Assembly: GCA_016212275.1 (NCBI GenBank)
Contig: JACRGR010000062.1
Coordinates: 1-29,521 of the forward strand
Reading direction: 5' to 3'
DNA: 29,521 nt
Source: Nitrospinota bacterium
GTDB lineage: Bacteria; Nitrospinota_A; UBA7883; JACRGQ01
Part shown: positions 1-29,521 of the stretch, piece by piece
How the letters are laid out: every line of letters starts with the position of its first letter
Numbering within the stretch: the first letter of the stretch is position 1
The notes under the pieces: generated by a model
Seen by the model: the letters and a program-made list of their open reading frames with translations, nothing else
Databases searched by the model: none
What the model was told of the DNA's origin: nothing
Made by a program: the position numbers and the translations under genes

Positions 1-198
1 AGCACCCCCACCTGCGGCCCCTGCCTGGGCGGCCACATGGGGATACTGGCGGAAGGGGAACGCGCGCTGACCACCACCAACCGCAATTTCGTGGGGCGCA
101 TGGGGCATCGCAAGAGCGAAGTGTACCTGGCGGGCCCGGCGGTGGCCGCGGCAACCGCGATCGCGGGAAAAATATGCTCTCCGGAGGACGTGCTGTGA
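1..198 (+). CDS. leuC: 3-isopropylmalate dehydratase large subunit, C-terminal fragment (5' end lies outside the window)
   Basis: Frame-1 translation ...[55 protein letters not shown] matches the conserved LeuC/aconitase-family C-terminus. Stop TGA 196-198 overlaps the GTG of the next gene (GTGA). Confidence 0.8.
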
Positions 199-698
199 GC
201 AACAAGCTGTTAAAGGGCAAGGCCCACATTTTCGGCGACAACATTGACACCGACGCGATCATCGCGGCGCGCTACCTGATAACCAGCGACCCGGCGGAAC
301 TGGCGAAGCACCTGATGGAAGACGCCGACCCGGACTTCCCGAAGAAGGTGAAGGCGGGCGACGTGATCGTTGGCCGGCGCAACTTCGGGTGCGGCAGTAG
401 CCGCGAACACGCCCCGGTGGCCATCAAGGCGGCGGGCGTGTCGTGCGTCATCGCCAAATCGTTCGCGCGCATTTTCTACCGCAACGCCTTCAACATGGGC
501 CTGCCGATATTCGAATCGGCCGAGGCCCCGGAGCGCATCGCCCCCGGCGACGAGGTGGAAGTGGACATGAACACCGGCCTGATAACCAACAGGACGAAGA
601 ACGAAACGTACCAGGCCGCGCCCATCCCGCCGTTCATGCAAAGCCTTATCGAGGCGGGCGGGCTGATGGCCTCGGTCAAAAGGAAGATGGGGTTGTAA
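195..698 (+). CDS. leuD: 3-isopropylmalate dehydratase small subunit (short type)
   Basis: [23 protein letters not shown]...[12 protein letters not shown] is the LeuD signature. GTG at 195 is preceded by GGAGGA at a 6-nt spacing and overlaps the leuC stop. The ORF track's upstream ATG at 174 is a possible alternative start. Confidence 0.85.
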
Positions 699-1766
699 AT
701 GCCATTGATAGCGTTGTGCGCGGGCGACGGCATAGGGCCTGAAGTGGCCGCCGAAGCGGTGAAGGTGCTGAAAGCCGTTGACGCGAAGCACCGGATAGGG
801 TTCGAATTCATGGAGGCCCCCGTGGGCGGCGGCGCATACGACTTGTTCGGCACTCCCCTGCCCGCCGAAAGCCTGGCGAAAGCGAAAAAGGCGGACGCCG
901 TGTTTTTGGGCGCGGTGGGCGGCCCGAAGTGGGAAAAGCTGGACTACAGCGTGCGCCCGGAGCGCGGCCTGCTGGGCCTGCGCTCGGAGCTGGACCTGTA
1001 CGCCAACATCCGCCCGGCCAAGATGTTCACCCCGCTGATTGACGCAAGCACCCTCAAGCGCGAAGTGGTGGAAGGGATAGACATGGTGGTCATCCGCGAG
1101 CTTACCGGCGACATATACTTCGGCAAGCCGCGCGGGGTGGAGAAATACGAAGGGGGCAAGCGCGGGGTGAACACGATGGTGTACACCACCCCGGAGATAG
1201 ACCGTATCGCGCGCGTGGCGTTCGAGATCGCCCGCAAGCGGCGGAAAAAGGTCTGCTCGGTGGACAAGGCGAACGTGCTGGAATGCACCGAGCTGTGGCG
1301 CGAGGTGGTCACGGAAGTCCACAAGGAATATCAGGACGTGGAGCTTTCCCACATGTATGTGGATAACGCCGCCATGCAGATGATCCGCAACCCGCGGCAG
1401 TTCGACGTGGTGCTGACCGGCAACATCTTCGGCGACATCCTGAGCGACGAGGCCAGCATGCTCACCGGAAGCATCGGGATGCTCCCTTCCGCCTCGCTCA
1501 ACGGCAAAAAGGGGATGTACGAGCCGATTCACGGAAGCGCGCCGGACATCGCGGGCAAAGGGATAGCCAATCCCATCGCGTCCATCCTTTCGATGGCGAT
1601 GATGCTGGACTACACCTTCGACCAAAAGCAGGCCGCGCGGGAAATAGAGGACGCCGTGGCGCGCGTGCTGGACAAGGGGTTCCGCACGGCGGACATATAT
1701 TCGCCGGGGACGGCCAAAGTGGGCACCACCGAGATGGGAAACCTCATCATTAAGGAAATGCAATGA
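699..1766 (+). CDS. leuB: 3-isopropylmalate dehydrogenase
   Basis: 355 aa. [16 protein letters not shown]... N-terminus and the isocitrate/isopropylmalate dehydrogenase family motifs ([25 protein letters not shown]). Starts directly after the leuD stop. Confidence 0.93.
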
Positions 1767-2773
1767 GCCGTTCATTCAACGTGGCCGTGGCCGGGGCGAC
1801 CGGCGCGGTGGGCCATGAAATGATAAAGATACTGGAGGAACGCGCGTTCCCGGTAAAAAGCCTAAAACTCCTCGCCTCGCCCAATTCGGAGGGGAAAACG
1901 CTGGAGTTCCACGGAAAACATATCCCGGTGGAGGTCCTGCGCGAGGATTCATTCGCGGGAATCGAGATCGCGCTGTTCAGCGCGGGGGGCGACCGGAGCA
2001 AGCAGTTCGCGCCTCACGCGGCGAAGGCCGGGGCGGTGGTGATAGACAATTCATCGGCGTGGCGGATGGACCCGCAGGTGCCGCTGGTGGTTCCGGAAGT
2101 GAACGCCCACGCCATCAAGGCGCACAAGGGGATCATCGCGAACCCGAACTGCTCCACCATCCAGATGGTGGTGGCGCTCAACCCGCTCCACAAGGCGGCG
2201 AAAATAAAGCGGGTCGTGGTCTCCACCTACCAGTCGGTCTCCGGCGCGGGGCAAAAAGGGATCGACGAGCTTTCGGCGCAGATACGCTCGCTGTTCAGTT
2301 TCCAAGGAACGGAGAAAAAGGCGTTCCCGCACACGATTGCGTTCAACTGCCTGCCGCAGATAGACGTGTTCGAGCCGAGCGGCTACACCAAAGAAGAAAT
2401 GAAGATGGTGAACGAAACGCGCAAGATAATGGAAACCCCGGAAATGCCGTTAAGCGCCACCACGGTGCGCGTGCCGGTGTTCTACTGCCACAGCGAATCG
2501 GTGAACGTGGAATTTGAAAAGGACCTTTCGCCGGACGAGGCGCGGAAGATCCTGCGGAACGCCCCCGGCGTGGAAGTGGTGGACGACCCCGAAAAGGGGG
2601 AATACCCCATGGCGCTTGAAGCGGCCGGGAAGGACGCGGTTTTTGTGGGCAGAATCCGGCGCGATGATAGCGTGAAACACGGGCTGAACCTGTGGATAGT
2701 GTCGGACAACCTGCGCAAGGGAGCGGCGCTCAACGCCGTGCAGATCGCCGAAGAGCTTATCAAGCCGCTCTAG
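1763..2773 (+). CDS. asd: aspartate-semialdehyde dehydrogenase
   Basis: 336 aa. [13 protein letters not shown](P)-binding motif and the active-site region [20 protein letters not shown] overlap with the leuB stop. Confidence 0.93.
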
Positions 2774-2810
2774 CAACGCTTCCCGCTTACCTCAAACGCA
2801 AATAAAAAAA

Positions 2811-2834
2811 CCCCTCTCTGGCGCGAGGGGTTTT
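2811..2834. terminator. rho-independent terminator, bidirectional (A-run / CCCCTC-loop-GAGGGG / T-run)
   Basis: aaaaaaaCCCCTCtctggcgcgaGAGGGGtttt lies immediately after asd. The A-tract on the left lets it also terminate minus-strand transcription coming from the Ehr-like operon side. Confidence 0.7.
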
Positions 2835-2884
2835 AAAGAGGAGGTTTGGAAAAAACGGGAATCTGGCGCTTCCCGCGTGTAACC

Positions 2885-3097
2885 TTAGATCATCGTTCCC
2901 ATCCTTCGCACGATCGTCCACACCTGCATGACCAGCGGCACATGCGGCAGAACCGTTCCCGCTTTCAGGCCGACCCTTATGTATCCCTTTATCGCCCGTT
3001 TGAGGCTCCGCCGCACTGGCCGCATCTCGACCAGCCGCTCCGAGCCGGGAAACTTCGGGAGTATCAGTATCGAGCTGTTTTCCGTTGGTCTCATCAT
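2885..3097 (-). CDS. hypothetical small basic protein (70 aa), candidate only
   Basis: ORF MMRPTENSSILILPKFPGSERLVEMRPVRRSLKRAIKGYIRVGLKAGTVLPHVPLVMQVWTIVRRMGTMI. AGGGA sits 4 nt upstream of the ATG. Third-codon-position GC is about 79%, which is coding-like. It lies between the Ehr-like operon and the bidirectional terminator. No recognisable family. Confidence 0.25.
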   Translation of the reverse strand: MMRPTENSSILILPKFPGSERLVEMRPVRRSLKRAIKGYIRVGLKAGTVLPHVPLVMQVWTIVRRMGTMI

Positions 3098-3545
3098 TCA
3101 ATCCCTTTTTTGCGGCGGCAAGCCTTGGTGGCATGGTCCGTTGCGCGTTTTTTCATCCGCCGAGGCAACACTTATCGGGGCCGGATGTGGTGGATCGTGC
3201 CCGGTGCCATACGCTTATACCAACGCTTGCCGCATTTTCTCCCCAAGCTTTGTTTCTAAATCAAACCGCTTGCCAGCACCCAAAGTGCCGTCGCGGAAAT
3301 CGCGGCAAACAGGTCCGCCATGATCTCCCACATGTCCAATGCTATCGTTTTCGTCTTCATGCCCAGACATAAAGCATCAGCCGTGCCACACCCCTACCCT
3401 GCTGTTTTTAAGGGTCTTACGCACCTCTATAGGCCAAATGCGGTTATAGAAAAGATAATCCCCGTATGAATTTGTAAACGTGCTTATCCTGTGTTTTTTG
3501 GCAAACCAAAGAGGACGCAGAGAAAGAAAGCCGGAAATGGGCGCT

Positions 3546-4076
3546 CTACTTCCCTATCGAGAGGCGGCGCGCGCCGACCGCTTCTAATATCCCCGAAAGC
3601 AGGACGGACGGCGAAGGGGGACAGCCGTGGATGTAAGCGTCCACCGGGATGACGTTCGCCACGCCGCCCAACGAAGCGTAACTTTTTCCGAAAATACCGC
3701 CGTTGTAGCCGCAGTCCCCCACCGCCACCACCAGCTTGGGGGGCGGCATTGCGTCATAGGTGCGTTTGAGGGCGATCGCCATATTCACGGAGACCGGGCC
3801 GGTGACCAGCAACATGTCGGCAAACCGCGGCGAGGCGGTGAACGTGATGCCGAACCGCTCGCAGTTGTAGATGGAGTTGTTCAGCGCGTGTATCTCCAAT
3901 TCGCAGGCGTTGCACGAACCGGCGTCCACCTGGCGAATCGTCAGGCTCCCGGCGAACACCCGCTTCACCGATTCCTCCAGCCGCGCCCCCACCAATTCGA
4001 TCTTCGCCTCTTCTTCCGGCGGCAAAGGCTCGGTGACGATGCCGGTGCGGAATATCTGGCGCAGTATCCTTAACAT
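3546..4076 (-). CDS. NuoB/HycG-like [4Fe-4S] small subunit of an Ehr-type (hydrogenase-related) membrane complex
   Basis: 176 aa. VDAGSCNACELEI ... NCERFGITFTASPRFADMLLVTGPV ... VGDCGYNGGIF ... VIPVDAYIHGCPPSP aligns with group-4 hydrogenase small subunits and NuoB. Four Cys are available for one FeS cluster. RBS GAGAGGAA precedes the ATG. Confidence 0.85.
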   Translation of the reverse strand: MLRILRQIFRTGIVTEPLPPEEEAKIELVGARLEESVKRVFAGSLTIRQVDAGSCNACELEIHALNNSIYNCERFGITFTASPRFADMLLVTGPVSVNMAIALKRTYDAMPPPKLVVAVGDCGYNGGIFGKSYASLGGVANVIPVDAYIHGCPPSPSVLLSGILEAVGARRLSIGK

Positions 4077-4088
4077 TTATTCCTCTCA

Positions 4089-4134
4089 TTTCGCCCGATG
4101 GGCGAAACGCGGACAGGAGTGTCCGCGCCACCAA
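4089..4134 (+). repeat. twin-hairpin REP-like repeat, copy A (intercistronic, inside the Ehr-like operon)
   Basis: tttcgccc-gat-gggcgaaa followed by cgcggaca-ggag-tgtccgcg and then ccaccaa. Near-identical copies occur at 23933-23973 (direct) and 23861-23899 (inverted). Confidence 0.6.
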
Positions 4135-4155
4135 CGGGGACCAGCATCATTCTCA

Positions 4156-5724
4156 TCACAGGTCGTTCCCCGAATAGGAATTGTTGAAACTCTTGTTCAC
4201 CAGCGGGAAATCCGGCACCATGTCCTGCTTTATGGACTGCTCCAGCGCCAGCCAGTTCACCGCCGATGGATCGCGCACCATGCACCGGTTGATGCCGCCG
4301 TCCGGCCCCGCCTGCACCCAGCAGAGTATTTCGCCGCGCCATCCTTCCACCGCGGAGAACCCCGCGCTCCCCGCCGCCGGAGCGGTCAGCGGCGCGGACG
4401 TTGCCCCTGTCGGCATTCCCGCAAGTATTTCAGCGATCAGCCGCGCGCCGTCGCGCACTTCCTCCACGCGCACCCATCCGCGGGAATGCGCGTCGCCCGA
4501 ATGCAGGACGTGCATTTTCGGCACCACCGTGTCGTACGGAGGGAAAGGATTTTGCAAACGCGCGTCCAGCCCCTGCCCGCTTGCCCGCGCCGCGATCCCC
4601 ACCACGCCGAGGTCGAACGCCGCCGATTGCGGAAAAACGCCGCTCCCGTACAGCCGGTCTTTCAGCGAGGCGTTGTCGTCGTATATCTCCATCAGCCGCT
4701 TGAATTCCGCTATCACGCCGTGGATCTCAAGGGCGATATCCTCCTTCGCCCCTTCCGCCAGGTCCACCGAAACGCCGCCCGGCACGATGGCGTCCATCAG
4801 CAACCGGTGGCCGAACAGCGTTTTGTTCATGCGGAGCATGGTTTCGCGCAAGTTCCAGAACTGGTAGTAGCCGAAGGCGAAGGCCACGTCGTTGCACAGC
4901 GCCGCAAGGTCCGCCAGGTGGTTCGCCATCCGCTCGCGCTCCAGCAAAAGCCCGCGCAACCACTGCGCGCGCGGCGGCACGGCGCACCCGGCGGCGGACT
5001 CCACCGCCATCGCATAAGCCAGCGCGTGGGCCACCGTGGTATCGCCCGAAACCCTGCCCGCCAGCTTTGCCGCGTCTTGCCACGAAAGGGACTCGAACCG
5101 TTTTTCAATGCCTTTGTGGACGTACCCCAGCCTTGCCTCCAAGTTCAGTATCTTTTCCCCCACCGCCTGAAAACGGAAATGCCCCGGCTCGATGATGCCG
5201 GCATGCACCGGCCCGACCGGGATCTCAAACACCCCTTCCCCCACGGCGGGGATCCACTGATACGTCCCTTCCACGCGGGGCATTGGCGCGGAAGCGTCGC
5301 ACGTCTTGCGCAGGGGATAGGCGTCTTGCGGCCAATCCTCGTGCTTTATCCACGGACGCGGGTCGGGATGCCCCTTAACCGTTAACCCCATCAGGCTCAT
5401 GATCTGCCGCTCGAAACGGAACGCCGCCAGATACTGGCCGGTGAGGGTGCCAAACGCGGGCTTTGCCGCGTCCAATGCCGCGGTGACGAGCAGATACTCG
5501 GTGCCAAGATTGTACGCCGCCCAAACGGCAAAGCCGTTCCCGAATGGCGTTTCATCCACGCCCCACTCGGCGGCAAGGCGCGCGCCAGCCGTTTTCATCA
5601 CCTCGGCGGAACGGACGAAATACGGGAGCGGCACCCGCAGAGCGGTGGCTCCCCCCTGCGGCAGTTCGATGATATTCGACTCGCGGAGATCGGCAACCAG
5701 CGCGCGGTGGAGTGTGTCGGTCAT
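4156..5724 (-). CDS. fused NuoC-NuoD / HycE-like large subunit lacking the NiFe-binding cysteines (Ehr-type large subunit)
   Basis: 522 aa. A NuoC-like N-terminal domain is joined to a NuoD/[NiFe]-hydrogenase-large-subunit-like domain (PVGPVHAGIIEPGHFRF, LEARLGYVHKGIEK). The N-terminal CxxC site is absent. The C-terminal site reads RCMVRDPSAVNW where hydrogenases have DPCxxCxxH. ATGA overlap with the upstream gene. Confidence 0.88.
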   Translation of the reverse strand: MTDTLHRALVADLRESNIIELPQGGATALRVPLPYFVRSAEVMKTAGARLAAEWGVDETPFGNGFAVWAAYNLGTEYLLVTAALDAAKPAFGTLTGQYLAAFRFERQIMSLMGLTVKGHPDPRPWIKHEDWPQDAYPLRKTCDASAPMPRVEGTYQWIPAVGEGVFEIPVGPVHAGIIEPGHFRFQAVGEKILNLEARLGYVHKGIEKRFESLSWQDAAKLAGRVSGDTTVAHALAYAMAVESAAGCAVPPRAQWLRGLLLERERMANHLADLAALCNDVAFAFGYYQFWNLRETMLRMNKTLFGHRLLMDAIVPGGVSVDLAEGAKEDIALEIHGVIAEFKRLMEIYDDNASLKDRLYGSGVFPQSAAFDLGVVGIAARASGQGLDARLQNPFPPYDTVVPKMHVLHSGDAHSRGWVRVEEVRDGARLIAEILAGMPTGATSAPLTAPAAGSAGFSAVEGWRGEILCWVQAGPDGGINRCMVRDPSAVNWLALEQSIKQDMVPDFPLVNKSFNNSYSGNDL

Positions 5725-7169
5725 TTCAGTATCTCCACGGCGTCCAAAAACCAGCGTTGCAGGAATTGCGGGAAATAAAGGCCCAACACCAGCACCAGCG
5801 CCATGTGCAAGAACACCGGCACATGCGCGGCGGATATTTCCTGGCGTACCTCCGGCGGATCGCCGAACACCATCGTCTGCATTTTGCGGAACAGCGCGGC
5901 AAAGGCCACTGCGATGCCAAGCATGAACAACGGGATGAGCATCGGCGCGTATTTCATGGTGGCGGTGAGGATGAGGAACTCGCTGGCGAACACGCCGAAG
6001 GGCGGCATGCCGGTGATGGCGATAACGCCGAACACCATCCCCCAGCCCACCAGCGGGTTCGCCTTTATCAGCCCCTTTATGTTCGCAATGTGCTGTGTGC
6101 CGCTGATCTGCGCGGCGTGCCCCACGGTGAAGAAGATGGAGGACTTGGTGAGGCTATGCACCAGCATGTGCAATAGGCCGCCGAACGTGGCTATCGGCCC
6201 GCCCAGCCCGAAAGCGAACGTGGCGATGCCCATGTGCTCTATGGACGAGTAGGCGAACATCCGCTTCACGTCCTTTTGCCGCAGAAGGGAGAACGAAGCC
6301 ACGATGAGGGAAAGGATGCCGAAACCCATCATGATCTCCCCCGCCCAATTGGAACCCATTGCCTTGTTCACCAGCACCTTGCACCGCACCAGCGCATACA
6401 ATGCGATGTTCAGCAAAAGGCCGGAGAGCACCGCCGATATGGGAGTGGGGCCTTCGCTGTGCGCGTCCGGGAGCCAGTTATGGAGCGGCACAAGCCCCAC
6501 CTTCGTGCCGTACCCCACCACGAAAAAGATGAAGGCCAGCGACAGGATGGTCGGTTCCAGACGGTCGCTTACCAGTATCAGGTTCGTCCACAACAGCCCT
6601 TGAGTCCCCTCCCCCACCACTTTTTCCGAGGCGAAGTAAAGGAGAATGGTGCCGAACAGCGCCAGCGCGATCCCCACGCCGCAAAGGATGAAATATTTCC
6701 ACGCGGCCTCCACGGACGACGGCGTGCGGTACAGCGACACGAGGAGCACGGTGGAAAGCGTGGCAAGCTCCATCGAGATCCACAGCACCCCCACGTTGTT
6801 GGTCAAAAGGGCCAACAGCATGGCGAAGATGAACATCTGGAACATGGCGTGGTAAAAGCGCATCCCCTTGTGCCCCACTTTGCCGTGCGCCCTCTCAAAT
6901 CGCATGTAGTTGCGGGAAAAGACGGCGGTGGTGGTGGAGACGAACGTGGTGAGCACCACCAGATAGACGTTGAAAGCGTCCACGAAGAAATAGTTGTCGG
7001 CGGCGGTCATTCCGCCTGAGTGGTACACGTCCACCGCGAGGAACAGGCTGATGACGAACGTGGCGAACGAGGCGAGAATGTTGATCTCGGCGGCTAAGCG
7101 GCGGTCGCCGATGATCGCCAGCATGACGGCGGAAAACAGCGACACCGTGAAGAGCGCGACGATGATCAT
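5721..7169 (-). CDS. NuoN/NuoM (MrpD)-like antiporter-type membrane subunit
   Basis: 483 aa from MIIVALFTV... and contains NWLPDAHSEGPTPISAVLSGLLLN. The 208-aa N-terminal extension in the ORF track is H/R/G-rich non-protein-like sequence. The ATG at 7169 overlaps the stop of the upstream gene. Confidence 0.85.
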   Translation of the reverse strand: MIIVALFTVSLFSAVMLAIIGDRRLAAEINILASFATFVISLFLAVDVYHSGGMTAADNYFFVDAFNVYLVVLTTFVSTTTAVFSRNYMRFERAHGKVGHKGMRFYHAMFQMFIFAMLLALLTNNVGVLWISMELATLSTVLLVSLYRTPSSVEAAWKYFILCGVGIALALFGTILLYFASEKVVGEGTQGLLWTNLILVSDRLEPTILSLAFIFFVVGYGTKVGLVPLHNWLPDAHSEGPTPISAVLSGLLLNIALYALVRCKVLVNKAMGSNWAGEIMMGFGILSLIVASFSLLRQKDVKRMFAYSSIEHMGIATFAFGLGGPIATFGGLLHMLVHSLTKSSIFFTVGHAAQISGTQHIANIKGLIKANPLVGWGMVFGVIAITGMPPFGVFASEFLILTATMKYAPMLIPLFMLGIAVAFAALFRKMQTMVFGDPPEVRQEISAAHVPVFLHMALVLVLGLYFPQFLQRWFLDAVEILK

Positions 7170-7837
7170 GCCCCCTCGTGCTCCTTGAGCTTTTCCATTT
7201 CCTTCAGGTCCAGGCTGTCGAACGTGGTGCGTATCTGGAAAATGAATATGCCGAATATGAACGCCGCGATGAGGATGTCCAGCGCCACGCCCAGCTCGAT
7301 GACCAGCGGCATCCCGTAGGTGGCGCTGGTGGCGGCGAAGAACAGGCCGTTCTCCAGCGCGAGGAACCCGATGATCTGCGTGACCGCCTTTTTGCGGGTG
7401 ATCATCATCAAAAAGCCGAGCAAAACCGTGGAGAGCGCCACCGCCAGCGTGGTGCGCGTGACCAGCGTGGAAAGCTCGCGGATGGGCGCCGTGAGGTGGT
7501 AGGAGAATATCACCAGCACGATGCCGATGAGCATGGTGGCCGGGATGTTCACCAGCGGCTCCACGTCGCGGTATATGTTCAGCCGGTTCACGAGGACATA
7601 GAGGATGTACGGGAGCACCACGACCTTGAGCGTGAGCGTGAGCGCGGCGGAAATGTACAGGTGGTTCATGCCCGCCGTGTATGCCACCAGCGCGGTGCTG
7701 GCGGAAAGGAACAGCCCCTGCCACGCGAATATACGCAATAGCCCGTAGATGCGCCGCTGGACCAGCAGGCCGAACGAGGTGAGCAGGATGCACGCCGCCA
7801 GCACGTTGATGATCTGAGCGGTGAACGTCATTTTCAT
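7166..7837 (-). CDS. HyfE / NuoK-like small membrane subunit
   Basis: 223 aa polytopic membrane protein with GFLALENGLFFAATSATYGMPLVIELGVALDIL, as in hydrogenase-4 component E and NuoK. A 1-nt gap separates it from the upstream NuoH-like gene. Confidence 0.8.
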   Translation of the reverse strand: MKMTFTAQIINVLAACILLTSFGLLVQRRIYGLLRIFAWQGLFLSASTALVAYTAGMNHLYISAALTLTLKVVVLPYILYVLVNRLNIYRDVEPLVNIPATMLIGIVLVIFSYHLTAPIRELSTLVTRTTLAVALSTVLLGFLMMITRKKAVTQIIGFLALENGLFFAATSATYGMPLVIELGVALDILIAAFIFGIFIFQIRTTFDSLDLKEMEKLKEHEGA

Positions 7838-7838
7838 C

Positions 7839-8789
7839 CTACATTTCCAGAATGAAATGGGAGAGCATCCCTAGAGTTGCGATAAGGAACGCGGTGCCCA
7901 AAAATTCGGGCACGCGGAAAATACGCATCTTCGCCAGCCCCGTTTCCGCCAGCACGATGCCCGCCGCCACCAGCGCCAGCTTGCCCGCCATGATGAGGAC
8001 CGCCAGCGGAATGTCCATCAGGTCGTCCCCCTGCGGTATGCCCCACGGCACGAACAGCGCCACCCCCAGGCTGGTGAAAATGAACAGCTTCATCATCCCC
8101 GCCCATTCCACCAGCGCGAGGTAGCGCCCGGAATATTCCAGTATCATCCCCTCGTGGATCATGGTCAGTTCAAGGTGCGTGACCGGGTTGTCCACCGGCA
8201 CGCGGCCCGTTTCCGCCAGCAGGGTGAGGACAAAGGCGATGGCGGCGAACACCATGGAGGGGCTAAGGAAAAAGTTCTGCTGGCCGATGAACCGCACCAT
8301 CTCGGAAAGTGAGGTGGTGTGGCCGAAAAGCGACACCGTGAAGGTGGTCATTAGCACCGCGGGTTCGGCCAGCGACGCGATCATCATCTCCCTGCTTGAA
8401 CCCATGCCGCCGAACGCCGTGCCCACATCCATCCCCGCCAGCGCGATGAAAAACCGCCCGATGGCGAATAGCGCGACCAGCGCGATAATGTCCGCCGTGG
8501 CCGACAGCGGCAGGTCCACCGATATGATCGGGATGATGGCCCCGGCCATCAGCACCGAACCGAACAACAAGTACGGCGTGAACCGGAACACCCACGAGGC
8601 GTTGTGGGCCAGCACGATGTCCTTCGAGAAAAGCTTGATGAGGTTGCGGTACGGCTGAAGCACCCCCGGCGAGGTGCGCCCCTGCGTCCAGCATTTCAGC
8701 GCCCGCACCCACCCGGCCAACAGGGGCGCGGCGAATAGCACCAGCGCGATCTGGCACGCCTCTATCAGCAGGGGAAAAGCCTCCCTCAC
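7839..8789 (-). CDS. NuoH / HycD-like membrane subunit
   Basis: 317 aa starting at a GTG that overlaps the upstream stop (GTGA). ETGRVPVDNPVTHLELTMIHEGMILEYSGRYLAL matches the NuoH/HycD E.GR.PFD..E.ESEL..G...EYSG motif. The N-terminal extension in the ORF track was rejected. Confidence 0.85.
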   Translation of the reverse strand: MREAFPLLIEACQIALVLFAAPLLAGWVRALKCWTQGRTSPGVLQPYRNLIKLFSKDIVLAHNASWVFRFTPYLLFGSVLMAGAIIPIISVDLPLSATADIIALVALFAIGRFFIALAGMDVGTAFGGMGSSREMMIASLAEPAVLMTTFTVSLFGHTTSLSEMVRFIGQQNFFLSPSMVFAAIAFVLTLLAETGRVPVDNPVTHLELTMIHEGMILEYSGRYLALVEWAGMMKLFIFTSLGVALFVPWGIPQGDDLMDIPLAVLIMAGKLALVAAGIVLAETGLAKMRIFRVPEFLGTAFLIATLGMLSHFILEM

Positions 8790-10834
8790 AGCGCCACCAG
8801 CAGGAGGAAGAGGATAGTGAAGAAGGAATACGCCAGGTAGATGTGTATCCTTCCGTGTTGCAGACGCGCGGTGTGTTTGGCGAGGCGGAACGCGAGGTCC
8901 GCCACCGGGCGGTAGAACCAGCCCCAAGCGCGGTCGCGCACGCGAACGCTATAGTTCACTTTGGCGGGAAATTCCGCGGGACGTCCATCCGGCAGGCCGG
9001 GCCGCACCCGCTCCTTGATGTGGAACAGGTAGCCGAATATCAGCCGCGGCGGCATGGAGAAGGCGGTGGAAGTGTACTGCATGGTGGAAGTGATCTTCTC
9101 GAACCCGCAGTCCCACAGCGGCACGCGGTGGATGGCGCTTTTTTTCGAGCGGAGCGTGAGGAACACCACCAGCAAAACGGAGGCGATCCCCAGCAAAACC
9201 ATCGGCGCGGCGTACGAGGCGCGCTGGGCCGATACCGGCGTAAGCCACAGCCAGCCAACCTCCCCCGCGGATCTCGCGATGGTCTCCCCCGCCAGTTGCG
9301 ACGAGAGATTGCCCATCCACGCGATGACGACGGTGGGGAAAACGCCGAGCAACAGGCACGCGGTCGCCGCGATCATCATTCCCGCGCGCATCGAGGGGGT
9401 GGCGTCGTGCGCGGTTGCACATGCTTCGCTCCGGCAATGGCCGAGGAAGGTGACGCCGAACGCCTTGACGAAACAGGAGGCCGAGAGCGCGGCCACCAAC
9501 GCCAAAAGCGCCGCCCCCAGCGGGATGACGAGGTTCAAGTGCTGGCTGGGTAACGATGGCGACATGAGGAACGCCTGGAACGTGAGCCATTCGGACACGA
9601 ACCCGTTGAACGGGGGAAGCGCCGATATGGACAGGCACCCCACCAGGAACAGCGGCGCGGTCCATTTCATTTTGTGTATCAGCCCGCCCATCTTTTCCAT
9701 GTTCCGCACGCCGGTGGCATGGAGCACCGCGCCCGCCCCCATGAACAAAAGCCCCTTGAACATGGCGTGGTTGAGCGTGTGGTACAACGCGGCGGTGATG
9801 GCCAGCGCCGCCATCAGCGGCTGGTGGAACGAAAGGAATATCATCCCCAGCCCCAGCCCCACGAGGATGATGCCTATGTTCTCCACGGACGAGTAAGCCA
9901 ATAACCGCTTGAGGTCATTTTCCAATAATGCGGCCAGCACGCCCAGGATGGCGGATGCCAGCCCCACGGCCAGCACCAGTTCCCCCCACCACAGTTGCGG
10001 CGTGTGCAGAATGTCGAACGTGAAGCGCACGATGCCGTAAATGGCGGTCTTCAGCATCGCGCCGCTCATCAGGGCGGACACATTGCTCGGCGCGGCGGGG
10101 TGCGCTTCCGGAAGCCAGACATGGAGCGGGACGATGCCCGCTTTCGCGCCGAACCCCAAAAAGGCGAGCACAAAAGCGGTGCTCGCCCACGCCGGGGGAA
10201 GGCTTGCGCCGCGCATCGCGTCGAAGGTATATCCGTGAAACGTGTCGAACCCGGCGGCGAACCCCGCCATCACGCCGAACGCCAGGAGGATCGCCACCGC
10301 ACCGATGTGCGCCACCACCAAATAAATGTAAGCGGCACGGCGGTTCTCCACCACGCCATCTTCATACAGGACGAGGAAATAGGAAGCGGCGGCCATCAGT
10401 TCCCACGAGATGAGGAAAAAATAGGCGTCGTCCGATACGAGCACCAAAAGCATCCCCGCGAGAAACAGCGGGTAAAAGATGGCGAGGTGGGTGACGGATC
10501 TTTTGCCGATGAACCCGGCGATATATCCCCGTGAGTAAATCGAAACGCAAAACGCCAAGAGCGAAACAACGGTTATGAAAAACCCCGAAAGCGGGTCGAG
10601 CCGGAGGTGGAACGGCAGGTCGGGAAGCCCGACGGGAAGAATAAGCGTTTCCGCCTCCCCGCCCGCCACTGCCAGTATCCCCGCGAAAAGGGAAAACAGG
10701 GAAGCGGCTGAAAAAACCGGGAAAATGATTGAAACAATAAGGTGTTGGCGCCGGTGGAACAATGGCACTATGGCCACGGACGCGATAAGGATGAATATGG
10801 CGGTTAAGACTAGGCTACTTAAAGAACCTTCCAT
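8786..10834 (-). CDS. NuoL / HyfB-like long antiporter-type membrane subunit
   Basis: 682 aa. VWLPEAHPAAPSNVSALMSGAMLKTAIYGIVRF and a long C-terminal extension as in HyfB/NuoL. First gene of the minus-strand operon. Confidence 0.88.
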   Translation of the reverse strand: MEGSLSSLVLTAIFILIASVAIVPLFHRRQHLIVSIIFPVFSAASLFSLFAGILAVAGGEAETLILPVGLPDLPFHLRLDPLSGFFITVVSLLAFCVSIYSRGYIAGFIGKRSVTHLAIFYPLFLAGMLLVLVSDDAYFFLISWELMAAASYFLVLYEDGVVENRRAAYIYLVVAHIGAVAILLAFGVMAGFAAGFDTFHGYTFDAMRGASLPPAWASTAFVLAFLGFGAKAGIVPLHVWLPEAHPAAPSNVSALMSGAMLKTAIYGIVRFTFDILHTPQLWWGELVLAVGLASAILGVLAALLENDLKRLLAYSSVENIGIILVGLGLGMIFLSFHQPLMAALAITAALYHTLNHAMFKGLLFMGAGAVLHATGVRNMEKMGGLIHKMKWTAPLFLVGCLSISALPPFNGFVSEWLTFQAFLMSPSLPSQHLNLVIPLGAALLALVAALSASCFVKAFGVTFLGHCRSEACATAHDATPSMRAGMMIAATACLLLGVFPTVVIAWMGNLSSQLAGETIARSAGEVGWLWLTPVSAQRASYAAPMVLLGIASVLLVVFLTLRSKKSAIHRVPLWDCGFEKITSTMQYTSTAFSMPPRLIFGYLFHIKERVRPGLPDGRPAEFPAKVNYSVRVRDRAWGWFYRPVADLAFRLAKHTARLQHGRIHIYLAYSFFTILFLLLVAL

Positions 10835-11015
10835 TGTTGCGATTTCTAATGTTCCCCGTATGCCGAATCAACTATCAGGCAAAAATGTATATGCAACCGT
10901 TCAGTCCGGAATATTGAAACCCACTACCATTGTGGAAAACATAGCACGCGCGTTTCAAGCATGTCAAACTTTGCCGGAAAACATGCCTCATTCTCTTTCA
11001 AAAACGGTATTCGGT

Positions 11016-11044
11016 TTGGAAGAGTCCGCATAATCCGCTAGAAT
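11016..11044 (+). promoter_or_regulatory. candidate sigma70-type promoter for the sensor kinase gene (TTGGAA-17nt-TAGAAT)
   Basis: TTGGAAgagtccgcataatccgcTAGAAT lies about 50 nt upstream of the ATG at 11097, in an AT-richer divergent intergenic region. Confidence 0.3.
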
Positions 11045-11096
11045 CAGTTTTGTAACGCTTTGAAATCATTTTACCGGAGAATGAGATACAAGGTTC

Positions 11097-13478
11097 ATGC
11101 AACATAAGATCAACGCAAACGGGACTCCGTACAGTTCCATGACGGACCACATCGCCAGAGGGGCGCGCACCTCGCTGGGAAGGCTGGTCATCGCATTTTC
11201 ACTTGTCCTGATAGTTGTGTTCAGCGCCGGTTACTACTATCTGAACGAGCGCAACTTCAGGATAATCGAGGAAGCGGACAAAGAGCGCGACCTCAAAAAC
11301 AGCGAGATACTGCTACTCACCGAGACCGTCCGCCTGTTGAATGGCGCCTTGCTTCCGCTCCACGATTCGCTAATGCACGCTTCGGCCTACGCGAGCCGCC
11401 AAATTGGCGATACCGCGGCGATGGCGGGGCTTGAAAAAGAACTGCGGGAACTTGCCGAAGTAAAGGAAAGACTGGATGGGGTATTCGCCCGCTTAAGCGG
11501 CGAAGACGATTTTATTAAAAACCTTCGGAGGGAAATGCTGGAATGCCTTCCGCTTATTGACGGGGTTATAACGAATGTAAACCAGTCCAATGCCCTTGCG
11601 CGGTTAAAGGGGACCGACCGGGAACGGACCCGCCTCATCCGTTCCGCTTTCGAAACATCGGAGCATCTTCATGCAAAGGTGGAGGCCATAACCGCCCGGA
11701 TAGACGGCCGCATCGTGGTCTTGAAACGCGAATTCGAAATTGCGGGAAAAAAGGATGCCGCCGCCCAGTGGGGCGTGATCGTGAAAATGCGGTGGGCGGT
11801 CGCGCTGGCTTTGGCGATCATCGTGCTCTTGTGCGTGGTGGAGCTGATGGCGATAGGCCGGATACGCCGGGATGAGGCGCGACTGAAAGAGGAAGAGGAA
11901 AAATACCACAAACTCATCGAAACGGCGGGCGACGCCATCGTGGTGGCGGACGCGGCGACGGGAGTTATCCTGGACGTAAACCGCGAGGCCGAAACGCTGT
12001 TCCACAAGCGGCGGGAAACGCTGGTGGGCATGGCGCAGTCCGACCTTTATCCGCCGGACAACCGCGAGTTTTACGCGGCGGCGTTCGCCCGCGTGATCAA
12101 GAGCGGGGAGATACTCCGCAACCTGATGGTGCGCCGGGAAGATGGCACAACCATCCCGGTGGACGTGCGGACAAGCCTGATGACGTTCGGAGACCGGATC
12201 ATCGTCCAGGGGATATTCCGCGACATGAGTTACTATGTGGATTCCGAACATAAAATGCAGGAGCAGGCCGATTTCCTGCAACGCTTGATGGACGCTATCC
12301 CGAACCCGGTTTTTTTCAAGGACGCAAAGGGAGTGTACTTGGGGTGCAACCGCACCTTCGAAGAGTGGTTCGGCATCAAAGCGGAAAACATAGTGGGGAA
12401 AGGGGTATATGACATCAGCCCCGCGGAATTCGCCGCCAAATACGAGGAAAAAGACAACGACCTGTTCGCCCATCCGCGCGAACCGCAGGTGTACGAGAGC
12501 CTGGTGCAGACCAAACAGAATGGATTGCGGAACGTGATGTTCTATAAATCGTGCTTCTTCAATGCGTCCGGCGAGGTGGCGGGGCTTGTCGGAGTGGTGC
12601 TGGACATCACCGAGCGCAAGGCTATTGAGCGGGAGCAATTGAACCTCGTCCGGCAGATGGTGGAAGCGCTCGACGAGGTGAAGGAAGCGAACCGGCTGAA
12701 GACCGAATTTTTGGCCAACATGTCCCACGAACTCCGCACGCCGCTTACCTCCATCTTGGGATACTCGCGGATCGCCGGTGAAAAATGGCAAGAACTGTCG
12801 GATGGGGTGAAACTGCTGGCCGCCGGGGATCGAGCGGGGCAAGACGGCATGCACGGTATCGGCATGGAACTGGTGAACCAGGCGCACGAAGCCAACGAGT
12901 TCAACGCCATCATCGTGCGCGAGGCCGAGCAACTGTTCAGGATGATCAGCGACATTTTGGACCTCAGCCAACTCGAGGCGGGGCACTTGAAGATCATGAA
13001 CGGCGTGGTGTCCGCCGACATGGTTTTGCACGCCGTGGTGGAGAGCCAGTCGCCTATCGCGCGCGAGAAGAACCTGAAGATGTCCACCAACCGCGACCGG
13101 CTTTCATCCGCGGACGTGATGTTTTTGGGGGACCAGATGCGCCTCGAACAAGTGCTTAAGAGCATCGTGAACAACGCGGTCAAATACAGCGATCACGGCG
13201 CAGTGTCGCTGGAGGCAATGCGGGAAAATGAAAACGTGCTGTTCCGGGTGACGGATCAGGGAATCGGCATCGCCCAAAAAGACTTCGAGACTATTTTCGG
13301 AAGCTTCCGGCAGTTGGACGGCTCGTCCACCCGGAGCCACGGCGGCGTGGGGCTGGGACTCACGCTCGCCAAACGGCTGACCGAGGCGATGGGCGGCTCC
13401 ATACAGGTGGAATCGGCCCTCGGCAAGGGTTCGGTCTTCACCGTGGCGCTTCCGTACCGCCCCGTCACCGGCGCCTGA
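11097..13478 (+). CDS. sensor histidine kinase with two TM helices, a coiled-coil extracytoplasmic region, two PAS domains, HisKA and HATPase_c
   Basis: 793 aa. TM segments LVIAFSLVLIVVFSAGYYYL and WAVALALAIIVLLCVVELMAI. H-box NMSHELRTPLTSILGY. G-boxes DQGIGIAQKD and GGVGLGLTLAKRLTEAMGGSIQVES. Two PAS-like segments precede the kinase core. Confidence 0.9.
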   Translation: MQHKINANGTPYSSMTDHIARGARTSLGRLVIAFSLVLIVVFSAGYYYLNERNFRIIEEADKERDLKNSEILLLTETVRLLNGALLPLHDSLMHASAYASRQIGDTAAMAGLEKELRELAEVKERLDGVFARLSGEDDFIKNLRREMLECLPLIDGVITNVNQSNALARLKGTDRERTRLIRSAFETSEHLHAKVEAITARIDGRIVVLKREFEIAGKKDAAAQWGVIVKMRWAVALALAIIVLLCVVELMAIGRIRRDEARLKEEEEKYHKLIETAGDAIVVADAATGVILDVNREAETLFHKRRETLVGMAQSDLYPPDNREFYAAAFARVIKSGEILRNLMVRREDGTTIPVDVRTSLMTFGDRIIVQGIFRDMSYYVDSEHKMQEQADFLQRLMDAIPNPVFFKDAKGVYLGCNRTFEEWFGIKAENIVGKGVYDISPAEFAAKYEEKDNDLFAHPREPQVYESLVQTKQNGLRNVMFYKSCFFNASGEVAGLVGVVLDITERKAIEREQLNLVRQMVEALDEVKEANRLKTEFLANMSHELRTPLTSILGYSRIAGEKWQELSDGVKLLAAGDRAGQDGMHGIGMELVNQAHEANEFNAIIVREAEQLFRMISDILDLSQLEAGHLKIMNGVVSADMVLHAVVESQSPIAREKNLKMSTNRDRLSSADVMFLGDQMRLEQVLKSIVNNAVKYSDHGAVSLEAMRENENVLFRVTDQGIGIAQKDFETIFGSFRQLDGSSTRSHGGVGLGLTLAKRLTEAMGGSIQVESALGKGSVFTVALPYRPVTGA

Positions 13479-13519
13479 TTTTTCTTGCCCAAGTGGAAAA
13501 ACCGGGGATAATACCGGTC

Positions 13520-15229
13520 ATGCAAAACAATGAACTGCTAAAACCGTTTCCGAGAACATTCGTTTCCATGGATTTCGCCATCACCGACGCGGCTTCGCTA
13601 AAACCGTGGGTGGACATACTTCTGGAGCGCCCGCTCTCCTCGCTGGCCGACCTTAAGGCGTGGATTGAAGATTGGTCCGAGCTGGAGGGGGTCATCGGCG
13701 AGGATTCCAACCTCCGCTATGTGGCCATGACATGCGATACGAAGGACCCGAAAAAGACCGAGGCGTACCTCTATTTCGTGCGCGAGATACAGCCCCAATT
13801 GACGGAGTGGGACAACGCCCTGAAGAAGAAATATTACGCATCGCCGTTCCGTAAGGAACTGGACGCCGTCGAGTTCGGCAGGCTGGACAGGATGTTCAGC
13901 GTGTCCATCGAACTGTTCACGGAAAAGAACATCCCGCTCGACGTGCAATTGGCCGAGATGAGCCAGCAGTACCAGCAGACCACCGGCGCGTGGACGGTGG
14001 AATTCGACGGCAAAAAGCAGACCATGCCGCAGATGTCCCGCTACCTGTACCGCACCGACCGCCCCCTTCGCGAGCAGGCCTGGCGCGCCACCGGCGAGCG
14101 GCGGCTGGCGGACGCGCCCGCGCTGGAAGGCCTGTTCGACCGGATGGCGAAAACGCGCCACGAGTACGCGCAAAACCTGGGACTGAAGGATTACCGCGAA
14201 TACAGCTTCAAGGCAAAGCTGCGGGACTACACACCGGAGGACTGCTTGCAGTTCCACGACGCGATAGAAAAGGCCGCCGTGCCGCTGATGAGGAAGATCG
14301 CCGAAAAACGGCGCATGGAGATGGGCTTGCCCGCCCTGCGCCCGTGGGACATGCATGTGGATCCGCTCGGCAGGCCGCCTCTGGAGCCGTTCAAGGAAGT
14401 GAAGCAACTGCAAGACGGCACGGGCCGGATATTCGGGAAGATAGACCCTCGTTTGGAGCGGATGTACGGCGCCATCACCGGGATGATGGACCTGGACAGC
14501 AGGGACGGCAAGGCCCCCGGCGGCTACCAGACCACCTTCGAGGAGCGGCGCGTGCCGTTCATCTTCACCAACGCGGCGGGGCTCCACGGCGACGTGACCA
14601 CGCTGTTGCACGAGGGGGGACACGCCTTCCACACCATCTCCTGCCGTGCGTTGCCGATGATCTGGTACCGTCACGCGGGAATGGAATTTTCCGAAGTGGC
14701 CAGCATGACGCAGGAGCTGTTCGGCAACGGCTTCGTGGCCGAATTTTACCGCGACGAAGAGCAGGCCAAGCGCGCGATGTTCGAGCAATGGGAGCGGGTG
14801 GTGGACATCTTCCCGTGGGTGGCCACGGTGGACGCTTTCCAGCAATGGATTTACACCAATCCGGGCCACACGCGGGACCAGCGCGCCGCGGCATGGCTGA
14901 AAATATCCCAGCGGTTCGAAATAGGGCTTGATTGGAGCGGGCTGAACCCGGACGTTAAAAAATACTCGTGGCACCGGCAATTGCACATCTTCGAGGTGCC
15001 GTTCTATTACATCGAATATGCTATCGCGCAACTGGGAGCGCTCCAGCTTTACCGCATGTTCCGCGAAAACCCGCGCAAGGCGGTGGATAGCTACCTCGCG
15101 GCGCTGGCGCTTGGCGGGAGCAGGCCGCCAAAGGAACTGTTCGAGGCCGCGGGGATACGGTTCGATTTCTCGCACGGCATGTTGTCCGGCCTGATGGCGA
15201 TGGCCGAAGAGGAGCTGGAGAAGCTTTAA
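13520..15229 (+). CDS. pepF: M3-family oligoendopeptidase F
   Basis: Zinc-metallopeptidase motif HEGGHAFH inside an alignable M3B architecture of about 570 aa. Start uncertain: ATG at 13520 or in-frame GTG at 13493, neither with a strong RBS. Confidence 0.85.
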   Translation: MQNNELLKPFPRTFVSMDFAITDAASLKPWVDILLERPLSSLADLKAWIEDWSELEGVIGEDSNLRYVAMTCDTKDPKKTEAYLYFVREIQPQLTEWDNALKKKYYASPFRKELDAVEFGRLDRMFSVSIELFTEKNIPLDVQLAEMSQQYQQTTGAWTVEFDGKKQTMPQMSRYLYRTDRPLREQAWRATGERRLADAPALEGLFDRMAKTRHEYAQNLGLKDYREYSFKAKLRDYTPEDCLQFHDAIEKAAVPLMRKIAEKRRMEMGLPALRPWDMHVDPLGRPPLEPFKEVKQLQDGTGRIFGKIDPRLERMYGAITGMMDLDSRDGKAPGGYQTTFEERRVPFIFTNAAGLHGDVTTLLHEGGHAFHTISCRALPMIWYRHAGMEFSEVASMTQELFGNGFVAEFYRDEEQAKRAMFEQWERVVDIFPWVATVDAFQQWIYTNPGHTRDQRAAAWLKISQRFEIGLDWSGLNPDVKKYSWHRQLHIFEVPFYYIEYAIAQLGALQLYRMFRENPRKAVDSYLAALALGGSRPPKELFEAAGIRFDFSHGMLSGLMAMAEEELEKL

Positions 15230-15238
15230 AGGCGGGTT

Positions 15239-15259
15239 GCCGGTGGCCTCGGCGTTTTT
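15239..15259 (+). terminator. weak rho-independent terminator candidate after pepF
   Basis: GCCGG-tggcc-TCGGC with a G-U closing pair, followed by gttttt, 10 nt after the pepF stop. Confidence 0.3.
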
Positions 15260-15364
15260 ACACGGCGCTCCGCCGCCATGTGAAGATGCCCGTCAACATG
15301 CCGATACCATTGGCGGTCATCAATTGGCATTTTCAGCGGCGCAAAAGCGGGATACACTCTCACG

Positions 15365-16237
15365 ATGGCGATAGGTAATAAACTGGTCAGCGCGGTCATC
15401 CTCACATGGAACCGCAAGGACGACCTGAAAGAAACACTGGAACGGCTCCGGGAACAGCCCTACTCCCCGATTGAAATTATCGTGGTGGACAACGCCTCCA
15501 CCGACGGCACCGACGGAATGGTCCGCTCGTCGTTCCCGGAGGTGGTGTACCTTCCACAGAAAGAGAACCGGGGCATCGCCGGGTATAACGCGGGCTTCAT
15601 GGCGGCGCGCGGCGATTATATCGTGGCGCTGGATTCCGATTCGCACCCCGAACCGGAAGCCATGGGGCGGATGGTAACACTGTTTGAAAAAAATCCAACG
15701 GCGGGGATCGTGGCGTTCGACGTACACGCCTCGCCCGGCGGAAAACCGATACCGGAGGGCGCGCCAGTGGCGGAGGTGGCGGGATACCACGGCGCGGGCG
15801 TGGGATTCCGCGCGGAAGTATTCCAAAAGGCGGGGTACTGGTACGAGCCGTTTTTCCTCTACTTCAACGAGATGGACCACGCCCTTCGCGCGCTCATGGC
15901 GGGATACCGCATCATCACCTCCCCAGCCGTGCGCGCGGTACACCGGTCGTCGCCGGTGGCGCGCCCTTCCGAACGGGGAGCGTATTTTTATGCGCGTAAC
16001 GCGCTGTGGGTGATTTGGCGGCACTACCCGGCGCGGGAAATGTTTTCGGCCACCGCGCAATTCGTCTGGCTGGCGGTATCGGAAAGCCTGTACCAGCGCA
16101 CCGGGGTGTATTTGCGGGCGGTGCGGGATGCGTTCGCGGCGGCACCCGGAGTTGTGCGCGGGCGGAATCCACTTCCGCCGAACATTTTCGAAAAGGTCCG
16201 CATCCCCCTCCACCTCGTATTCACGAGGTTCGAATGA
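15365..16237 (+). CDS. family 2 glycosyltransferase (GT-A fold)
   Basis: 290 aa. VSAVILTWNRKDDLKETLERL...IIVVDNASTDGT...YIVALDSDS is the classic GT2 N-terminal motif set. Confidence 0.85.
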   Translation: MAIGNKLVSAVILTWNRKDDLKETLERLREQPYSPIEIIVVDNASTDGTDGMVRSSFPEVVYLPQKENRGIAGYNAGFMAARGDYIVALDSDSHPEPEAMGRMVTLFEKNPTAGIVAFDVHASPGGKPIPEGAPVAEVAGYHGAGVGFRAEVFQKAGYWYEPFFLYFNEMDHALRALMAGYRIITSPAVRAVHRSSPVARPSERGAYFYARNALWVIWRHYPAREMFSATAQFVWLAVSESLYQRTGVYLRAVRDAFAAAPGVVRGRNPLPPNIFEKVRIPLHLVFTRFE

Positions 16238-16758
16238 AAACACTGGTCATCCGCTCGGCATCACTTGAACGGTTCGACGCGCTGGCCCAAAAGCTCGGCC
16301 TGAACGCCGGATACACCGATCCGGTGGAAGTGCTCACCCATCCGCATGCAACGGAAGCGTTAAGAGCGAATTACCCTACGGTCACTGTGGTTGAATATCC
16401 GTATACGGGTGGGTTTTGCCGCCATGCCGTAAAACAGATGGTGCGGGCGGGTTCACTTGCCAAAGATCATTCGGAGATAATCGTTTTGTGCGGCAACGTT
16501 TCAGGCGGCGGCCACTTCAATGCCATCCGGGCCGCGCACGAAGCGGGGAGCAACGTGTTCCTCTTCAACACGGCGGGGGAACTGGTTCCGGCGCCGCCCG
16601 CCCAAGTTCGGCGCGAGGCGACTCGGAGATTACTCTTATTTCCCGCCGCGGTATTTGGTACAATTCTCGTGCTTGCTTTGGGGGTACCGTGGCTCGCGGC
16701 CTGCCTGATTTTGGGCAAGGCCGTCAGCGGGAAAAATAGTAGTGAAAAAACAGGTTAA
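16234..16758 (+). CDS. hypothetical protein with a C-terminal TM anchor
   Basis: 174 aa from an ATG that overlaps the GT2 stop (ATGA): MKTLVIRSASLERFDALAQKLGL...IIVLCGNVSGGGHFNAIRAAHEAGSNVFLF, with a C-terminal hydrophobic helix LLLFPAAVFGTILVLALGVPWLAACLILG. No family recognised. Overlaps the next gene by 17 nt. Confidence 0.6.
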   Translation: MKTLVIRSASLERFDALAQKLGLNAGYTDPVEVLTHPHATEALRANYPTVTVVEYPYTGGFCRHAVKQMVRAGSLAKDHSEIIVLCGNVSGGGHFNAIRAAHEAGSNVFLFNTAGELVPAPPAQVRREATRRLLLFPAAVFGTILVLALGVPWLAACLILGKAVSGKNSSEKTG

Positions 16759-17722
16759 TGTCCTTATCACCGCCGCGTCGCGGCGCGTGGCGCTTATCCG
16801 CGGTTTCGCCGAAGGGCTGAAAAAGGCGGGGGCCGCGGGCCGTGTGGTGGTTACCGATTCCGATCCGCTTTCGCCGGGACTCTTTTTCTGTTCCGGGCAC
16901 CACATCGTCCCGCTCGCCACATCCCCCGACTACATCCCCGCGATCAAGGAGATATGCAAATCGGAGGACATCTCCCTGCTCATCCCCACGATTGACGAGG
17001 AGTTGCCGATATTCGGCAAGCATAAGGAAGAGTTCCGGCTGATGGGGGTGCGCATCCCCGTGTCGGACGAAGAGATAGGGAATGTATGCAACGACAAATA
17101 CAAGACCTACCTCTTCTTCAAGGAGAACGGCCTGCCGTTCGCCGAAACATGGTTGCCGGACGAGGTGCGGAAGCTCAAGCCGGAACTGCCGCTCTTCATC
17201 AAACCGCGGTTCGGGCGCGGCGCGGTGCAGGCCTATCCGATATTCAAAAAAAAGGAACTCGATTTCTTCCTCGACTATGTGCAGGACCCGATAGTGCAAA
17301 GGTTCCTGCCCGGCAAAGAATACACGGTGGACGTGCTGTGCGATTTCGAGGGGCGGGTGATCTCGGTGGTGCCCCGGCACCGGATGGTGATCCGCTCCGG
17401 CGTGTGCGACCGCGGCATGACGGAAAAAAATCAAAAGCTGATGGCCCTCGCCGAAGAGGCCGCAAAGAAACTGCGCCTCGTGGGGGCGGCCAACCTGCAG
17501 TGCAAGGTGGATGGCGACAACATCCAGTTCTTCGAAGTGAACGCCCGCTTCTCCGGCGCGATCCAGCTGACCATCAACGCGGGGGCCGATTTTCCCCACA
17601 TGATGCTCCAGATGCTCAACGGCGGCGTGAAACCCTGCATCGGCGAGTTCGAAGACAAGCTGACGATGGTGAGTTACGAGGAAAGCCTGTACCGCCACCC
17701 CGCGAACGGGCGGAAAAACTGA
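16742..17722 (+). CDS. ATP-grasp domain protein (carbamoyl-phosphate-synthase-like ligase fold)
   Basis: 326 aa. PLFIKPRFGRGAVQAYPI...EYTVDVLCDFEGRVISVVPRHRM...ANLQCKVDGDNIQFFEVNARFSG matches ATP-grasp fold hallmarks. GTG start. Confidence 0.8.
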   Translation: MKKQVNVLITAASRRVALIRGFAEGLKKAGAAGRVVVTDSDPLSPGLFFCSGHHIVPLATSPDYIPAIKEICKSEDISLLIPTIDEELPIFGKHKEEFRLMGVRIPVSDEEIGNVCNDKYKTYLFFKENGLPFAETWLPDEVRKLKPELPLFIKPRFGRGAVQAYPIFKKKELDFFLDYVQDPIVQRFLPGKEYTVDVLCDFEGRVISVVPRHRMVIRSGVCDRGMTEKNQKLMALAEEAAKKLRLVGAANLQCKVDGDNIQFFEVNARFSGAIQLTINAGADFPHMMLQMLNGGVKPCIGEFEDKLTMVSYEESLYRHPANGRKN

Positions 17723-17759
17723 AGCTATCCGCGCTTTTTCCGATAAGAAGCTAACGGTC

Positions 17760-18821
17760 ATGGCAAAAGTGTACAAAACCGCGGTGGTGGGATGCGGCCG
17801 GATAGCGTCCCTTCTGGAAGAAGACCCCCTGCGCGAAAAACCGGCCACCCACGCAGGCGCTCTCGCCGCGCACCCGGCCACAAAGATCGCCGCCGCGTGC
17901 GACATAAACGCCGAGCGGCTGGAACGCTTCGGCAGGAAGTGGGGCGTCCCTTCCCCCTATTGGTACCGCGACCACCGCGAAATGCTCCGCCGCGCACAGC
18001 CGGAGATCGTGAGCATCGCCACTTGGACGGACAGCCATTGCGAGATAGTTTTGGAGGCCGCCAAGACCCCTTCCGTCAAGGGCATCTATTGCGAAAAACC
18101 GATCGCCTCCAGCATGTCGGAGGCGGACCGGATGATAGCGGCGTGCAAAAAACGCGGCATCCCGCTGGTTATAGGGCACGAGCGGCGCTTCGACGCGAAC
18201 TTCGTGCGCGTGAAGGAGATCATCGAGAAGGGAACGCTGGGGAAGCTGAAAACCATTTTCGCGCAGGCTCTCTCCTTGCCCGTCCCCGCCTTGCCCCGCA
18301 AAAAATATGTGGGAGGCACCCTGTTGCACGACGGCACCCACCTGATGGACCTGGCGCTATATTTCGGCGGCCCGGCAAAATGGGTGATCGGCTTCAACAA
18401 GCGCCCCTACGGCAAGGAGAACATCGAGACCACCGCTGGCGGCATCATCAAGATGGAAAACGACGTGACCGTGTTCGTGGAAGGCGGCGGCGAGCGGGAA
18501 TACTTCAAGTTCGACCTCGATCTCCAATTCGAGCGCGGCAGGATACTTATCGGCAATTCCGGCATCCACGCTTTCGCGGCGGGGAAAAGCCGTCACTATA
18601 CGGGGTTCCGCGAACTGCACCCGGTGCCGTTCCCCGCGCCGAAAACGCGGGTGAACTCGCTGGTGGGGGGCGTGGCGGAAGTCGTGCGCGCCATACGCAC
18701 CGGCAAGGAGCCGGTATCCAACGGGCAGGACGCGCGCGACGCGCTGGCGCTCATCATGGCGGTGTATGAATCGGCGGGCGCCGACGGCAAAAAGATACGC
18801 ATCGGGAACGGCCTAGGGTGA
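17760..18821 (+). CDS. Gfo/Idh/MocA-family NAD(P)-dependent oxidoreductase
   Basis: 353 aa. N-terminal Rossmann motif TAVVGCGRIAS, then EKPIASSMSEADRMIAACKKRGIPLVIGHERRF typical of the family. Confidence 0.88.
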   Translation: MAKVYKTAVVGCGRIASLLEEDPLREKPATHAGALAAHPATKIAAACDINAERLERFGRKWGVPSPYWYRDHREMLRRAQPEIVSIATWTDSHCEIVLEAAKTPSVKGIYCEKPIASSMSEADRMIAACKKRGIPLVIGHERRFDANFVRVKEIIEKGTLGKLKTIFAQALSLPVPALPRKKYVGGTLLHDGTHLMDLALYFGGPAKWVIGFNKRPYGKENIETTAGGIIKMENDVTVFVEGGGEREYFKFDLDLQFERGRILIGNSGIHAFAAGKSRHYTGFRELHPVPFPAPKTRVNSLVGGVAEVVRAIRTGKEPVSNGQDARDALALIMAVYESAGADGKKIRIGNGLG

Positions 18822-19558
18822 GCGCCAACCCGGTCGTTATCATCCAGGCGCGGATGGGTTCCACCCGCCTGCCCGGCAAAACGATGATGGAAATTGCCGG
18901 TCGCCGACTTATTGATTGGGTATTGGATGGCGCGCGGGCAATAAAGAACGCGCGCGGTATCATCGTGGCGATTCCCGAAAACCCGGAGGATGATCCGCTT
19001 GAGGCCTATCTAAATGAGCGCGGCGTTTCCTGCTTCCGCGGCTCGTCCGAAGATGTACTGGACCGCTTTTACCGCGCCGCGCTGGAAGCAAAAGCGGACC
19101 CGGTTATCCGTCTGTGCGCCGATAGTCCCCTCCCCTCGGCGGAATATATGGACATGATGATAGAAACACACCTGAAGACCGGCGCGGACCACACGCATAA
19201 CGACGGGCTGTTCCCGCTCGGCTCGTATGGCGAGGTGGTCTCGTTCACTACACTGGAACGGATGTGGCGCGAGGCGAAGACGGTGCATTGCCGCGAACAT
19301 GTGACGCCGTTCATCCACGAAAACCCGCAGTCCTTCCGCGTGAACCGTGTTCAGGCTCCCGCATGGATGCAAAGGGACTACCGGCTGACGATAGACACGG
19401 CGAAGGACAGGGAGATGATGGAAACGCTCTTCCGCGCGATGATGGATCAGGGCCTTCCGGTGAATTTCACGAACGCGATGGCGGTGCTGGAAGCCCGGCC
19501 GGAGATCGCGGCCATCAATTCGACGGTGCCGCAAAAAGACTGGCGCAAGGGGGAGTGA
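18818..19558 (+). CDS. sugar cytidylyltransferase (KdsB/NeuA/SpsF-like GT-A fold)
   Basis: 246 aa. VVIIQARMGSTRLPGKTMMEIAGRRLIDWV matches the ARxxSxRxPxK motif of CMP-sugar synthetases. GTG start overlapping the upstream stop. Confidence 0.85.
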   Translation: MSANPVVIIQARMGSTRLPGKTMMEIAGRRLIDWVLDGARAIKNARGIIVAIPENPEDDPLEAYLNERGVSCFRGSSEDVLDRFYRAALEAKADPVIRLCADSPLPSAEYMDMMIETHLKTGADHTHNDGLFPLGSYGEVVSFTTLERMWREAKTVHCREHVTPFIHENPQSFRVNRVQAPAWMQRDYRLTIDTAKDREMMETLFRAMMDQGLPVNFTNAMAVLEARPEIAAINSTVPQKDWRKGE

Positions 19559-19567
19559 GCGGAACGG

Positions 19568-20029
19568 TTACAAAATATCCTTGAAGCGGCCCTGCGATGC
19601 GCGCAGGCGCAGGCTGATGTTCTTCGCCAACCCTTTGAGCACCTTAATCCCGGTCTTCGGCTGTTCGTCCAATATCTTGTCGAACTTGTATTTGGTCAAT
19701 ATCAGTATCTCGCACGGCGTGGCGGTCCGCACCGTGGCGGAACGCTCGTAGTCGTCCAATAGCGCCATTTCCCCCACCGACGCGCCCGGGCCGAAATTGG
19801 CGATGATCCGGTGCTTTTTTCCGTCCCCCGTCAGGCTCACCTCCACCATGCCGTCGATCACGAAGAACAGGTAGTCCCCCATCTCCCCCTCGCTGAACAG
19901 CACGGTTCCCTCGTCCACCTGCCGCAGGCTTAAATACTGCGTGAACATCCGAATCTCGTCATCGCTGAACGAGTCGAAGAACGGCAGACCCTTGACCACA
20001 TTGATGACGTTTTCCCGCGTGCGTTCCAT
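19568..20029 (-). CDS. stand-alone cyclic-nucleotide-binding (CAP_ED) domain protein
   Basis: 153 aa from an ATG preceded by AAAGGGG: FGPGASVGEMALLDDYERSATVRTATPCEIL carries the GE.AL...RSA phosphate-binding cassette. No output domain. An upstream TTG/ATG at 20047 is a possible alternative start. Confidence 0.85.
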   Translation of the reverse strand: MERTRENVINVVKGLPFFDSFSDDEIRMFTQYLSLRQVDEGTVLFSEGEMGDYLFFVIDGMVEVSLTGDGKKHRIIANFGPGASVGEMALLDDYERSATVRTATPCEILILTKYKFDKILDEQPKTGIKVLKGLAKNISLRLRASQGRFKDIL

Positions 20030-20043
20030 ACAATTCGCCCCTT

Positions 20044-22098
20044 TCAATCGGTATTCATCAGGAACAGCCGGTGTTGGCCTTGAATCCCTTTAAGTTCAAA
20101 AAAGCCGATGAGACGGGTTACGAACCCGGCCTCCTTCGTTATATCCGTATTCACCGATTCGGTGAGCACCACCCGGTTCACCAGCGGCAGTTCTTCCGGC
20201 TTCATGCCCCCGTCCGCCGGTTTCATCCCGGCGGCCTTCACCCCTTCCACGCGGAAGGTCATATTCACGGCGGTGCCGAGGCGGTCCCCTTTGTCGTCCA
20301 CGCGGGTCTCCCCCTGGTTGATGGCGATGCGTATGTCTATCCGCTCCTGCGGGGGGAGCGTCTCGTTGGTCCGGCGCATGGTCAGGAGTATCTCCTTGGC
20401 GAAATTGACGGCGTTCTTCACTTCGTTGAAGGTCATCAGATAGCCGTCGCCGGTGCTCTTGGTGAACTTCACGCGGTATTTCGAGGCGATCGGCTTCGTC
20501 AATTCCACCAGCCGGTTGGTGAGCTTGAAGGCGAAGTCGTCGCCGTACTTCGAGCCGATGTCGGTGGAGTTGGCGAGGTCGAGCACCAAGATGGCTTCCT
20601 TGAGCACCTTCACGTTCCCCACCAGCGGGCTGGTGAAGATGGTGCTCCCGCCGGTCCACTTGCTCCGCTCCTGCTCGGCGATGATCTGGTTGGCCTTCAC
20701 CGCGTGGCCGGTCATCTGCTTGATGATGTCCAGCGCGGTGTCACGCATCTCGGCGTCGGAATCTTTCACGCAGGCTTTTATCAGCGGTAGCGTGGCCTTT
20801 TCCTGCGCGCGGCCCAGCGCCTTCAGCGCCTCCAGGCGCACGGTGCGCTCCGGGTCGTCAAGAAAATCGGCAAGGTATGAAATGGCCTTTTCGCCGCCGA
20901 TCTCCCCCAGCGCGGCGGGCACGGTCCAGCGCACGTCGTGGTCGTCGGCCAGCGGCAGGATATGCTCGATGGCGCGCTCGTCCTTCATCTTGCCCAGCGC
21001 CACCACCGCCTTTTCGCGCACCCACCAATCCTTGTCGTTCAGCATTCCCAGCAGAGGCTCGAACGCCGCCTTGTCCGGCACACGCACGAAATACTCGATG
21101 GCGGCTCTGCGCACGTTCTCGTCCGGCGTCGCGAAAAGCTCGATGACGCGGGCGGCGACCCCCGGCACGTTCATCACCGCCAGCGCGTCGGTGGCGATCT
21201 CCCGTACCCACCAGTCGGCGTCCTGTATGCACCGGATCAGCGTTTCGGAGCCTTTCACGTTCTTGAGCTTGCTCAGTATCTCCACGCCGGCCCTGCGGAC
21301 GTTCACCTCCGCGTCCCGCATGAAGTTGATGATCTCCGGCACGATGGTCTCGTCCGCGATGTTCTCCAGCGCCTCCACCACGGCCTGCCGCACTATCATG
21401 TCGTTGTCCGTGATGCTCGGCAGTATCACCCGCGCGGCGCGCACGTTCCCCACCTGCCCCAAGGTCTGGATGACCGTTATCTTTATCTTCGGGTCCTTCT
21501 CCAGCGAGAGCAGGTCCACCAGCGCGTCAATGGAGGCGGGATCCTTTATCCTGCAGATGGCCTCGACCGCTTTTTTACGCACCCACCAGTCGGGCGATTT
21601 CAATAGGGGAAGCAGGAAGGCGCTGGCCTTCGCCCCGCCCACATCCGCTATCAGCCCCATGCTCACGCTCTTGAGATCCTTGTCCTCCTCGGAGAGGTAG
21701 GGAATCAGTTTCTCGGCCACCGAGGGCGAGGCAAGCGCGCGCAAAAGTTCCGCTATCCCCCGTCGGCAGGTGGCGTCCGCATCCTTCAACCGCTCCACGA
21801 GGCGCGCGACCGCGCCGGGGCCGGTCTTTTGCTGGATGATCTCGCGGGCGCGTGTGCGCAACTGCTCTTTGCTGTCGCCCAAAAGCGTGATGTAACCGTC
21901 GAGCATCTCCTTGTCATAGAGGCTGGCAAGGTATTTGTCCAGATCGGCAAAAAGTATCTTGTTCGCCTTGAAGGCGTCCACCAAAGCTTTCAGCCCGTCT
22001 TCGCCGTATTCGCGCAGGGACTTTAAGGTCTCGGCGTGGTCTTTTCCCACCTCGGTAAGCTGGGAAATGAGCCGCGATATTTTGAACCCTTCAAACAT
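20044..22098 (-). CDS. HEAT-repeat (PBS-lyase type) protein fused to a class III adenylate/guanylate cyclase catalytic domain
   Basis: 684 aa. Repeated DPDWWVRKKAVEAI / DADWWVREIATDAL / DKDWWVREKAVVAL HEAT-like units. C-terminal cyclase core ILVLDLANSTDIGS...KFTKSTGDGYLMTF...GTAVNMTFRVEG with the metal-Asp, Lys and Asn/Arg positions present. Confidence 0.85.
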   Translation of the reverse strand: MFEGFKISRLISQLTEVGKDHAETLKSLREYGEDGLKALVDAFKANKILFADLDKYLASLYDKEMLDGYITLLGDSKEQLRTRAREIIQQKTGPGAVARLVERLKDADATCRRGIAELLRALASPSVAEKLIPYLSEEDKDLKSVSMGLIADVGGAKASAFLLPLLKSPDWWVRKKAVEAICRIKDPASIDALVDLLSLEKDPKIKITVIQTLGQVGNVRAARVILPSITDNDMIVRQAVVEALENIADETIVPEIINFMRDAEVNVRRAGVEILSKLKNVKGSETLIRCIQDADWWVREIATDALAVMNVPGVAARVIELFATPDENVRRAAIEYFVRVPDKAAFEPLLGMLNDKDWWVREKAVVALGKMKDERAIEHILPLADDHDVRWTVPAALGEIGGEKAISYLADFLDDPERTVRLEALKALGRAQEKATLPLIKACVKDSDAEMRDTALDIIKQMTGHAVKANQIIAEQERSKWTGGSTIFTSPLVGNVKVLKEAILVLDLANSTDIGSKYGDDFAFKLTNRLVELTKPIASKYRVKFTKSTGDGYLMTFNEVKNAVNFAKEILLTMRRTNETLPPQERIDIRIAINQGETRVDDKGDRLGTAVNMTFRVEGVKAAGMKPADGGMKPEELPLVNRVVLTESVNTDITKEAGFVTRLIGFFELKGIQGQHRLFLMNTD

Positions 22099-22294
22099 CG
22101 TTCTTGTCTTTTCCCCAGTCCTTGGCCTTCCACAGGAACCGCAACAATAGCCACACGTTCACCGCCAACACGAACAATGCGGCGGCGATATACCAGCTTT
22201 TGTGCGTCAAAGTTGTCCTCGCTCCAAACCTCTCCCACCCCCGCGATGGAACACCGCGGGGATTAGGTGAGTTTACCATAAATCGCGGAAACAT
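22091..22294 (-). CDS. candidate small membrane protein (67 aa) overlapping the cyclase start
   Basis: ORF MFPRFMVNSPNPRGVPSRGWERFGARTTLTHKSWYIAAALFVLAVNVWLLLRFLWKAKDWGKDKNDV with one TM helix and high third-position GC. Its 3' end overlaps the cyclase start by 8 nt. An in-frame GTG at 22345 is an alternative start. No strong RBS. Confidence 0.25.
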   Translation of the reverse strand: MFPRFMVNSPNPRGVPSRGWERFGARTTLTHKSWYIAAALFVLAVNVWLLLRFLWKAKDWGKDKNDV

Positions 22295-22420
22295 CTTAAT
22301 TTGCGGCCCCAGCGCCTTCCGTGAACGGCAGAAATCTTCCCCCACCCCGCTCCGGGTGAGGTATTATGGACGTGGTTGGCATTTGCGCCGCCTCCAATAC
22401 AAATCACTCAAGGAGGACGT

Positions 22421-23179
22421 ATGGTTTATATCGCCGCATTGGTCATTTTGCTGTTCATAATCGTTCCGGCAAGCATCAAGATCATTTACGAATACGAGCG
22501 GGGCGTGGTGTTCCTCTTCGGTAAATACTTCGCCACCTACGACAAGGGGATAAAACTCCTCATTCCCGGCGTGATGACGATGGTGCGGGTGGATATGCGC
22601 CTCATCGCGCTGGACGTGCCGTCGCAAGACATCATCACGAAGGACAACGTGTCCATCACCATCAACGCGGTGGTGATGTACAAGGTAATGGAGGCCGAAA
22701 AGGCGGTCATCAAGGTGGGGGACTACCATTACAACGCCTCCCTGCTCTCGCAGACCACGCTCCGCGCCACCGTGGGCCAGCACGAGCTGGACGAGGTGCT
22801 GAGCATGCAGGATCGGATAAACGCGCGCCTGCAGGAACTGCTCGACCACCAGACCGACCCGTGGGGCATCAAGGTTGCCTCCGTGGCCATCAAGCATGTG
22901 GACTTGCCGCAGGAGATGAAGCGCGCAATGGCGAAGCAGGCCGAGGCCGAGCGGGAACGCCGCGCCAAGATCATCAACGCCGAAGGCGAACTGCAAGCCA
23001 GCGAAAAACTGATGCAGGCCGCCGAGATGATGGGCAAGCACCCGATGACGCTCCAATTGCGCTACCTGCAAACCCTGCGGGAGATCGCCACCGAGAACAA
23101 CTCCGTGACCGTGTTCCCGCTCCCGATGGACATTATCATGCCGATAGTGAAAGCGGCCTCTCAGGCATTAAACAAATAG
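22421..23179 (+). CDS. SPFH/band-7 (stomatin/prohibitin-like) membrane protein
   Basis: 252 aa from an ATG preceded by a perfect AAGGAGG. N-terminal TM helix MVYIAALVILLFIIV, then an SPFH core (YEYERGVVFLFGKY...) and a coiled-coil tail rich in AEAERERRAK. Confidence 0.88.
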   Translation: MVYIAALVILLFIIVPASIKIIYEYERGVVFLFGKYFATYDKGIKLLIPGVMTMVRVDMRLIALDVPSQDIITKDNVSITINAVVMYKVMEAEKAVIKVGDYHYNASLLSQTTLRATVGQHELDEVLSMQDRINARLQELLDHQTDPWGIKVASVAIKHVDLPQEMKRAMAKQAEAERERRAKIINAEGELQASEKLMQAAEMMGKHPMTLQLRYLQTLREIATENNSVTVFPLPMDIIMPIVKAASQALNK

Positions 23180-23829
23180 TGGCTCAGGGGGAAATAAAGC
23201 GGCTGGTGAACGCCACCGCCGCGCCGTGGCTGGCCTACGGGCTGATACAGGCCGTTTCCCGCACGCTGGATGCGCGGATAACCGGCGATGCGGCGTTTTG
23301 CCAAAACAACCGCCACATTCTCGCCTTCTGGCACAGCCGCATTTTCTATATGCCCTATTACTTCCGCCGCGAGAAAAACCTGCACGCCCTGGTATCCCCC
23401 AGCGCGGACGGCGACATCATCGCGGGGGCGCTCCGCCGGTTCGGCATCTTCACGGTGCGCGGCTCCTCCTTCCAGAAAGGTCCCGCGTCGCTGGTGGCGC
23501 TGGCAAAACGGGTGCGGCACGGCGCGAATGCCGCGATGATAGCCGACGGCTCGCGCGGCCCCGCGCGCATCGCCCAGCCCGGCTCCATTTACCTCGCAAT
23601 GCTCACCGGCGCTCCAATCGTCCCCATCGCGTTCGGCGCGGAAAAAAAACGGGAACTGGGCAGTTGGGACCGCACTCTTATCCCCCTTCCCTTCTCGCGC
23701 GTCAACATGGTGTTCGGCGCGCCAATGCACGTCCCCCGGAAACTATCCGAAGAAGAGATCGAAAAAAATCGGCTGGAACTTGAGGCCGCCATAAACCGGG
23801 TGACGGACATGGCGGACAGGTTTGAATGA
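23179..23829 (+). CDS. DUF374-family protein (lysophospholipid-acyltransferase-like; typically partnered with Kdo transferase)
   Basis: 216 aa from a GTG overlapping the SPFH stop by 1 nt: ...ILAFWHSRIFYMPYYF...ALVSPSADGDIIAGALRRFGIFTVRGSS...AAMIADGSRGPARIAQPGSIYLAMLTGAPIVPIAF. The N-terminal extension in the ORF track was rejected. Confidence 0.8.
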   Translation: MAQGEIKRLVNATAAPWLAYGLIQAVSRTLDARITGDAAFCQNNRHILAFWHSRIFYMPYYFRREKNLHALVSPSADGDIIAGALRRFGIFTVRGSSFQKGPASLVALAKRVRHGANAAMIADGSRGPARIAQPGSIYLAMLTGAPIVPIAFGAEKKRELGSWDRTLIPLPFSRVNMVFGAPMHVPRKLSEEEIEKNRLELEAAINRVTDMADRFE

Positions 23830-23860
23830 AACTATGAATACCCGCACTGAAAATATTAGA

Positions 23861-23899
23861 TGGTGGCACGGTCACTCCTGCCCGTGGCGTGTCCATCGG
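23861..23899 (-). repeat. REP-like repeat, copy C (inverted orientation, degenerate)
   Basis: The reverse complement ccgatggacacgccacgggcaggagtgaccgtgccacca aligns with copy A (ccgatgg...caggagtg...gccacca). Confidence 0.5.
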
Positions 23900-23932
23900 A
23901 CGCGCGCATTCCCTTTGCCCGGAAGTCTTGCG

Positions 23933-23973
23933 CCCTCTGGGCGTAACGCGGACAAGAGTGTCCGTGCCACCAA
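23933..23973 (+). repeat. REP-like repeat, copy B (direct orientation)
   Basis: ccctctgggcgtaacgcggacaagagtgtccgtgccaccaa versus copy A cccgatgggcgaaacgcggacaggagtgtccgcgccaccaa. The cgcggaca-NNNN-tgtccgYg hairpin is conserved. Copies B and C together form a roughly 113-nt imperfect palindrome. Confidence 0.6.
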
Positions 23974-24037
23974 TGAGATAGGACTTTTGCCGTGCGGAAA
24001 TCAATAATGCCGCGATCTTCCAATATGAACCGTTTAA

Positions 24038-24098
24038 TTGTCATGCCCGTGAAAACGGGCATCCAGAACCTGGATTCCCGCCTTCGCGGGAATGACAA
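24038..24098. other. 61-nt cloverleaf-like structured element (outer stem plus three hairpins) in the kdtA 5' region
   Basis: ttgtc [atgcccgt-gaaa-acgggcat] [ccag-aac-ctgg] a [ttcccgc-cttc-gcgggaa] t gacaa. All four stems are perfectly complementary. Loops are only 3-4 nt, so it is not a tRNA. Confidence 0.45.
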
Positions 24099-24134
24099 CC
24101 AGTATGTGCATCATTGTTTTTTTCGGCGCTGGCG

Positions 24135-25406
24135 ATGAGTTTTTTGTATAACCTCGCCCTGCTCTTCGGGCTGACCATATTCATTCCGTATATCGCCTGG
24201 CGGCTTTTTTCGGGCAAGGAAACGATGGAAAGCGTCAAACAAAAACTCGGCATTTATCCGGCTCCGCCACCCGCCAAAGGGGGCATCTGGATCCACGCCG
24301 TATCGGTGGGAGAAACAAAAGCGGCCATCCCGCTGGTGGAAATGCTGGCGAAAAGCGGCAAGCCGGTCATCTTCTCCGCCAGCACGCGGACCGGCATGGG
24401 GCTGGCCCGCGACCGCCTGGCCGGAAAAGCGGCCATCACCTATTTCCCGTTCGATTTCCCCTTCGCCGTGAAAAAGGCGGTGACGCATTTTTCCCCCGCC
24501 GTGGCGGTGATGATGGAAACGGAACTCTGGCCAAACTTTTTGCGCTCTTGCGCAAAAGAGGGGTGCAAAACCGTCCTTATCAACGGGCGCATCTCGGATC
24601 GCTCGTTCGGCAGGTATCGGCAGTTCAGGCCGTTCATCGCTCCCGTGCTTGAGAACATGGATATGCTTTTGATGCAATCGCGGAACGATGCGGAACGCAT
24701 TGCCGCGCTGGGCGCACGCCCGGACCGGGTGCGGGCCGCGGGCAATATCAAGTTCGATATTCCGCTCCCCGCGCCGGAGGAAAAACCCGCCATGCGGAAA
24801 AAATTCGGATTGCCGGAAGGGAAAACCGCCGTCATTTTCGCCAGCATACATCCCGGCGAGGATGAACTACTGCTGGAAACCGCCCGGCACATTTCCAGCG
24901 GACGCAACGACCTCTGTTTCGTCATCGCCCCGCGCCACATCGAGCGCGCGCAAAAGCTGGCGGAAACATGCCGGACTTATGGGTTCATTCCCGTCTTGCG
25001 TTCTTCCGGCAAACCGTTGGCGGAGGGTTCCATTTTGGTCATGGATACCATCGGCGAACTGGCGCAGGCGTATGGCGCGGCGGACATCGCCGTCATTGGG
25101 GGAAGCTTTGTCCCGCATGGAGGACAAAACCCGTTGGAGGCGGCGGCATGGGGAGTGCCCGTGGCGTTCGGGCCGCATATGGAAAATTTCCGCGAAATCA
25201 CCCAAAAACTGTTAGAATCGGGCGGCGCACAACAGGTAGCGAAATTGGCTGACTTAAATCAGCTACTGCAAAAATGGCTGGCCGATCCCGCCACCCGTTC
25301 CACGGTGGGAAAAGCGGGACGCACAACCGTTTCCGCCAACCGGGGCGCATTGGAAATGACCAAACAGGGCATTTTGGAATTACTTGGCGACACCAAAAGA
25401 GAATAA
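24135..25406 (+). CDS. waaA: 3-deoxy-D-manno-octulosonic acid (Kdo) transferase
   Basis: 423 aa. The N-terminus MSFLYNLALLFGLTIFIPYIAWRL aligns with WaaA/KdtA. Matching motifs include IWIHAVSVGETKAAIPLVE, METELWPNF and FVPHGGQNPLEAAAWGVPV. The upstream TTG at 24114 in the ORF track was not preferred. Confidence 0.88.
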   Translation: MSFLYNLALLFGLTIFIPYIAWRLFSGKETMESVKQKLGIYPAPPPAKGGIWIHAVSVGETKAAIPLVEMLAKSGKPVIFSASTRTGMGLARDRLAGKAAITYFPFDFPFAVKKAVTHFSPAVAVMMETELWPNFLRSCAKEGCKTVLINGRISDRSFGRYRQFRPFIAPVLENMDMLLMQSRNDAERIAALGARPDRVRAAGNIKFDIPLPAPEEKPAMRKKFGLPEGKTAVIFASIHPGEDELLLETARHISSGRNDLCFVIAPRHIERAQKLAETCRTYGFIPVLRSSGKPLAEGSILVMDTIGELAQAYGAADIAVIGGSFVPHGGQNPLEAAAWGVPVAFGPHMENFREITQKLLESGGAQQVAKLADLNQLLQKWLADPATRSTVGKAGRTTVSANRGALEMTKQGILELLGDTKRE

Positions 25407-25519
25407 CTGTCTCGCCATGAGGCAACGGTCGGCTATCATGTTACACTTATTGGGTAGAATGTGTTATTATCCTCAAAGTTGGATAATCAGTCAGCCATTT
25501 GTAAAGGGGTCGTACGGAG

Positions 25520-26170
25520 ATGAGTGAAGCGGAAATCAAAAAACCGGTACGGGTGATACTGGTAGAGGACGACCTGCTCCAACTGGATGTGCTAAAACTG
25601 ACGCTGGCCTCGGATGACGACATCGAGGTCGTCGGCGCCTATTCGGATCCGCGAAAAGCGTACGAGGACTTGGACCGGTCAAAGCCGGAACTCTTGCTCA
25701 CCGACATCGGCCTGCCGGGCATGACCGGCATTGAACTGATCGAGATGGTGAAAAAGAAACTGCCGGAAATAGAGATCATCGCCCTCACGGTGTTCGAGGA
25801 CATAAAAACGGTATTCGAGGCGATCAAGGCGGGGGCCAACGGCTATCTCCTCAAAAGCTCGTCGGCCAAGGACCTTTTGAAAGCGATCAAGGATATCCGC
25901 GCCGGCGGCGCGCCGATCACCCCCAAGATCGCCCGCGCGATGCTCAAGGATTTCCAATCGAAGGATGATGGCGGTGATACGGCGCTCTCCAACCGGGAGC
26001 GGGAAATACTCCAGGAAGTGGAAAAGGGGCTGGGGTACAAGGAAGTTGCCGAAACGGTGAACCTGAGCGTACATACCGTCCACTGGCATATCAAAAATAT
26101 TTTCGCTAAATTGCACGCCAAGAACAAGCGCGACGCCATATCGAAGGCCAGGGAAAAAGGCATCCTGTAA
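25520..26170 (+). CDS. NarL/FixJ-family response regulator (REC + LuxR-type HTH)
   Basis: 216 aa. Receiver VRVILVEDD...LLLTDIGLPGMTG...KSS followed by the LuxR HTH REREILQEVEKGLGYKEVAETVNLSVHTVHWHIKNIFAKL. Confidence 0.9.
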   Translation: MSEAEIKKPVRVILVEDDLLQLDVLKLTLASDDDIEVVGAYSDPRKAYEDLDRSKPELLLTDIGLPGMTGIELIEMVKKKLPEIEIIALTVFEDIKTVFEAIKAGANGYLLKSSSAKDLLKAIKDIRAGGAPITPKIARAMLKDFQSKDDGGDTALSNREREILQEVEKGLGYKEVAETVNLSVHTVHWHIKNIFAKLHAKNKRDAISKAREKGIL

Positions 26171-26229
26171 CCCCGCTTCCCCGGCGTTCCCGCTCCTTAC
26201 CGTTCGAAATTAACCACAGAGGGGAACGA

Positions 26230-26298
26230 TCCGCAGATTTCACGGATTCCGCAGATGAAAATAGATCATCAATCCGTGTCATCTGTGTAATCTGCGGA
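26230..26298. promoter_or_regulatory. dyad-symmetric CAGAT repeat cluster between convergent genes (bidirectional terminator or protein-binding site)
   Basis: tCCGCAGATttcacggattCCGCAGATGAaaatagatcatcaatccgtgTCATCTGtgtaATCTGCGGa. Two direct TCCGCAGAT copies face two inverted ATCTG copies. A T-rich tract follows on the plus strand. Confidence 0.35.
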
Positions 26299-26374
26299 TA
26301 GAGTTCCTGTTTCTTATTCTCCATGCCTCGCGGTAATTCCGGATTGTTTGGAAGACAGTGGAAAGTGATGGGGG

Positions 26375-28075
26375 CTACCTGATCTGGGAGCCGGGTTCGC
26401 TCTCGGAAAGTTTCTTGATCATTTCCTGACGCAGGTTCTTCAAGTCGCCATAAGCTGCGAATTTTTCCGACTGCATCAGCTTGGGATTCACATACAGCGC
26501 TTCCATCAGCGCGAACGACGCCTGGGCCTGGTCCTGCATCTCCAAGAAGGTGGCCGCAAGTTCGCACAGCACCCATTCGCGGTGGCGCGGCTTGTGCATC
26601 AGCACGGTGCGCAGGACGGCGATCGCCTCGTCCTGCTTCATTTTTTCTTTCAGGCCGGTGACGTGCCGCATCCCCGCCGTCTTCATGTTTTCCACCACGA
26701 TCTCGCGGTCGGGCACCTGGAATTTAAGGAGTTCGGCGTAAATATCGAACGCCTTGGCGTACTGCCCGTTTTTCCGCAATTCGATGGCGAAATTATTGAA
26801 CGCCGGCCCGGCGTTTTCCGGATCCTCCGCCACCAGTCCCCTGAATATCTCCTCCGCGCGGGCGTAGTGCCCGTACCGCGCGAGCAAAATGGCGCGGTCT
26901 ATACGGGTATCCTCGCTGTTGTCCGAGATCATGTCTTCCTGGTCCCGCACTTTGTCCAGCACCCCCGCGCCGAACGACGAGACCGCCTCTTCCATGTCGG
27001 CGAACCCGATCCCGCGCACGTCGCTCTCCGCCAATGCGTTGAGAATCGGCGCATACGGCACGGGCGGGAGCTTCTCCGGCGTGGCCTGGTACTTATTTTC
27101 CATGTCCACCACGATCCGTTCGGCGTCCTTGAGGTACTTCAGCCCCATATCGAACCACTTGCGGGCCTTTTCCTCCCCTTCCGTTTCCGCCGCCGTCTTC
27201 ACCAGCGAAAGGCAACAAGCGCCGATCTTCGCATACGGGTCGGGCAGGGACTTTTCCATCTTTGACGCCTCGCGGAAATCGGTCAAAGCCGGAACGAACT
27301 GCTTGGTCTTGTAATATGCCTCGCCGCGCTCCATGAGGATGCTGAAATTCGGCCCCAGCGCGATGGCCTGCGTGAAGCAGAGTATCGCGTCCTCGTAATT
27401 CCCCTTTTTCACAAGGTCTTCACCCTTGCCCATCAGCTCGCGGTATTGCTTCACCTTCGCCGGTTCTTCGGCGGGGGCCTCCGGCGGGGCGGCCTGGGGC
27501 GCGGGGCCGTCCGCCTTGAGGATCCCCGCGAACGAGGCCAATGCGGCGAGCGTCTCCTCCACGTTTTTTTCCACCGGCGCGCCGTGCGAGAGGAACACGG
27601 CGTACCGAATGCCGAACGCCCCCAGCAGTTTGAACATCTCCAATTGCTTTTGCGAACTGGCGGCGCTCACGAATACCGGCACCAGCCCCCCGAACCGGCA
27701 GGAGGGGGAAGTGGTCTTCACCTCCCGCAGTAAGTTTATAAGGTTGTAGTCGGTGAACTTCGGTTTGTAGTGCAACATGACCAGATGGCCGTTCCCCAGC
27801 CACTTGACGATGTTGTGCACCAGCACCTTTACCTGCTGGTCCGGCTGGGGGTGGCTTTGGAACCCGATTCGCGTGAGCACGTCGGACATCTCGGTGGCGA
27901 GCGCCGCGTCCTCGACGCGGTAGGATACATGCCCGAACCGTTGGACGAGGGAATCCAGTATCGGCGCGTATTCGAGCGCTATCCTCTGTTTGAAAGGAAG
28001 GTTCTTGAGCGCGTCCTTGCTCGGCGTTTTGCCGGGCTTGGAAGCGCCCGGATTGCCGTCTTCGCCATTCCCCAT
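26375..28075 (-). CDS. TPR-repeat protein with an N-terminal domain of unknown type (possibly a degenerate receiver) and a Pro/Ala-rich linker
   Basis: 566 aa. The C-terminal two thirds are canonical TPR units (e.g. YEDAILCFTQAIALGPNFSILMERGEAYYKTKQFVPAL). A PEAPAEEPAK linker follows the N-terminal 190-aa domain. A 3-nt gap separates it from the upstream REC-TPR gene. Confidence 0.8.
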   Translation of the reverse strand: MGNGEDGNPGASKPGKTPSKDALKNLPFKQRIALEYAPILDSLVQRFGHVSYRVEDAALATEMSDVLTRIGFQSHPQPDQQVKVLVHNIVKWLGNGHLVMLHYKPKFTDYNLINLLREVKTTSPSCRFGGLVPVFVSAASSQKQLEMFKLLGAFGIRYAVFLSHGAPVEKNVEETLAALASFAGILKADGPAPQAAPPEAPAEEPAKVKQYRELMGKGEDLVKKGNYEDAILCFTQAIALGPNFSILMERGEAYYKTKQFVPALTDFREASKMEKSLPDPYAKIGACCLSLVKTAAETEGEEKARKWFDMGLKYLKDAERIVVDMENKYQATPEKLPPVPYAPILNALAESDVRGIGFADMEEAVSSFGAGVLDKVRDQEDMISDNSEDTRIDRAILLARYGHYARAEEIFRGLVAEDPENAGPAFNNFAIELRKNGQYAKAFDIYAELLKFQVPDREIVVENMKTAGMRHVTGLKEKMKQDEAIAVLRTVLMHKPRHREWVLCELAATFLEMQDQAQASFALMEALYVNPKLMQSEKFAAYGDLKNLRQEMIKKLSESEPGSQIR

Positions 28076-28078
28076 AGG

Positions 28079-29284
28079 TCAGCCTTTCGGATTTTGCATG
28101 CGGCGGGCAAGCGTCTCGAGTTCTTTTTTCGCTTCCTGCAAACGGGGGTTGAGGTGCGTGACCTTCGTGAAGAGCTTGAACGCCTCTTCCAGCTTGTTCC
28201 CCTCCACATACGCCTTGGCCATATTGAAGTACAGCCCTTCGTCGTGCGGGTCCACCTTGATGGCCTTTTCGTATTCCGTGATCGCCTCCTGCCATTTCCC
28301 CTGCCGGCGCAGGGCGATACCCAGCCGGTTGTAGATATGCACGCTATCGGCGTGCTTCTCCAGCGTTTTCCGGAAAAACCCTTCCGCCATTTGGGGCTTG
28401 CCCTGGGTGAGCAGTTCTTCCGCGATCTCGGTGGCCTTGCGCGGATCATACCGCACCGCGTTTTCAAGCGCCGCGCGGGCCGCTACGTCGTCCCCTTTTT
28501 TCATGTGTATCTTGGCGATCTCCACATGCCGCTCCGCGTTCGCCGGGCTTATCTCGGACGCTTTTTGGAGCGAGGAGAGGGCGGCGGCTTCGTCCCCCTG
28601 CTTCATGTACACTTCGGCGCTTTTCACATGCGCCTTCAGGTACTGCGGGTTGCTGACCACCGCCTCCTGGTACACCGCTTGGGCCTTGTCGTACTCGCCC
28701 ATCAGTTCGTGCAGATCCCCGATGTGCACCAGCACGCGGGCGCTCCCCTGCTTGTTCATCACCTCGTTGAAAACTGCCAGCGCCTTTTCGTACTGCCCCA
28801 TTTTCGCCAGCGCCTCGCCGGCCTTGAGCAGTTTCACATATTCCGGTGGATTTTCCCGCGCGTCCAGGATGGCCTCTATTTTCTCTTCCAGCGTCTTGGC
28901 CACGAACGGCTTGATGATATAGCCGTTCACGCCTATTTCCCCCGCCTGGGCCACTTGCCCCTTGTCTATCTCGGCGGTCACCATCAGTATCGGGGTGTCG
29001 TGTATCTTCGCGTCGGACCGTATCTCCCGCGCCGCGTGAATGCCGGGCAGGCGGGGCATATTCCAATCCAAGAGGGCGAAGAGGCACTTCTCCTCGTGGG
29101 TCTTGATGACCTTGATGGCGGTATCGCCGTCTTCCGCTTCGACGACGTTCATGATCCCCACTTGGCGGAGCATGTTCTTGAGCGTCTTCCGCATGTTGGA
29201 CATATCGTCCGCCACGAGGATATAGCCGCCTTTGAAATAGTCAGCCAGGGATAAAGGTTTTTTCCCTTGATCGGTAGAACTCAT
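28079..29284 (-). CDS. response-regulator receiver domain fused to TPR repeats
   Basis: 401 aa from an ATG overlapping the upstream stop (ATGA). CheY-like REC YILVADDMSNMRKTL...ALLDWNMPRLPGI...ILMVTAEID...GYIIKPF, then TPR units. The 29-aa N-terminal extension in the ORF track was rejected. Confidence 0.85.
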   Translation of the reverse strand: MSSTDQGKKPLSLADYFKGGYILVADDMSNMRKTLKNMLRQVGIMNVVEAEDGDTAIKVIKTHEEKCLFALLDWNMPRLPGIHAAREIRSDAKIHDTPILMVTAEIDKGQVAQAGEIGVNGYIIKPFVAKTLEEKIEAILDARENPPEYVKLLKAGEALAKMGQYEKALAVFNEVMNKQGSARVLVHIGDLHELMGEYDKAQAVYQEAVVSNPQYLKAHVKSAEVYMKQGDEAAALSSLQKASEISPANAERHVEIAKIHMKKGDDVAARAALENAVRYDPRKATEIAEELLTQGKPQMAEGFFRKTLEKHADSVHIYNRLGIALRRQGKWQEAITEYEKAIKVDPHDEGLYFNMAKAYVEGNKLEEAFKLFTKVTHLNPRLQEAKKELETLARRMQNPKG

Positions 29285-29521
29285 GCCTTGGCGCTTCCCT
29301 GGAATAACGCATCCAGTTCCTCCTTGGCTTCCTTGAAATCGGGTTGAAGTTCCGCCGCCTTCGAGAAGCATTTAGCCGCTTCCCGCTTGTTCCGTCCTTC
29401 AAGGTAAGCCTTCCCCATATTGAAATAGATTACCTCGTCTTCCGGGTCAATTGCCAGCGCTAGTTTATACTCGTCCACCGCCTCTTTCCATTTCCCCTGC
29501 CGCCGCAGGGCGATACCCAAG
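29281..29521 (-). CDS. TPR-repeat protein, C-terminal fragment (gene continues beyond the window end); paralogous to the C-terminus of the downstream REC-TPR protein
   Basis: ...GIALRRQGKWKEAVDEYKLALAIDPEDEVIYFNMGKAYLEGRNKREAAKCFSKAAELQPDFKEAKEELDALF* is closely similar to the C-terminus of the 28079-29284 protein (LGIALRRQGKWQEAITEYEKAIKVDPHDEGLYFNMAKAYVEG...). Confidence 0.7.
   Translation of the reverse strand, partial: LGIALRRQGKWKEAVDEYKLALAIDPEDEVIYFNMGKAYLEGRNKREAAKCFSKAAELQPDFKEAKEELDALFQGSAKA

Follow-up and report, generated by a model that had tools for sequence, protein, structure and literature searches.

Ehr complexes are defined as six-gene clusters related to group 4 hydrogenases and complex I in which the large subunit lacks the CxxC motifs (PMC3569383, PMC4378227, PMC10284858, PMC12342949). 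They were first named in Geobacteraceae (PMC7894505), and the Geobacter ehrA-B-C-D-L-S type goes back to Coppi 2005 and Marreiros 2013, as these are cited in PMC7894505 and PMC4758237. G. sulfurreducens had higher levels of every Ehr subunit on formate than in hydrogen-containing conditions, and the complex is therefore expressed and regulated (PMC7894505). The group 4f [NiFe]-hydrogenases have been placed beside Ehr (PMC10284858). The first-pass annotation of the DNA analysed here held that no electron donor, acceptor or ion specificity has been established for the class; this agrees with the literature up to 2025-2026, in which Ehr function is still termed unknown, and the literature searched yielded no biochemical datum on an Ehr complex. 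In Mycobacterium tuberculosis the genes Rv0082-Rv0087 are arranged in an order unlike that of Geobacter-type Ehr. This 'hyc' or EHR cluster has been described as encoding an EHR complex that does not function as a hydrogenase (PMC6728331).

Results

The locus described here is from a Nitrospinae MAG and lies in a 29.5-kb window, the whole stretch of DNA that was analysed. The open reading frame listing and the Pfam and NCBIfam searches reproduced the operon of six co-directional genes on the minus strand (3546-10834, ehrA-B-C-D-L-S) that the first-pass annotation had proposed, with the same subunit identities and order: HyfB/NuoL-, HycD/NuoH-, HyfE- and HyfF/NuoM-N-like membrane proteins, a NuoC-NuoD/HycE-like fusion and a NuoB/HycG-like protein (Table 1). 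The reading frames of all six genes are intact and translationally coupled. The tight coupling by overlaps or 1-nt gaps, which had been claimed for the operon as a whole, is present at four of the five junctions, namely a GTGA overlap that places the ehrB start over the ehrA stop, a 1-nt gap between ehrB and ehrC, and ATGA overlaps at ehrC-ehrD and ehrD-ehrL, so that ehrD has one at each end. It does not extend to ehrL-ehrS, where a 79-nt spacer intervenes; the predicted fold of this spacer (-30.7 kcal/mol, z -1.76) is not significant, and across relatives the junction varies from a 4-nt overlap up to 437 nt. The promoter candidate was found by a consensus scan (10 of 12 matches) and is a pattern match alone. 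A histidine kinase gene, divergently oriented, and asd, in convergent orientation, flank the operon, and no Cys-rich small ORF was found between ehrS and asd.

Table 1. Positions of the ehr genes and of associated features in the window.
Feature	Position	Strand	Description
ehrA	8786..10834	(-)	HyfB/NuoL-like antiporter-type membrane subunit, 682 aa; PF00361 + PF00662
ehrB	7839..8789	(-)	HycD/NuoH-like membrane subunit, 316 aa, GTG start; PF00146 NADHdh
ehrC	7166..7837	(-)	HyfE-like membrane subunit, 223 aa; NF008556 below cutoff
ehrD	5721..7169	(-)	HyfF/NuoM-N/MrpD-like antiporter-type subunit, 482 aa; NF005045
ehrL	4156..5724	(-)	NuoC-NuoD/HycE-like fusion, 522 aa, without NiFe ligands; Complex1_30kDa + Complex1_49kDa + short NiFeSe_Hases stretch
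ehrS	3546..4076	(-)	NuoB/HycG-like small subunit, 176 aa; PF01058 Oxidored_q6; no Fer4 domain
EhrL residues 224-233 (RVSGDTTVAH)	5026..5055	(-)	in place of the N-terminal NiFe motif RxCGxCxxxH; aligned to HycE C241/C244
EhrL residues 510-522 (NKSFNNSYSGNDL)	4159..4197	(-)	in place of the C-terminal NiFe motif DPCxxCxxR; C-terminus of the protein
ehrL-ehrS spacer	4077..4155	(-)	79 nt, two predicted hairpins, then GAGAGGA ribosome-binding site
sigma-70-like promoter candidate	10938..10967	(-)	TTGACA-18 nt-TATGTT, TG ahead of the -10 hexamer, ~100 nt upstream of ehrA

EhrL is homologous to large subunits of the group 4 [NiFe]-hydrogenase/NuoD type. It aligned with E. coli HycE (7z0s_E) at E 2.8e-63, with Nqo4 at E 9e-35 and, as a distant match, with MbsL at E 8e-24, and 7z0s_E was also the best fold match of its AlphaFold model (pLDDT 95.8; TM 0.96, rmsd 2.0 Å). 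The L1 (RxCGxCxxxH) and L2 (DPCxxCxxR/H) cysteines of group 4 [NiFe]-hydrogenases are missing. In the residue-by-residue alignment the four NiFe cysteines of HycE fall on S226, T229, S516 and G519 of EhrL, with HycE 'drvCgiCgfah' opposite EhrL 'grvSgdTtvah' and HycE 'dpCysCtd' opposite EhrL 'nnSysGnd'. The orthologue alignment contains no invariant Cys at any position of EhrL, and the protein ends one residue past the aligned C-terminal motif, leaving no C-terminal extension that a maturation protease could remove. The replacement motifs are themselves invariant, as R[VI]SGD[ST]T.AH and NKSFN.SYSG.DL, which is a new observation of the present work: S226, G227, D228 and H233 in the former, and N510, K511, S512, N514, S516, Y517, G519 and D521 in the latter, do not vary among 120 homologues. 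The replaced motifs recur among representatives with 35-45% identity to EhrL, most of which have the SGD pattern. The quinone head-group ligands in NuoD are Tyr87 and His38 (T. thermophilus Nqo4 numbering). Neither is kept in EhrL, where they align with G227 and an Ile.

Cys-bearing sisters of EhrL are 35-42% identical to it and have the NuoC-NuoD fusion as well as its C-terminal signature, NKSF..(C/S)Y(S/A)(C/G).D, but retain all four cysteines in the motifs R[IV]CG.C and NKSFELCYSCxDR. The one sister operon inspected encodes a Fer4-small-subunit fusion. Judging from the literature, these sisters are probably the group 4f [NiFe]-hydrogenases. In a crude NJ tree the EhrL of the window falls within the Cys-less cluster.

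EhrS and HycG (7z0s_G) aligned at E 2.9e-32, and their Cys motifs were in register. C55, C58, C122 and C152 match the HycG cluster ligands, are invariant in 74 orthologues and are predicted to bind one [4Fe-4S] cluster, the only predicted cofactor of the complex; Pfam detected no Fer4 domain. The total loss of NiFe cysteines and the single Fe-S motif, located in the small subunit, were both as first annotated.

Among the membrane subunits, EhrA (812 bits, NF005086 'hydrogenase 4 subunit B'; Pfam Proton_antipo_M/N domains) and EhrD (755 bits, NF005045 'hydrogenase 4 subunit F') scored over the NCBIfam cutoffs. EhrC reached 93 bits with the HyfE model NF008556, under its cutoff of 136, and has no Pfam match and no solved relative; its identity over the loci is 63-86%, which places it with EhrD and EhrS among the most conserved of the six. 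EhrB aligned with HycD (7z0s_D) at E 4.7e-43 and with ND1 at 1e-9. Putative ion-channel residues are conserved in all four proteins, another new observation of the present work: E145, K231, K262 and K360 of EhrA (invariant in 50 orthologues), many glutamates of EhrB (E134, E142, E193, E207, E213, E218 and E228), E162 and E181 of EhrC, and E134, K223 and K342 of EhrD. At the position of the TM8 Lys of MbhH and MbsH, EhrD has Asn.

The A-B-C-D-L-S order is kept in at least 80 species genomes, with relatives about 60% identical, from Nitrospinota, Nitrospirota, Thermodesulfobacteriota and Geobacteraceae, and the cultured Dissulfurispira thermophila has the same six-gene unit standing alone. No neighbouring gene is conserved beside the operon among the 80 loci listed. 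EhrL identity is 58-61% at Geobacteraceae and Desulfuromonadales loci, which have the same order, and 60-61% at the Geobacteraceae/Geobacter sp. MAG loci (L022, L023, L054 and L055), on which, leaving out G. sulfurreducens GSU0739-45, orthology with the Geobacter prototype was judged. Comparison with three relatives gave dN/dS values of 0.07-0.19 across all six genes. Every gene of the operon is thus under purifying selection, a result new to this work.

The homologies support assignment of the operon to a predicted Ehr complex of the Geobacter ehrA-B-C-D-L-S type, a common and already described class, which was the class first proposed for it: the locus fits the published definition, and the same order is found at about 60% large-subunit identity in Geobacteraceae. 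The EhrA-D naming used in G. sulfurreducens (PMC7894505) matches the present membrane set. The six subunit types, their order, the large subunit without NiFe cysteines and the small subunit with one [4Fe-4S] motif are shared with Geobacter Ehr, and nothing substantial differs beyond the Nitrospinae origin and the ehrL-ehrS spacer of the present copy. The operon is an ordinary member, one of thousands with near-identical architecture. Absence of a ferredoxin subunit, which the annotation had also put forward, stands for the present clade and some others and not as a general Ehr trait; it is a trait of the clade because elsewhere in Ehr some subfamilies carry a small subunit with a fused Fer4 domain, and in others a HycF-like gene sits between those for the two hydrophilic subunits, large and small.

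E. coli FHL-1 (PDB 7Z0S) contains the closest solved homologues of EhrL, EhrS and EhrB, and the six genes correspond to HyfB, C, E, F, G and I of Hyf/FHL-2. Unlike both, the Ehr operon is without the Ni-Fe site, HycF/HyfH, HycB/HyfA, FdhF, HyfD and any nearby maturation protease or hyp genes. Complex I (Nuo/Nqo) shares with it NuoB, NuoC, NuoD, NuoH and NuoL/M/N homology, Glu/Lys channel residues and the position of a single N2-like cluster, whereas the Ehr operon lacks genes for NuoEFG, NuoI, NuoA and NuoJ and the Nqo4 Tyr87/His38 pair, and EhrB is weakly ND1-like. The NADH-oxidising N-module (NuoE, F, G) and NuoI are missing from both operon and window. The larger ORFs of the window include no HycF/NuoI, NuoEFG or formate dehydrogenase, as annotated, and no hyp protein; HyfA/HycB, FdhF and hycI were not found in the window either. 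Mbs/Mbx (PDB 6U8Y) and Mbh (6CFW) of Pyrococcus are likewise hydrogenase-derived respiratory complexes; their MbsH and MbhH are the best solved relatives of EhrD, and Mbs, like Ehr, functions without a Ni-Fe site. They have 13-14 subunits, a Mrp-type Na+/H+ module and the NuoI-like MbsN/MbhN, in contrast to the six genes of Ehr, which include no MbsN-like protein.

Discussion

We put it at about an even call that this functional Ehr operon encodes a redox-coupled ion pump working on one Fe-S cluster, whose candidate partners, both unproven, are ferredoxin and menaquinone. We infer that the six proteins would assemble into a small machine resembling complex I and formate hydrogenlyase, in which EhrL and EhrS would form a two-protein cytoplasmic cap over a membrane arm of the antiporter-like EhrA and EhrD, the HyfE-like connector EhrC and the HycD-like interface subunit EhrB. 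In the most likely mechanism, redox changes of the EhrS cluster, together with chemistry about 12 Å from it in the pocket that formerly held Ni-Fe, would be coupled through EhrB and EhrC to the movement of H+ or Na+ in EhrA and EhrD, or the same coupling might run in reverse, driven by the membrane potential.

A soluble low-potential carrier, separately encoded and most simply ferredoxin, may dock straight onto EhrS, because no HycF/NuoI-type subunit covers the cluster in the present clade, and menaquinone/menaquinol may be the second partner. The HycF-like Fer4 modules of other Ehr subfamilies suggest that the class receives electrons via ferredoxin-type clusters. This pairing is our favoured guess, and a tentative one. 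Against it, a single cluster would have to handle both the entry and the exit of electrons, the equivalents of Nqo4 Tyr87/His38 are missing, and neither the window nor the neighbourhoods of relatives show a ferredoxin gene linked to the operon. A quinone site has no homology support, since EhrB is far nearer to HycD of the quinone-independent formate hydrogenlyase than to NuoH/ND1, and quinone biosynthesis is reportedly missing from some lineages that have Ehr (PMC6349859).

It is possible, if unlikely, that the six proteins are the membrane and coupling core of a larger assembly and that a separately encoded dehydrogenase module passes electrons to the EhrS cluster in the manner of FdhF-HycB in formate hydrogenlyase; this could be, for instance, a formate dehydrogenase of the cytoplasm that has NuoE/F-like subunits, or a different Fe-S flavoprotein. 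Co-occurring genes in Margulisbacteria and Saganbacteria have led to the proposal of an FDH-Ehr complex (PMC6349859), the rise of Geobacter Ehr subunits on formate (PMC7894505) points the same way, and a HycF-like connector, the bridge to such modules in FHL, is retained in other Ehr subfamilies. The present clade, however, lacks that connector, no dehydrogenase gene is conserved beside the operon in the 80 loci listed or in D. thermophila, and the formate dehydrogenase of G. sulfurreducens is described as periplasmically oriented (PMC7894505), which makes docking on a cytoplasmic cap impossible. We think it distinctly unlikely that the complex has no redox function and is a Mrp-like cation/proton transporter, or some other device for handling ions or inorganic carbon, in which EhrL and EhrS serve as a plug, whether structural or regulatory, and the Fe-S cluster either has a structural part or senses redox state. 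Such a role would suit the loss of the catalytic metal site and the lack of an encoded donor/acceptor module, as well as the identities to the closest relative, L001, which are higher for EhrC, EhrD and EhrB (79-86%) and for EhrS (81%) than for EhrL (68%). A Na+/H+ exchanger gene within one relative's operon and a SulP/STAS transporter upstream of four others fit it too, but these are just 1 and 4 of the 80 loci listed. The cluster cysteines and pocket motifs are invariant over very divergent subfamilies, which is more than one would expect if they belonged to a structural plug, and the subfamilies with two extra ferredoxin-type clusters argue for electron transfer as an ancestral, retained role.

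Ehr has also been called 'already nonfunctional' for want of a NiFe centre (PMC13194489), and a dead hydrogenase drifting under relaxed selection would recall what was suggested for Geobacter strain KN400. That reading is contradicted by the intact and coupled frames, the low dN/dS values and the dozens of invariant charged and cofactor residues, and the replaced motifs are invariant and the gene order kept across phyla; we regard it as highly improbable. Equally hard to sustain is an actual hydrogenase of the Hyf/FHL-2 type whose metal site is unconventional or whose partners are encoded just beyond the region, although the top NCBIfam matches of EhrA and EhrD carry hydrogenase 4 names and HycE is the closest solved structure to EhrL. 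The loss of the Ni-Fe site, with none of the four ligands present and an invariant polar pocket in its place, means that this complex cannot be a hydrogenase; the lack of any invariant Cys in EhrL, the abrupt end of that protein at the motif, the histidine kinase and asd genes at the operon's flanks and a window without HycF, HyfA, FdhF, hyp or hycI likewise speak against it.

The same clade is present in genetically tractable hosts (Geobacter). If the ferredoxin/menaquinone pairing is true, the redox-coupled pump would conserve energy from ferredoxin oxidation, or would spend the membrane potential on making reduced ferredoxin.

Organization of the ehr operon

Six genes in the same orientation occupy positions 3546-10834 of the minus strand in the ORF listing, and the subunit families found with Pfam and NCBIfam, together with the gene order, agree with the six-gene membrane complex of the Ehr type (energy-converting hydrogenase related) proposed in the first-pass annotation. 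The tight coupling described there holds for the first four junctions, which by direct reading of the sequence are, in order from ehrA to ehrS, GTGA, a 1-nt gap, ATGA and ATGA. The last one is a spacer ahead of ehrS, and this is the sole correction to a finding that is real and was correctly interpreted. The folding of the spacer is not significant (z -1.76). Among related loci (L003-L080) the ehrL-ehrS junction varies between a 4-nt overlap (in 24 of 77 loci) and 437 nt, and it looks like an insertion hot spot; in one of them, L063, the spacer contains an ORF for an unrelated helical protein.

Features of the window and of related loci (L-numbers denote related ehr loci)
Feature	Location	Strand	Remark
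ehrA	10834-8786	minus	682 aa
ehrB	8789-7839	minus	316 aa, GTG start
ehrC	7837-7166	minus	223 aa
ehrD	7169-5721	minus	482 aa
ehrL	5724-4156	minus	522 aa
ehrS	4076-3546	minus	176 aa
ehrL-ehrS spacer	4077-4155		79 nt, two hairpins
EhrS residues 1-26	3999-4076	minus	near-invariant N-terminus
Sensor kinase gene	11097-13478		PAS-PAS-HisKA-HATPase, divergent from ehrA
asd stop to ehrS stop	2774-3545		about 770 nt
Terminator-like hairpin	2876-2855	minus
Terminator-like hairpin	2834-2807	minus
HEAT-repeat gene and cyclic-nucleotide-binding protein gene	19568-22098	minus	684 aa and 159 aa, 4-nt overlap
Sigma-54 response regulators			flanking, 15/80 loci
Unannotated 349-aa protein			flanking, 11/80 loci
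HTH_17+PTS_EIIA_2 regulator	e.g. L031:4152-4853	same as ehr	5' of ehr operon, 7/80 loci
XRE-cupin regulator	e.g. L005:4032-4577	same as ehr	5' of ehr operon, 5/80 loci
SulP/STAS anion transporter	e.g. L062:2231-4015	same as ehr	5' of ehr operon, 4/80 loci
Na+/H+ exchanger gene	L014:7202-8368	same as ehr	between ehrD and ehrL
Islands inside ehr operon	L072:11569-18137, L022:4992-8475, L052:3321-8450		mobile/defence-like
Large subunit P0134 and HycF-small-subunit fusion	L084:826-3258		all four Ni-Fe cysteines in P0134

A sigma-70-like promoter match, TTGACA-18-TATGTT, which we rate as good, lies about 100 nt 5' of ehrA; a pattern scan of the window gave no sigma-54 promoter, and no Rfam family reached threshold anywhere in it. 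The sensor kinase gene and ehrA have a 262-nt intergenic region in common. No response regulator adjoins the kinase, and its pairing with ehrA is not kept in related loci. Downstream, the convergent asd of a leuD-leuB-asd group is reached beyond a stretch with no recognisable gene, no Pfam or Rfam match and no similarity in the 80 related loci; two small ORFs 3' of ehrS (34 and 115 aa) likewise had no similarity in any related locus. The terminator-like hairpins suggest that the ehr transcript may have a long 3' tail. A peptidase, glycosyltransferases, regulators and proteins with HEAT or TPR repeats are the products of the other larger ORFs in the window (the overlapping HEAT-repeat and cyclic-nucleotide-binding pair is unrelated to ehr). 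No Fe-S, molybdopterin or flavin protein and no hydrogenase maturation factor is among them, in agreement with the earlier statement that no HycF subunit or formate dehydrogenase partner is present.

Subunits and their structural relatives

By Pfam and NCBIfam, EhrA is HyfB/NuoL-like (NF005086, 'hydrogenase 4 subunit B', 812 bits, above cutoff), EhrB NuoH/HycD-like, EhrC HyfE-like with a score below cutoff, EhrD HyfF-like (NF005045, 755 bits, above cutoff), EhrL a fusion of NuoC and NuoD, and EhrS NuoB-like. The PDB up to April 2026 holds no Ehr structure. The closest is the E. coli formate hydrogenlyase 7Z0S, which supplies the nearest solved chains for EhrL (HycE, E 2.8e-63), EhrS (HycG, E 2.9e-32) and EhrB (HycD, E 4.7e-43). 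The ND1/NuoH chains match EhrB with an E-value of merely 1e-9, and judged by these comparisons the interface subunit is HycD-like rather than NuoH-like. MbsH and MbhH are the closest solved structures for EhrD, and no solved relative was found for EhrC. An AlphaFold model of EhrL built with 96 sequences (mean pLDDT 95.8) superimposes on HycE with a TM score of 0.96 and an rmsd of 2.0 A; the TM score with E. coli NuoCD is lower (0.91).

The former Ni-Fe site

Re-alignment with HycE bears out the reported loss of the Ni-Fe cysteines. No CxxC pair is present: 'drvCgiCgfah' of HycE corresponds to 'grvSgdTtvah' of EhrL, and 'dpCysCtd' to 'nnSysGnd', so that all four ligands are substituted, by S226, T229, S516 and G519. 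EhrL ends one residue past the aligned motif, with no extension for protease maturation. EhrS, on the other hand, retains C55, C58, C122 and C152, the cysteines of the HycG proximal [4Fe-4S] cluster, and Pfam detects no Fer4 (ferredoxin-type) domain in it; the single Fe-S cluster assigned earlier to the small subunit thus stands.

The replacement motifs R[VI]SGD[ST]T.AH and NKSFN.SYSG.DL are invariant in 120 homologues, and the signatures are also found in most representatives of merely 35-45% identity. The former active site is, as far as these alignments tell, a conserved polar pocket that has not decayed. Sister sequences with all four cysteines carry R[IV]CG.C and NKSFELCYSCxDR; compared with these nearest true hydrogenases, Ehr therefore differs by the four cysteine replacements, by having acquired the Asp D228 and by carrying Asn (N514) in place of Glu. 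In a crude neighbor-joining tree, which has no support values, the window EhrL falls well inside the Cys-less cluster. Locus L084 has an odd combination: behind the Cys-bearing large subunit P0134 comes a fusion of HycF and small subunit that carries GSDNAA and PGDPP in place of the proximal-cluster cysteines and has a degenerate first Fer4 motif.

Distribution and conservation

A search of 5.8 billion proteins returned at least 8000 candidates, all with E <= 1e-10. The next 119 EhrL matches listed after the self match are 58-69% identical, and are labeled Nitrospinae, Nitrospirae/Thermodesulfovibrionia or Deltaproteobacteria; one of them is from Dissulfurispira thermophila, which is in culture. 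Clustering at 50% collapses the clade into a single representative, and the next relatives are 35-46% identical. A scan with one genome per species gave at least 571 ehr loci; in the 80 kept, the order A-B-C-D-L-S is constant wherever the contig is long enough, and Geobacteraceae and Desulfuromonadales loci share it (EhrL identity 58-61%).

Geobacter is where Ehr clusters were noted first, and they are described as complexes of six genes with kinship to both complex I and the Ech hydrogenases, the Ni-Fe cysteines usually being absent (PMC3569383). They have since been reported in Sulfobacillus (PMC4378227), in Margulisbacteria, Saganbacteria and Melainabacteria (PMC6349859), in comammox Nitrospira (PMC10284858), in ammonia-oxidising archaea (PMC10432482), in M. 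tuberculosis (PMC6728331) and in roughly every second Nitrospirales genome (PMC12342949). All of these papers give the function as unknown, as the first-pass annotation had said of donor, acceptor and ion, and the literature searched contains genomic and proteomic mentions and no characterised Ehr. The operon of the window is an ordinary new member of this class, which is already known, occurs widely and is a functional orphan. Experiment offers a single hint for the window's clade: in G. sulfurreducens, every Ehr subunit reached higher levels when formate was the donor than under hydrogen-containing conditions (PMC7894505).

All six genes have a pairwise dN/dS of 0.07-0.19 against three relatives, dS being at saturation or past it. 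Across 50-81 orthologues the channel residues E145, K231, K262 and K360 of EhrA, E134, K223 and K342 of EhrD and E162 and E181 of EhrC are invariant, as are a series of Glu in EhrB and the four EhrS cysteines; the TM8 Lys of MbhH/MbsH is Asn in EhrD. As far as can be told from sequence, the operon is functional.

Partner genes and ferredoxin-type subunits

Clustering of all flanking ORFs of the 80 related loci yielded no dehydrogenase and no ferredoxin, and a linked conserved partner gene was rejected; the most frequent neighbors are listed in the table. In D. thermophila the six ehr genes stand alone, with unrelated genes on either side. The Na+/H+ exchanger gene of L014 (PF00999, E 2e-39), a single case, is a possible hint at ion handling. 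The islands found inside the operon in some MAGs carry toxin-antitoxin, DNA methylase plus helicase, or nucleotidyltransferase genes, and split ehrL from ehrS or ehrC from ehrD.

In a distant Ehr subfamily (L085, L086) a 2x[4Fe-4S] Fer4 domain is fused to the small subunit, and in another (L087) a separate HycF homologue (7z0s_F, E 3e-13) is encoded between the large and small subunit genes. Three other subfamilies (L088-L090) are Fer4-less, as in the window. Absence of the ferredoxin-type subunit is therefore a trait of the window's clade and some others, not of the class. Judged from the subfamilies that keep the module, the comparison shows a class predicted to take electrons through ferredoxin-type clusters.

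A HycF remnant in the ehrL-ehrS spacer was rejected, the 150-437 nt spacers of relatives having no Cys-rich frame. The Cys-free N-terminus of EhrS, MxRILxQIFRTGIVTEPLPP, resembles HycF 'KVIKTGTATSSYPLEP' and the HycF-like protein of another Ehr operon. The P values from hhalign are only 0.018 and 0.15, a PDB profile search gave no match, and an HMM ranking test for a HycF remnant was negative. In MAFFT the linker behind the Fer4 domain of a fused small subunit matches the segment equally well; the hexapeptide pattern, picked after the fact, is rare among background N-termini. The resemblance to HycF is suggestive, statistically weak and ambiguous in alignment, and we treat a vestigial HycF N-terminus as a lead and do not claim it.

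Possible reaction of the complex

The following proposal builds on the observed parts list, single cluster motif, lost Ni-Fe site and conservation. Going by the homologous structures (formate hydrogenlyase, complex I, Mbh and Mbs), an L-shaped complex would be built from the six proteins. EhrB and EhrC could then link redox changes of the EhrS cluster, together with chemistry in the pocket next to it, to the movement of ions in EhrA and EhrD. Our favored guess is that a soluble ferredoxin docks directly at the uncovered EhrS cluster and that menaquinone/menaquinol is the second partner, in a reaction that could also run backwards to give reduced ferredoxin. By general physiology, the guess would account for the response to formate in Geobacter, whose periplasmic formate dehydrogenase delivers electrons at the quinol level, and it would fit the prevalence of Ehr among nitrite oxidisers, whose reductive TCA cycle requires reduced ferredoxin. 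Stated in full, the Fer4-less clade would have a vacant HycF/NuoI site into which free ferredoxin plugs, making it a minimal reversible, membrane-potential-coupled ferredoxin:menaquinone oxidoreductase, driven backwards when electrons enter at the quinol level or higher (nitrite oxidisers with a reductive TCA cycle; Geobacter on formate) to supply reduced ferredoxin for CO2 fixation and biosynthesis. We consider this complete scheme a long shot.

Several observations speak against a quinone site. G227 of EhrL aligns with the quinone-binding Tyr87 of T. thermophilus Nqo4, and an Ile aligns with the quinone ligand His38, so that both the Tyr and the His are missing; the HycD-like character of EhrB points the same way, and lineages that make no quinones are reported to have Ehr (PMC6349859). 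Rivals to the ferredoxin:menaquinone scheme are a partner dehydrogenase module that is encoded separately and a non-redox role in ion transport. A cryptic hydrogenase, weighed against a large subunit in which every Ni-Fe ligand is replaced, is effectively excluded. So is an evolutionary relic: a 2026 paper regards Ehr as non-functional (PMC13194489), but the low dN/dS, the invariant channel and cofactor residues and the invariant replacement motifs lead us to reject that explanation.

Significance

The window copy, a typical member from an uncultured organism, adds little by itself. What the class as a whole does is better approached in cultured, tractable hosts of the same clade than through a MAG contig. 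Pointers for experimenters are the invariant replacement motifs, the purifying selection on six genes, the stand-alone unit, the existence of Fer4-bearing and Fer4-less subfamilies, and the HycD-like EhrB. If the ferredoxin:menaquinone reading were true, a respiratory complex that is very widespread and an orphan would gain a function, and the invariant SGD / NKSFN.SYSG pocket would be either a proton-loading site or a quinone site of a new kind, unlike that of complex I. With occurrences that also include Geobacter, Thermodesulfovibrionia, ammonia-oxidising archaea, Sulfobacillus and M. tuberculosis, Ehr is among the most widespread respiratory-type membrane complexes without an assigned reaction. 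Establishing its donor, acceptor and ion would close a gap in how the energy metabolism of its hosts is budgeted, and would bear on the evolution of complex I from hydrogenases.

Follow-up and report, generated by a model that had tools for sequence, protein, structure and literature searches.

What fills the gap between the genes for the large (L) and small (S) subunits of a hydrogenase-like operon in a Nitrospinota bacterium, how did it come to be there, and does it matter for the expression of the two genes? The question is raised by positions 4089–4134 of a contig of 29,521 nt, which was analysed at its full length and is referred to here as the window. An earlier note on this DNA had described the stretch as a twin-hairpin, REP-like repeat of a dispersed family, inserted between L and S, and had proposed that it can set subunit stoichiometry through mRNA stability or partial termination.

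The host operon and the L–S gap

The operon is encoded on the minus strand and is group-4-hydrogenase-like, with the Pfam domains Proton_antipo_M, NADHdh, Complex1_30kDa plus 49kDa, and Oxidored_q6. It comprises a HyfB/NuoL-like gene (8786–10834), a NuoH-like gene (7839–8927), a gene for a small membrane protein (7166–7837), an antiporter-like subunit gene (stop at 5721 and start at about 7169 as judged from an ATGA overlap, the longest ORF extending to 7793), the L gene (4156–5724) upstream of the repeat unit, and the S gene (3546–4076) downstream of it. L is a large subunit of a fused NuoC/NuoD-like type, and S, the small subunit, resembles NuoB; from the complex I module, a 1:1 ratio is expected of NuoB-like and NuoD-like subunits. 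Because L is without all four NiFe cysteine ligands, the corresponding stretches reading RVSGDTTVAH and NNSYSGNDL, the label “Ehr-like” given to the operon in the earlier note is a fair one.

The L stop codon occupies 4158–4156 and the S start codon 4076–4074, which leaves a gap of 79 nt (4077–4155), the length originally reported. On the mRNA strand, the order is UGA, 21 nt, UUGGUGG, hairpin B, hairpin A, UGAGAGGAAUAA and AUG. From the L stop codon to the foot of hairpin B there are 28 nt, and S has a Shine–Dalgarno sequence of its own, GAGAGGA at 4087–4081, 2 nt past the hairpin foot and thus directly after the hairpins, where it had been placed before. At the other junctions of the operon there are ATGA overlaps (7169–7166 and 5724–5721) and a 1-nt gap at 7838, and the NuoH-like gene has an ambiguous start after 8786. 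The claim that the L–S junction is the only non-overlapping one in the operon is therefore too strict, but the 79-nt gap is clearly the largest. Since the C-terminus of L and the N-terminus of S align end to end with those of relatives, the extra DNA is purely intergenic.

The approximately 770 nt downstream of S (window 2777–3545) contain no recognisable gene and give only sub-threshold Rfam matches. A 115-aa ORF in this region (2787–3134) has no Pfam match, the GC content falls to 0.47–0.48 in 200-nt windows across 3300–3599, and terminator-like hairpins with T-runs are found on the minus strand at 2876–2855 and 2834–2807, about 700 nt past S. An ABC-transporter gene directly follows S in one relative (L038).

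The unit at 4089–4134

The unit consists of two hairpins, each with a perfect 8-bp stem, and of a CCACCAA that comes after them on the plus strand, exactly in the sequence and at the coordinates first described. Hairpin A (TTTCGCCC-GAT-GGGCGAAA, 4089–4107) is a small stem-loop that marks the spacer end of the doublet in Nitrospinota units. Hairpin B (CGCGGACA-GGAG-TGTCCGCG, 4108–4127) is the REP hairpin, with an 8-bp stem and a 4-nt loop that reads CUCC on the mRNA strand. The head, or tag (4128–4134), is CCACCAA on the plus strand and TTGGTGG on the minus strand, which places GTGG at the 5′ foot of the hairpin. All three elements are assigned to the minus strand, where the unit reads as a 5′-TTGGTGG head, the REP hairpin and the second small hairpin, and it is this strand, the GGUGG strand, that the operon mRNA carries. 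There is no partner unit in the 79-nt gap, so 4089–4134 is a singlet, i.e., half of a REPIN, and not a REPIN doublet. It is extragenic, as are all units in the window, and the flanking gene ends are supported by homology.

Folding of the minus-strand transcript, a check suggested in the earlier note, returns two stable hairpins in the centroid structure, but the fold of the gap RNA by itself is unexceptional for its GC content (z −1.6 to −1.8). As the gap fold is not significant, the hairpins are judged real because of the repeat family described below, and not on thermodynamic grounds.

Several other identities were considered for the unit and rejected. A tRNA-like element or CCA-end mimic (GCGCCACCA) does not agree with the stem and loop geometry, which is not that of a T-arm, and CCACCA is found on the strand antisense to the operon; ARAGORN predicts no tRNA in the window. 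As for a riboswitch, small RNA or leader, the Rfam 15 covariance models give no match at gathering thresholds anywhere in the window, and no match overlapping the REP units at E values up to 1. No direct repeat that could represent a target-site duplication borders 4089/4134 or 23861/23973 when the flanks are read by eye, and a MITE with such a duplication was thus set aside. Sequestration of the Shine–Dalgarno sequence was not relied on either: an outer helix that partly pairs it is present in the minimum-free-energy structure and absent from the centroid. There is no terminator-like or promoter-like site at the unit, the terminator scan covering 3400–4400 on both strands.

An inverted doublet at 23.9 kb

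A search of the window with up to three mismatches returns exactly three units, at 4108–4131, 23947–23970 and, inverted, 23863–23886, as compared with none in 100 shuffles. The unit was earlier said to recur twice near 23.9 kb. Both copies are present, but they form one inverted doublet of 113 nt, which had gone unmentioned. This doublet (23861–23973) is located between a DUF374 gene and a Kdo-transferase gene, and has its tails facing outward. The left unit (23861–23905, plus strand) is composed of TGGTGG at 23861–23866, hairpin B at 23867–23886 with one mismatch, and hairpin A at 23887–23905. A spacer of 22 nt (23906–23927) separates it from the right unit (23928–23973, minus strand), with hairpin A at 23928–23946, hairpin B at 23947–23966 and CCACCAA at 23967–23973. 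The right unit is 87% identical over 46 nt to that at 4089–4134. The entire doublet folds as a single long hairpin on either strand (plus, −70.6 kcal/mol, z −6.55; minus, −67.9 kcal/mol, z −6.26), and 23861–23973 thus displays the REPIN architecture of inverted REPs, a short spacer and a long hairpin.

A second, unrelated palindromic repeat, GTCATGCCCGTGAAAACGGGCAT...CTGGATTCCCGCCTTCGCGGGAATGAC, adjoins the REPIN at 24036–24100, and is probably another widespread REP-like family. It occurs also in L013 (2806–2832), L041 (653–679), the L–S gap of L076, and L014 (7410–7436), in the latter beside a REP array that flanks a transposase gene. The repeat has weak, sub-threshold Rfam matches to WsnRNA46 and FtrB, and yields spurious peptides such as IPAKAGIQ and FPRRRESR.

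Other repeats in the window are of different kinds. Five diverged direct repeats of about 50 nt, spaced 180–189 nt apart, are found at 20801–21591 within a 684-aa ORF (20044–22098, minus strand), and are likely to code for protein repeats of about 62 aa in tandem. Just downstream of a LuxR-type response regulator gene (25520–26170), an inverted repeat of 28 nt, ATCCGCAGATTTCACGGATTCCGCAGAT / ATCCGTGTCATCTGTGTAATCTGCGGAT, whose arms are separated by 15 nt, occupies 26229–26299; it could be an operator or a terminator. The segments 28200–28323 and 29396–29519, 1196 nt apart, are 72–93% identical, which suggests tandem paralogous genes at the end of the contig.

Distribution, architecture and covariation of the family

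The family was followed by scanning 185,579 species-representative genomes (596 Gb) with the strict 26-nt pattern CRCGGNCANGAGTGNCCGYGCCACCA, for which a rough estimate gives about 0.07 matches by chance. The pattern is found at 37 loci in public genomes. Sixteen of the matches are located on 14 contigs of a single Nitrospinales MAG, nzgw266, together with doublet partners; further matches come from nzgw267 and the Nitrospinota MAG NC_groundwater_950, and, outside Nitrospinota, from several Acidobacteriota/Terriglobia MAGs, two Zixibacteria MAGs and one unclassified MAG. With three units at two loci in the 29.5-kb window as well, the repeat is indeed a dispersed family, as had been proposed. 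The core hairpin has the consensus CRCGGNCA-RGAG-TGNCCGYG-CCAC; it is dispersed in Nitrospinota MAGs, and is present also in Acidobacteriota, Zixibacteria and Planctomycetota. In the collected loci, a relaxed scan gives 77 hairpins, two or three of them apparently due to chance, and CCAC is constant across 75 relaxed matches, with the caveat that GTGG/CCAC, which nearly all plausible members of the family have, was required by the regular expression used for collection. The same unit sits in unrelated contexts and in both orientations. In a six-frame test, the fraction spanned by stop-free frames is 0.48 at the other loci, a depletion as compared with 0.83 for random positions, though the test discriminates poorly at the given GC content.

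With a slightly different regular expression, the Nitrospinota loci and the window together contain 44 units, of which 12 are singlets and the others make up 16 doublets, all with tails outward and none with tails inward. Compensatory changes are seen in five of the eight pairs of stem B among 30 distinct members of the family, with a covariation score of 0.445 as compared with 0.135 for shuffles. Because a member had to have at least 7 of 8 pairs to be collected, the paired percentage, but not the compensatory changes, is inflated, and the covariation count is overstated. Examples are GGACA/TGTCC, GGGCA/TGCCC and GGCCA/TGGCC, and CGCGG/CCGCG versus CACGG/CCGTG. The RGAG loop, the top pairs and the tag are constant across the 30 core sequences. 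Hairpin B and the tail of 4089–4134 are identical to those of units in three other loci (L005, L027 and L031).

Hairpin A was assessed by folding each sequence separately, the variable loop length being disruptive to an ungapped 50-nt alignment. It is predicted at the same position in every one of the 27 distinct Nitrospinota units, among which its stem has at least 10 different sequences, and is absent from the Acidobacteriota copies. Its G·T wobbles are mostly on the GGTGG strand (mean −13.3 versus −11.8 kcal/mol), which is the more stable strand by at least 1 kcal in 13 units and the less stable one in 2. This is suggestive of the GGTGG strand being the one required to fold, in a set of units that are not independent of each other.

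In nzgw266, a REPIN doublet is embedded in a longer conserved repeat that has an outer inverted repeat, CATAAATAATGTTCC ... GGGCATTATTCATG (L013 3180–3350; also L003, L012, L026 and L032), which suggests that the doublet is either nested within another palindromic element or part of a composite mobile unit. Truncated half-units consisting of the loop, 3′ arm and tag (e.g., AGAGTGTCCGCGCCACCAA) are fused directly to complete units in L009 (approximately 1450–1500), L031 (approximately 4930–4990), L014 (6700–6730 and 7340–7390) and the flanks of L043. On the GTGG strand, the break falls immediately after the loop CTCT, and may be a trace of RAYT activity in the loop, by cleavage or strand transfer.

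Association with RAYT transposases

A candidate for the enzyme that mobilises the family is encoded at locus L014 of nzgw266, where a 162-aa ORF (6763–7251, minus strand) is bracketed by arrays of the unit. The protein scores 83.6 bits against the NCBIfam equivalog model NF047646, REP_Tyr_transpos (“REP-associated tyrosine transposase”; cut-off 80), and 27.8 bits against Pfam Y1_Tnp (cut-off 23), as compared with 24 bits for an IS200 model, which is far under the cut-off of 55. It aligns with the structure of E. coli TnpA_REP (PDB code 4er8) over residues 21–143 with weak similarity (E 7e-4). An alignment of seven homologs shows the HUH histidines and the catalytic tyrosine to be invariant, and homologs are labelled RayT in their source records.

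Additional loci were obtained by exact-protein look-up of RAYT homologs (the contexts of L041, L043 and L044, and in addition L042). In L033, from Acidobacteriota, the homolog is 40% identical and has five core hairpins around it. The L041 homolog is 82% identical, with a twin-hairpin doublet that begins 5 nt past the stop codon; a RAYT protein identical to it is present in L042, a 705-nt contig that ends inside a hairpin. Arrays of units are located on both sides of the L043 homolog (62% identity), and the 55% identical homolog in L044, from Planctomycetota, has GTAG-GCGGGGCA-CTCT-TGCCCCGC arrays on both sides, i.e., the canonical GTAG tag on the same hairpin top. In each of the five distinct loci (L014, L033, L041, L043 and L044), a core hairpin and the RAYT gene are thus no more than about 150 nt apart. 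As a control, the core regular expression has no match in 197 kb of 83 unrelated loci, and 10 matches in 12 kb of RAYT loci. The window does not contain a RAYT gene, as judged by tblastn. It may be that a single RAYT clade has kept its hairpin top (GNCA-RGAG-TGNC) essentially unchanged across at least four phyla.

The family thus combines a maintained GC-rich palindrome with a GTRG-type tag, an extragenic position and, in relatives, repeats that flank a cognate RAYT. What had been called REP-like can be upgraded to a true REP, in view of the GTGG-type head, the compensated stem, the tails-outward doublets and the RAYT-flanking hairpins in related genomes.

Insertion at the L–S junction

Orthologous junctions were collected by exact-protein look-ups and one metagenome scan with the S protein. 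The survey comprises 76 relatives in which the L end and the S start can be placed, and its loci reach 1.2 kb upstream, which covers the L–S junction and not the other junctions of the operon. In the closest relative, L038, a Nitrospinales MAG with an S protein 81–85% identical, the junction is TGA-TGGGGGCTAC-ATG, with a gap of 10 nt. The gap is at most 28 nt in 48 of the 76 relatives, mostly as a 4-nt ATGA overlap or a gap of up to 16 nt, and the REP unit is present at none of the 76 L–S junctions. Since the junctions of most relatives are tight, none carries the REP, and the ends of L and S align, the unit appears from this comparison to be a lineage-specific addition to an ancestrally tight junction, so that the description of it as inserted holds. 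In this presence/absence comparison, with the unit missing at L038 and at 75 other junctions, the nearest comparator has only 81–85% identity in S, which is too distant for dating the event or for demonstrating a transposition. The ancestral L–S junction was probably translationally coupled.

Among the related operons (loci L045–L124, L039 and L040), the remaining 28 relatives have L–S gaps of 35–495 nt with unrelated and often palindromic inserts, of which 14 fold significantly better than shuffles (z < −2), seven of them at z < −3. A 40-nt gap with a different hairpin is found in L039, and a 176-nt AT-rich gap in L040. One insert family, TAACCACGGGCGCTTCGCG...CCGTGGTTA, recurs in L063, L072, L077 and L079, long palindromes are present in L061, L070, L075 and L107, and the insert in L076 is the CTGGATTCCTGCCTTCGCAGGAATGAC element, which also adjoins the doublet in the window. 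Several unrelated palindromic or MITE-like families are represented, and the L–S junction is a recurrent landing site for inserts. Either this position, ahead of the operon's last gene, is no more than a safe one for such elements, or a structured spacer is useful there.

Comparison with known REP systems

As in the E. coli REP/BIME system with its RAYT, TnpA_REP (PDB code 4er8), the repeats described here are imperfect, GC-rich palindromes that carry a conserved tetranucleotide at their 5′ foot, they are extragenic and multi-copy, and the same repeats flank a HUH/Y1 transposase gene in which the HUH motif and the tyrosine are conserved. The 5′ tetranucleotide of the REP palindrome is needed by TnpA_REP for binding and cleavage (PMC3479197). 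This tag is GTAG in E. coli, but GTGG (GGTGG) in our units, for which the E. coli guide-base model (PMC3479197) would predict cleavage at CC and not at CT. Furthermore, the stem at 4089–4134 is a perfect 8 bp with a 4-nt loop, and the Nitrospinota units have an extra adjacent hairpin.

REPINs flank RAYT genes (PMC5581495), and are defined by a pair of inverted REPs, singlets being decaying remnants according to Bertels and Rainey (PMC3337134). As for the REPINs of Pseudomonas fluorescens SBW25 (Bertels and Rainey 2011, PMC3116915, PMC3337134), the doublets in the present family are inverted REPs with a short spacer that form a long hairpin, they predominate over a minority of singlets, and they adjoin the RAYT gene. 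The phylum and the sequence are different, however, and the singlet at 4089–4134 has intact stems and no visible decay. An intact singlet with two perfect stems could reflect either recent insertion or selection for the hairpins. Relative to both the E. coli and Pseudomonas paradigms, the family is distinguished by the GTGG tag, by a spacer-end hairpin that is kept even in singlets, and by its host phyla.

Closer parallels are offered by the GTAG superfamily. In the GTAG-repeat survey, which defines 24 families (Di Nocera et al. 2013, PMC3733652), the GTAG tag can degenerate to GTRG or GTGG, the predominant dimer type has the tag outside, and some spacers end in small stem-loops; the survey does not mention Nitrospinota and reports no GTAG repeats for Acidobacteriota. 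Shared features are a degenerate GTRG tag with a GTGG variant, e.g., in the GTAG-20 family of Opitutus terrae, predominant tags-outward dimers, stems of 6–9 bp, small stem-loops at the spacer ends and an association with tyrosine transposases (PMC3733652). The likeness is one of tag and architecture to the superfamily as a whole. By its palindrome and tag, the doublets of its family, its location outside genes and the repeats around RAYT genes, 4089–4134 is, as far as its sequence can tell, a GTAG-superfamily REP/REPIN element with a RAYT.

With respect to position, the unit resembles the intercistronic REPs of E. coli and Salmonella (malE-malF and hisJ-hisQ; Higgins 1982, Newbury 1987 and Stern 1988, as cited in PMC12306157 and PMC3337134), which are also located between two cistrons and transcribed in the mRNA, and whose stable mRNA hairpins can block 3′-exonucleases. 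In those systems, however, an upstream periplasmic-binding protein is needed in excess, whereas S is an obligate 1:1 partner of L here. [quoted passage not shown] 2015).

Function and alternative explanations

The proposal of partial termination is unsupported, and intrinsic termination is unlikely: the hairpins lack a U-tract, and a scan of both strands in 3400–4400 shows no terminator-like site. An intrinsic terminator or attenuator between L and S would draw on the two GC-rich hairpins in the transcript, but neither of them is followed by a T/U run on either strand, and the mRNA sequence after hairpin A, AAAUGAGAGGAAUAA, does not provide the U-tract that would complete an intrinsic terminator; hairpins with T-runs exist instead about 700 nt downstream of S (2876–2807), and we consider this explanation extremely improbable. 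Similarly, the unit is not an ancestral device for setting subunit stoichiometry, since it is absent at the junctions of all 76 relatives. A selected intercistronic regulator, with hairpins that stabilise the L-containing mRNA or damp S translation to set the L:S ratio, is a different matter. It would account for the perfect state of both stems in a singlet, where decay is expected (PMC3337134), for a hairpin foot only 2 nt from the S Shine–Dalgarno sequence, and for the independent acquisition of other inserts at the junction in 28 of 76 relatives, 14 of the 28 being significantly structured; upstream mRNA is, moreover, stabilised by E. coli REPs (PMC12306157). Yet the unit is missing in the closest relative and throughout the survey, it recurs in unrelated contexts and in both orientations, and its hairpin foot, 28 nt from the L stop codon, is beyond the range of less than 16 nt for translational down-regulation. 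There is also no obvious stoichiometric need, as L/S-type subunits are expected at 1:1. On balance, selection for regulation at this junction seems unlikely. A broader version would make the Ehr/Hyf-type L–S junction a recurrent, selected landing site, where about 37% of lineages have independently retained unrelated palindromes owing to the advantage of a structured spacer, which would uncouple S from L or serve as a processing or stability boundary; we regard this as quite unlikely.

The identity of the element can be challenged as well. The Y1 fold is common to RAYTs and IS200 transposases, and the L014 protein matches Pfam Y1_Tnp and, weakly, the IS200 model, which would allow the unit to be the subterminal hairpin of an IS200/IS605-type insertion sequence, or a MITE derived from one, instead of a REP. 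This is very unlikely when it is considered that the protein passes the REP_Tyr_transpos equivalog cut-off and reaches 24 of the 55 bits demanded for IS200, that the transposase protein cluster has one member on one contig, that the repeats are gene-free, measure 45–115 nt and far outnumber the transposase, and that no target-site duplication is visible at the unit ends. A chance origin of the palindromes, and of their resemblance to the 23.9-kb units, might be argued from the modest z of the gap fold, −1.6 to −1.8, but can be dismissed altogether given three units against none in 100 shuffles, and 37 loci in public genomes. Most probably, then, 4089–4134 is a singlet of a RAYT-mobilised REP family and a lineage-specific insertion, real but ordinary.

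For such a RAYT-mobilised singlet, the following sequence of events can be envisaged. The REP unit, which on the minus strand has 5′-GGTGG, an 8-bp hairpin with a CUCY loop and a second small hairpin, would be mobilised by a RAYT, an enzyme of the HUH/Y1 type. By analogy with E. coli, the enzyme would bind the folded, single-stranded GTGG strand, and it would copy doublets or half-doublets into new intergenic sites. One such copy may have landed in the formerly tight L–S junction, and its survival there would be explained by S having a ribosome-binding site of its own. In the polycistronic mRNA, the unit is predicted to form two stable hairpins. Plausible consequences would be the loss of L-to-S translational coupling, and a barrier to 3′-to-5′ exonucleases, to the benefit of the mRNA segment upstream. 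By comparison with the intercistronic REPs, it is plausible that the unit affects mRNA stability, as a 3′-exonuclease barrier, or uncouples translation. Such RNA-level effects would be by-products of the insertion of a mobile element, and not a conserved regulatory design.

Implications

The odd 79-nt gap and the 113-nt palindrome at 23.9 kb are explained as products of one REP/REPIN family, and not as a new regulatory RNA. Within the library of papers searched, none pairs REPs with Nitrospin*, and a GTGG-tagged REP/RAYT pair is here documented in Nitrospinota. The junction survey raises the question of why structured inserts are tolerated or kept exactly between the L and S genes. Furthermore, the same core hairpin occurs with the same transposase clade in Acidobacteriota, Zixibacteria and Planctomycetota, which makes the family useful for studies of REPIN–RAYT co-evolution.

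Follow-up and report, generated by a model that had tools for sequence, protein, structure and literature searches.

The closest described relatives of the locus analysed here are the Ehr complexes, reported to lack the Ni-Fe ligands and to be of unknown function (PMC6349859, PMC10284858, PMC10432482, PMC13194489), and the Hyq complexes of rhizobia. Three papers (PMC6349859, PMC10284858, PMC13194489) quote Coppi (2005) and Marreiros (2013) both for the absence of CxxC motifs from Ehr and for the idea that the complex might react with quinones; the same argument, from missing CxxC to possible quinone reactivity, has also been published for Hyq (PMC3357923). Loss of these motifs in Ehr/Hyq has thus been in the literature since 2005–2013. 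All Ehr subunits are produced in Geobacter, in greater amounts on formate (PMC7894505), and genetic work in Azorhizobium attributes both H2 uptake and H2 evolution to Hyq (PMC2650096, PMC3357923); R. leguminosarum is listed among the hyq-bearing species (PMC3357923). Riflemargulisbacteria have Ehr-type complexes, with no quinone biosynthesis pathway found there (PMC6349859), and CPR bacteria carry Ehr-type large subunits (PMC7304191). A group 4f relative in Desulfotomaculum ruminis has been described as an "Ehr with four Cys" (PMC3569383). For Nitrospinae carrying hyf or formate hydrogenlyase (FHL), a literature search found nothing relevant.

The window (the whole 29,521-nt stretch analysed, one contig of a Nitrospinae metagenome-assembled genome) carries an ordinary member of this already described family, and as a single instance it adds little. 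The interest lies in the family, of all relatives of complex I so far described the simplest; identification of its substrate would help to explain the evolution of complex I from hydrogenases, and might bear on how low-potential reductant is generated in aerobes. The reading favoured here, with moderate confidence, is that Ehr/Hyq is a six-subunit, complex-I-like, redox-coupled ion translocator that arose from group-4f [NiFe]-hydrogenases and is not itself a hydrogenase. Automated labels such as "hydrogenase 4", "NuoC" and "HypE" are misleading for these proteins, and so unfit for inferring H2 metabolism in metagenome-assembled genomes.

The six-gene cassette and its surroundings

All six genes lie on the minus strand in the order HyfB-HyfC-HyfE-HyfF-L-S, intact and with translationally coupled junctions. 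The same B-C-E-F-L-S order is found in Dissulfurispira, in loci from metagenome-assembled genomes, and in nearly all of the 83 related loci compared. The first gene (8786–10834) encodes a HyfB/HycC-like antiporter-type subunit of 682 aa (EhrA/HyqB), which scores 812.6 bits, against a cut-off of 667, with the NCBIfam model "hydrogenase 4 subunit B", contains the Pfam domains Proton_antipo_M and Proton_antipo_N, and has HycC as its top solved structure (7z0s_C, E 3.5e-59). Its stop codon overlaps the GTG start (GTGA) of the gene for a HyfC/HycD/NuoH-like membrane subunit (EhrB/HyqC; 7839–8789, 316 aa; Pfam NADHdh, E 4.1e-40), for which HycD is the best solved match (7z0s_D, E 4.7e-43), as against ~2e-9 for ND1. 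The third product, a HyfE-like small membrane subunit of 223 aa (EhrC/HyqE; 7166–7837), matches the NCBIfam model "hydrogenase 4 membrane subunit" at E 1.8e-26, below its cut-off; a HyfE-like gene occupies this position in 76 of the 83 loci. The fourth gene (5721–7169), whose ATG overlaps the HyfE stop and whose own stop overlaps the start of L (ATGA in both cases), encodes a HyfF-like antiporter-type subunit of 482 aa (EhrD/HyqF; NCBIfam "hydrogenase 4 subunit F", 754 vs. 543 bits). Its best matches among solved structures are antiporter-like subunits of MBS and MBH.

Charged residues are strongly kept in all four membrane subunits. E145, K231 and E415 of the HyfB-like protein are invariant in 64 sequences (63 orthologues and the query). 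In HyfF, E134, K223 and E397 are invariant too, and align with E144, K234 and E407 of E. coli NuoM. K71, E162, N163 and E181 of the HyfE-like subunit are likewise invariant, and the HyfC-like subunit has numerous invariant Glu, Asp and Arg residues. At the position of NuoM K265, the central TM8 lysine, HyfF has Asn254, with Asn kept in 70 of 73 sequences, so that one channel may be atypical.

The last gene (3546–4076), preceded by a 79-nt spacer with a ribosome binding site, encodes the NuoB/HycG-like small subunit S (EhrS/HyqI, 176 aa; Pfam Oxidored_q6, E 1.6e-28). A sequence-only reading of this DNA had singled out the motifs SCNAC, GDCGYNGG and HGCPP, which are present at residues 54–58, 120–127 and 150–154, and had proposed that the proximal [4Fe-4S] cluster is kept. 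This is borne out: all four cysteines, C55 (3912–3914), C58 (3903–3905), C122 (3711–3713) and C152 (3621–3623), align with the cluster ligands of the best solved matches, HycG (E 2.9e-32) and MbhJ (E 5.3e-30), and are 99–100% conserved in 81–82 sequences. The C55-x-x-C58 motif is of the hydrogenase type, gapped against the tandem CC of NDUFS7. To judge from these alignments, the coupling hardware is retained, both the Fe-S ligands of S and the Glu and Lys residues of the antiporter-like channels.

Upstream of the first gene is a sigma-70-like promoter candidate (TTGACA-18-TATGTT with extended TG, minus strand, 10938–10967; 10 of 12 consensus positions), a pattern match only, from a scan that gave three sites where 0.9 were expected. 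The window has a divergent gene for a PAS histidine kinase. A six-frame scan of the 29.5-kb window found no NuoI/HycF-type motif (CxxCxxCxxxCP), and among the related loci just three of 83 have one within 3 kb, one of these being an out-of-frame artefact. The window likewise contains no hyp or endopeptidase genes (this being one contig of the genome), no formate dehydrogenase or other nuo genes, and no Rfam match to a non-coding RNA. A clustering of every ORF of 100 aa or more lying up to 6 kb from the cassette in the 83 loci brought out no conserved redox partner gene; the largest cluster, of sensor histidine kinases, has members in 18 loci, differing in side and strand, and the others in nine at most.

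With no electron-input subunit or conserved redox partner gene near the 83 loci, the complex might be imagined as an Mrp-like cation/proton antiporter, redox-independent or merely redox-gated, in which the L/S cap is a structural or regulatory remnant and the cluster is structural or a redox sensor. The intact antiporter-like subunits do resemble MrpA and MrpD (7qru_A, E 5e-43; 7qru_D, E 1e-22 for HyfF and 1.5e-28 for HyfB), and the energy metabolisms of the hosts are very diverse. This is nonetheless considered improbable. Conservation peaks at sites of hydrogenase catalysis and coupling, namely the Glu179 loop and former Ni-Fe pocket of L (below) and the cysteines of S, which is the most conserved of the subunits (73–83% identity in top matches). 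NuoB- and NuoD-type subunits would moreover be superfluous for a pure antiporter, and Mrp has none.

The large subunit and its former Ni-Fe ligand sites

The 522-codon ORF at 4156–5724 (minus strand) was confirmed. Its product, L (EhrL/HyqG), matches Pfam Complex1_30kDa, Complex1_49kDa and NiFeSe_Hases, the last with 28.8 bits, above the 25.8 cut-off; the NuoC (30 kDa)-like N-terminal domain spans residues 49–145 (5290–5580; PF00329, E 3.2e-11). NuoD models score it well below their cut-offs (NF004739, 198.1 vs. 360 bits; TIGR01962, 162.1 vs. 459). Searched against solved structures with phmmer, L matches HycE at E 2.8e-63 and Nqo4 at 9e-35, and the top Foldseek match of its single-chain AF2 model (pLDDT 87, pTM 0.91) is HycE (7z0s_E, TM 0.94, rmsd 2.5 Å), with E. 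coli NuoCD superposing less closely (TM ~0.88). These comparisons show L to be a NuoC-NuoD fusion with the hydrogenase large-subunit fold and without the Ni-Fe ligands. The likeness to NuoD/Nqo4 drawn in the sequence-only reading therefore holds as far as the lack of nickel goes, while in sequence and fold L is nearer to the hydrogenases. The identical NCBI entry, a protein from a Nitrospinae metagenome-assembled genome, bears the generic name "NADH-quinone oxidoreductase subunit C".

Alignment to HycE places the true L1 equivalent at RVSGDTTVAH (residues 224–233; 5026–5055), opposite RVCGICGFAH, with Ser226 and Thr229 in place of the cysteines and a family-specific, invariant Asp228. The true L2 equivalent lies at the very end of the protein, NKSFNNSYSGNDL (residues 510–522; 4159–4197): phmmer pairs SLDPCYSCTDR of HycE with residues 512–522 (SFNNSYSGNDL), so that Asp is replaced by Asn514, the cysteines by Ser516 and Gly519, and the terminal Arg by Leu522. 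Neither the group-4 hydrogenase L1 motif RxCGxCxxxH nor the L2 motif [DE]PCxxCxx[HR] is matched by L, which at L2 reads NNSYSGNDL (514–522). Four-cysteine relatives give the same register (ERxCGxCxxSH opposite RVSGDTTVAH, NKSFELCYxCxDR opposite NKSFNNSYSGNDL), as does an alignment of 23 close homologues. There are only five cysteines in L (142, 247, 277, 468 and 481), none in a CxxC and none kept across the 83 related loci. The stop codon sits just where the family consensus has it (...SYSGxDL), directly after residue 522, so that there is no endopeptidase-cleavable extension.

With Ser, Thr, Ser and Gly at the four ligand positions, the complex is unable to bind a canonical Ni-Fe centre. The earlier reading had said as much, and was also right that L has no N-terminal CxxC, Ser226 and Thr229 standing at those positions, but it looked for both motifs in the wrong places. 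The peptides it quoted are present (EIPVGPVHAGIIEPGHFRF at residues 167–185, RCMVRDPSAVNWLALEQS at 480–497). Its L1, the EIPVGPVHAG region, is the beta1-beta2 loop, VGPVHAGIIEPGHFRF (residues 170–185; 5170–5217), which aligns with IGPLHVTSDEPGHFRL of HycE and FGPIHPGLEEPEKF of MbhL; this loop is of the hydrogenase type, carries the conserved Glu179, and is common to L and the four-cysteine group-4f-like relatives. Its L2, RDPS (484–487), lies some 30 residues upstream of the actual site. The statement that DPS replaces DPCxxC is thus wrong, because DPS (residues 485–487; 4264–4272) is a separate motif, aligned with RAAT of HycE and RAPS of Nqo4.

The origin of the window in a metagenome-assembled genome raises the possibility that an error hides the cysteines, which the sequence-only reading had itself named as the finding that would overturn it. 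All three frames were translated around both motif sites and on for a further 150 nt after the stop. CxxC occurs in none of them at either site, the reading frame runs uninterrupted to the consensus C-terminus, and a sequencing or frameshift error was rejected. Degeneration into a functionless pseudo-hydrogenase would be the other form of this explanation, and one paper does assume that Ehr has no function in Geobacter KN400 and that selection on it is relaxed there (PMC13194489). Family-wide conservation contradicts it. The family is present in at least 597 species genomes, and dozens of 50%-identity clusters, as well as no fewer than 80 genomes, carry the same cysteine-less motifs. Across the 83 loci, which come from many phyla, and likewise across the 50%-identity cluster representatives, the residues replacing the ligands reach at least 97% conservation. 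Within the 83 loci this level is reached by R224, G227 and D228 at L1, by N510, K511, S512, N514, Y517, G519 and D521 at L2, by D485, P486 and S487, and by the beta1-beta2 loop. Residues so nearly invariant reflect neither sequencing error nor decay, and strong purifying selection acts on those replacing the ligands. The six genes are also intact and translationally coupled, and Ehr proteins have been detected in Geobacter (PMC7894505). Artefact and decay together are given almost no credence.

In a neighbour-joining tree of 109 representatives, a rough one without support values, the query falls within a clade of 90 leaves, 81 of which lack cysteine at all four sites. The cysteine-less sequences form a single clade, next to and outside which fall the four-cysteine ones, the exception being one three-cysteine sequence. 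In the library search, four-cysteine and cysteine-less representatives are interleaved at 35–42% identity. The hosts range over nitrifiers, iron and sulfur oxidisers, rhizobia, Burkholderia and Geobacter.

Taken at face value, the Azorhizobium genetics contradict a non-hydrogenase: hyq mutants are reported to have phenotypes in H2 uptake and evolution in vivo (PMC2650096, PMC3357923), ascribed to Hyq as an "endo-hydrogenase", an H2:quinone oxidoreductase, and the window has the six-gene order of Rhizobium hyq, with an L that is 42% identical and carries the same motifs. A genuine hydrogenase with a cysteine-free H2 site is still regarded as very doubtful. All four positions lack a thiolate ligand, with no conserved Cys/His cluster in its stead; H233 varies to Tyr or Phe; Cys491 and Cys497, conserved in alphaproteobacterial HyqG, correspond to Val509 and Asn515 in L; and hyp and endopeptidase genes are absent from the window. 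In vitro activity is lacking, and the Hyq authors themselves called a Ni-Fe site "uncertain, if not unlikely" (PMC3357923), while elsewhere Ehr is treated as unable to use H2 (PMC10284858, PMC13194489, PMC7304191).

The electron acceptor and a proposed mechanism

The leading candidate for the acceptor is a membrane quinone. The sequence-only reading had gone further and postulated a quinone pocket like that of complex I. In a check of the Q site by sequence alignment, Tyr87 of Nqo4 corresponds to the invariant Gly227 and His38 to Ile178, beside Glu179; with both residues apparently absent, that pocket is unsupported. The presence of Ehr in Riflemargulisbacteria, where no quinone biosynthesis pathway was found, and its occurrence in CPR bacteria argue further against quinone as the universal partner.

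The same evidence bears on whether the complex is, in the strict sense, a complex-I-like quinone reductase, in which an N2-like cluster reduces quinone in a NuoD-type pocket and so drives proton pumping, as proposed for Hyq (PMC3357923). The cassette does have counterparts of NuoB, NuoCD and NuoH, L superposes on E. coli NuoCD, its conserved Asp279 aligns with Asp139 of Nqo4, and many hosts are aerobes that use quinones, among them Burkholderia, Cupriavidus, Gallionella and Methylococcales. Besides the missing Tyr and His, however, the four-cysteine hydrogenases have an identical beta1-beta2 loop, the NuoD equivalog score falls short, the cluster motif of S is CxxC and not the tandem CC of N2, HyfC is nearer to HycD than to ND1, NuoI, NuoA, NuoJ and NuoEFG are absent, and the Riflemargulisbacteria count against it as well. 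Such an enzyme is conceivable but, on this evidence, rather unlikely.

For the redox-coupled translocator preferred here, the following working may be envisaged. A group-4f [NiFe]-hydrogenase would have given rise to Ehr/Hyq by losing all four Ni-Fe cysteines, leaving a self-contained complex of four membrane subunits, the NuoC-NuoD fusion L, and the NuoB-like [4Fe-4S] protein S. The absence of a HycF/NuoI-type ferredoxin subunit suggests direct electron exchange between the lone S cluster and a soluble low-potential carrier, for which ferredoxin or flavodoxin is a guess. Exchange between the cluster and an acceptor, whose nature is likewise a guess, might take place in a remodelled polar pocket at the L/S/HyfC interface, lined by Ser226, Asp228, Thr229, Asn514, Ser516, Tyr517 and Asp521, with protons entering by way of the conserved, hydrogenase-type Glu179 loop. 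The resulting change in charge would be passed through acidic residues of HyfC to HyfE, HyfF and HyfB, moving H+ or Na+, and the process could also run in reverse.

A bolder version, offered as speculation and thought unlikely, makes the nearly invariant, cysteine-free pocket (Ser226, Asp228, Asn514, Tyr517, Asp521), the Glu179 proton relay and the lone cluster together a new catalytic or coupling site. The complex would then be a minimal "bare adaptor" of the complex I superfamily, linking a low-potential carrier that docks on it directly (ferredoxin or flavodoxin) to quinone or another acceptor, and run backwards in aerobic lithoautotrophs and diazotrophs. If so, reduced ferredoxin would be made at the expense of the PMF in Nitrospinae, Nitrospira, Gallionella and rhizobia, and the H2 phenotypes of Azorhizobium would be explained through electron supply to nitrogenase.

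Comparison with described systems

The subunit set in the window is that of Ehr in Geobacter sulfurreducens (GSU0739–0745; EhrA, B, C, D, L and S), with a NuoL-like, a NuoH-like and a HyfE-like subunit, a second antiporter-like subunit, a cysteine-less large subunit and a small Fe-S subunit in each (PMC7894505, PMC13194489, PMC6349859). EhrL is likened to L by description, not residue by residue. EhrA is duplicated in Geobacter (EhrA-1 and EhrA-2) and single in the Nitrospinae window.

The hyqRBCEFGI genes of Azorhizobium caulinodans and other rhizobia share the B-C-E-F-G-I order of the window, and HyqG, like L, is a NuoC-NuoD fusion without both CxxC motifs (PMC3357923). The cysteines given for HyqI are 55, 58, 112 and 152 (PMC3357923); C55, C58 and C152 match in S, where the third is C122. 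The L protein of a Rhizobium ruizarguesonis plasmid operon is 42% identical over the full length (508 aligned residues), and its motifs SGDSTVAY and NKSFNCSYSGHDL correspond to those of L. Rhizobial hyq operons open with a gene for a small HTH regulator, in place of which the window has the divergent PAS histidine kinase. H2 activity is a claim made for Hyq in Azorhizobium.

Four-cysteine members of group 4f share with L the loop VGPxHAGIIEPGHFRF, the C-terminal pattern NKSF...Y..DL/R, the overall length and the NuoC fusion. ERxCGxCxxSH and ELCYxCxDR are intact in these sequences, where L has Ser, Thr, Ser and Gly together with Asp228, Asn514 and Leu522. The E. coli systems to compare are FHL (Hyc, 7z0s) and hydrogenase-4 (Hyf). 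Subunits of FHL (HycC, HycD, HycE and HycG) are the nearest solved structures to B, C, L and S, four of the six proteins of the cassette. FHL has the Ni-Fe site, the ferredoxin subunits HycF and HycB, the formate dehydrogenase FdhF, and Hyp/HycI maturation, none of which is represented in the window.

Complex I differs in having Tyr87, His38, the CC cluster motif and NuoI, NuoA, NuoJ and NuoEFG, all of them missing from the cassette. Its Q-module (NuoB, NuoCD and NuoH; Nqo6, Nqo4 and Nqo8) likewise sets a nickel-free NuoD-type subunit beside a single [4Fe-4S] cluster, and both complex I and the cassette combine a NuoH-like base with antiporter-like pumps.

The large subunit and its Ni-Fe ligand sites

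On the minus strand, positions 4156–5724 form an ORF of 522 codons, and its product is 100% identical to a deposited Nitrospinae MAG protein annotated "NADH-quinone oxidoreductase subunit C". By Pfam it combines an N-terminal Complex1_30kDa (NuoC) domain with Complex1_49kDa (NuoD) and NiFeSe_Hases, the last weak yet above threshold; against the curated NuoD model it falls well short of the cut-off (198 vs. 360 bits). Among all PDB sequences, the best solved relative by far is E. coli HycE (7z0s_E; phmmer E 2.8e-63, compared to 9e-35 for Nqo4). An AlphaFold2 model from a 30-sequence alignment (pLDDT 87, pTM 0.91) also has HycE as its top Foldseek match in the PDB (TM 0.94, rmsd 2.5 Å), followed by E. 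coli NuoCD (~0.88). Model confidence is low only at the beta1-beta2 loop (residues 170–185), at 200–204 and in the final five residues, whose counterparts in relatives pack against the small and membrane subunits. Database names of the orthologues are inconsistent and misleading, ranging from "NADH-quinone oxidoreductase subunit C" through "hydrogenase large subunit" and "Ni,Fe-hydrogenase III large subunit" to even "hydrogenase expression protein HypE" (family proteins P0001, P0037, and P0437–P0441; locus L086).

In the phmmer alignment, RVSGDTTVAH (224–233) pairs with the L1 motif of HycE, RVCGICGFAH, and the C-terminal SFNNSYSGNDL (512–522) with its L2 motif, SLDPCYSCTDR. The register was re-examined by aligning the protein with 115 representatives of 50%-identity clusters, and the four-Cys relatives among them ("ERxCGxCxxSH" and "NKSFELCYxCxDR") give an identical result. 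The four ligand cysteines are replaced by Ser226, Thr229, Ser516, and Gly519; the protein has five cysteines in all, none in a CxxC and none conserved in the family. The loss of the Ni-Fe ligands is established, as the sequence-only reading had concluded, although it had misplaced the motifs and did not give the strand correctly. All of the peptides it quoted are present in the translated ORFs, but EIPVGPVHAGIIEPGHFRF, taken there for L1, is the beta1-beta2 loop, and the DPS said to replace L2 is a separate conserved motif some 30 residues upstream of it.

A frameshift hiding a CxxC had been named as the outcome that would overturn this. No CxxC occurs in any frame around either site, and the ORF reaches the family-consensus C-terminus. 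Because the replacement residues, Fe-S ligands, and channel residues are conserved across the family (83 non-redundant loci were sampled), an artefact or pseudogene was excluded; with this conservation, an intact ORF and no hidden CxxC, decay or artefact is extremely improbable.

The small subunit (4076..3546, minus strand) is a NuoB/HycG-type protein whose C55, C58, C122, and C152 line up with the residues that ligate the cluster in HycG and MbhJ and are conserved in 99–100% of 81–82 sequences. The claim that it keeps its four cluster cysteines was well founded, and the retention of the Fe-S ligands is firmly established. The first pair is a hydrogenase-type CxxC, where the N2 cluster of complex I has a tandem CC.

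The operon and its surroundings

Upstream of the large-subunit gene, and also on the minus strand, are genes for HyfB-like (10834..8786), HyfC/NuoH-like (8789..7839), HyfE-like (7837..7166), and HyfF-like (7169..5721) proteins, so that the architecture of the cassette (B-C-E-F-L-S, L and S being the large and small subunits) is clear. The B/C, E/F, and F/L junctions are 4-nt overlaps (GTGA at 8786–8789, ATGA at 7166–7169, and ATGA at 5721–5724) and HyfC and HyfE are 1 nt apart (TAG-G-ATG), a spacing which suggests that translation of the first five genes is tightly coupled. Only at L/S is there a spacer, of 79 nt, with its own RBS. The best solved relatives of B, C, L, and S are the E. coli formate hydrogenlyase subunits HycC, HycD, HycE, and HycG, and the HyfF-like protein best matches the antiporter-like subunits of MBS and MBH. 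No HycF/NuoI-type ferredoxin motif (CxxCxxCxxxCP) occurs in any frame of the window, and no formate dehydrogenase or hyp genes were found in it.

The cassette is flanked on one side by leuD, leuB, and asd, and on the other by a divergent PAS histidine kinase, an M3 peptidase, and LPS/Kdo-type genes. The kinase (11097–13478, plus strand) is a 793-aa double-PAS sensor. The ~400 nt 3' of the S gene (3135–3545, with 2787–3134 beyond) has no convincing ORF, Pfam or Rfam match; the nearest terminator-like hairpins (2807–2834 and 2855–2876, minus strand) are ~670 nt away, beside the convergent asd. Much of the remaining window is an envelope-sugar cluster (15365–19558 and 24114–25406, plus strand) encoding a family-2 glycosyltransferase, an ATP-grasp enzyme, a GFO/IDH/MocA oxidoreductase, a CMP-sugar cytidylyltransferase, and a Kdo transferase, with no hydrogenase-related gene among them. 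At 19568–22098 (minus strand), the gene for a 684-aa protein consisting of little else than HEAT/PBS-lyase repeats precedes, with a 4-base overlap, that for a 159-aa cyclic-nucleotide-binding protein; this pair is unrelated to the cassette.

Distribution and conservation of the family

Searched with HMMER, 1.84 billion cluster representatives yielded 7042 matches at E<1e-3 and 1028 at E<1e-30; when each species was represented by a single genome, at least 597 genomes contained a relative. Hosts among the matches listed include Nitrospirota, Nitrospira, Gallionella, Thiobacillus, Methylococcales, Acidithiobacillus, Mariprofundus, Burkholderia, Acidobacteria, and Rokubacteria; in Rhizobium, Sinorhizobium, Azospirillum, Cupriavidus, and Burkholderia the genes are also found on plasmids or chromids. 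The B-C-E-F-L-S order is kept in nearly all 83 loci. Five (L043, L045, L058, L074, and L085, from Chloroflexia, Rokubacteria, Binatia, and one unclassified MAG) have S-B-C-E-F-L instead, with the S gene before HyfB rather than after L. No flanking gene family is conserved across the 83 loci, and ferredoxin motifs beside the cassette are essentially absent (3/83). Sensor kinases lie within 6 kb in 18 of the 83; rhizobial operons and about five other loci begin instead with a small ArsR-type HTH regulator (HyqR), and regulation seems to be lineage-specific.

In a rough neighbor-joining tree, the Cys-less sequences form one clade of 90 leaves with the four-Cys sequences outside it, a topology that fits a single ancient loss of the cysteines followed by long maintenance. 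Some family proteins keep one or three of the four: P0270, P0275, P0282, P0343, and P0387 retain the first L1 cysteine, and other partial representatives are P0350, P0372, and P0379 ("SYCG"), P0306 (CCCA), and P0298 (CCCD). They could represent transitional stages between four-Cys group-4f hydrogenases and the fully Cys-less Ehr proteins, or reversions.

The remodelled pocket and the loop carrying Glu179 are under strong constraint. The entire beta1-beta2 loop (V170–F185), D485-P486-S487, and residues R224, G227, D228, N510, K511, S512, N514, Y517, G519, and D521 are at least 97% conserved in the 83 loci, and S226 and S516 at least 90% in a 30-sequence alignment that spans 33–57% identity. The channel residues are likewise kept: HyfB-like E145, K231, and E415 are invariant, as are many acidic residues of the HyfC-like subunit, and HyfF-like E134, K223, and E397 align with NuoM E144, K234, and E407. 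The central TM8 lysine of antiporter-like subunits, K265 in E. coli NuoM and also Lys in MbhH and MbsH, corresponds to Asn254 (6408–6410) of the HyfF-like protein, and Asn stands there in 70 of 73 sequences (72 orthologues and the query); the proton path may be atypical in one of the two pump-like subunits.

Possible function and comparison with Ehr and Hyq

Since conservation is highest in the parts that, in relatives, link chemistry to pumping, the complex would still be a redox-coupled ion translocator, and an antiporter that is redox-independent or redox-gated is rather unlikely. With no HycF/NuoI subunit, the single cluster of S would exchange electrons directly with a soluble carrier, and the acceptor would be handled in the polar pocket of L.

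The sequence-only reading had proposed a pocket for a quinone or other organic substrate, an interpretation that is partly supported here and was already in the literature. Of the quinone-site residues of Nqo4, Tyr87 (RMDYLH) aligns with the invariant Gly227 and His38 with Ile178, beside Glu179, so both are replaced; Asp139 aligns with the conserved Asp279, a site where MbhL also has Asp. The beta1-beta2 loop has the sequence of four-Cys group-4f hydrogenases, and the HyfC-like subunit is far nearer HycD than ND1. By these alignments, complex I-specific quinone chemistry is therefore not conserved. Our best guess for the acceptor is still a quinone, though without the complex I signature.

According to later papers (PMC6349859, PMC10284858, PMC13194489), the Ehr (Ech/energy-converting-hydrogenase-related) complexes go back to a first observation in Geobacter by Coppi (2005), which Marreiros et al. 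(2013) generalized. The Geobacter complex has subunits EhrA, B, C, D, L, and S, with higher abundance on formate (PMC7894505), and the Mycobacterium tuberculosis Rv0081-0087 cluster has been described in the same terms (PMC6728331). For the hyqRBCEFGI "endo-hydrogenase" of Azorhizobium, with the same six-subunit core, an H2:quinone oxidoreductase was inferred by its authors from in vivo H2 phenotypes (PMC2650096, PMC3357923); for the complex here, which lacks all four Ni-Fe cysteines, a non-canonical hydrogenase is very unlikely. The genes of an annotated Rhizobium plasmid operon run HTH-hyfB-nuoH-hyfE-hyfF-"nuoC"-nuoB, and the L encoded there shares 42% identity with the query along the full length and carries the motifs GRTSGDSTVAY and NKSFNCSYSGHDL. 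By gene order, identity, and shared motifs, the cassette belongs to the Ehr/Hyq family, and the large subunit is one more ordinary representative of a known family whose motif loss has already been published.

Follow-up and report, generated by a model that had tools for sequence, protein, structure and literature searches.

Organization of the locus

The window analyzed here, i.e., the whole stretch of 29,521 nucleotides (nt), belongs to the chromosome of an uncultured Nitrospinota bacterium and contains a three-gene operon on its minus strand, which comprises a small membrane-protein ORF, a HEAT-repeat class III cyclase gene, and a gene for a stand-alone cNMP-binding protein (hereafter the receptor). 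All three ORFs, first delineated in a preliminary description of this DNA, were recovered on that strand by ORF reading. The cyclase gene (20044–22098, minus strand) starts with ATG and encodes 684 amino acids (aa) plus a stop codon. The receptor ORF extends from 19568 to 20047 if read from a TTG, or to 20029 if read from an ATG; since receptor orthologues start at ATG (MERT...), the gene is placed at 19568–20029 (minus strand, 153 aa plus stop), and 14 nt separate it from the cyclase stop, as originally proposed and now confirmed from the sequence. This spacer (20030–20043, minus strand) contains an AAGGGG ribosome-binding site at 20038–20043. A fusion of the receptor to an effector in an alternative frame was not found, as a convergent gene (18818–19558, plus strand) ends 9 nt away from its TAA (19568–19570) and the 26 downstream-type orthologues are equally short (about 150–160 aa when trimmed to the conserved start, with raw ORFs of 150–188 aa).

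The small ORF (22091–22210, minus strand) starts with TTG and encodes a single-pass membrane protein of 39 aa, (M)THKSWYIAAALFVLAVNVWLLLRFLWKAKDWGKDKNDV, with a Kyte-Doolittle 19-residue maximum of 2.31, and was delimited by translation and orthologues. Its end and the beginning of the cyclase gene share 8 nt, including the stop of the one and the ATG of the other (ATGTTTGA), and a GAGGA ribosome-binding site is present at 22216–22220, 5 nt upstream of the TTG (22210). The preliminary description had correctly reported an overlap with the cyclase start, but had assigned 84 aa (from GTG) or 67 aa (from ATG) to a transmembrane ORF at 22091–22345, of which only the last 39 codons are conserved; the 5′ extension to 22294 or 22345 is not, and in orthologues stop codons occur just upstream of the ATG. 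Orthologues of 39–45 aa with ATG starts occupy the same position in loci L002, L003, L005, L007, and L008, and a partial one is found in L001. Differences at the three codon positions amount to 0.27/0.20/0.585 (0/0/6 positions between L001 and L002), and 13 protein clusters of 39–47 aa have already been called as genes in public data. The small ORF is therefore a real gene, although of just 39 aa. It is restricted to the closest relatives, being without a copy in L004, L006, and all distant loci, and it is not exclusive to the cyclase operon: copies are also found in unrelated operons, and in L080 and L082 these follow a radical-SAM CofH_C gene. The association of the small ORF with the cyclase may be one of position alone.

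Upstream of the operon, a divergent intergenic region (22211–22420) separates it from an SPFH/Band_7 gene (22421–23179, plus strand), whose Band_7 match uses the start at 22421. This region is presumed to hold the operon promoter; a sigma-70 consensus scan of it gave no convincing match, and an Rfam search of the same interval matched no family. The surrounding genes include leuD/leuB/asd, a complex-I-like hydrogenase operon, sugar-nucleotide genes, the SPFH gene, and kdtA, and the neighborhood of the cyclase-receptor pair is a housekeeping one. No kinase, PP2C, or FHA gene is present on this 29.5-kb contig.

The HEAT solenoid and the linker

The 684-aa protein is 100% identical to P0001, annotated as 'HEAT repeat domain-containing protein [Nitrospinae bacterium]', and its start (M1-F2-E3) is common to about 38 full-length homologues, which are roughly 685 aa long. 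Its AF2 model has a pLDDT of 88.9. The N-terminal 480 residues (aa 1–480; 20659–22098, minus strand) form a HEAT alpha-solenoid of 30 helices, i.e., about 15 tandem helix-turn-helix repeats of ~31 aa, as indicated by Pfam (HEAT_2, 1.3e-59; HEAT_PBS, 8.6e-24), AF2 (pLDDT mostly >90), and Foldseek, which retrieved the PP2A PR65 subunit and alphaRep proteins. According to the conservation profile, aa 241–420 are its most conserved stretch. The HEAT repeats had been described as D-x-D-WWVR units; the repeats themselves hold, whereas the WWVR motif occurs in just three of the ~15 (aa 171, 296, and 358). Assignment as a phycobilin lyase or NblB equivalog was rejected: the NCBIfam models score 99.8 against a cut-off of 300 (NblB) and 94.1 against 330 (CpcE), and these low scores point to repeat similarity only.

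The solenoid is followed by a flexible linker (aa 481–497, SKWTGGSTIFTSPLVGN; 20608–20658, minus strand), recognized by coil secondary structure and pLDDT values <50 at residues 480–495 in the AF2 model, together with length variation in the homologue alignment. Neither a coiled coil nor a cyclase-transducer helix was found in the linker of this model.

The cyclase domain

The C-terminal part of the protein (aa 498–684; 20047–20607, minus strand) is a class III (IIIc-like) cyclase catalytic domain. Profile searches, which bore out the HEAT and cNMP_binding assignments of the preliminary description clearly, did so less well for the cyclase: Pfam Guanylate_cyc (PF00211) scored 15.8 bits (E 0.011), below its gathering score of 21.9. 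The same match is precomputed for only one of the 39 closest homologues (query coverage at least 85%), and relatives of the same cyclase subfamily score 19.7–33 bits. Because the Pfam match is weak, the domain was established from PDB sequence matches and fold. Phmmer against PDB retrieved 3mr7 (4.2e-11), Ma1120 (about 1e-7), and Rv1900c (0.065), while Foldseek aligned the domain, modeled with a pLDDT of about 79–95, to Ma1120 (5d0h; TM 0.91, rmsd 2.4 Å) and Rv1900c (1ybu; TM 0.87), so that both homology and fold place it in class III.

Class III adenylate cyclases are modular. In the classification of Linder and Schultz, a shortened dimerization arm reportedly defines class IIIc versus IIIa and IIIb, and Ma1120 and Rv1900c are presumably class IIIc. 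Over the aligned span, the domain is as long as Ma1120 (123 vs 121 residues), and RhGC exceeds it by about 11 residues (133 vs 122). Alignments to 3mr7, Ma1120, RhGC, and Rv1900c all stop at domain residue ~146 (aa ~624), just inside a family-specific insertion after helix alpha4 (aa 619–641, GVKAAGMKPADGGMKPEELPLVN; 20176–20244, minus strand), whose consensus, GGMKPEEMPLxNR, is conserved in both homologue alignments (A1 and A2).

The catalytic set is complete and comprises the metal-binding D507 and D551, the adenine-specifying K547 and D605, the transition-state residues N612 and R616, and K670; each of the seven is either invariant or conserved to at least 90% across 38 homologues, whose identity falls as low as 36%. 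When mapped on K101/D157/A164/R168 of Ma1120, K547/D605 correspond to K101/D157, the experimentally defined ATP-specifying pair (PMC4215837), and N612/R616 to positions 164 and 168. The Lys/Asp pair at the purine-specifying positions is of the ATP rather than the GTP type, which predicts, but only predicts, an adenylate cyclase.

These data also bear on whether the domain is a non-catalytic pseudo-cyclase that serves as a dimerization or regulatory module of the HEAT scaffold. Such a role would accord with the subthreshold Pfam score, and homologue P0036 (locus L037) illustrates that the architecture and a nearby cNMP-binding gene can outlast most catalytic residues. In the window protein, however, the metal Asp pair and N612/R616, substitution of which would have marked a pseudo-cyclase, are intact and conserved along with the rest of the set in at least 90% of homologues. 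Moreover, the conserved partnership with a cNMP-binding protein would be hard to explain if no cyclic nucleotide were produced, and a catalytically dead domain is very improbable.

The stand-alone cNMP-binding protein

The receptor matches Pfam cNMP_binding (PF00027) at 1.7e-22 (79.6 bits vs a cut-off of 27.5) and is modeled by AF2 with a pLDDT of 88.8 as a beta-barrel carrying an intact phosphate-binding cassette (G86-E87...R96-S97-A98), followed by a long, CRP-like C-terminal helix of 29 residues (aa 124–152); it thus belongs to the CAP_ED family. This cassette shows no variation among 29 homologues, nor among all 40 receptors linked to a cyclase. In Foldseek, the stand-alone protein 3gyd ranks first (TMq 0.86), ahead of CRP-family regulators, which align through their N-terminal halves. 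No effector domain, and neither a TIR nor a transmembrane killing domain, was detected by Pfam or in the AF2 model, so that the original view of a bare cNMP-binding domain is upheld by Pfam, orthologues, model, and fold match alike. A CRP/FNR transcription factor was considered and rejected: the protein ends after the C-helix (aa 153), no HTH match was obtained with Pfam, and the NCBIfam CRP model reaches 56.6 bits (cut-off 266), with just its N-terminal 136 profile positions aligned. Since it is without a helix-turn-helix domain, the receptor is not a CRP-type transcription factor.

The R-S-A cassette has no strong selectivity between cAMP and cGMP, as known from the CAP and PKG cassettes, and guanylyl cyclases carry Glu plus Cys/Ser/Gly and other residues at the purine-specifying positions. 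From the D/D-K/D-N/R set, the predicted substrate of the cyclase is most likely ATP and the product 3′,5′-cAMP. Formation of cGMP or a pyrimidine cNMP, sensed by the receptor, is an unlikely alternative, in favor of which the low selectivity of the cassette and the weak PADLOC PycC matches (E 0.01–0.017) can be cited. The residue rules are also leaky: in bacterial class III cyclases the substrate-specifying residues predict imperfectly, and Ma1120 has residual guanylyl cyclase activity, the canonical Asn being even detrimental there (PMC4215837). Nevertheless, K547 and D605 are adenine-specifying and both at least 90% conserved, whereas guanylyl cyclases have Glu instead of Lys at the specifying position (PMC4215837), the PycC matches fall short of significance, and adenylyl cyclases are the nearest relatives of solved structure.

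Conservation of the gene pair

The locus was compared with 57 homologous loci from Nitrospinota, Nitrospirota, and Desulfobacterota, and ORFs were clustered from 58 sequences including the window. The bare cNMP-binding protein is the sole neighbor conserved beyond close relatives in these clusters and was found at 40 loci, either on the same strand immediately downstream of the cyclase (26 copies) or 126–232 nt upstream (14 copies). Most downstream-type loci have intergenic gaps of 0–40 nt. Downstream and upstream receptors represent different subfamilies (phmmer 1e-36 to 1e-65 within the downstream type, 1e-4 to 1e-6 to the upstream type), which implies that the pairing has been maintained independently or since ancient times. 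The distribution of the pair over three phyla looks vertical. Of the 42 loci where each flank extends over 700 nt or more, 11 have no receptor next to the cyclase, among them the close relative L007; the pairing is therefore not obligatory. Furthermore, Ser/Thr kinase-cNMP fusions adjoin the cyclase in several Nitrospirota and Nitrospinota loci, and some related lineages add PP2C and FHA proteins beside it. The earlier notion of a self-contained module is accordingly supported by the pair conserved in three phyla, but weakened by the loci without a receptor and by the additional kinase-cNMP, PP2C, and FHA genes of some lineages. At L037, the cyclase homologue P0036 has lost most of its catalytic residues (LDQ..., NSADSG, and no N/R).

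The same comparison speaks to a Pycsar-like anti-phage system, in which an infection-triggered cyclase would be answered by a cNMP-binding effector. The order of the genes, cyclase first and cNMP-binding second, resembles Pycsar, and the receptor matches the cNMP-binding part of the PADLOC PycTIR/effector models (1.6e-15). Yet the receptor carries no killing domain of the TIR or transmembrane kind, the cyclase does not reach significance with the PycC models (E 0.01–0.017) and has K/D residues of purine and adenine type, and the pair has been inherited across three phyla in housekeeping neighborhoods, where no mobile-element or defense genes and no defense-island context were found. A defense function is thus extremely improbable.

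A more serious alternative, which we regard as a tentative possibility, is that the locus encodes a cAMP synthase and a receptor that does not act on the cyclase, but either buffers cAMP or serves as a sink for it, or else regulates, as a subunit, some unlinked target (for example a kinase, an AAA+ protein, or a transcription factor), while the HEAT domain senses something else. In line with this, more distant stand-alone receptor homologues adjoin a sigma-54 activator, an AAA protein, and a GGDEF protein, 11 of the 42 well-flanked loci have no receptor beside the cyclase, and the kinase-cNMP fusions demonstrate that other cAMP targets exist. On the other hand, the tight same-strand adjacency of most downstream-type loci suits a direct partnership better than a shared regulon, and so does the recruitment of two receptor subfamilies to one cyclase family.

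Proposed mechanism

Taken together, we favor the reading that the operon encodes a putative HEAT-regulated adenylate cyclase and its cognate cAMP receptor, with a probability of about 0.6. Direct observations cover the gene structures, the folds, the residues for catalysis and ligand binding, and the conservation of the gene pair, while ATP as the substrate, a dimeric state of cyclase and receptor, and any contacts that the three proteins would make with one another are inferred. The cyclase would be a soluble enzyme whose catalytic domain most likely forms a head-to-tail homodimer, and the receptor, a CRP-like cAMP-binding domain with a C-helix, would probably be a dimer. Because the receptor has no DNA-binding or other effector domain, it must act in trans, via cAMP-dependent protein-protein contacts. 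The HEAT solenoid could serve as a protein-docking platform, with the central repeats (aa 241–420) as the docking surface; as no rigid transducer helix joins it to the catalytic domain, control of the cyclase is expected to involve partner binding, occlusion, or dimerization. The receptor may act as a dissociable regulatory subunit, binding to the cyclase or to another partner and thereby providing feedback or relaying the cAMP level. The 39-aa membrane protein, probably translationally coupled to the cyclase, may be a lineage-specific accessory and possibly a membrane tether.

A bolder extension, which we consider doubtful, would combine these elements into a holoenzyme-like autoregulatory unit, in which a receptor dimer sits on the central HEAT repeats and is released or recruited by cAMP, generating feedback. 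If this is true, the units of magnetotactic Nitrospirota and Desulfobacterota would connect with kinase-cNMP fusions, PP2C, and FHA proteins in a eukaryote-like cAMP/phospho-Ser/Thr network, and in the Nitrospinota clade the 39-aa protein would tether the cyclase-receptor unit to the membrane.

Significance

In the literature searched, we found no characterized cyclase under the control of a long alpha-solenoid without a rigid transducer helix, and none genetically locked to an effector-less cAMP-binding protein. The architecture is uncharacterized but of a known kind, a modest variation on ordinary bacterial cAMP signaling. The family is largely missed by routine annotation, and because NCBI annotates the HEAT repeats only and Pfam scores the cyclase domain below threshold, the cAMP capacity of Nitrospinota, magnetotactic Nitrospirota, and Desulfobacterota is probably under-counted. 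Stand-alone cNMP-binding proteins are common in bacterial genomes and, to our knowledge, have been solved solely by structural genomics (3gyd); how such proteins pass on their signal is a general question for which the conserved pair is a simple system open to testing. Unless a direct receptor-HEAT feedback complex is demonstrated, the advance is incremental rather than conceptual.

Comparison with known systems

The solenoid (aa 1–480) shares repeat type and geometry with PP2A PR65/A, alphaRep, and the PBS-lyase-type HEAT proteins CpcE and NblB, none of which has an enzyme domain of the type found here. The catalytic domain shares its fold with Ma1120 (5d0h, 4wp9) and Rv1900c (1ybt, 1ybu) at TM 0.87–0.91, although identity to them is only 22–23%; the metal Asp pair, the Lys/Asp pair, and the transition-state Arg are spaced as in these two and in the Silicibacter structural-genomics cyclase 3mr7, and the domain is of similar length over the aligned span. 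It differs from all three in the conserved insertion of ~15–20 aa after helix alpha4 and in its N-terminal module, a 480-aa HEAT solenoid plus disordered linker in place of an alpha/beta-hydrolase domain (Rv1900c) or no module at all; in addition, it keeps the canonical Asn (N612), in place of which Ma1120 has Ala.

The receptor resembles Mfla_1926 (3gyd), CAP 4ev0 of T. thermophilus, CRP 3d0s of M. tuberculosis, and Clr 7pzb in its beta-barrel, G-E...R-S-A cassette, and long C-helix. Like 3gyd, it ends after the helix; unlike 3gyd, for which we know of no partner, it has a cyclase as its genetic partner. Pycsar likewise consists of two genes, for a class III-like cyclase and a cNMP-binding protein, whereas the present pair has a receptor without an effector domain, adenine-type cyclase residues, a housekeeping context, and no significant PycC match. 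In line with PKA-type logic, where a cNMP-binding regulatory subunit acts in trans, the receptor is a bare cNMP-binding module able to signal only through protein contacts, but it has just one cNMP-binding domain and no inhibitor or pseudosubstrate segment. Bacterial Ser/Thr kinase-cNMP fusions, finally, are themselves neighbors of the cyclase in some related loci, where they occur with PP2C and FHA proteins.

Operon organization and genomic surroundings

Three co-oriented open reading frames on the minus strand make up the module recovered by an ORF scan: a small ORF (open over 22091-22345), the gene of a 684-aa HEAT-repeat cyclase (HEAT-cyclase; 20044-22098), and the ORF of a 153-aa cNMP-binding protein, hereafter the receptor (19568-20047, or to 20029 counted from its ATG). 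The ORF extents given in the preliminary description are thus confirmed, except that its 67-84 aa for the small ORF give way to 39 aa. The TGA of the small ORF and the start of the cyclase gene share 8 nt (ATGTTTGA), and the receptor ATG lies 14 nt past the cyclase TGA, with AAGGGG inside the gap. Because the cytidylyltransferase gene downstream is convergent, with its end at 19558, and a divergent SPFH/Band_7 gene begins at 22421 upstream, the operon is taken to contain three genes. A scan of 19300-22700 for sigma-70 promoters and terminators gave no signal beyond shuffle expectation, and the operon limits are therefore based on gene arrangement alone.

The wider gene context comprises leuD/leuB/asd, a complex-I-like [NiFe]-hydrogenase operon, sugar-nucleotide genes, SPFH, and kdtA. 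The sugar-nucleotide or surface-polysaccharide set, convergent to the cyclase operon (15365-19558, plus strand), encodes a PylC-like ATP-grasp protein, a GFO/IDH/MocA oxidoreductase, the CTP_transf_3 cytidylyltransferase, and a probable glycosyltransferase recognized solely from its N-terminal sequence. The complex-I-like/group-4 [NiFe]-hydrogenase-like operon (3546-10834, minus strand) encodes a 20-kDa subunit, a fused 30/49-kDa-NiFeSe large subunit, two Proton_antipo_M proteins, an NADHdh (NuoH-like) subunit, and a 223-aa protein that matches nothing in Pfam. Other signalling genes at 11097-13478 (plus), 25520-26170 (plus), and 26375-29371 (minus) encode a PAS-PAS histidine kinase, a receiver-LuxR response regulator, a TPR protein, and a receiver-TPR protein.

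Sequence reading, pattern search, and folding also revealed a 24-nt inverted repeat closing a very stable three-way-junction fold at 23861-23973 on the plus strand (MFE -70.5 kcal/mol; z = -7.2 versus shuffles), in a spacer with a DUF374 gene on one side and a kdtA-like gene on the other. Further arm copies occur at 23949-23972 and at 4110-4133, both on the minus strand; the third copy has 3 mismatches (chance expectation, 0 copies) and is flanked by two hydrogenase-like genes. Rfam matched no family to this element, nor to any part of the entire window. In two syntenic loci (L003 and L007) the flanking genes abut, so the element looks like an insertion, of a dispersed palindromic (REP/MITE-like) type. 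It is adjoined at 24035-24100 by short GC-rich hairpins, gtcatgcccgtgaaaacgggcat and attcccgccttcgcgggaat, which produce a spurious minus-strand ORF, 'SFPRRRESRFWMPVFTGMT'.

Domain architecture and catalytic site of the HEAT-cyclase

A database entry 100% identical to the 684-aa protein is named 'HEAT repeat domain-containing protein [Nitrospinae bacterium]', and Pfam returns strong HEAT signals (HEAT_2, 1.3e-59; HEAT_PBS, 8.6e-24). As Guanylate_cyc remains below the Pfam threshold (15.8 bits versus 21.9) and NCBIfam contributes only partial repeat matches, the cyclase call was checked independently by sequence and by fold. The C-terminal 206 residues match solved class III cyclases (3mr7, 4.2e-11; Ma1120, ~1e-7; Rv1900c, 0.065). 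An AlphaFold2 model built with 38 homologues as input (mean pLDDT 88.9) places 30 helices in aa 1-480 and an alpha/beta domain in aa 498-684, which Foldseek superposes on Ma1120 (5d0h; TM 0.91, rmsd 2.4 A) and Rv1900c (1ybu; TM 0.87). The intervening aa 480-495 are disordered (pLDDT <50), and in the model no coiled-coil transducer helix joins the sensor to the catalytic domain. The solenoid resembles the PP2A PR65 subunit and alphaRep proteins in Foldseek searches; its WWVR motif occurs in three repeats only, and its conservation peaks at aa 241-420, on par with the catalytic core. Homologue alignments further delimit a conserved insertion with the consensus GGMKPEEMPLxNR (aa 619-641; 20176-20244, minus strand), located after helix alpha4 and before the next strand; sequence alignments to solved cyclases end just within it, at aa ~624.

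In the HMMER alignment to Ma1120, K547 and D605 correspond to K101 and D157, and N612 and R616 to position 164 and R168. A mutational study of Ma1120 assigned ATP specification to the first pair of aligned positions and the transition-state role to the second, the Lys being replaced by Glu in guanylyl cyclases (PMC4215837). With D507 and D551 as metal-binding residues, and with K670, the catalytic set is complete, and each position is invariant or at least 90% conserved among 38 full-length homologues with identity down to 36%. Hence the cyclase described earlier as intact-looking withstands the search for substituted catalytic residues, which found none, and the domain appears capable of catalysis with specificity for ATP. 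The same conservation makes it unlikely that the domain is a non-catalytic pseudo-cyclase, and the presence of the K/D pair speaks against a product other than the adenine type, which is likewise improbable. One divergent homologue, P0036 (L037, 1947-4109), is without the catalytic residues: LDQ replaces LDL, NSADSG replaces KSTGDG, and the Asn/Arg pair is absent. It retains the family architecture, with a cNMP-binding gene 459 nt downstream, and is probably a pseudo-cyclase offshoot.

An exhaustive phmmer search with aa 483-684 as query (E <= 1e-10) found 202 cluster representatives sharing the cyclase domain. Sampled relatives fuse it to short HEAT arrays, Fe-hydrogenase-like/ferredoxin modules, protein kinases, CHASE2, and TPR or M48-like regions, and their Pfam cyclase scores are also low (19.7-33 bits) or absent. 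The domain thus belongs to a subfamily of class III cyclases that is poorly detected yet ordinary and modular.

The effector-less receptor

The receptor consists of one cNMP-binding domain (PF00027, 79.6 bits), whose phosphate-binding cassette, G86-E87...R96-S97-A98, is invariant both across 29 homologues and among all 40 cyclase-linked receptors examined. Its AlphaFold2 model (pLDDT 88.8) shows a canonical barrel, then a C-helix of 29 residues, and no further element; the C-helix bears the motif RLRxxxGRFxD. The closest structure is the stand-alone cNMP-binding protein Mfla_1926 (3gyd; TMq 0.86), followed by the N-terminal halves of CRP-family regulators; compared with CRP, the receptor is in effect truncated past the C-helix. 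An HTH or other effector is absent in every frame, and the orthologues are of equal length, so that its initial portrayal as a stand-alone domain holds. Distant stand-alone homologues adjoin a sigma-54 activator, an AAA protein, and a GGDEF protein, indicating that stand-alone cNMP-binding proteins accompany diverse partners.

Conservation of the enzyme-receptor pair

A degenerate-pattern scan, with one genome per species, gathered 57 loci with full-length homologues in Nitrospinota, Nitrospirota, and Desulfobacterota, the Nitrospirota loci being mostly from magnetotactic bacteria ('Candidatus Magnetobacterium', 'Magnetominusculus', and relatives). All-against-all clustering of the ORFs in these loci left small cNMP-binding proteins as the sole neighbour family kept beyond close relatives, and they occur in two arrangements. 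A downstream type (~153-160 aa) lies directly 3' of the cyclase gene on the same strand in 26 loci including the window, in most of them with a gap of 0-40 nt. An upstream type (128-130 aa) lies 126-232 nt 5' on the same strand in 14 Nitrospirota loci, with cNMP-binding domains at 77-79 bits and the cassette likewise intact. In phmmer comparisons with the window receptor, downstream-type proteins score 1e-36 to 1e-65 and upstream-type proteins 1e-4 to 1e-6; on these values the latter are assigned to a separate subfamily. The association of two distinct bare receptors with one cyclase family makes a good genomic case that enzyme and receptor form a functional pair and, indirectly, that the product is a cyclic nucleotide. 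Not every locus shows the pairing: where at least 700 nt of flank were available on both sides, an adjacent receptor was present in 31 of 42 loci and missing in 11. Loci whose HEAT-cyclase has no receptor next to it include L009, L018, L023, L034, L042, and L044.

A cyclase beside a cNMP-binding protein could also be read as a Pycsar-like defence system. This is unlikely, given that PADLOC matches to PycC were insignificant, a killing domain is absent, and the genes around the operon are housekeeping; the PADLOC results and gene context led us to discard the defence reading.

The small membrane-protein gene

When the frame overlapping the cyclase start was translated across all loci, no locus beyond the closest relatives showed a conserved peptide (present in L002, L003, L005, L007, and L008, and in part in L001). 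Conservation is limited to the final ~39 codons, and the orthologues begin there at an ATG right behind in-frame stop codons; the window counterpart is a TTG at 22210, preceded by GAGGA. The small single-TM ORF reported initially is therefore real and conserved, at 39 aa (22091-22210) and not 67-84 aa. Substitutions fall mostly on third codon positions (0.27/0.20/0.585 by position), as do all six sites differing between L001 and L002. The stop overlaps the cyclase gene in most loci, lies 5 nt before its ATG in L008, and lies further downstream in L005. Given this variable stop and the third-position substitutions, the conservation is no by-product of the cyclase frame.

Public data contain 13 protein clusters of 39-47 aa already called as genes, with one member upstream of another HEAT-cyclase (L083). 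The 47-aa members (L080 and L082, each at 4001-4144) overlap by 4 nt the stop of a radical-SAM CofH_C gene of the futalosine/F420 type and are followed by a bPH_2 protein, directly in L080 and past a 99-aa ORF in L082, a context unrelated to the cyclase. With a hydropathy maximum of 2.31, the product is a genuine 39-aa single-pass membrane protein, which is confined to one clade and also occurs outside the module. A role as membrane tether of the cyclase is possible but unsupported.

Possible links to Ser/Thr phosphorylation in related loci

A PP2C phosphatase and FHA protein pair adjoins the cyclase in seven loci, three from Desulfobacterota and four from Nitrospirota (L013 4016-5594, L015 4318-5914, L016 265-2118, L021 8149-9675, L026 6311-7855, L036 10516-12045, and L047 11031-12575). 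It often co-occurs with Ser/Thr kinases that carry a fused cNMP-binding or CHASE2 domain (as in L026 4721-6106, L032 8182-9615, and L015 1837-4164). Hanks-type Ser/Thr kinases are present in eleven loci, several with a fused cNMP-binding domain; this figure is reported as a count without an enrichment claim, since the HEAT-only loci L058-L079 considered as background were unsuitable, many of their matches being HEAT-kinase fusions themselves. The window contig carries no PP2C, FHA, or Ser/Thr kinase genes. These arrangements suggest that, in some lineages, cAMP signalling and Ser/Thr phosphorylation influence each other.

Proposed mechanism and comparison with known systems

We favour, with a probability of roughly 60%, a reading in which a HEAT platform regulates a homodimeric adenylate cyclase, and a dedicated receptor, effector-less and probably dimeric, reads the cAMP produced and has to act via protein contacts. 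Given the disordered linker, control by the HEAT platform would more plausibly proceed through partner binding, occlusion, or dimerisation than through a transducing helix. An obvious candidate for the docking surface is the conserved repeat stretch at aa 241-420, and the receptor may dock either on the cyclase, giving feedback, or on a target encoded elsewhere.

Homologues are already annotated by some pipelines as 'HEAT repeat protein/class 3 adenylate cyclase' or as 'Guanylate cyclase domain-containing protein', and a literature search found nothing specific on HEAT-linked class III cyclases, stand-alone cNMP-binding proteins, or the gene pair. The module is of moderate interest, chiefly as a tractable model for signalling by stand-alone cNMP-binding proteins. 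The combination of a cAMP synthase with a receptor is known; the solenoid input is unusual, and the receptor is effector-less.
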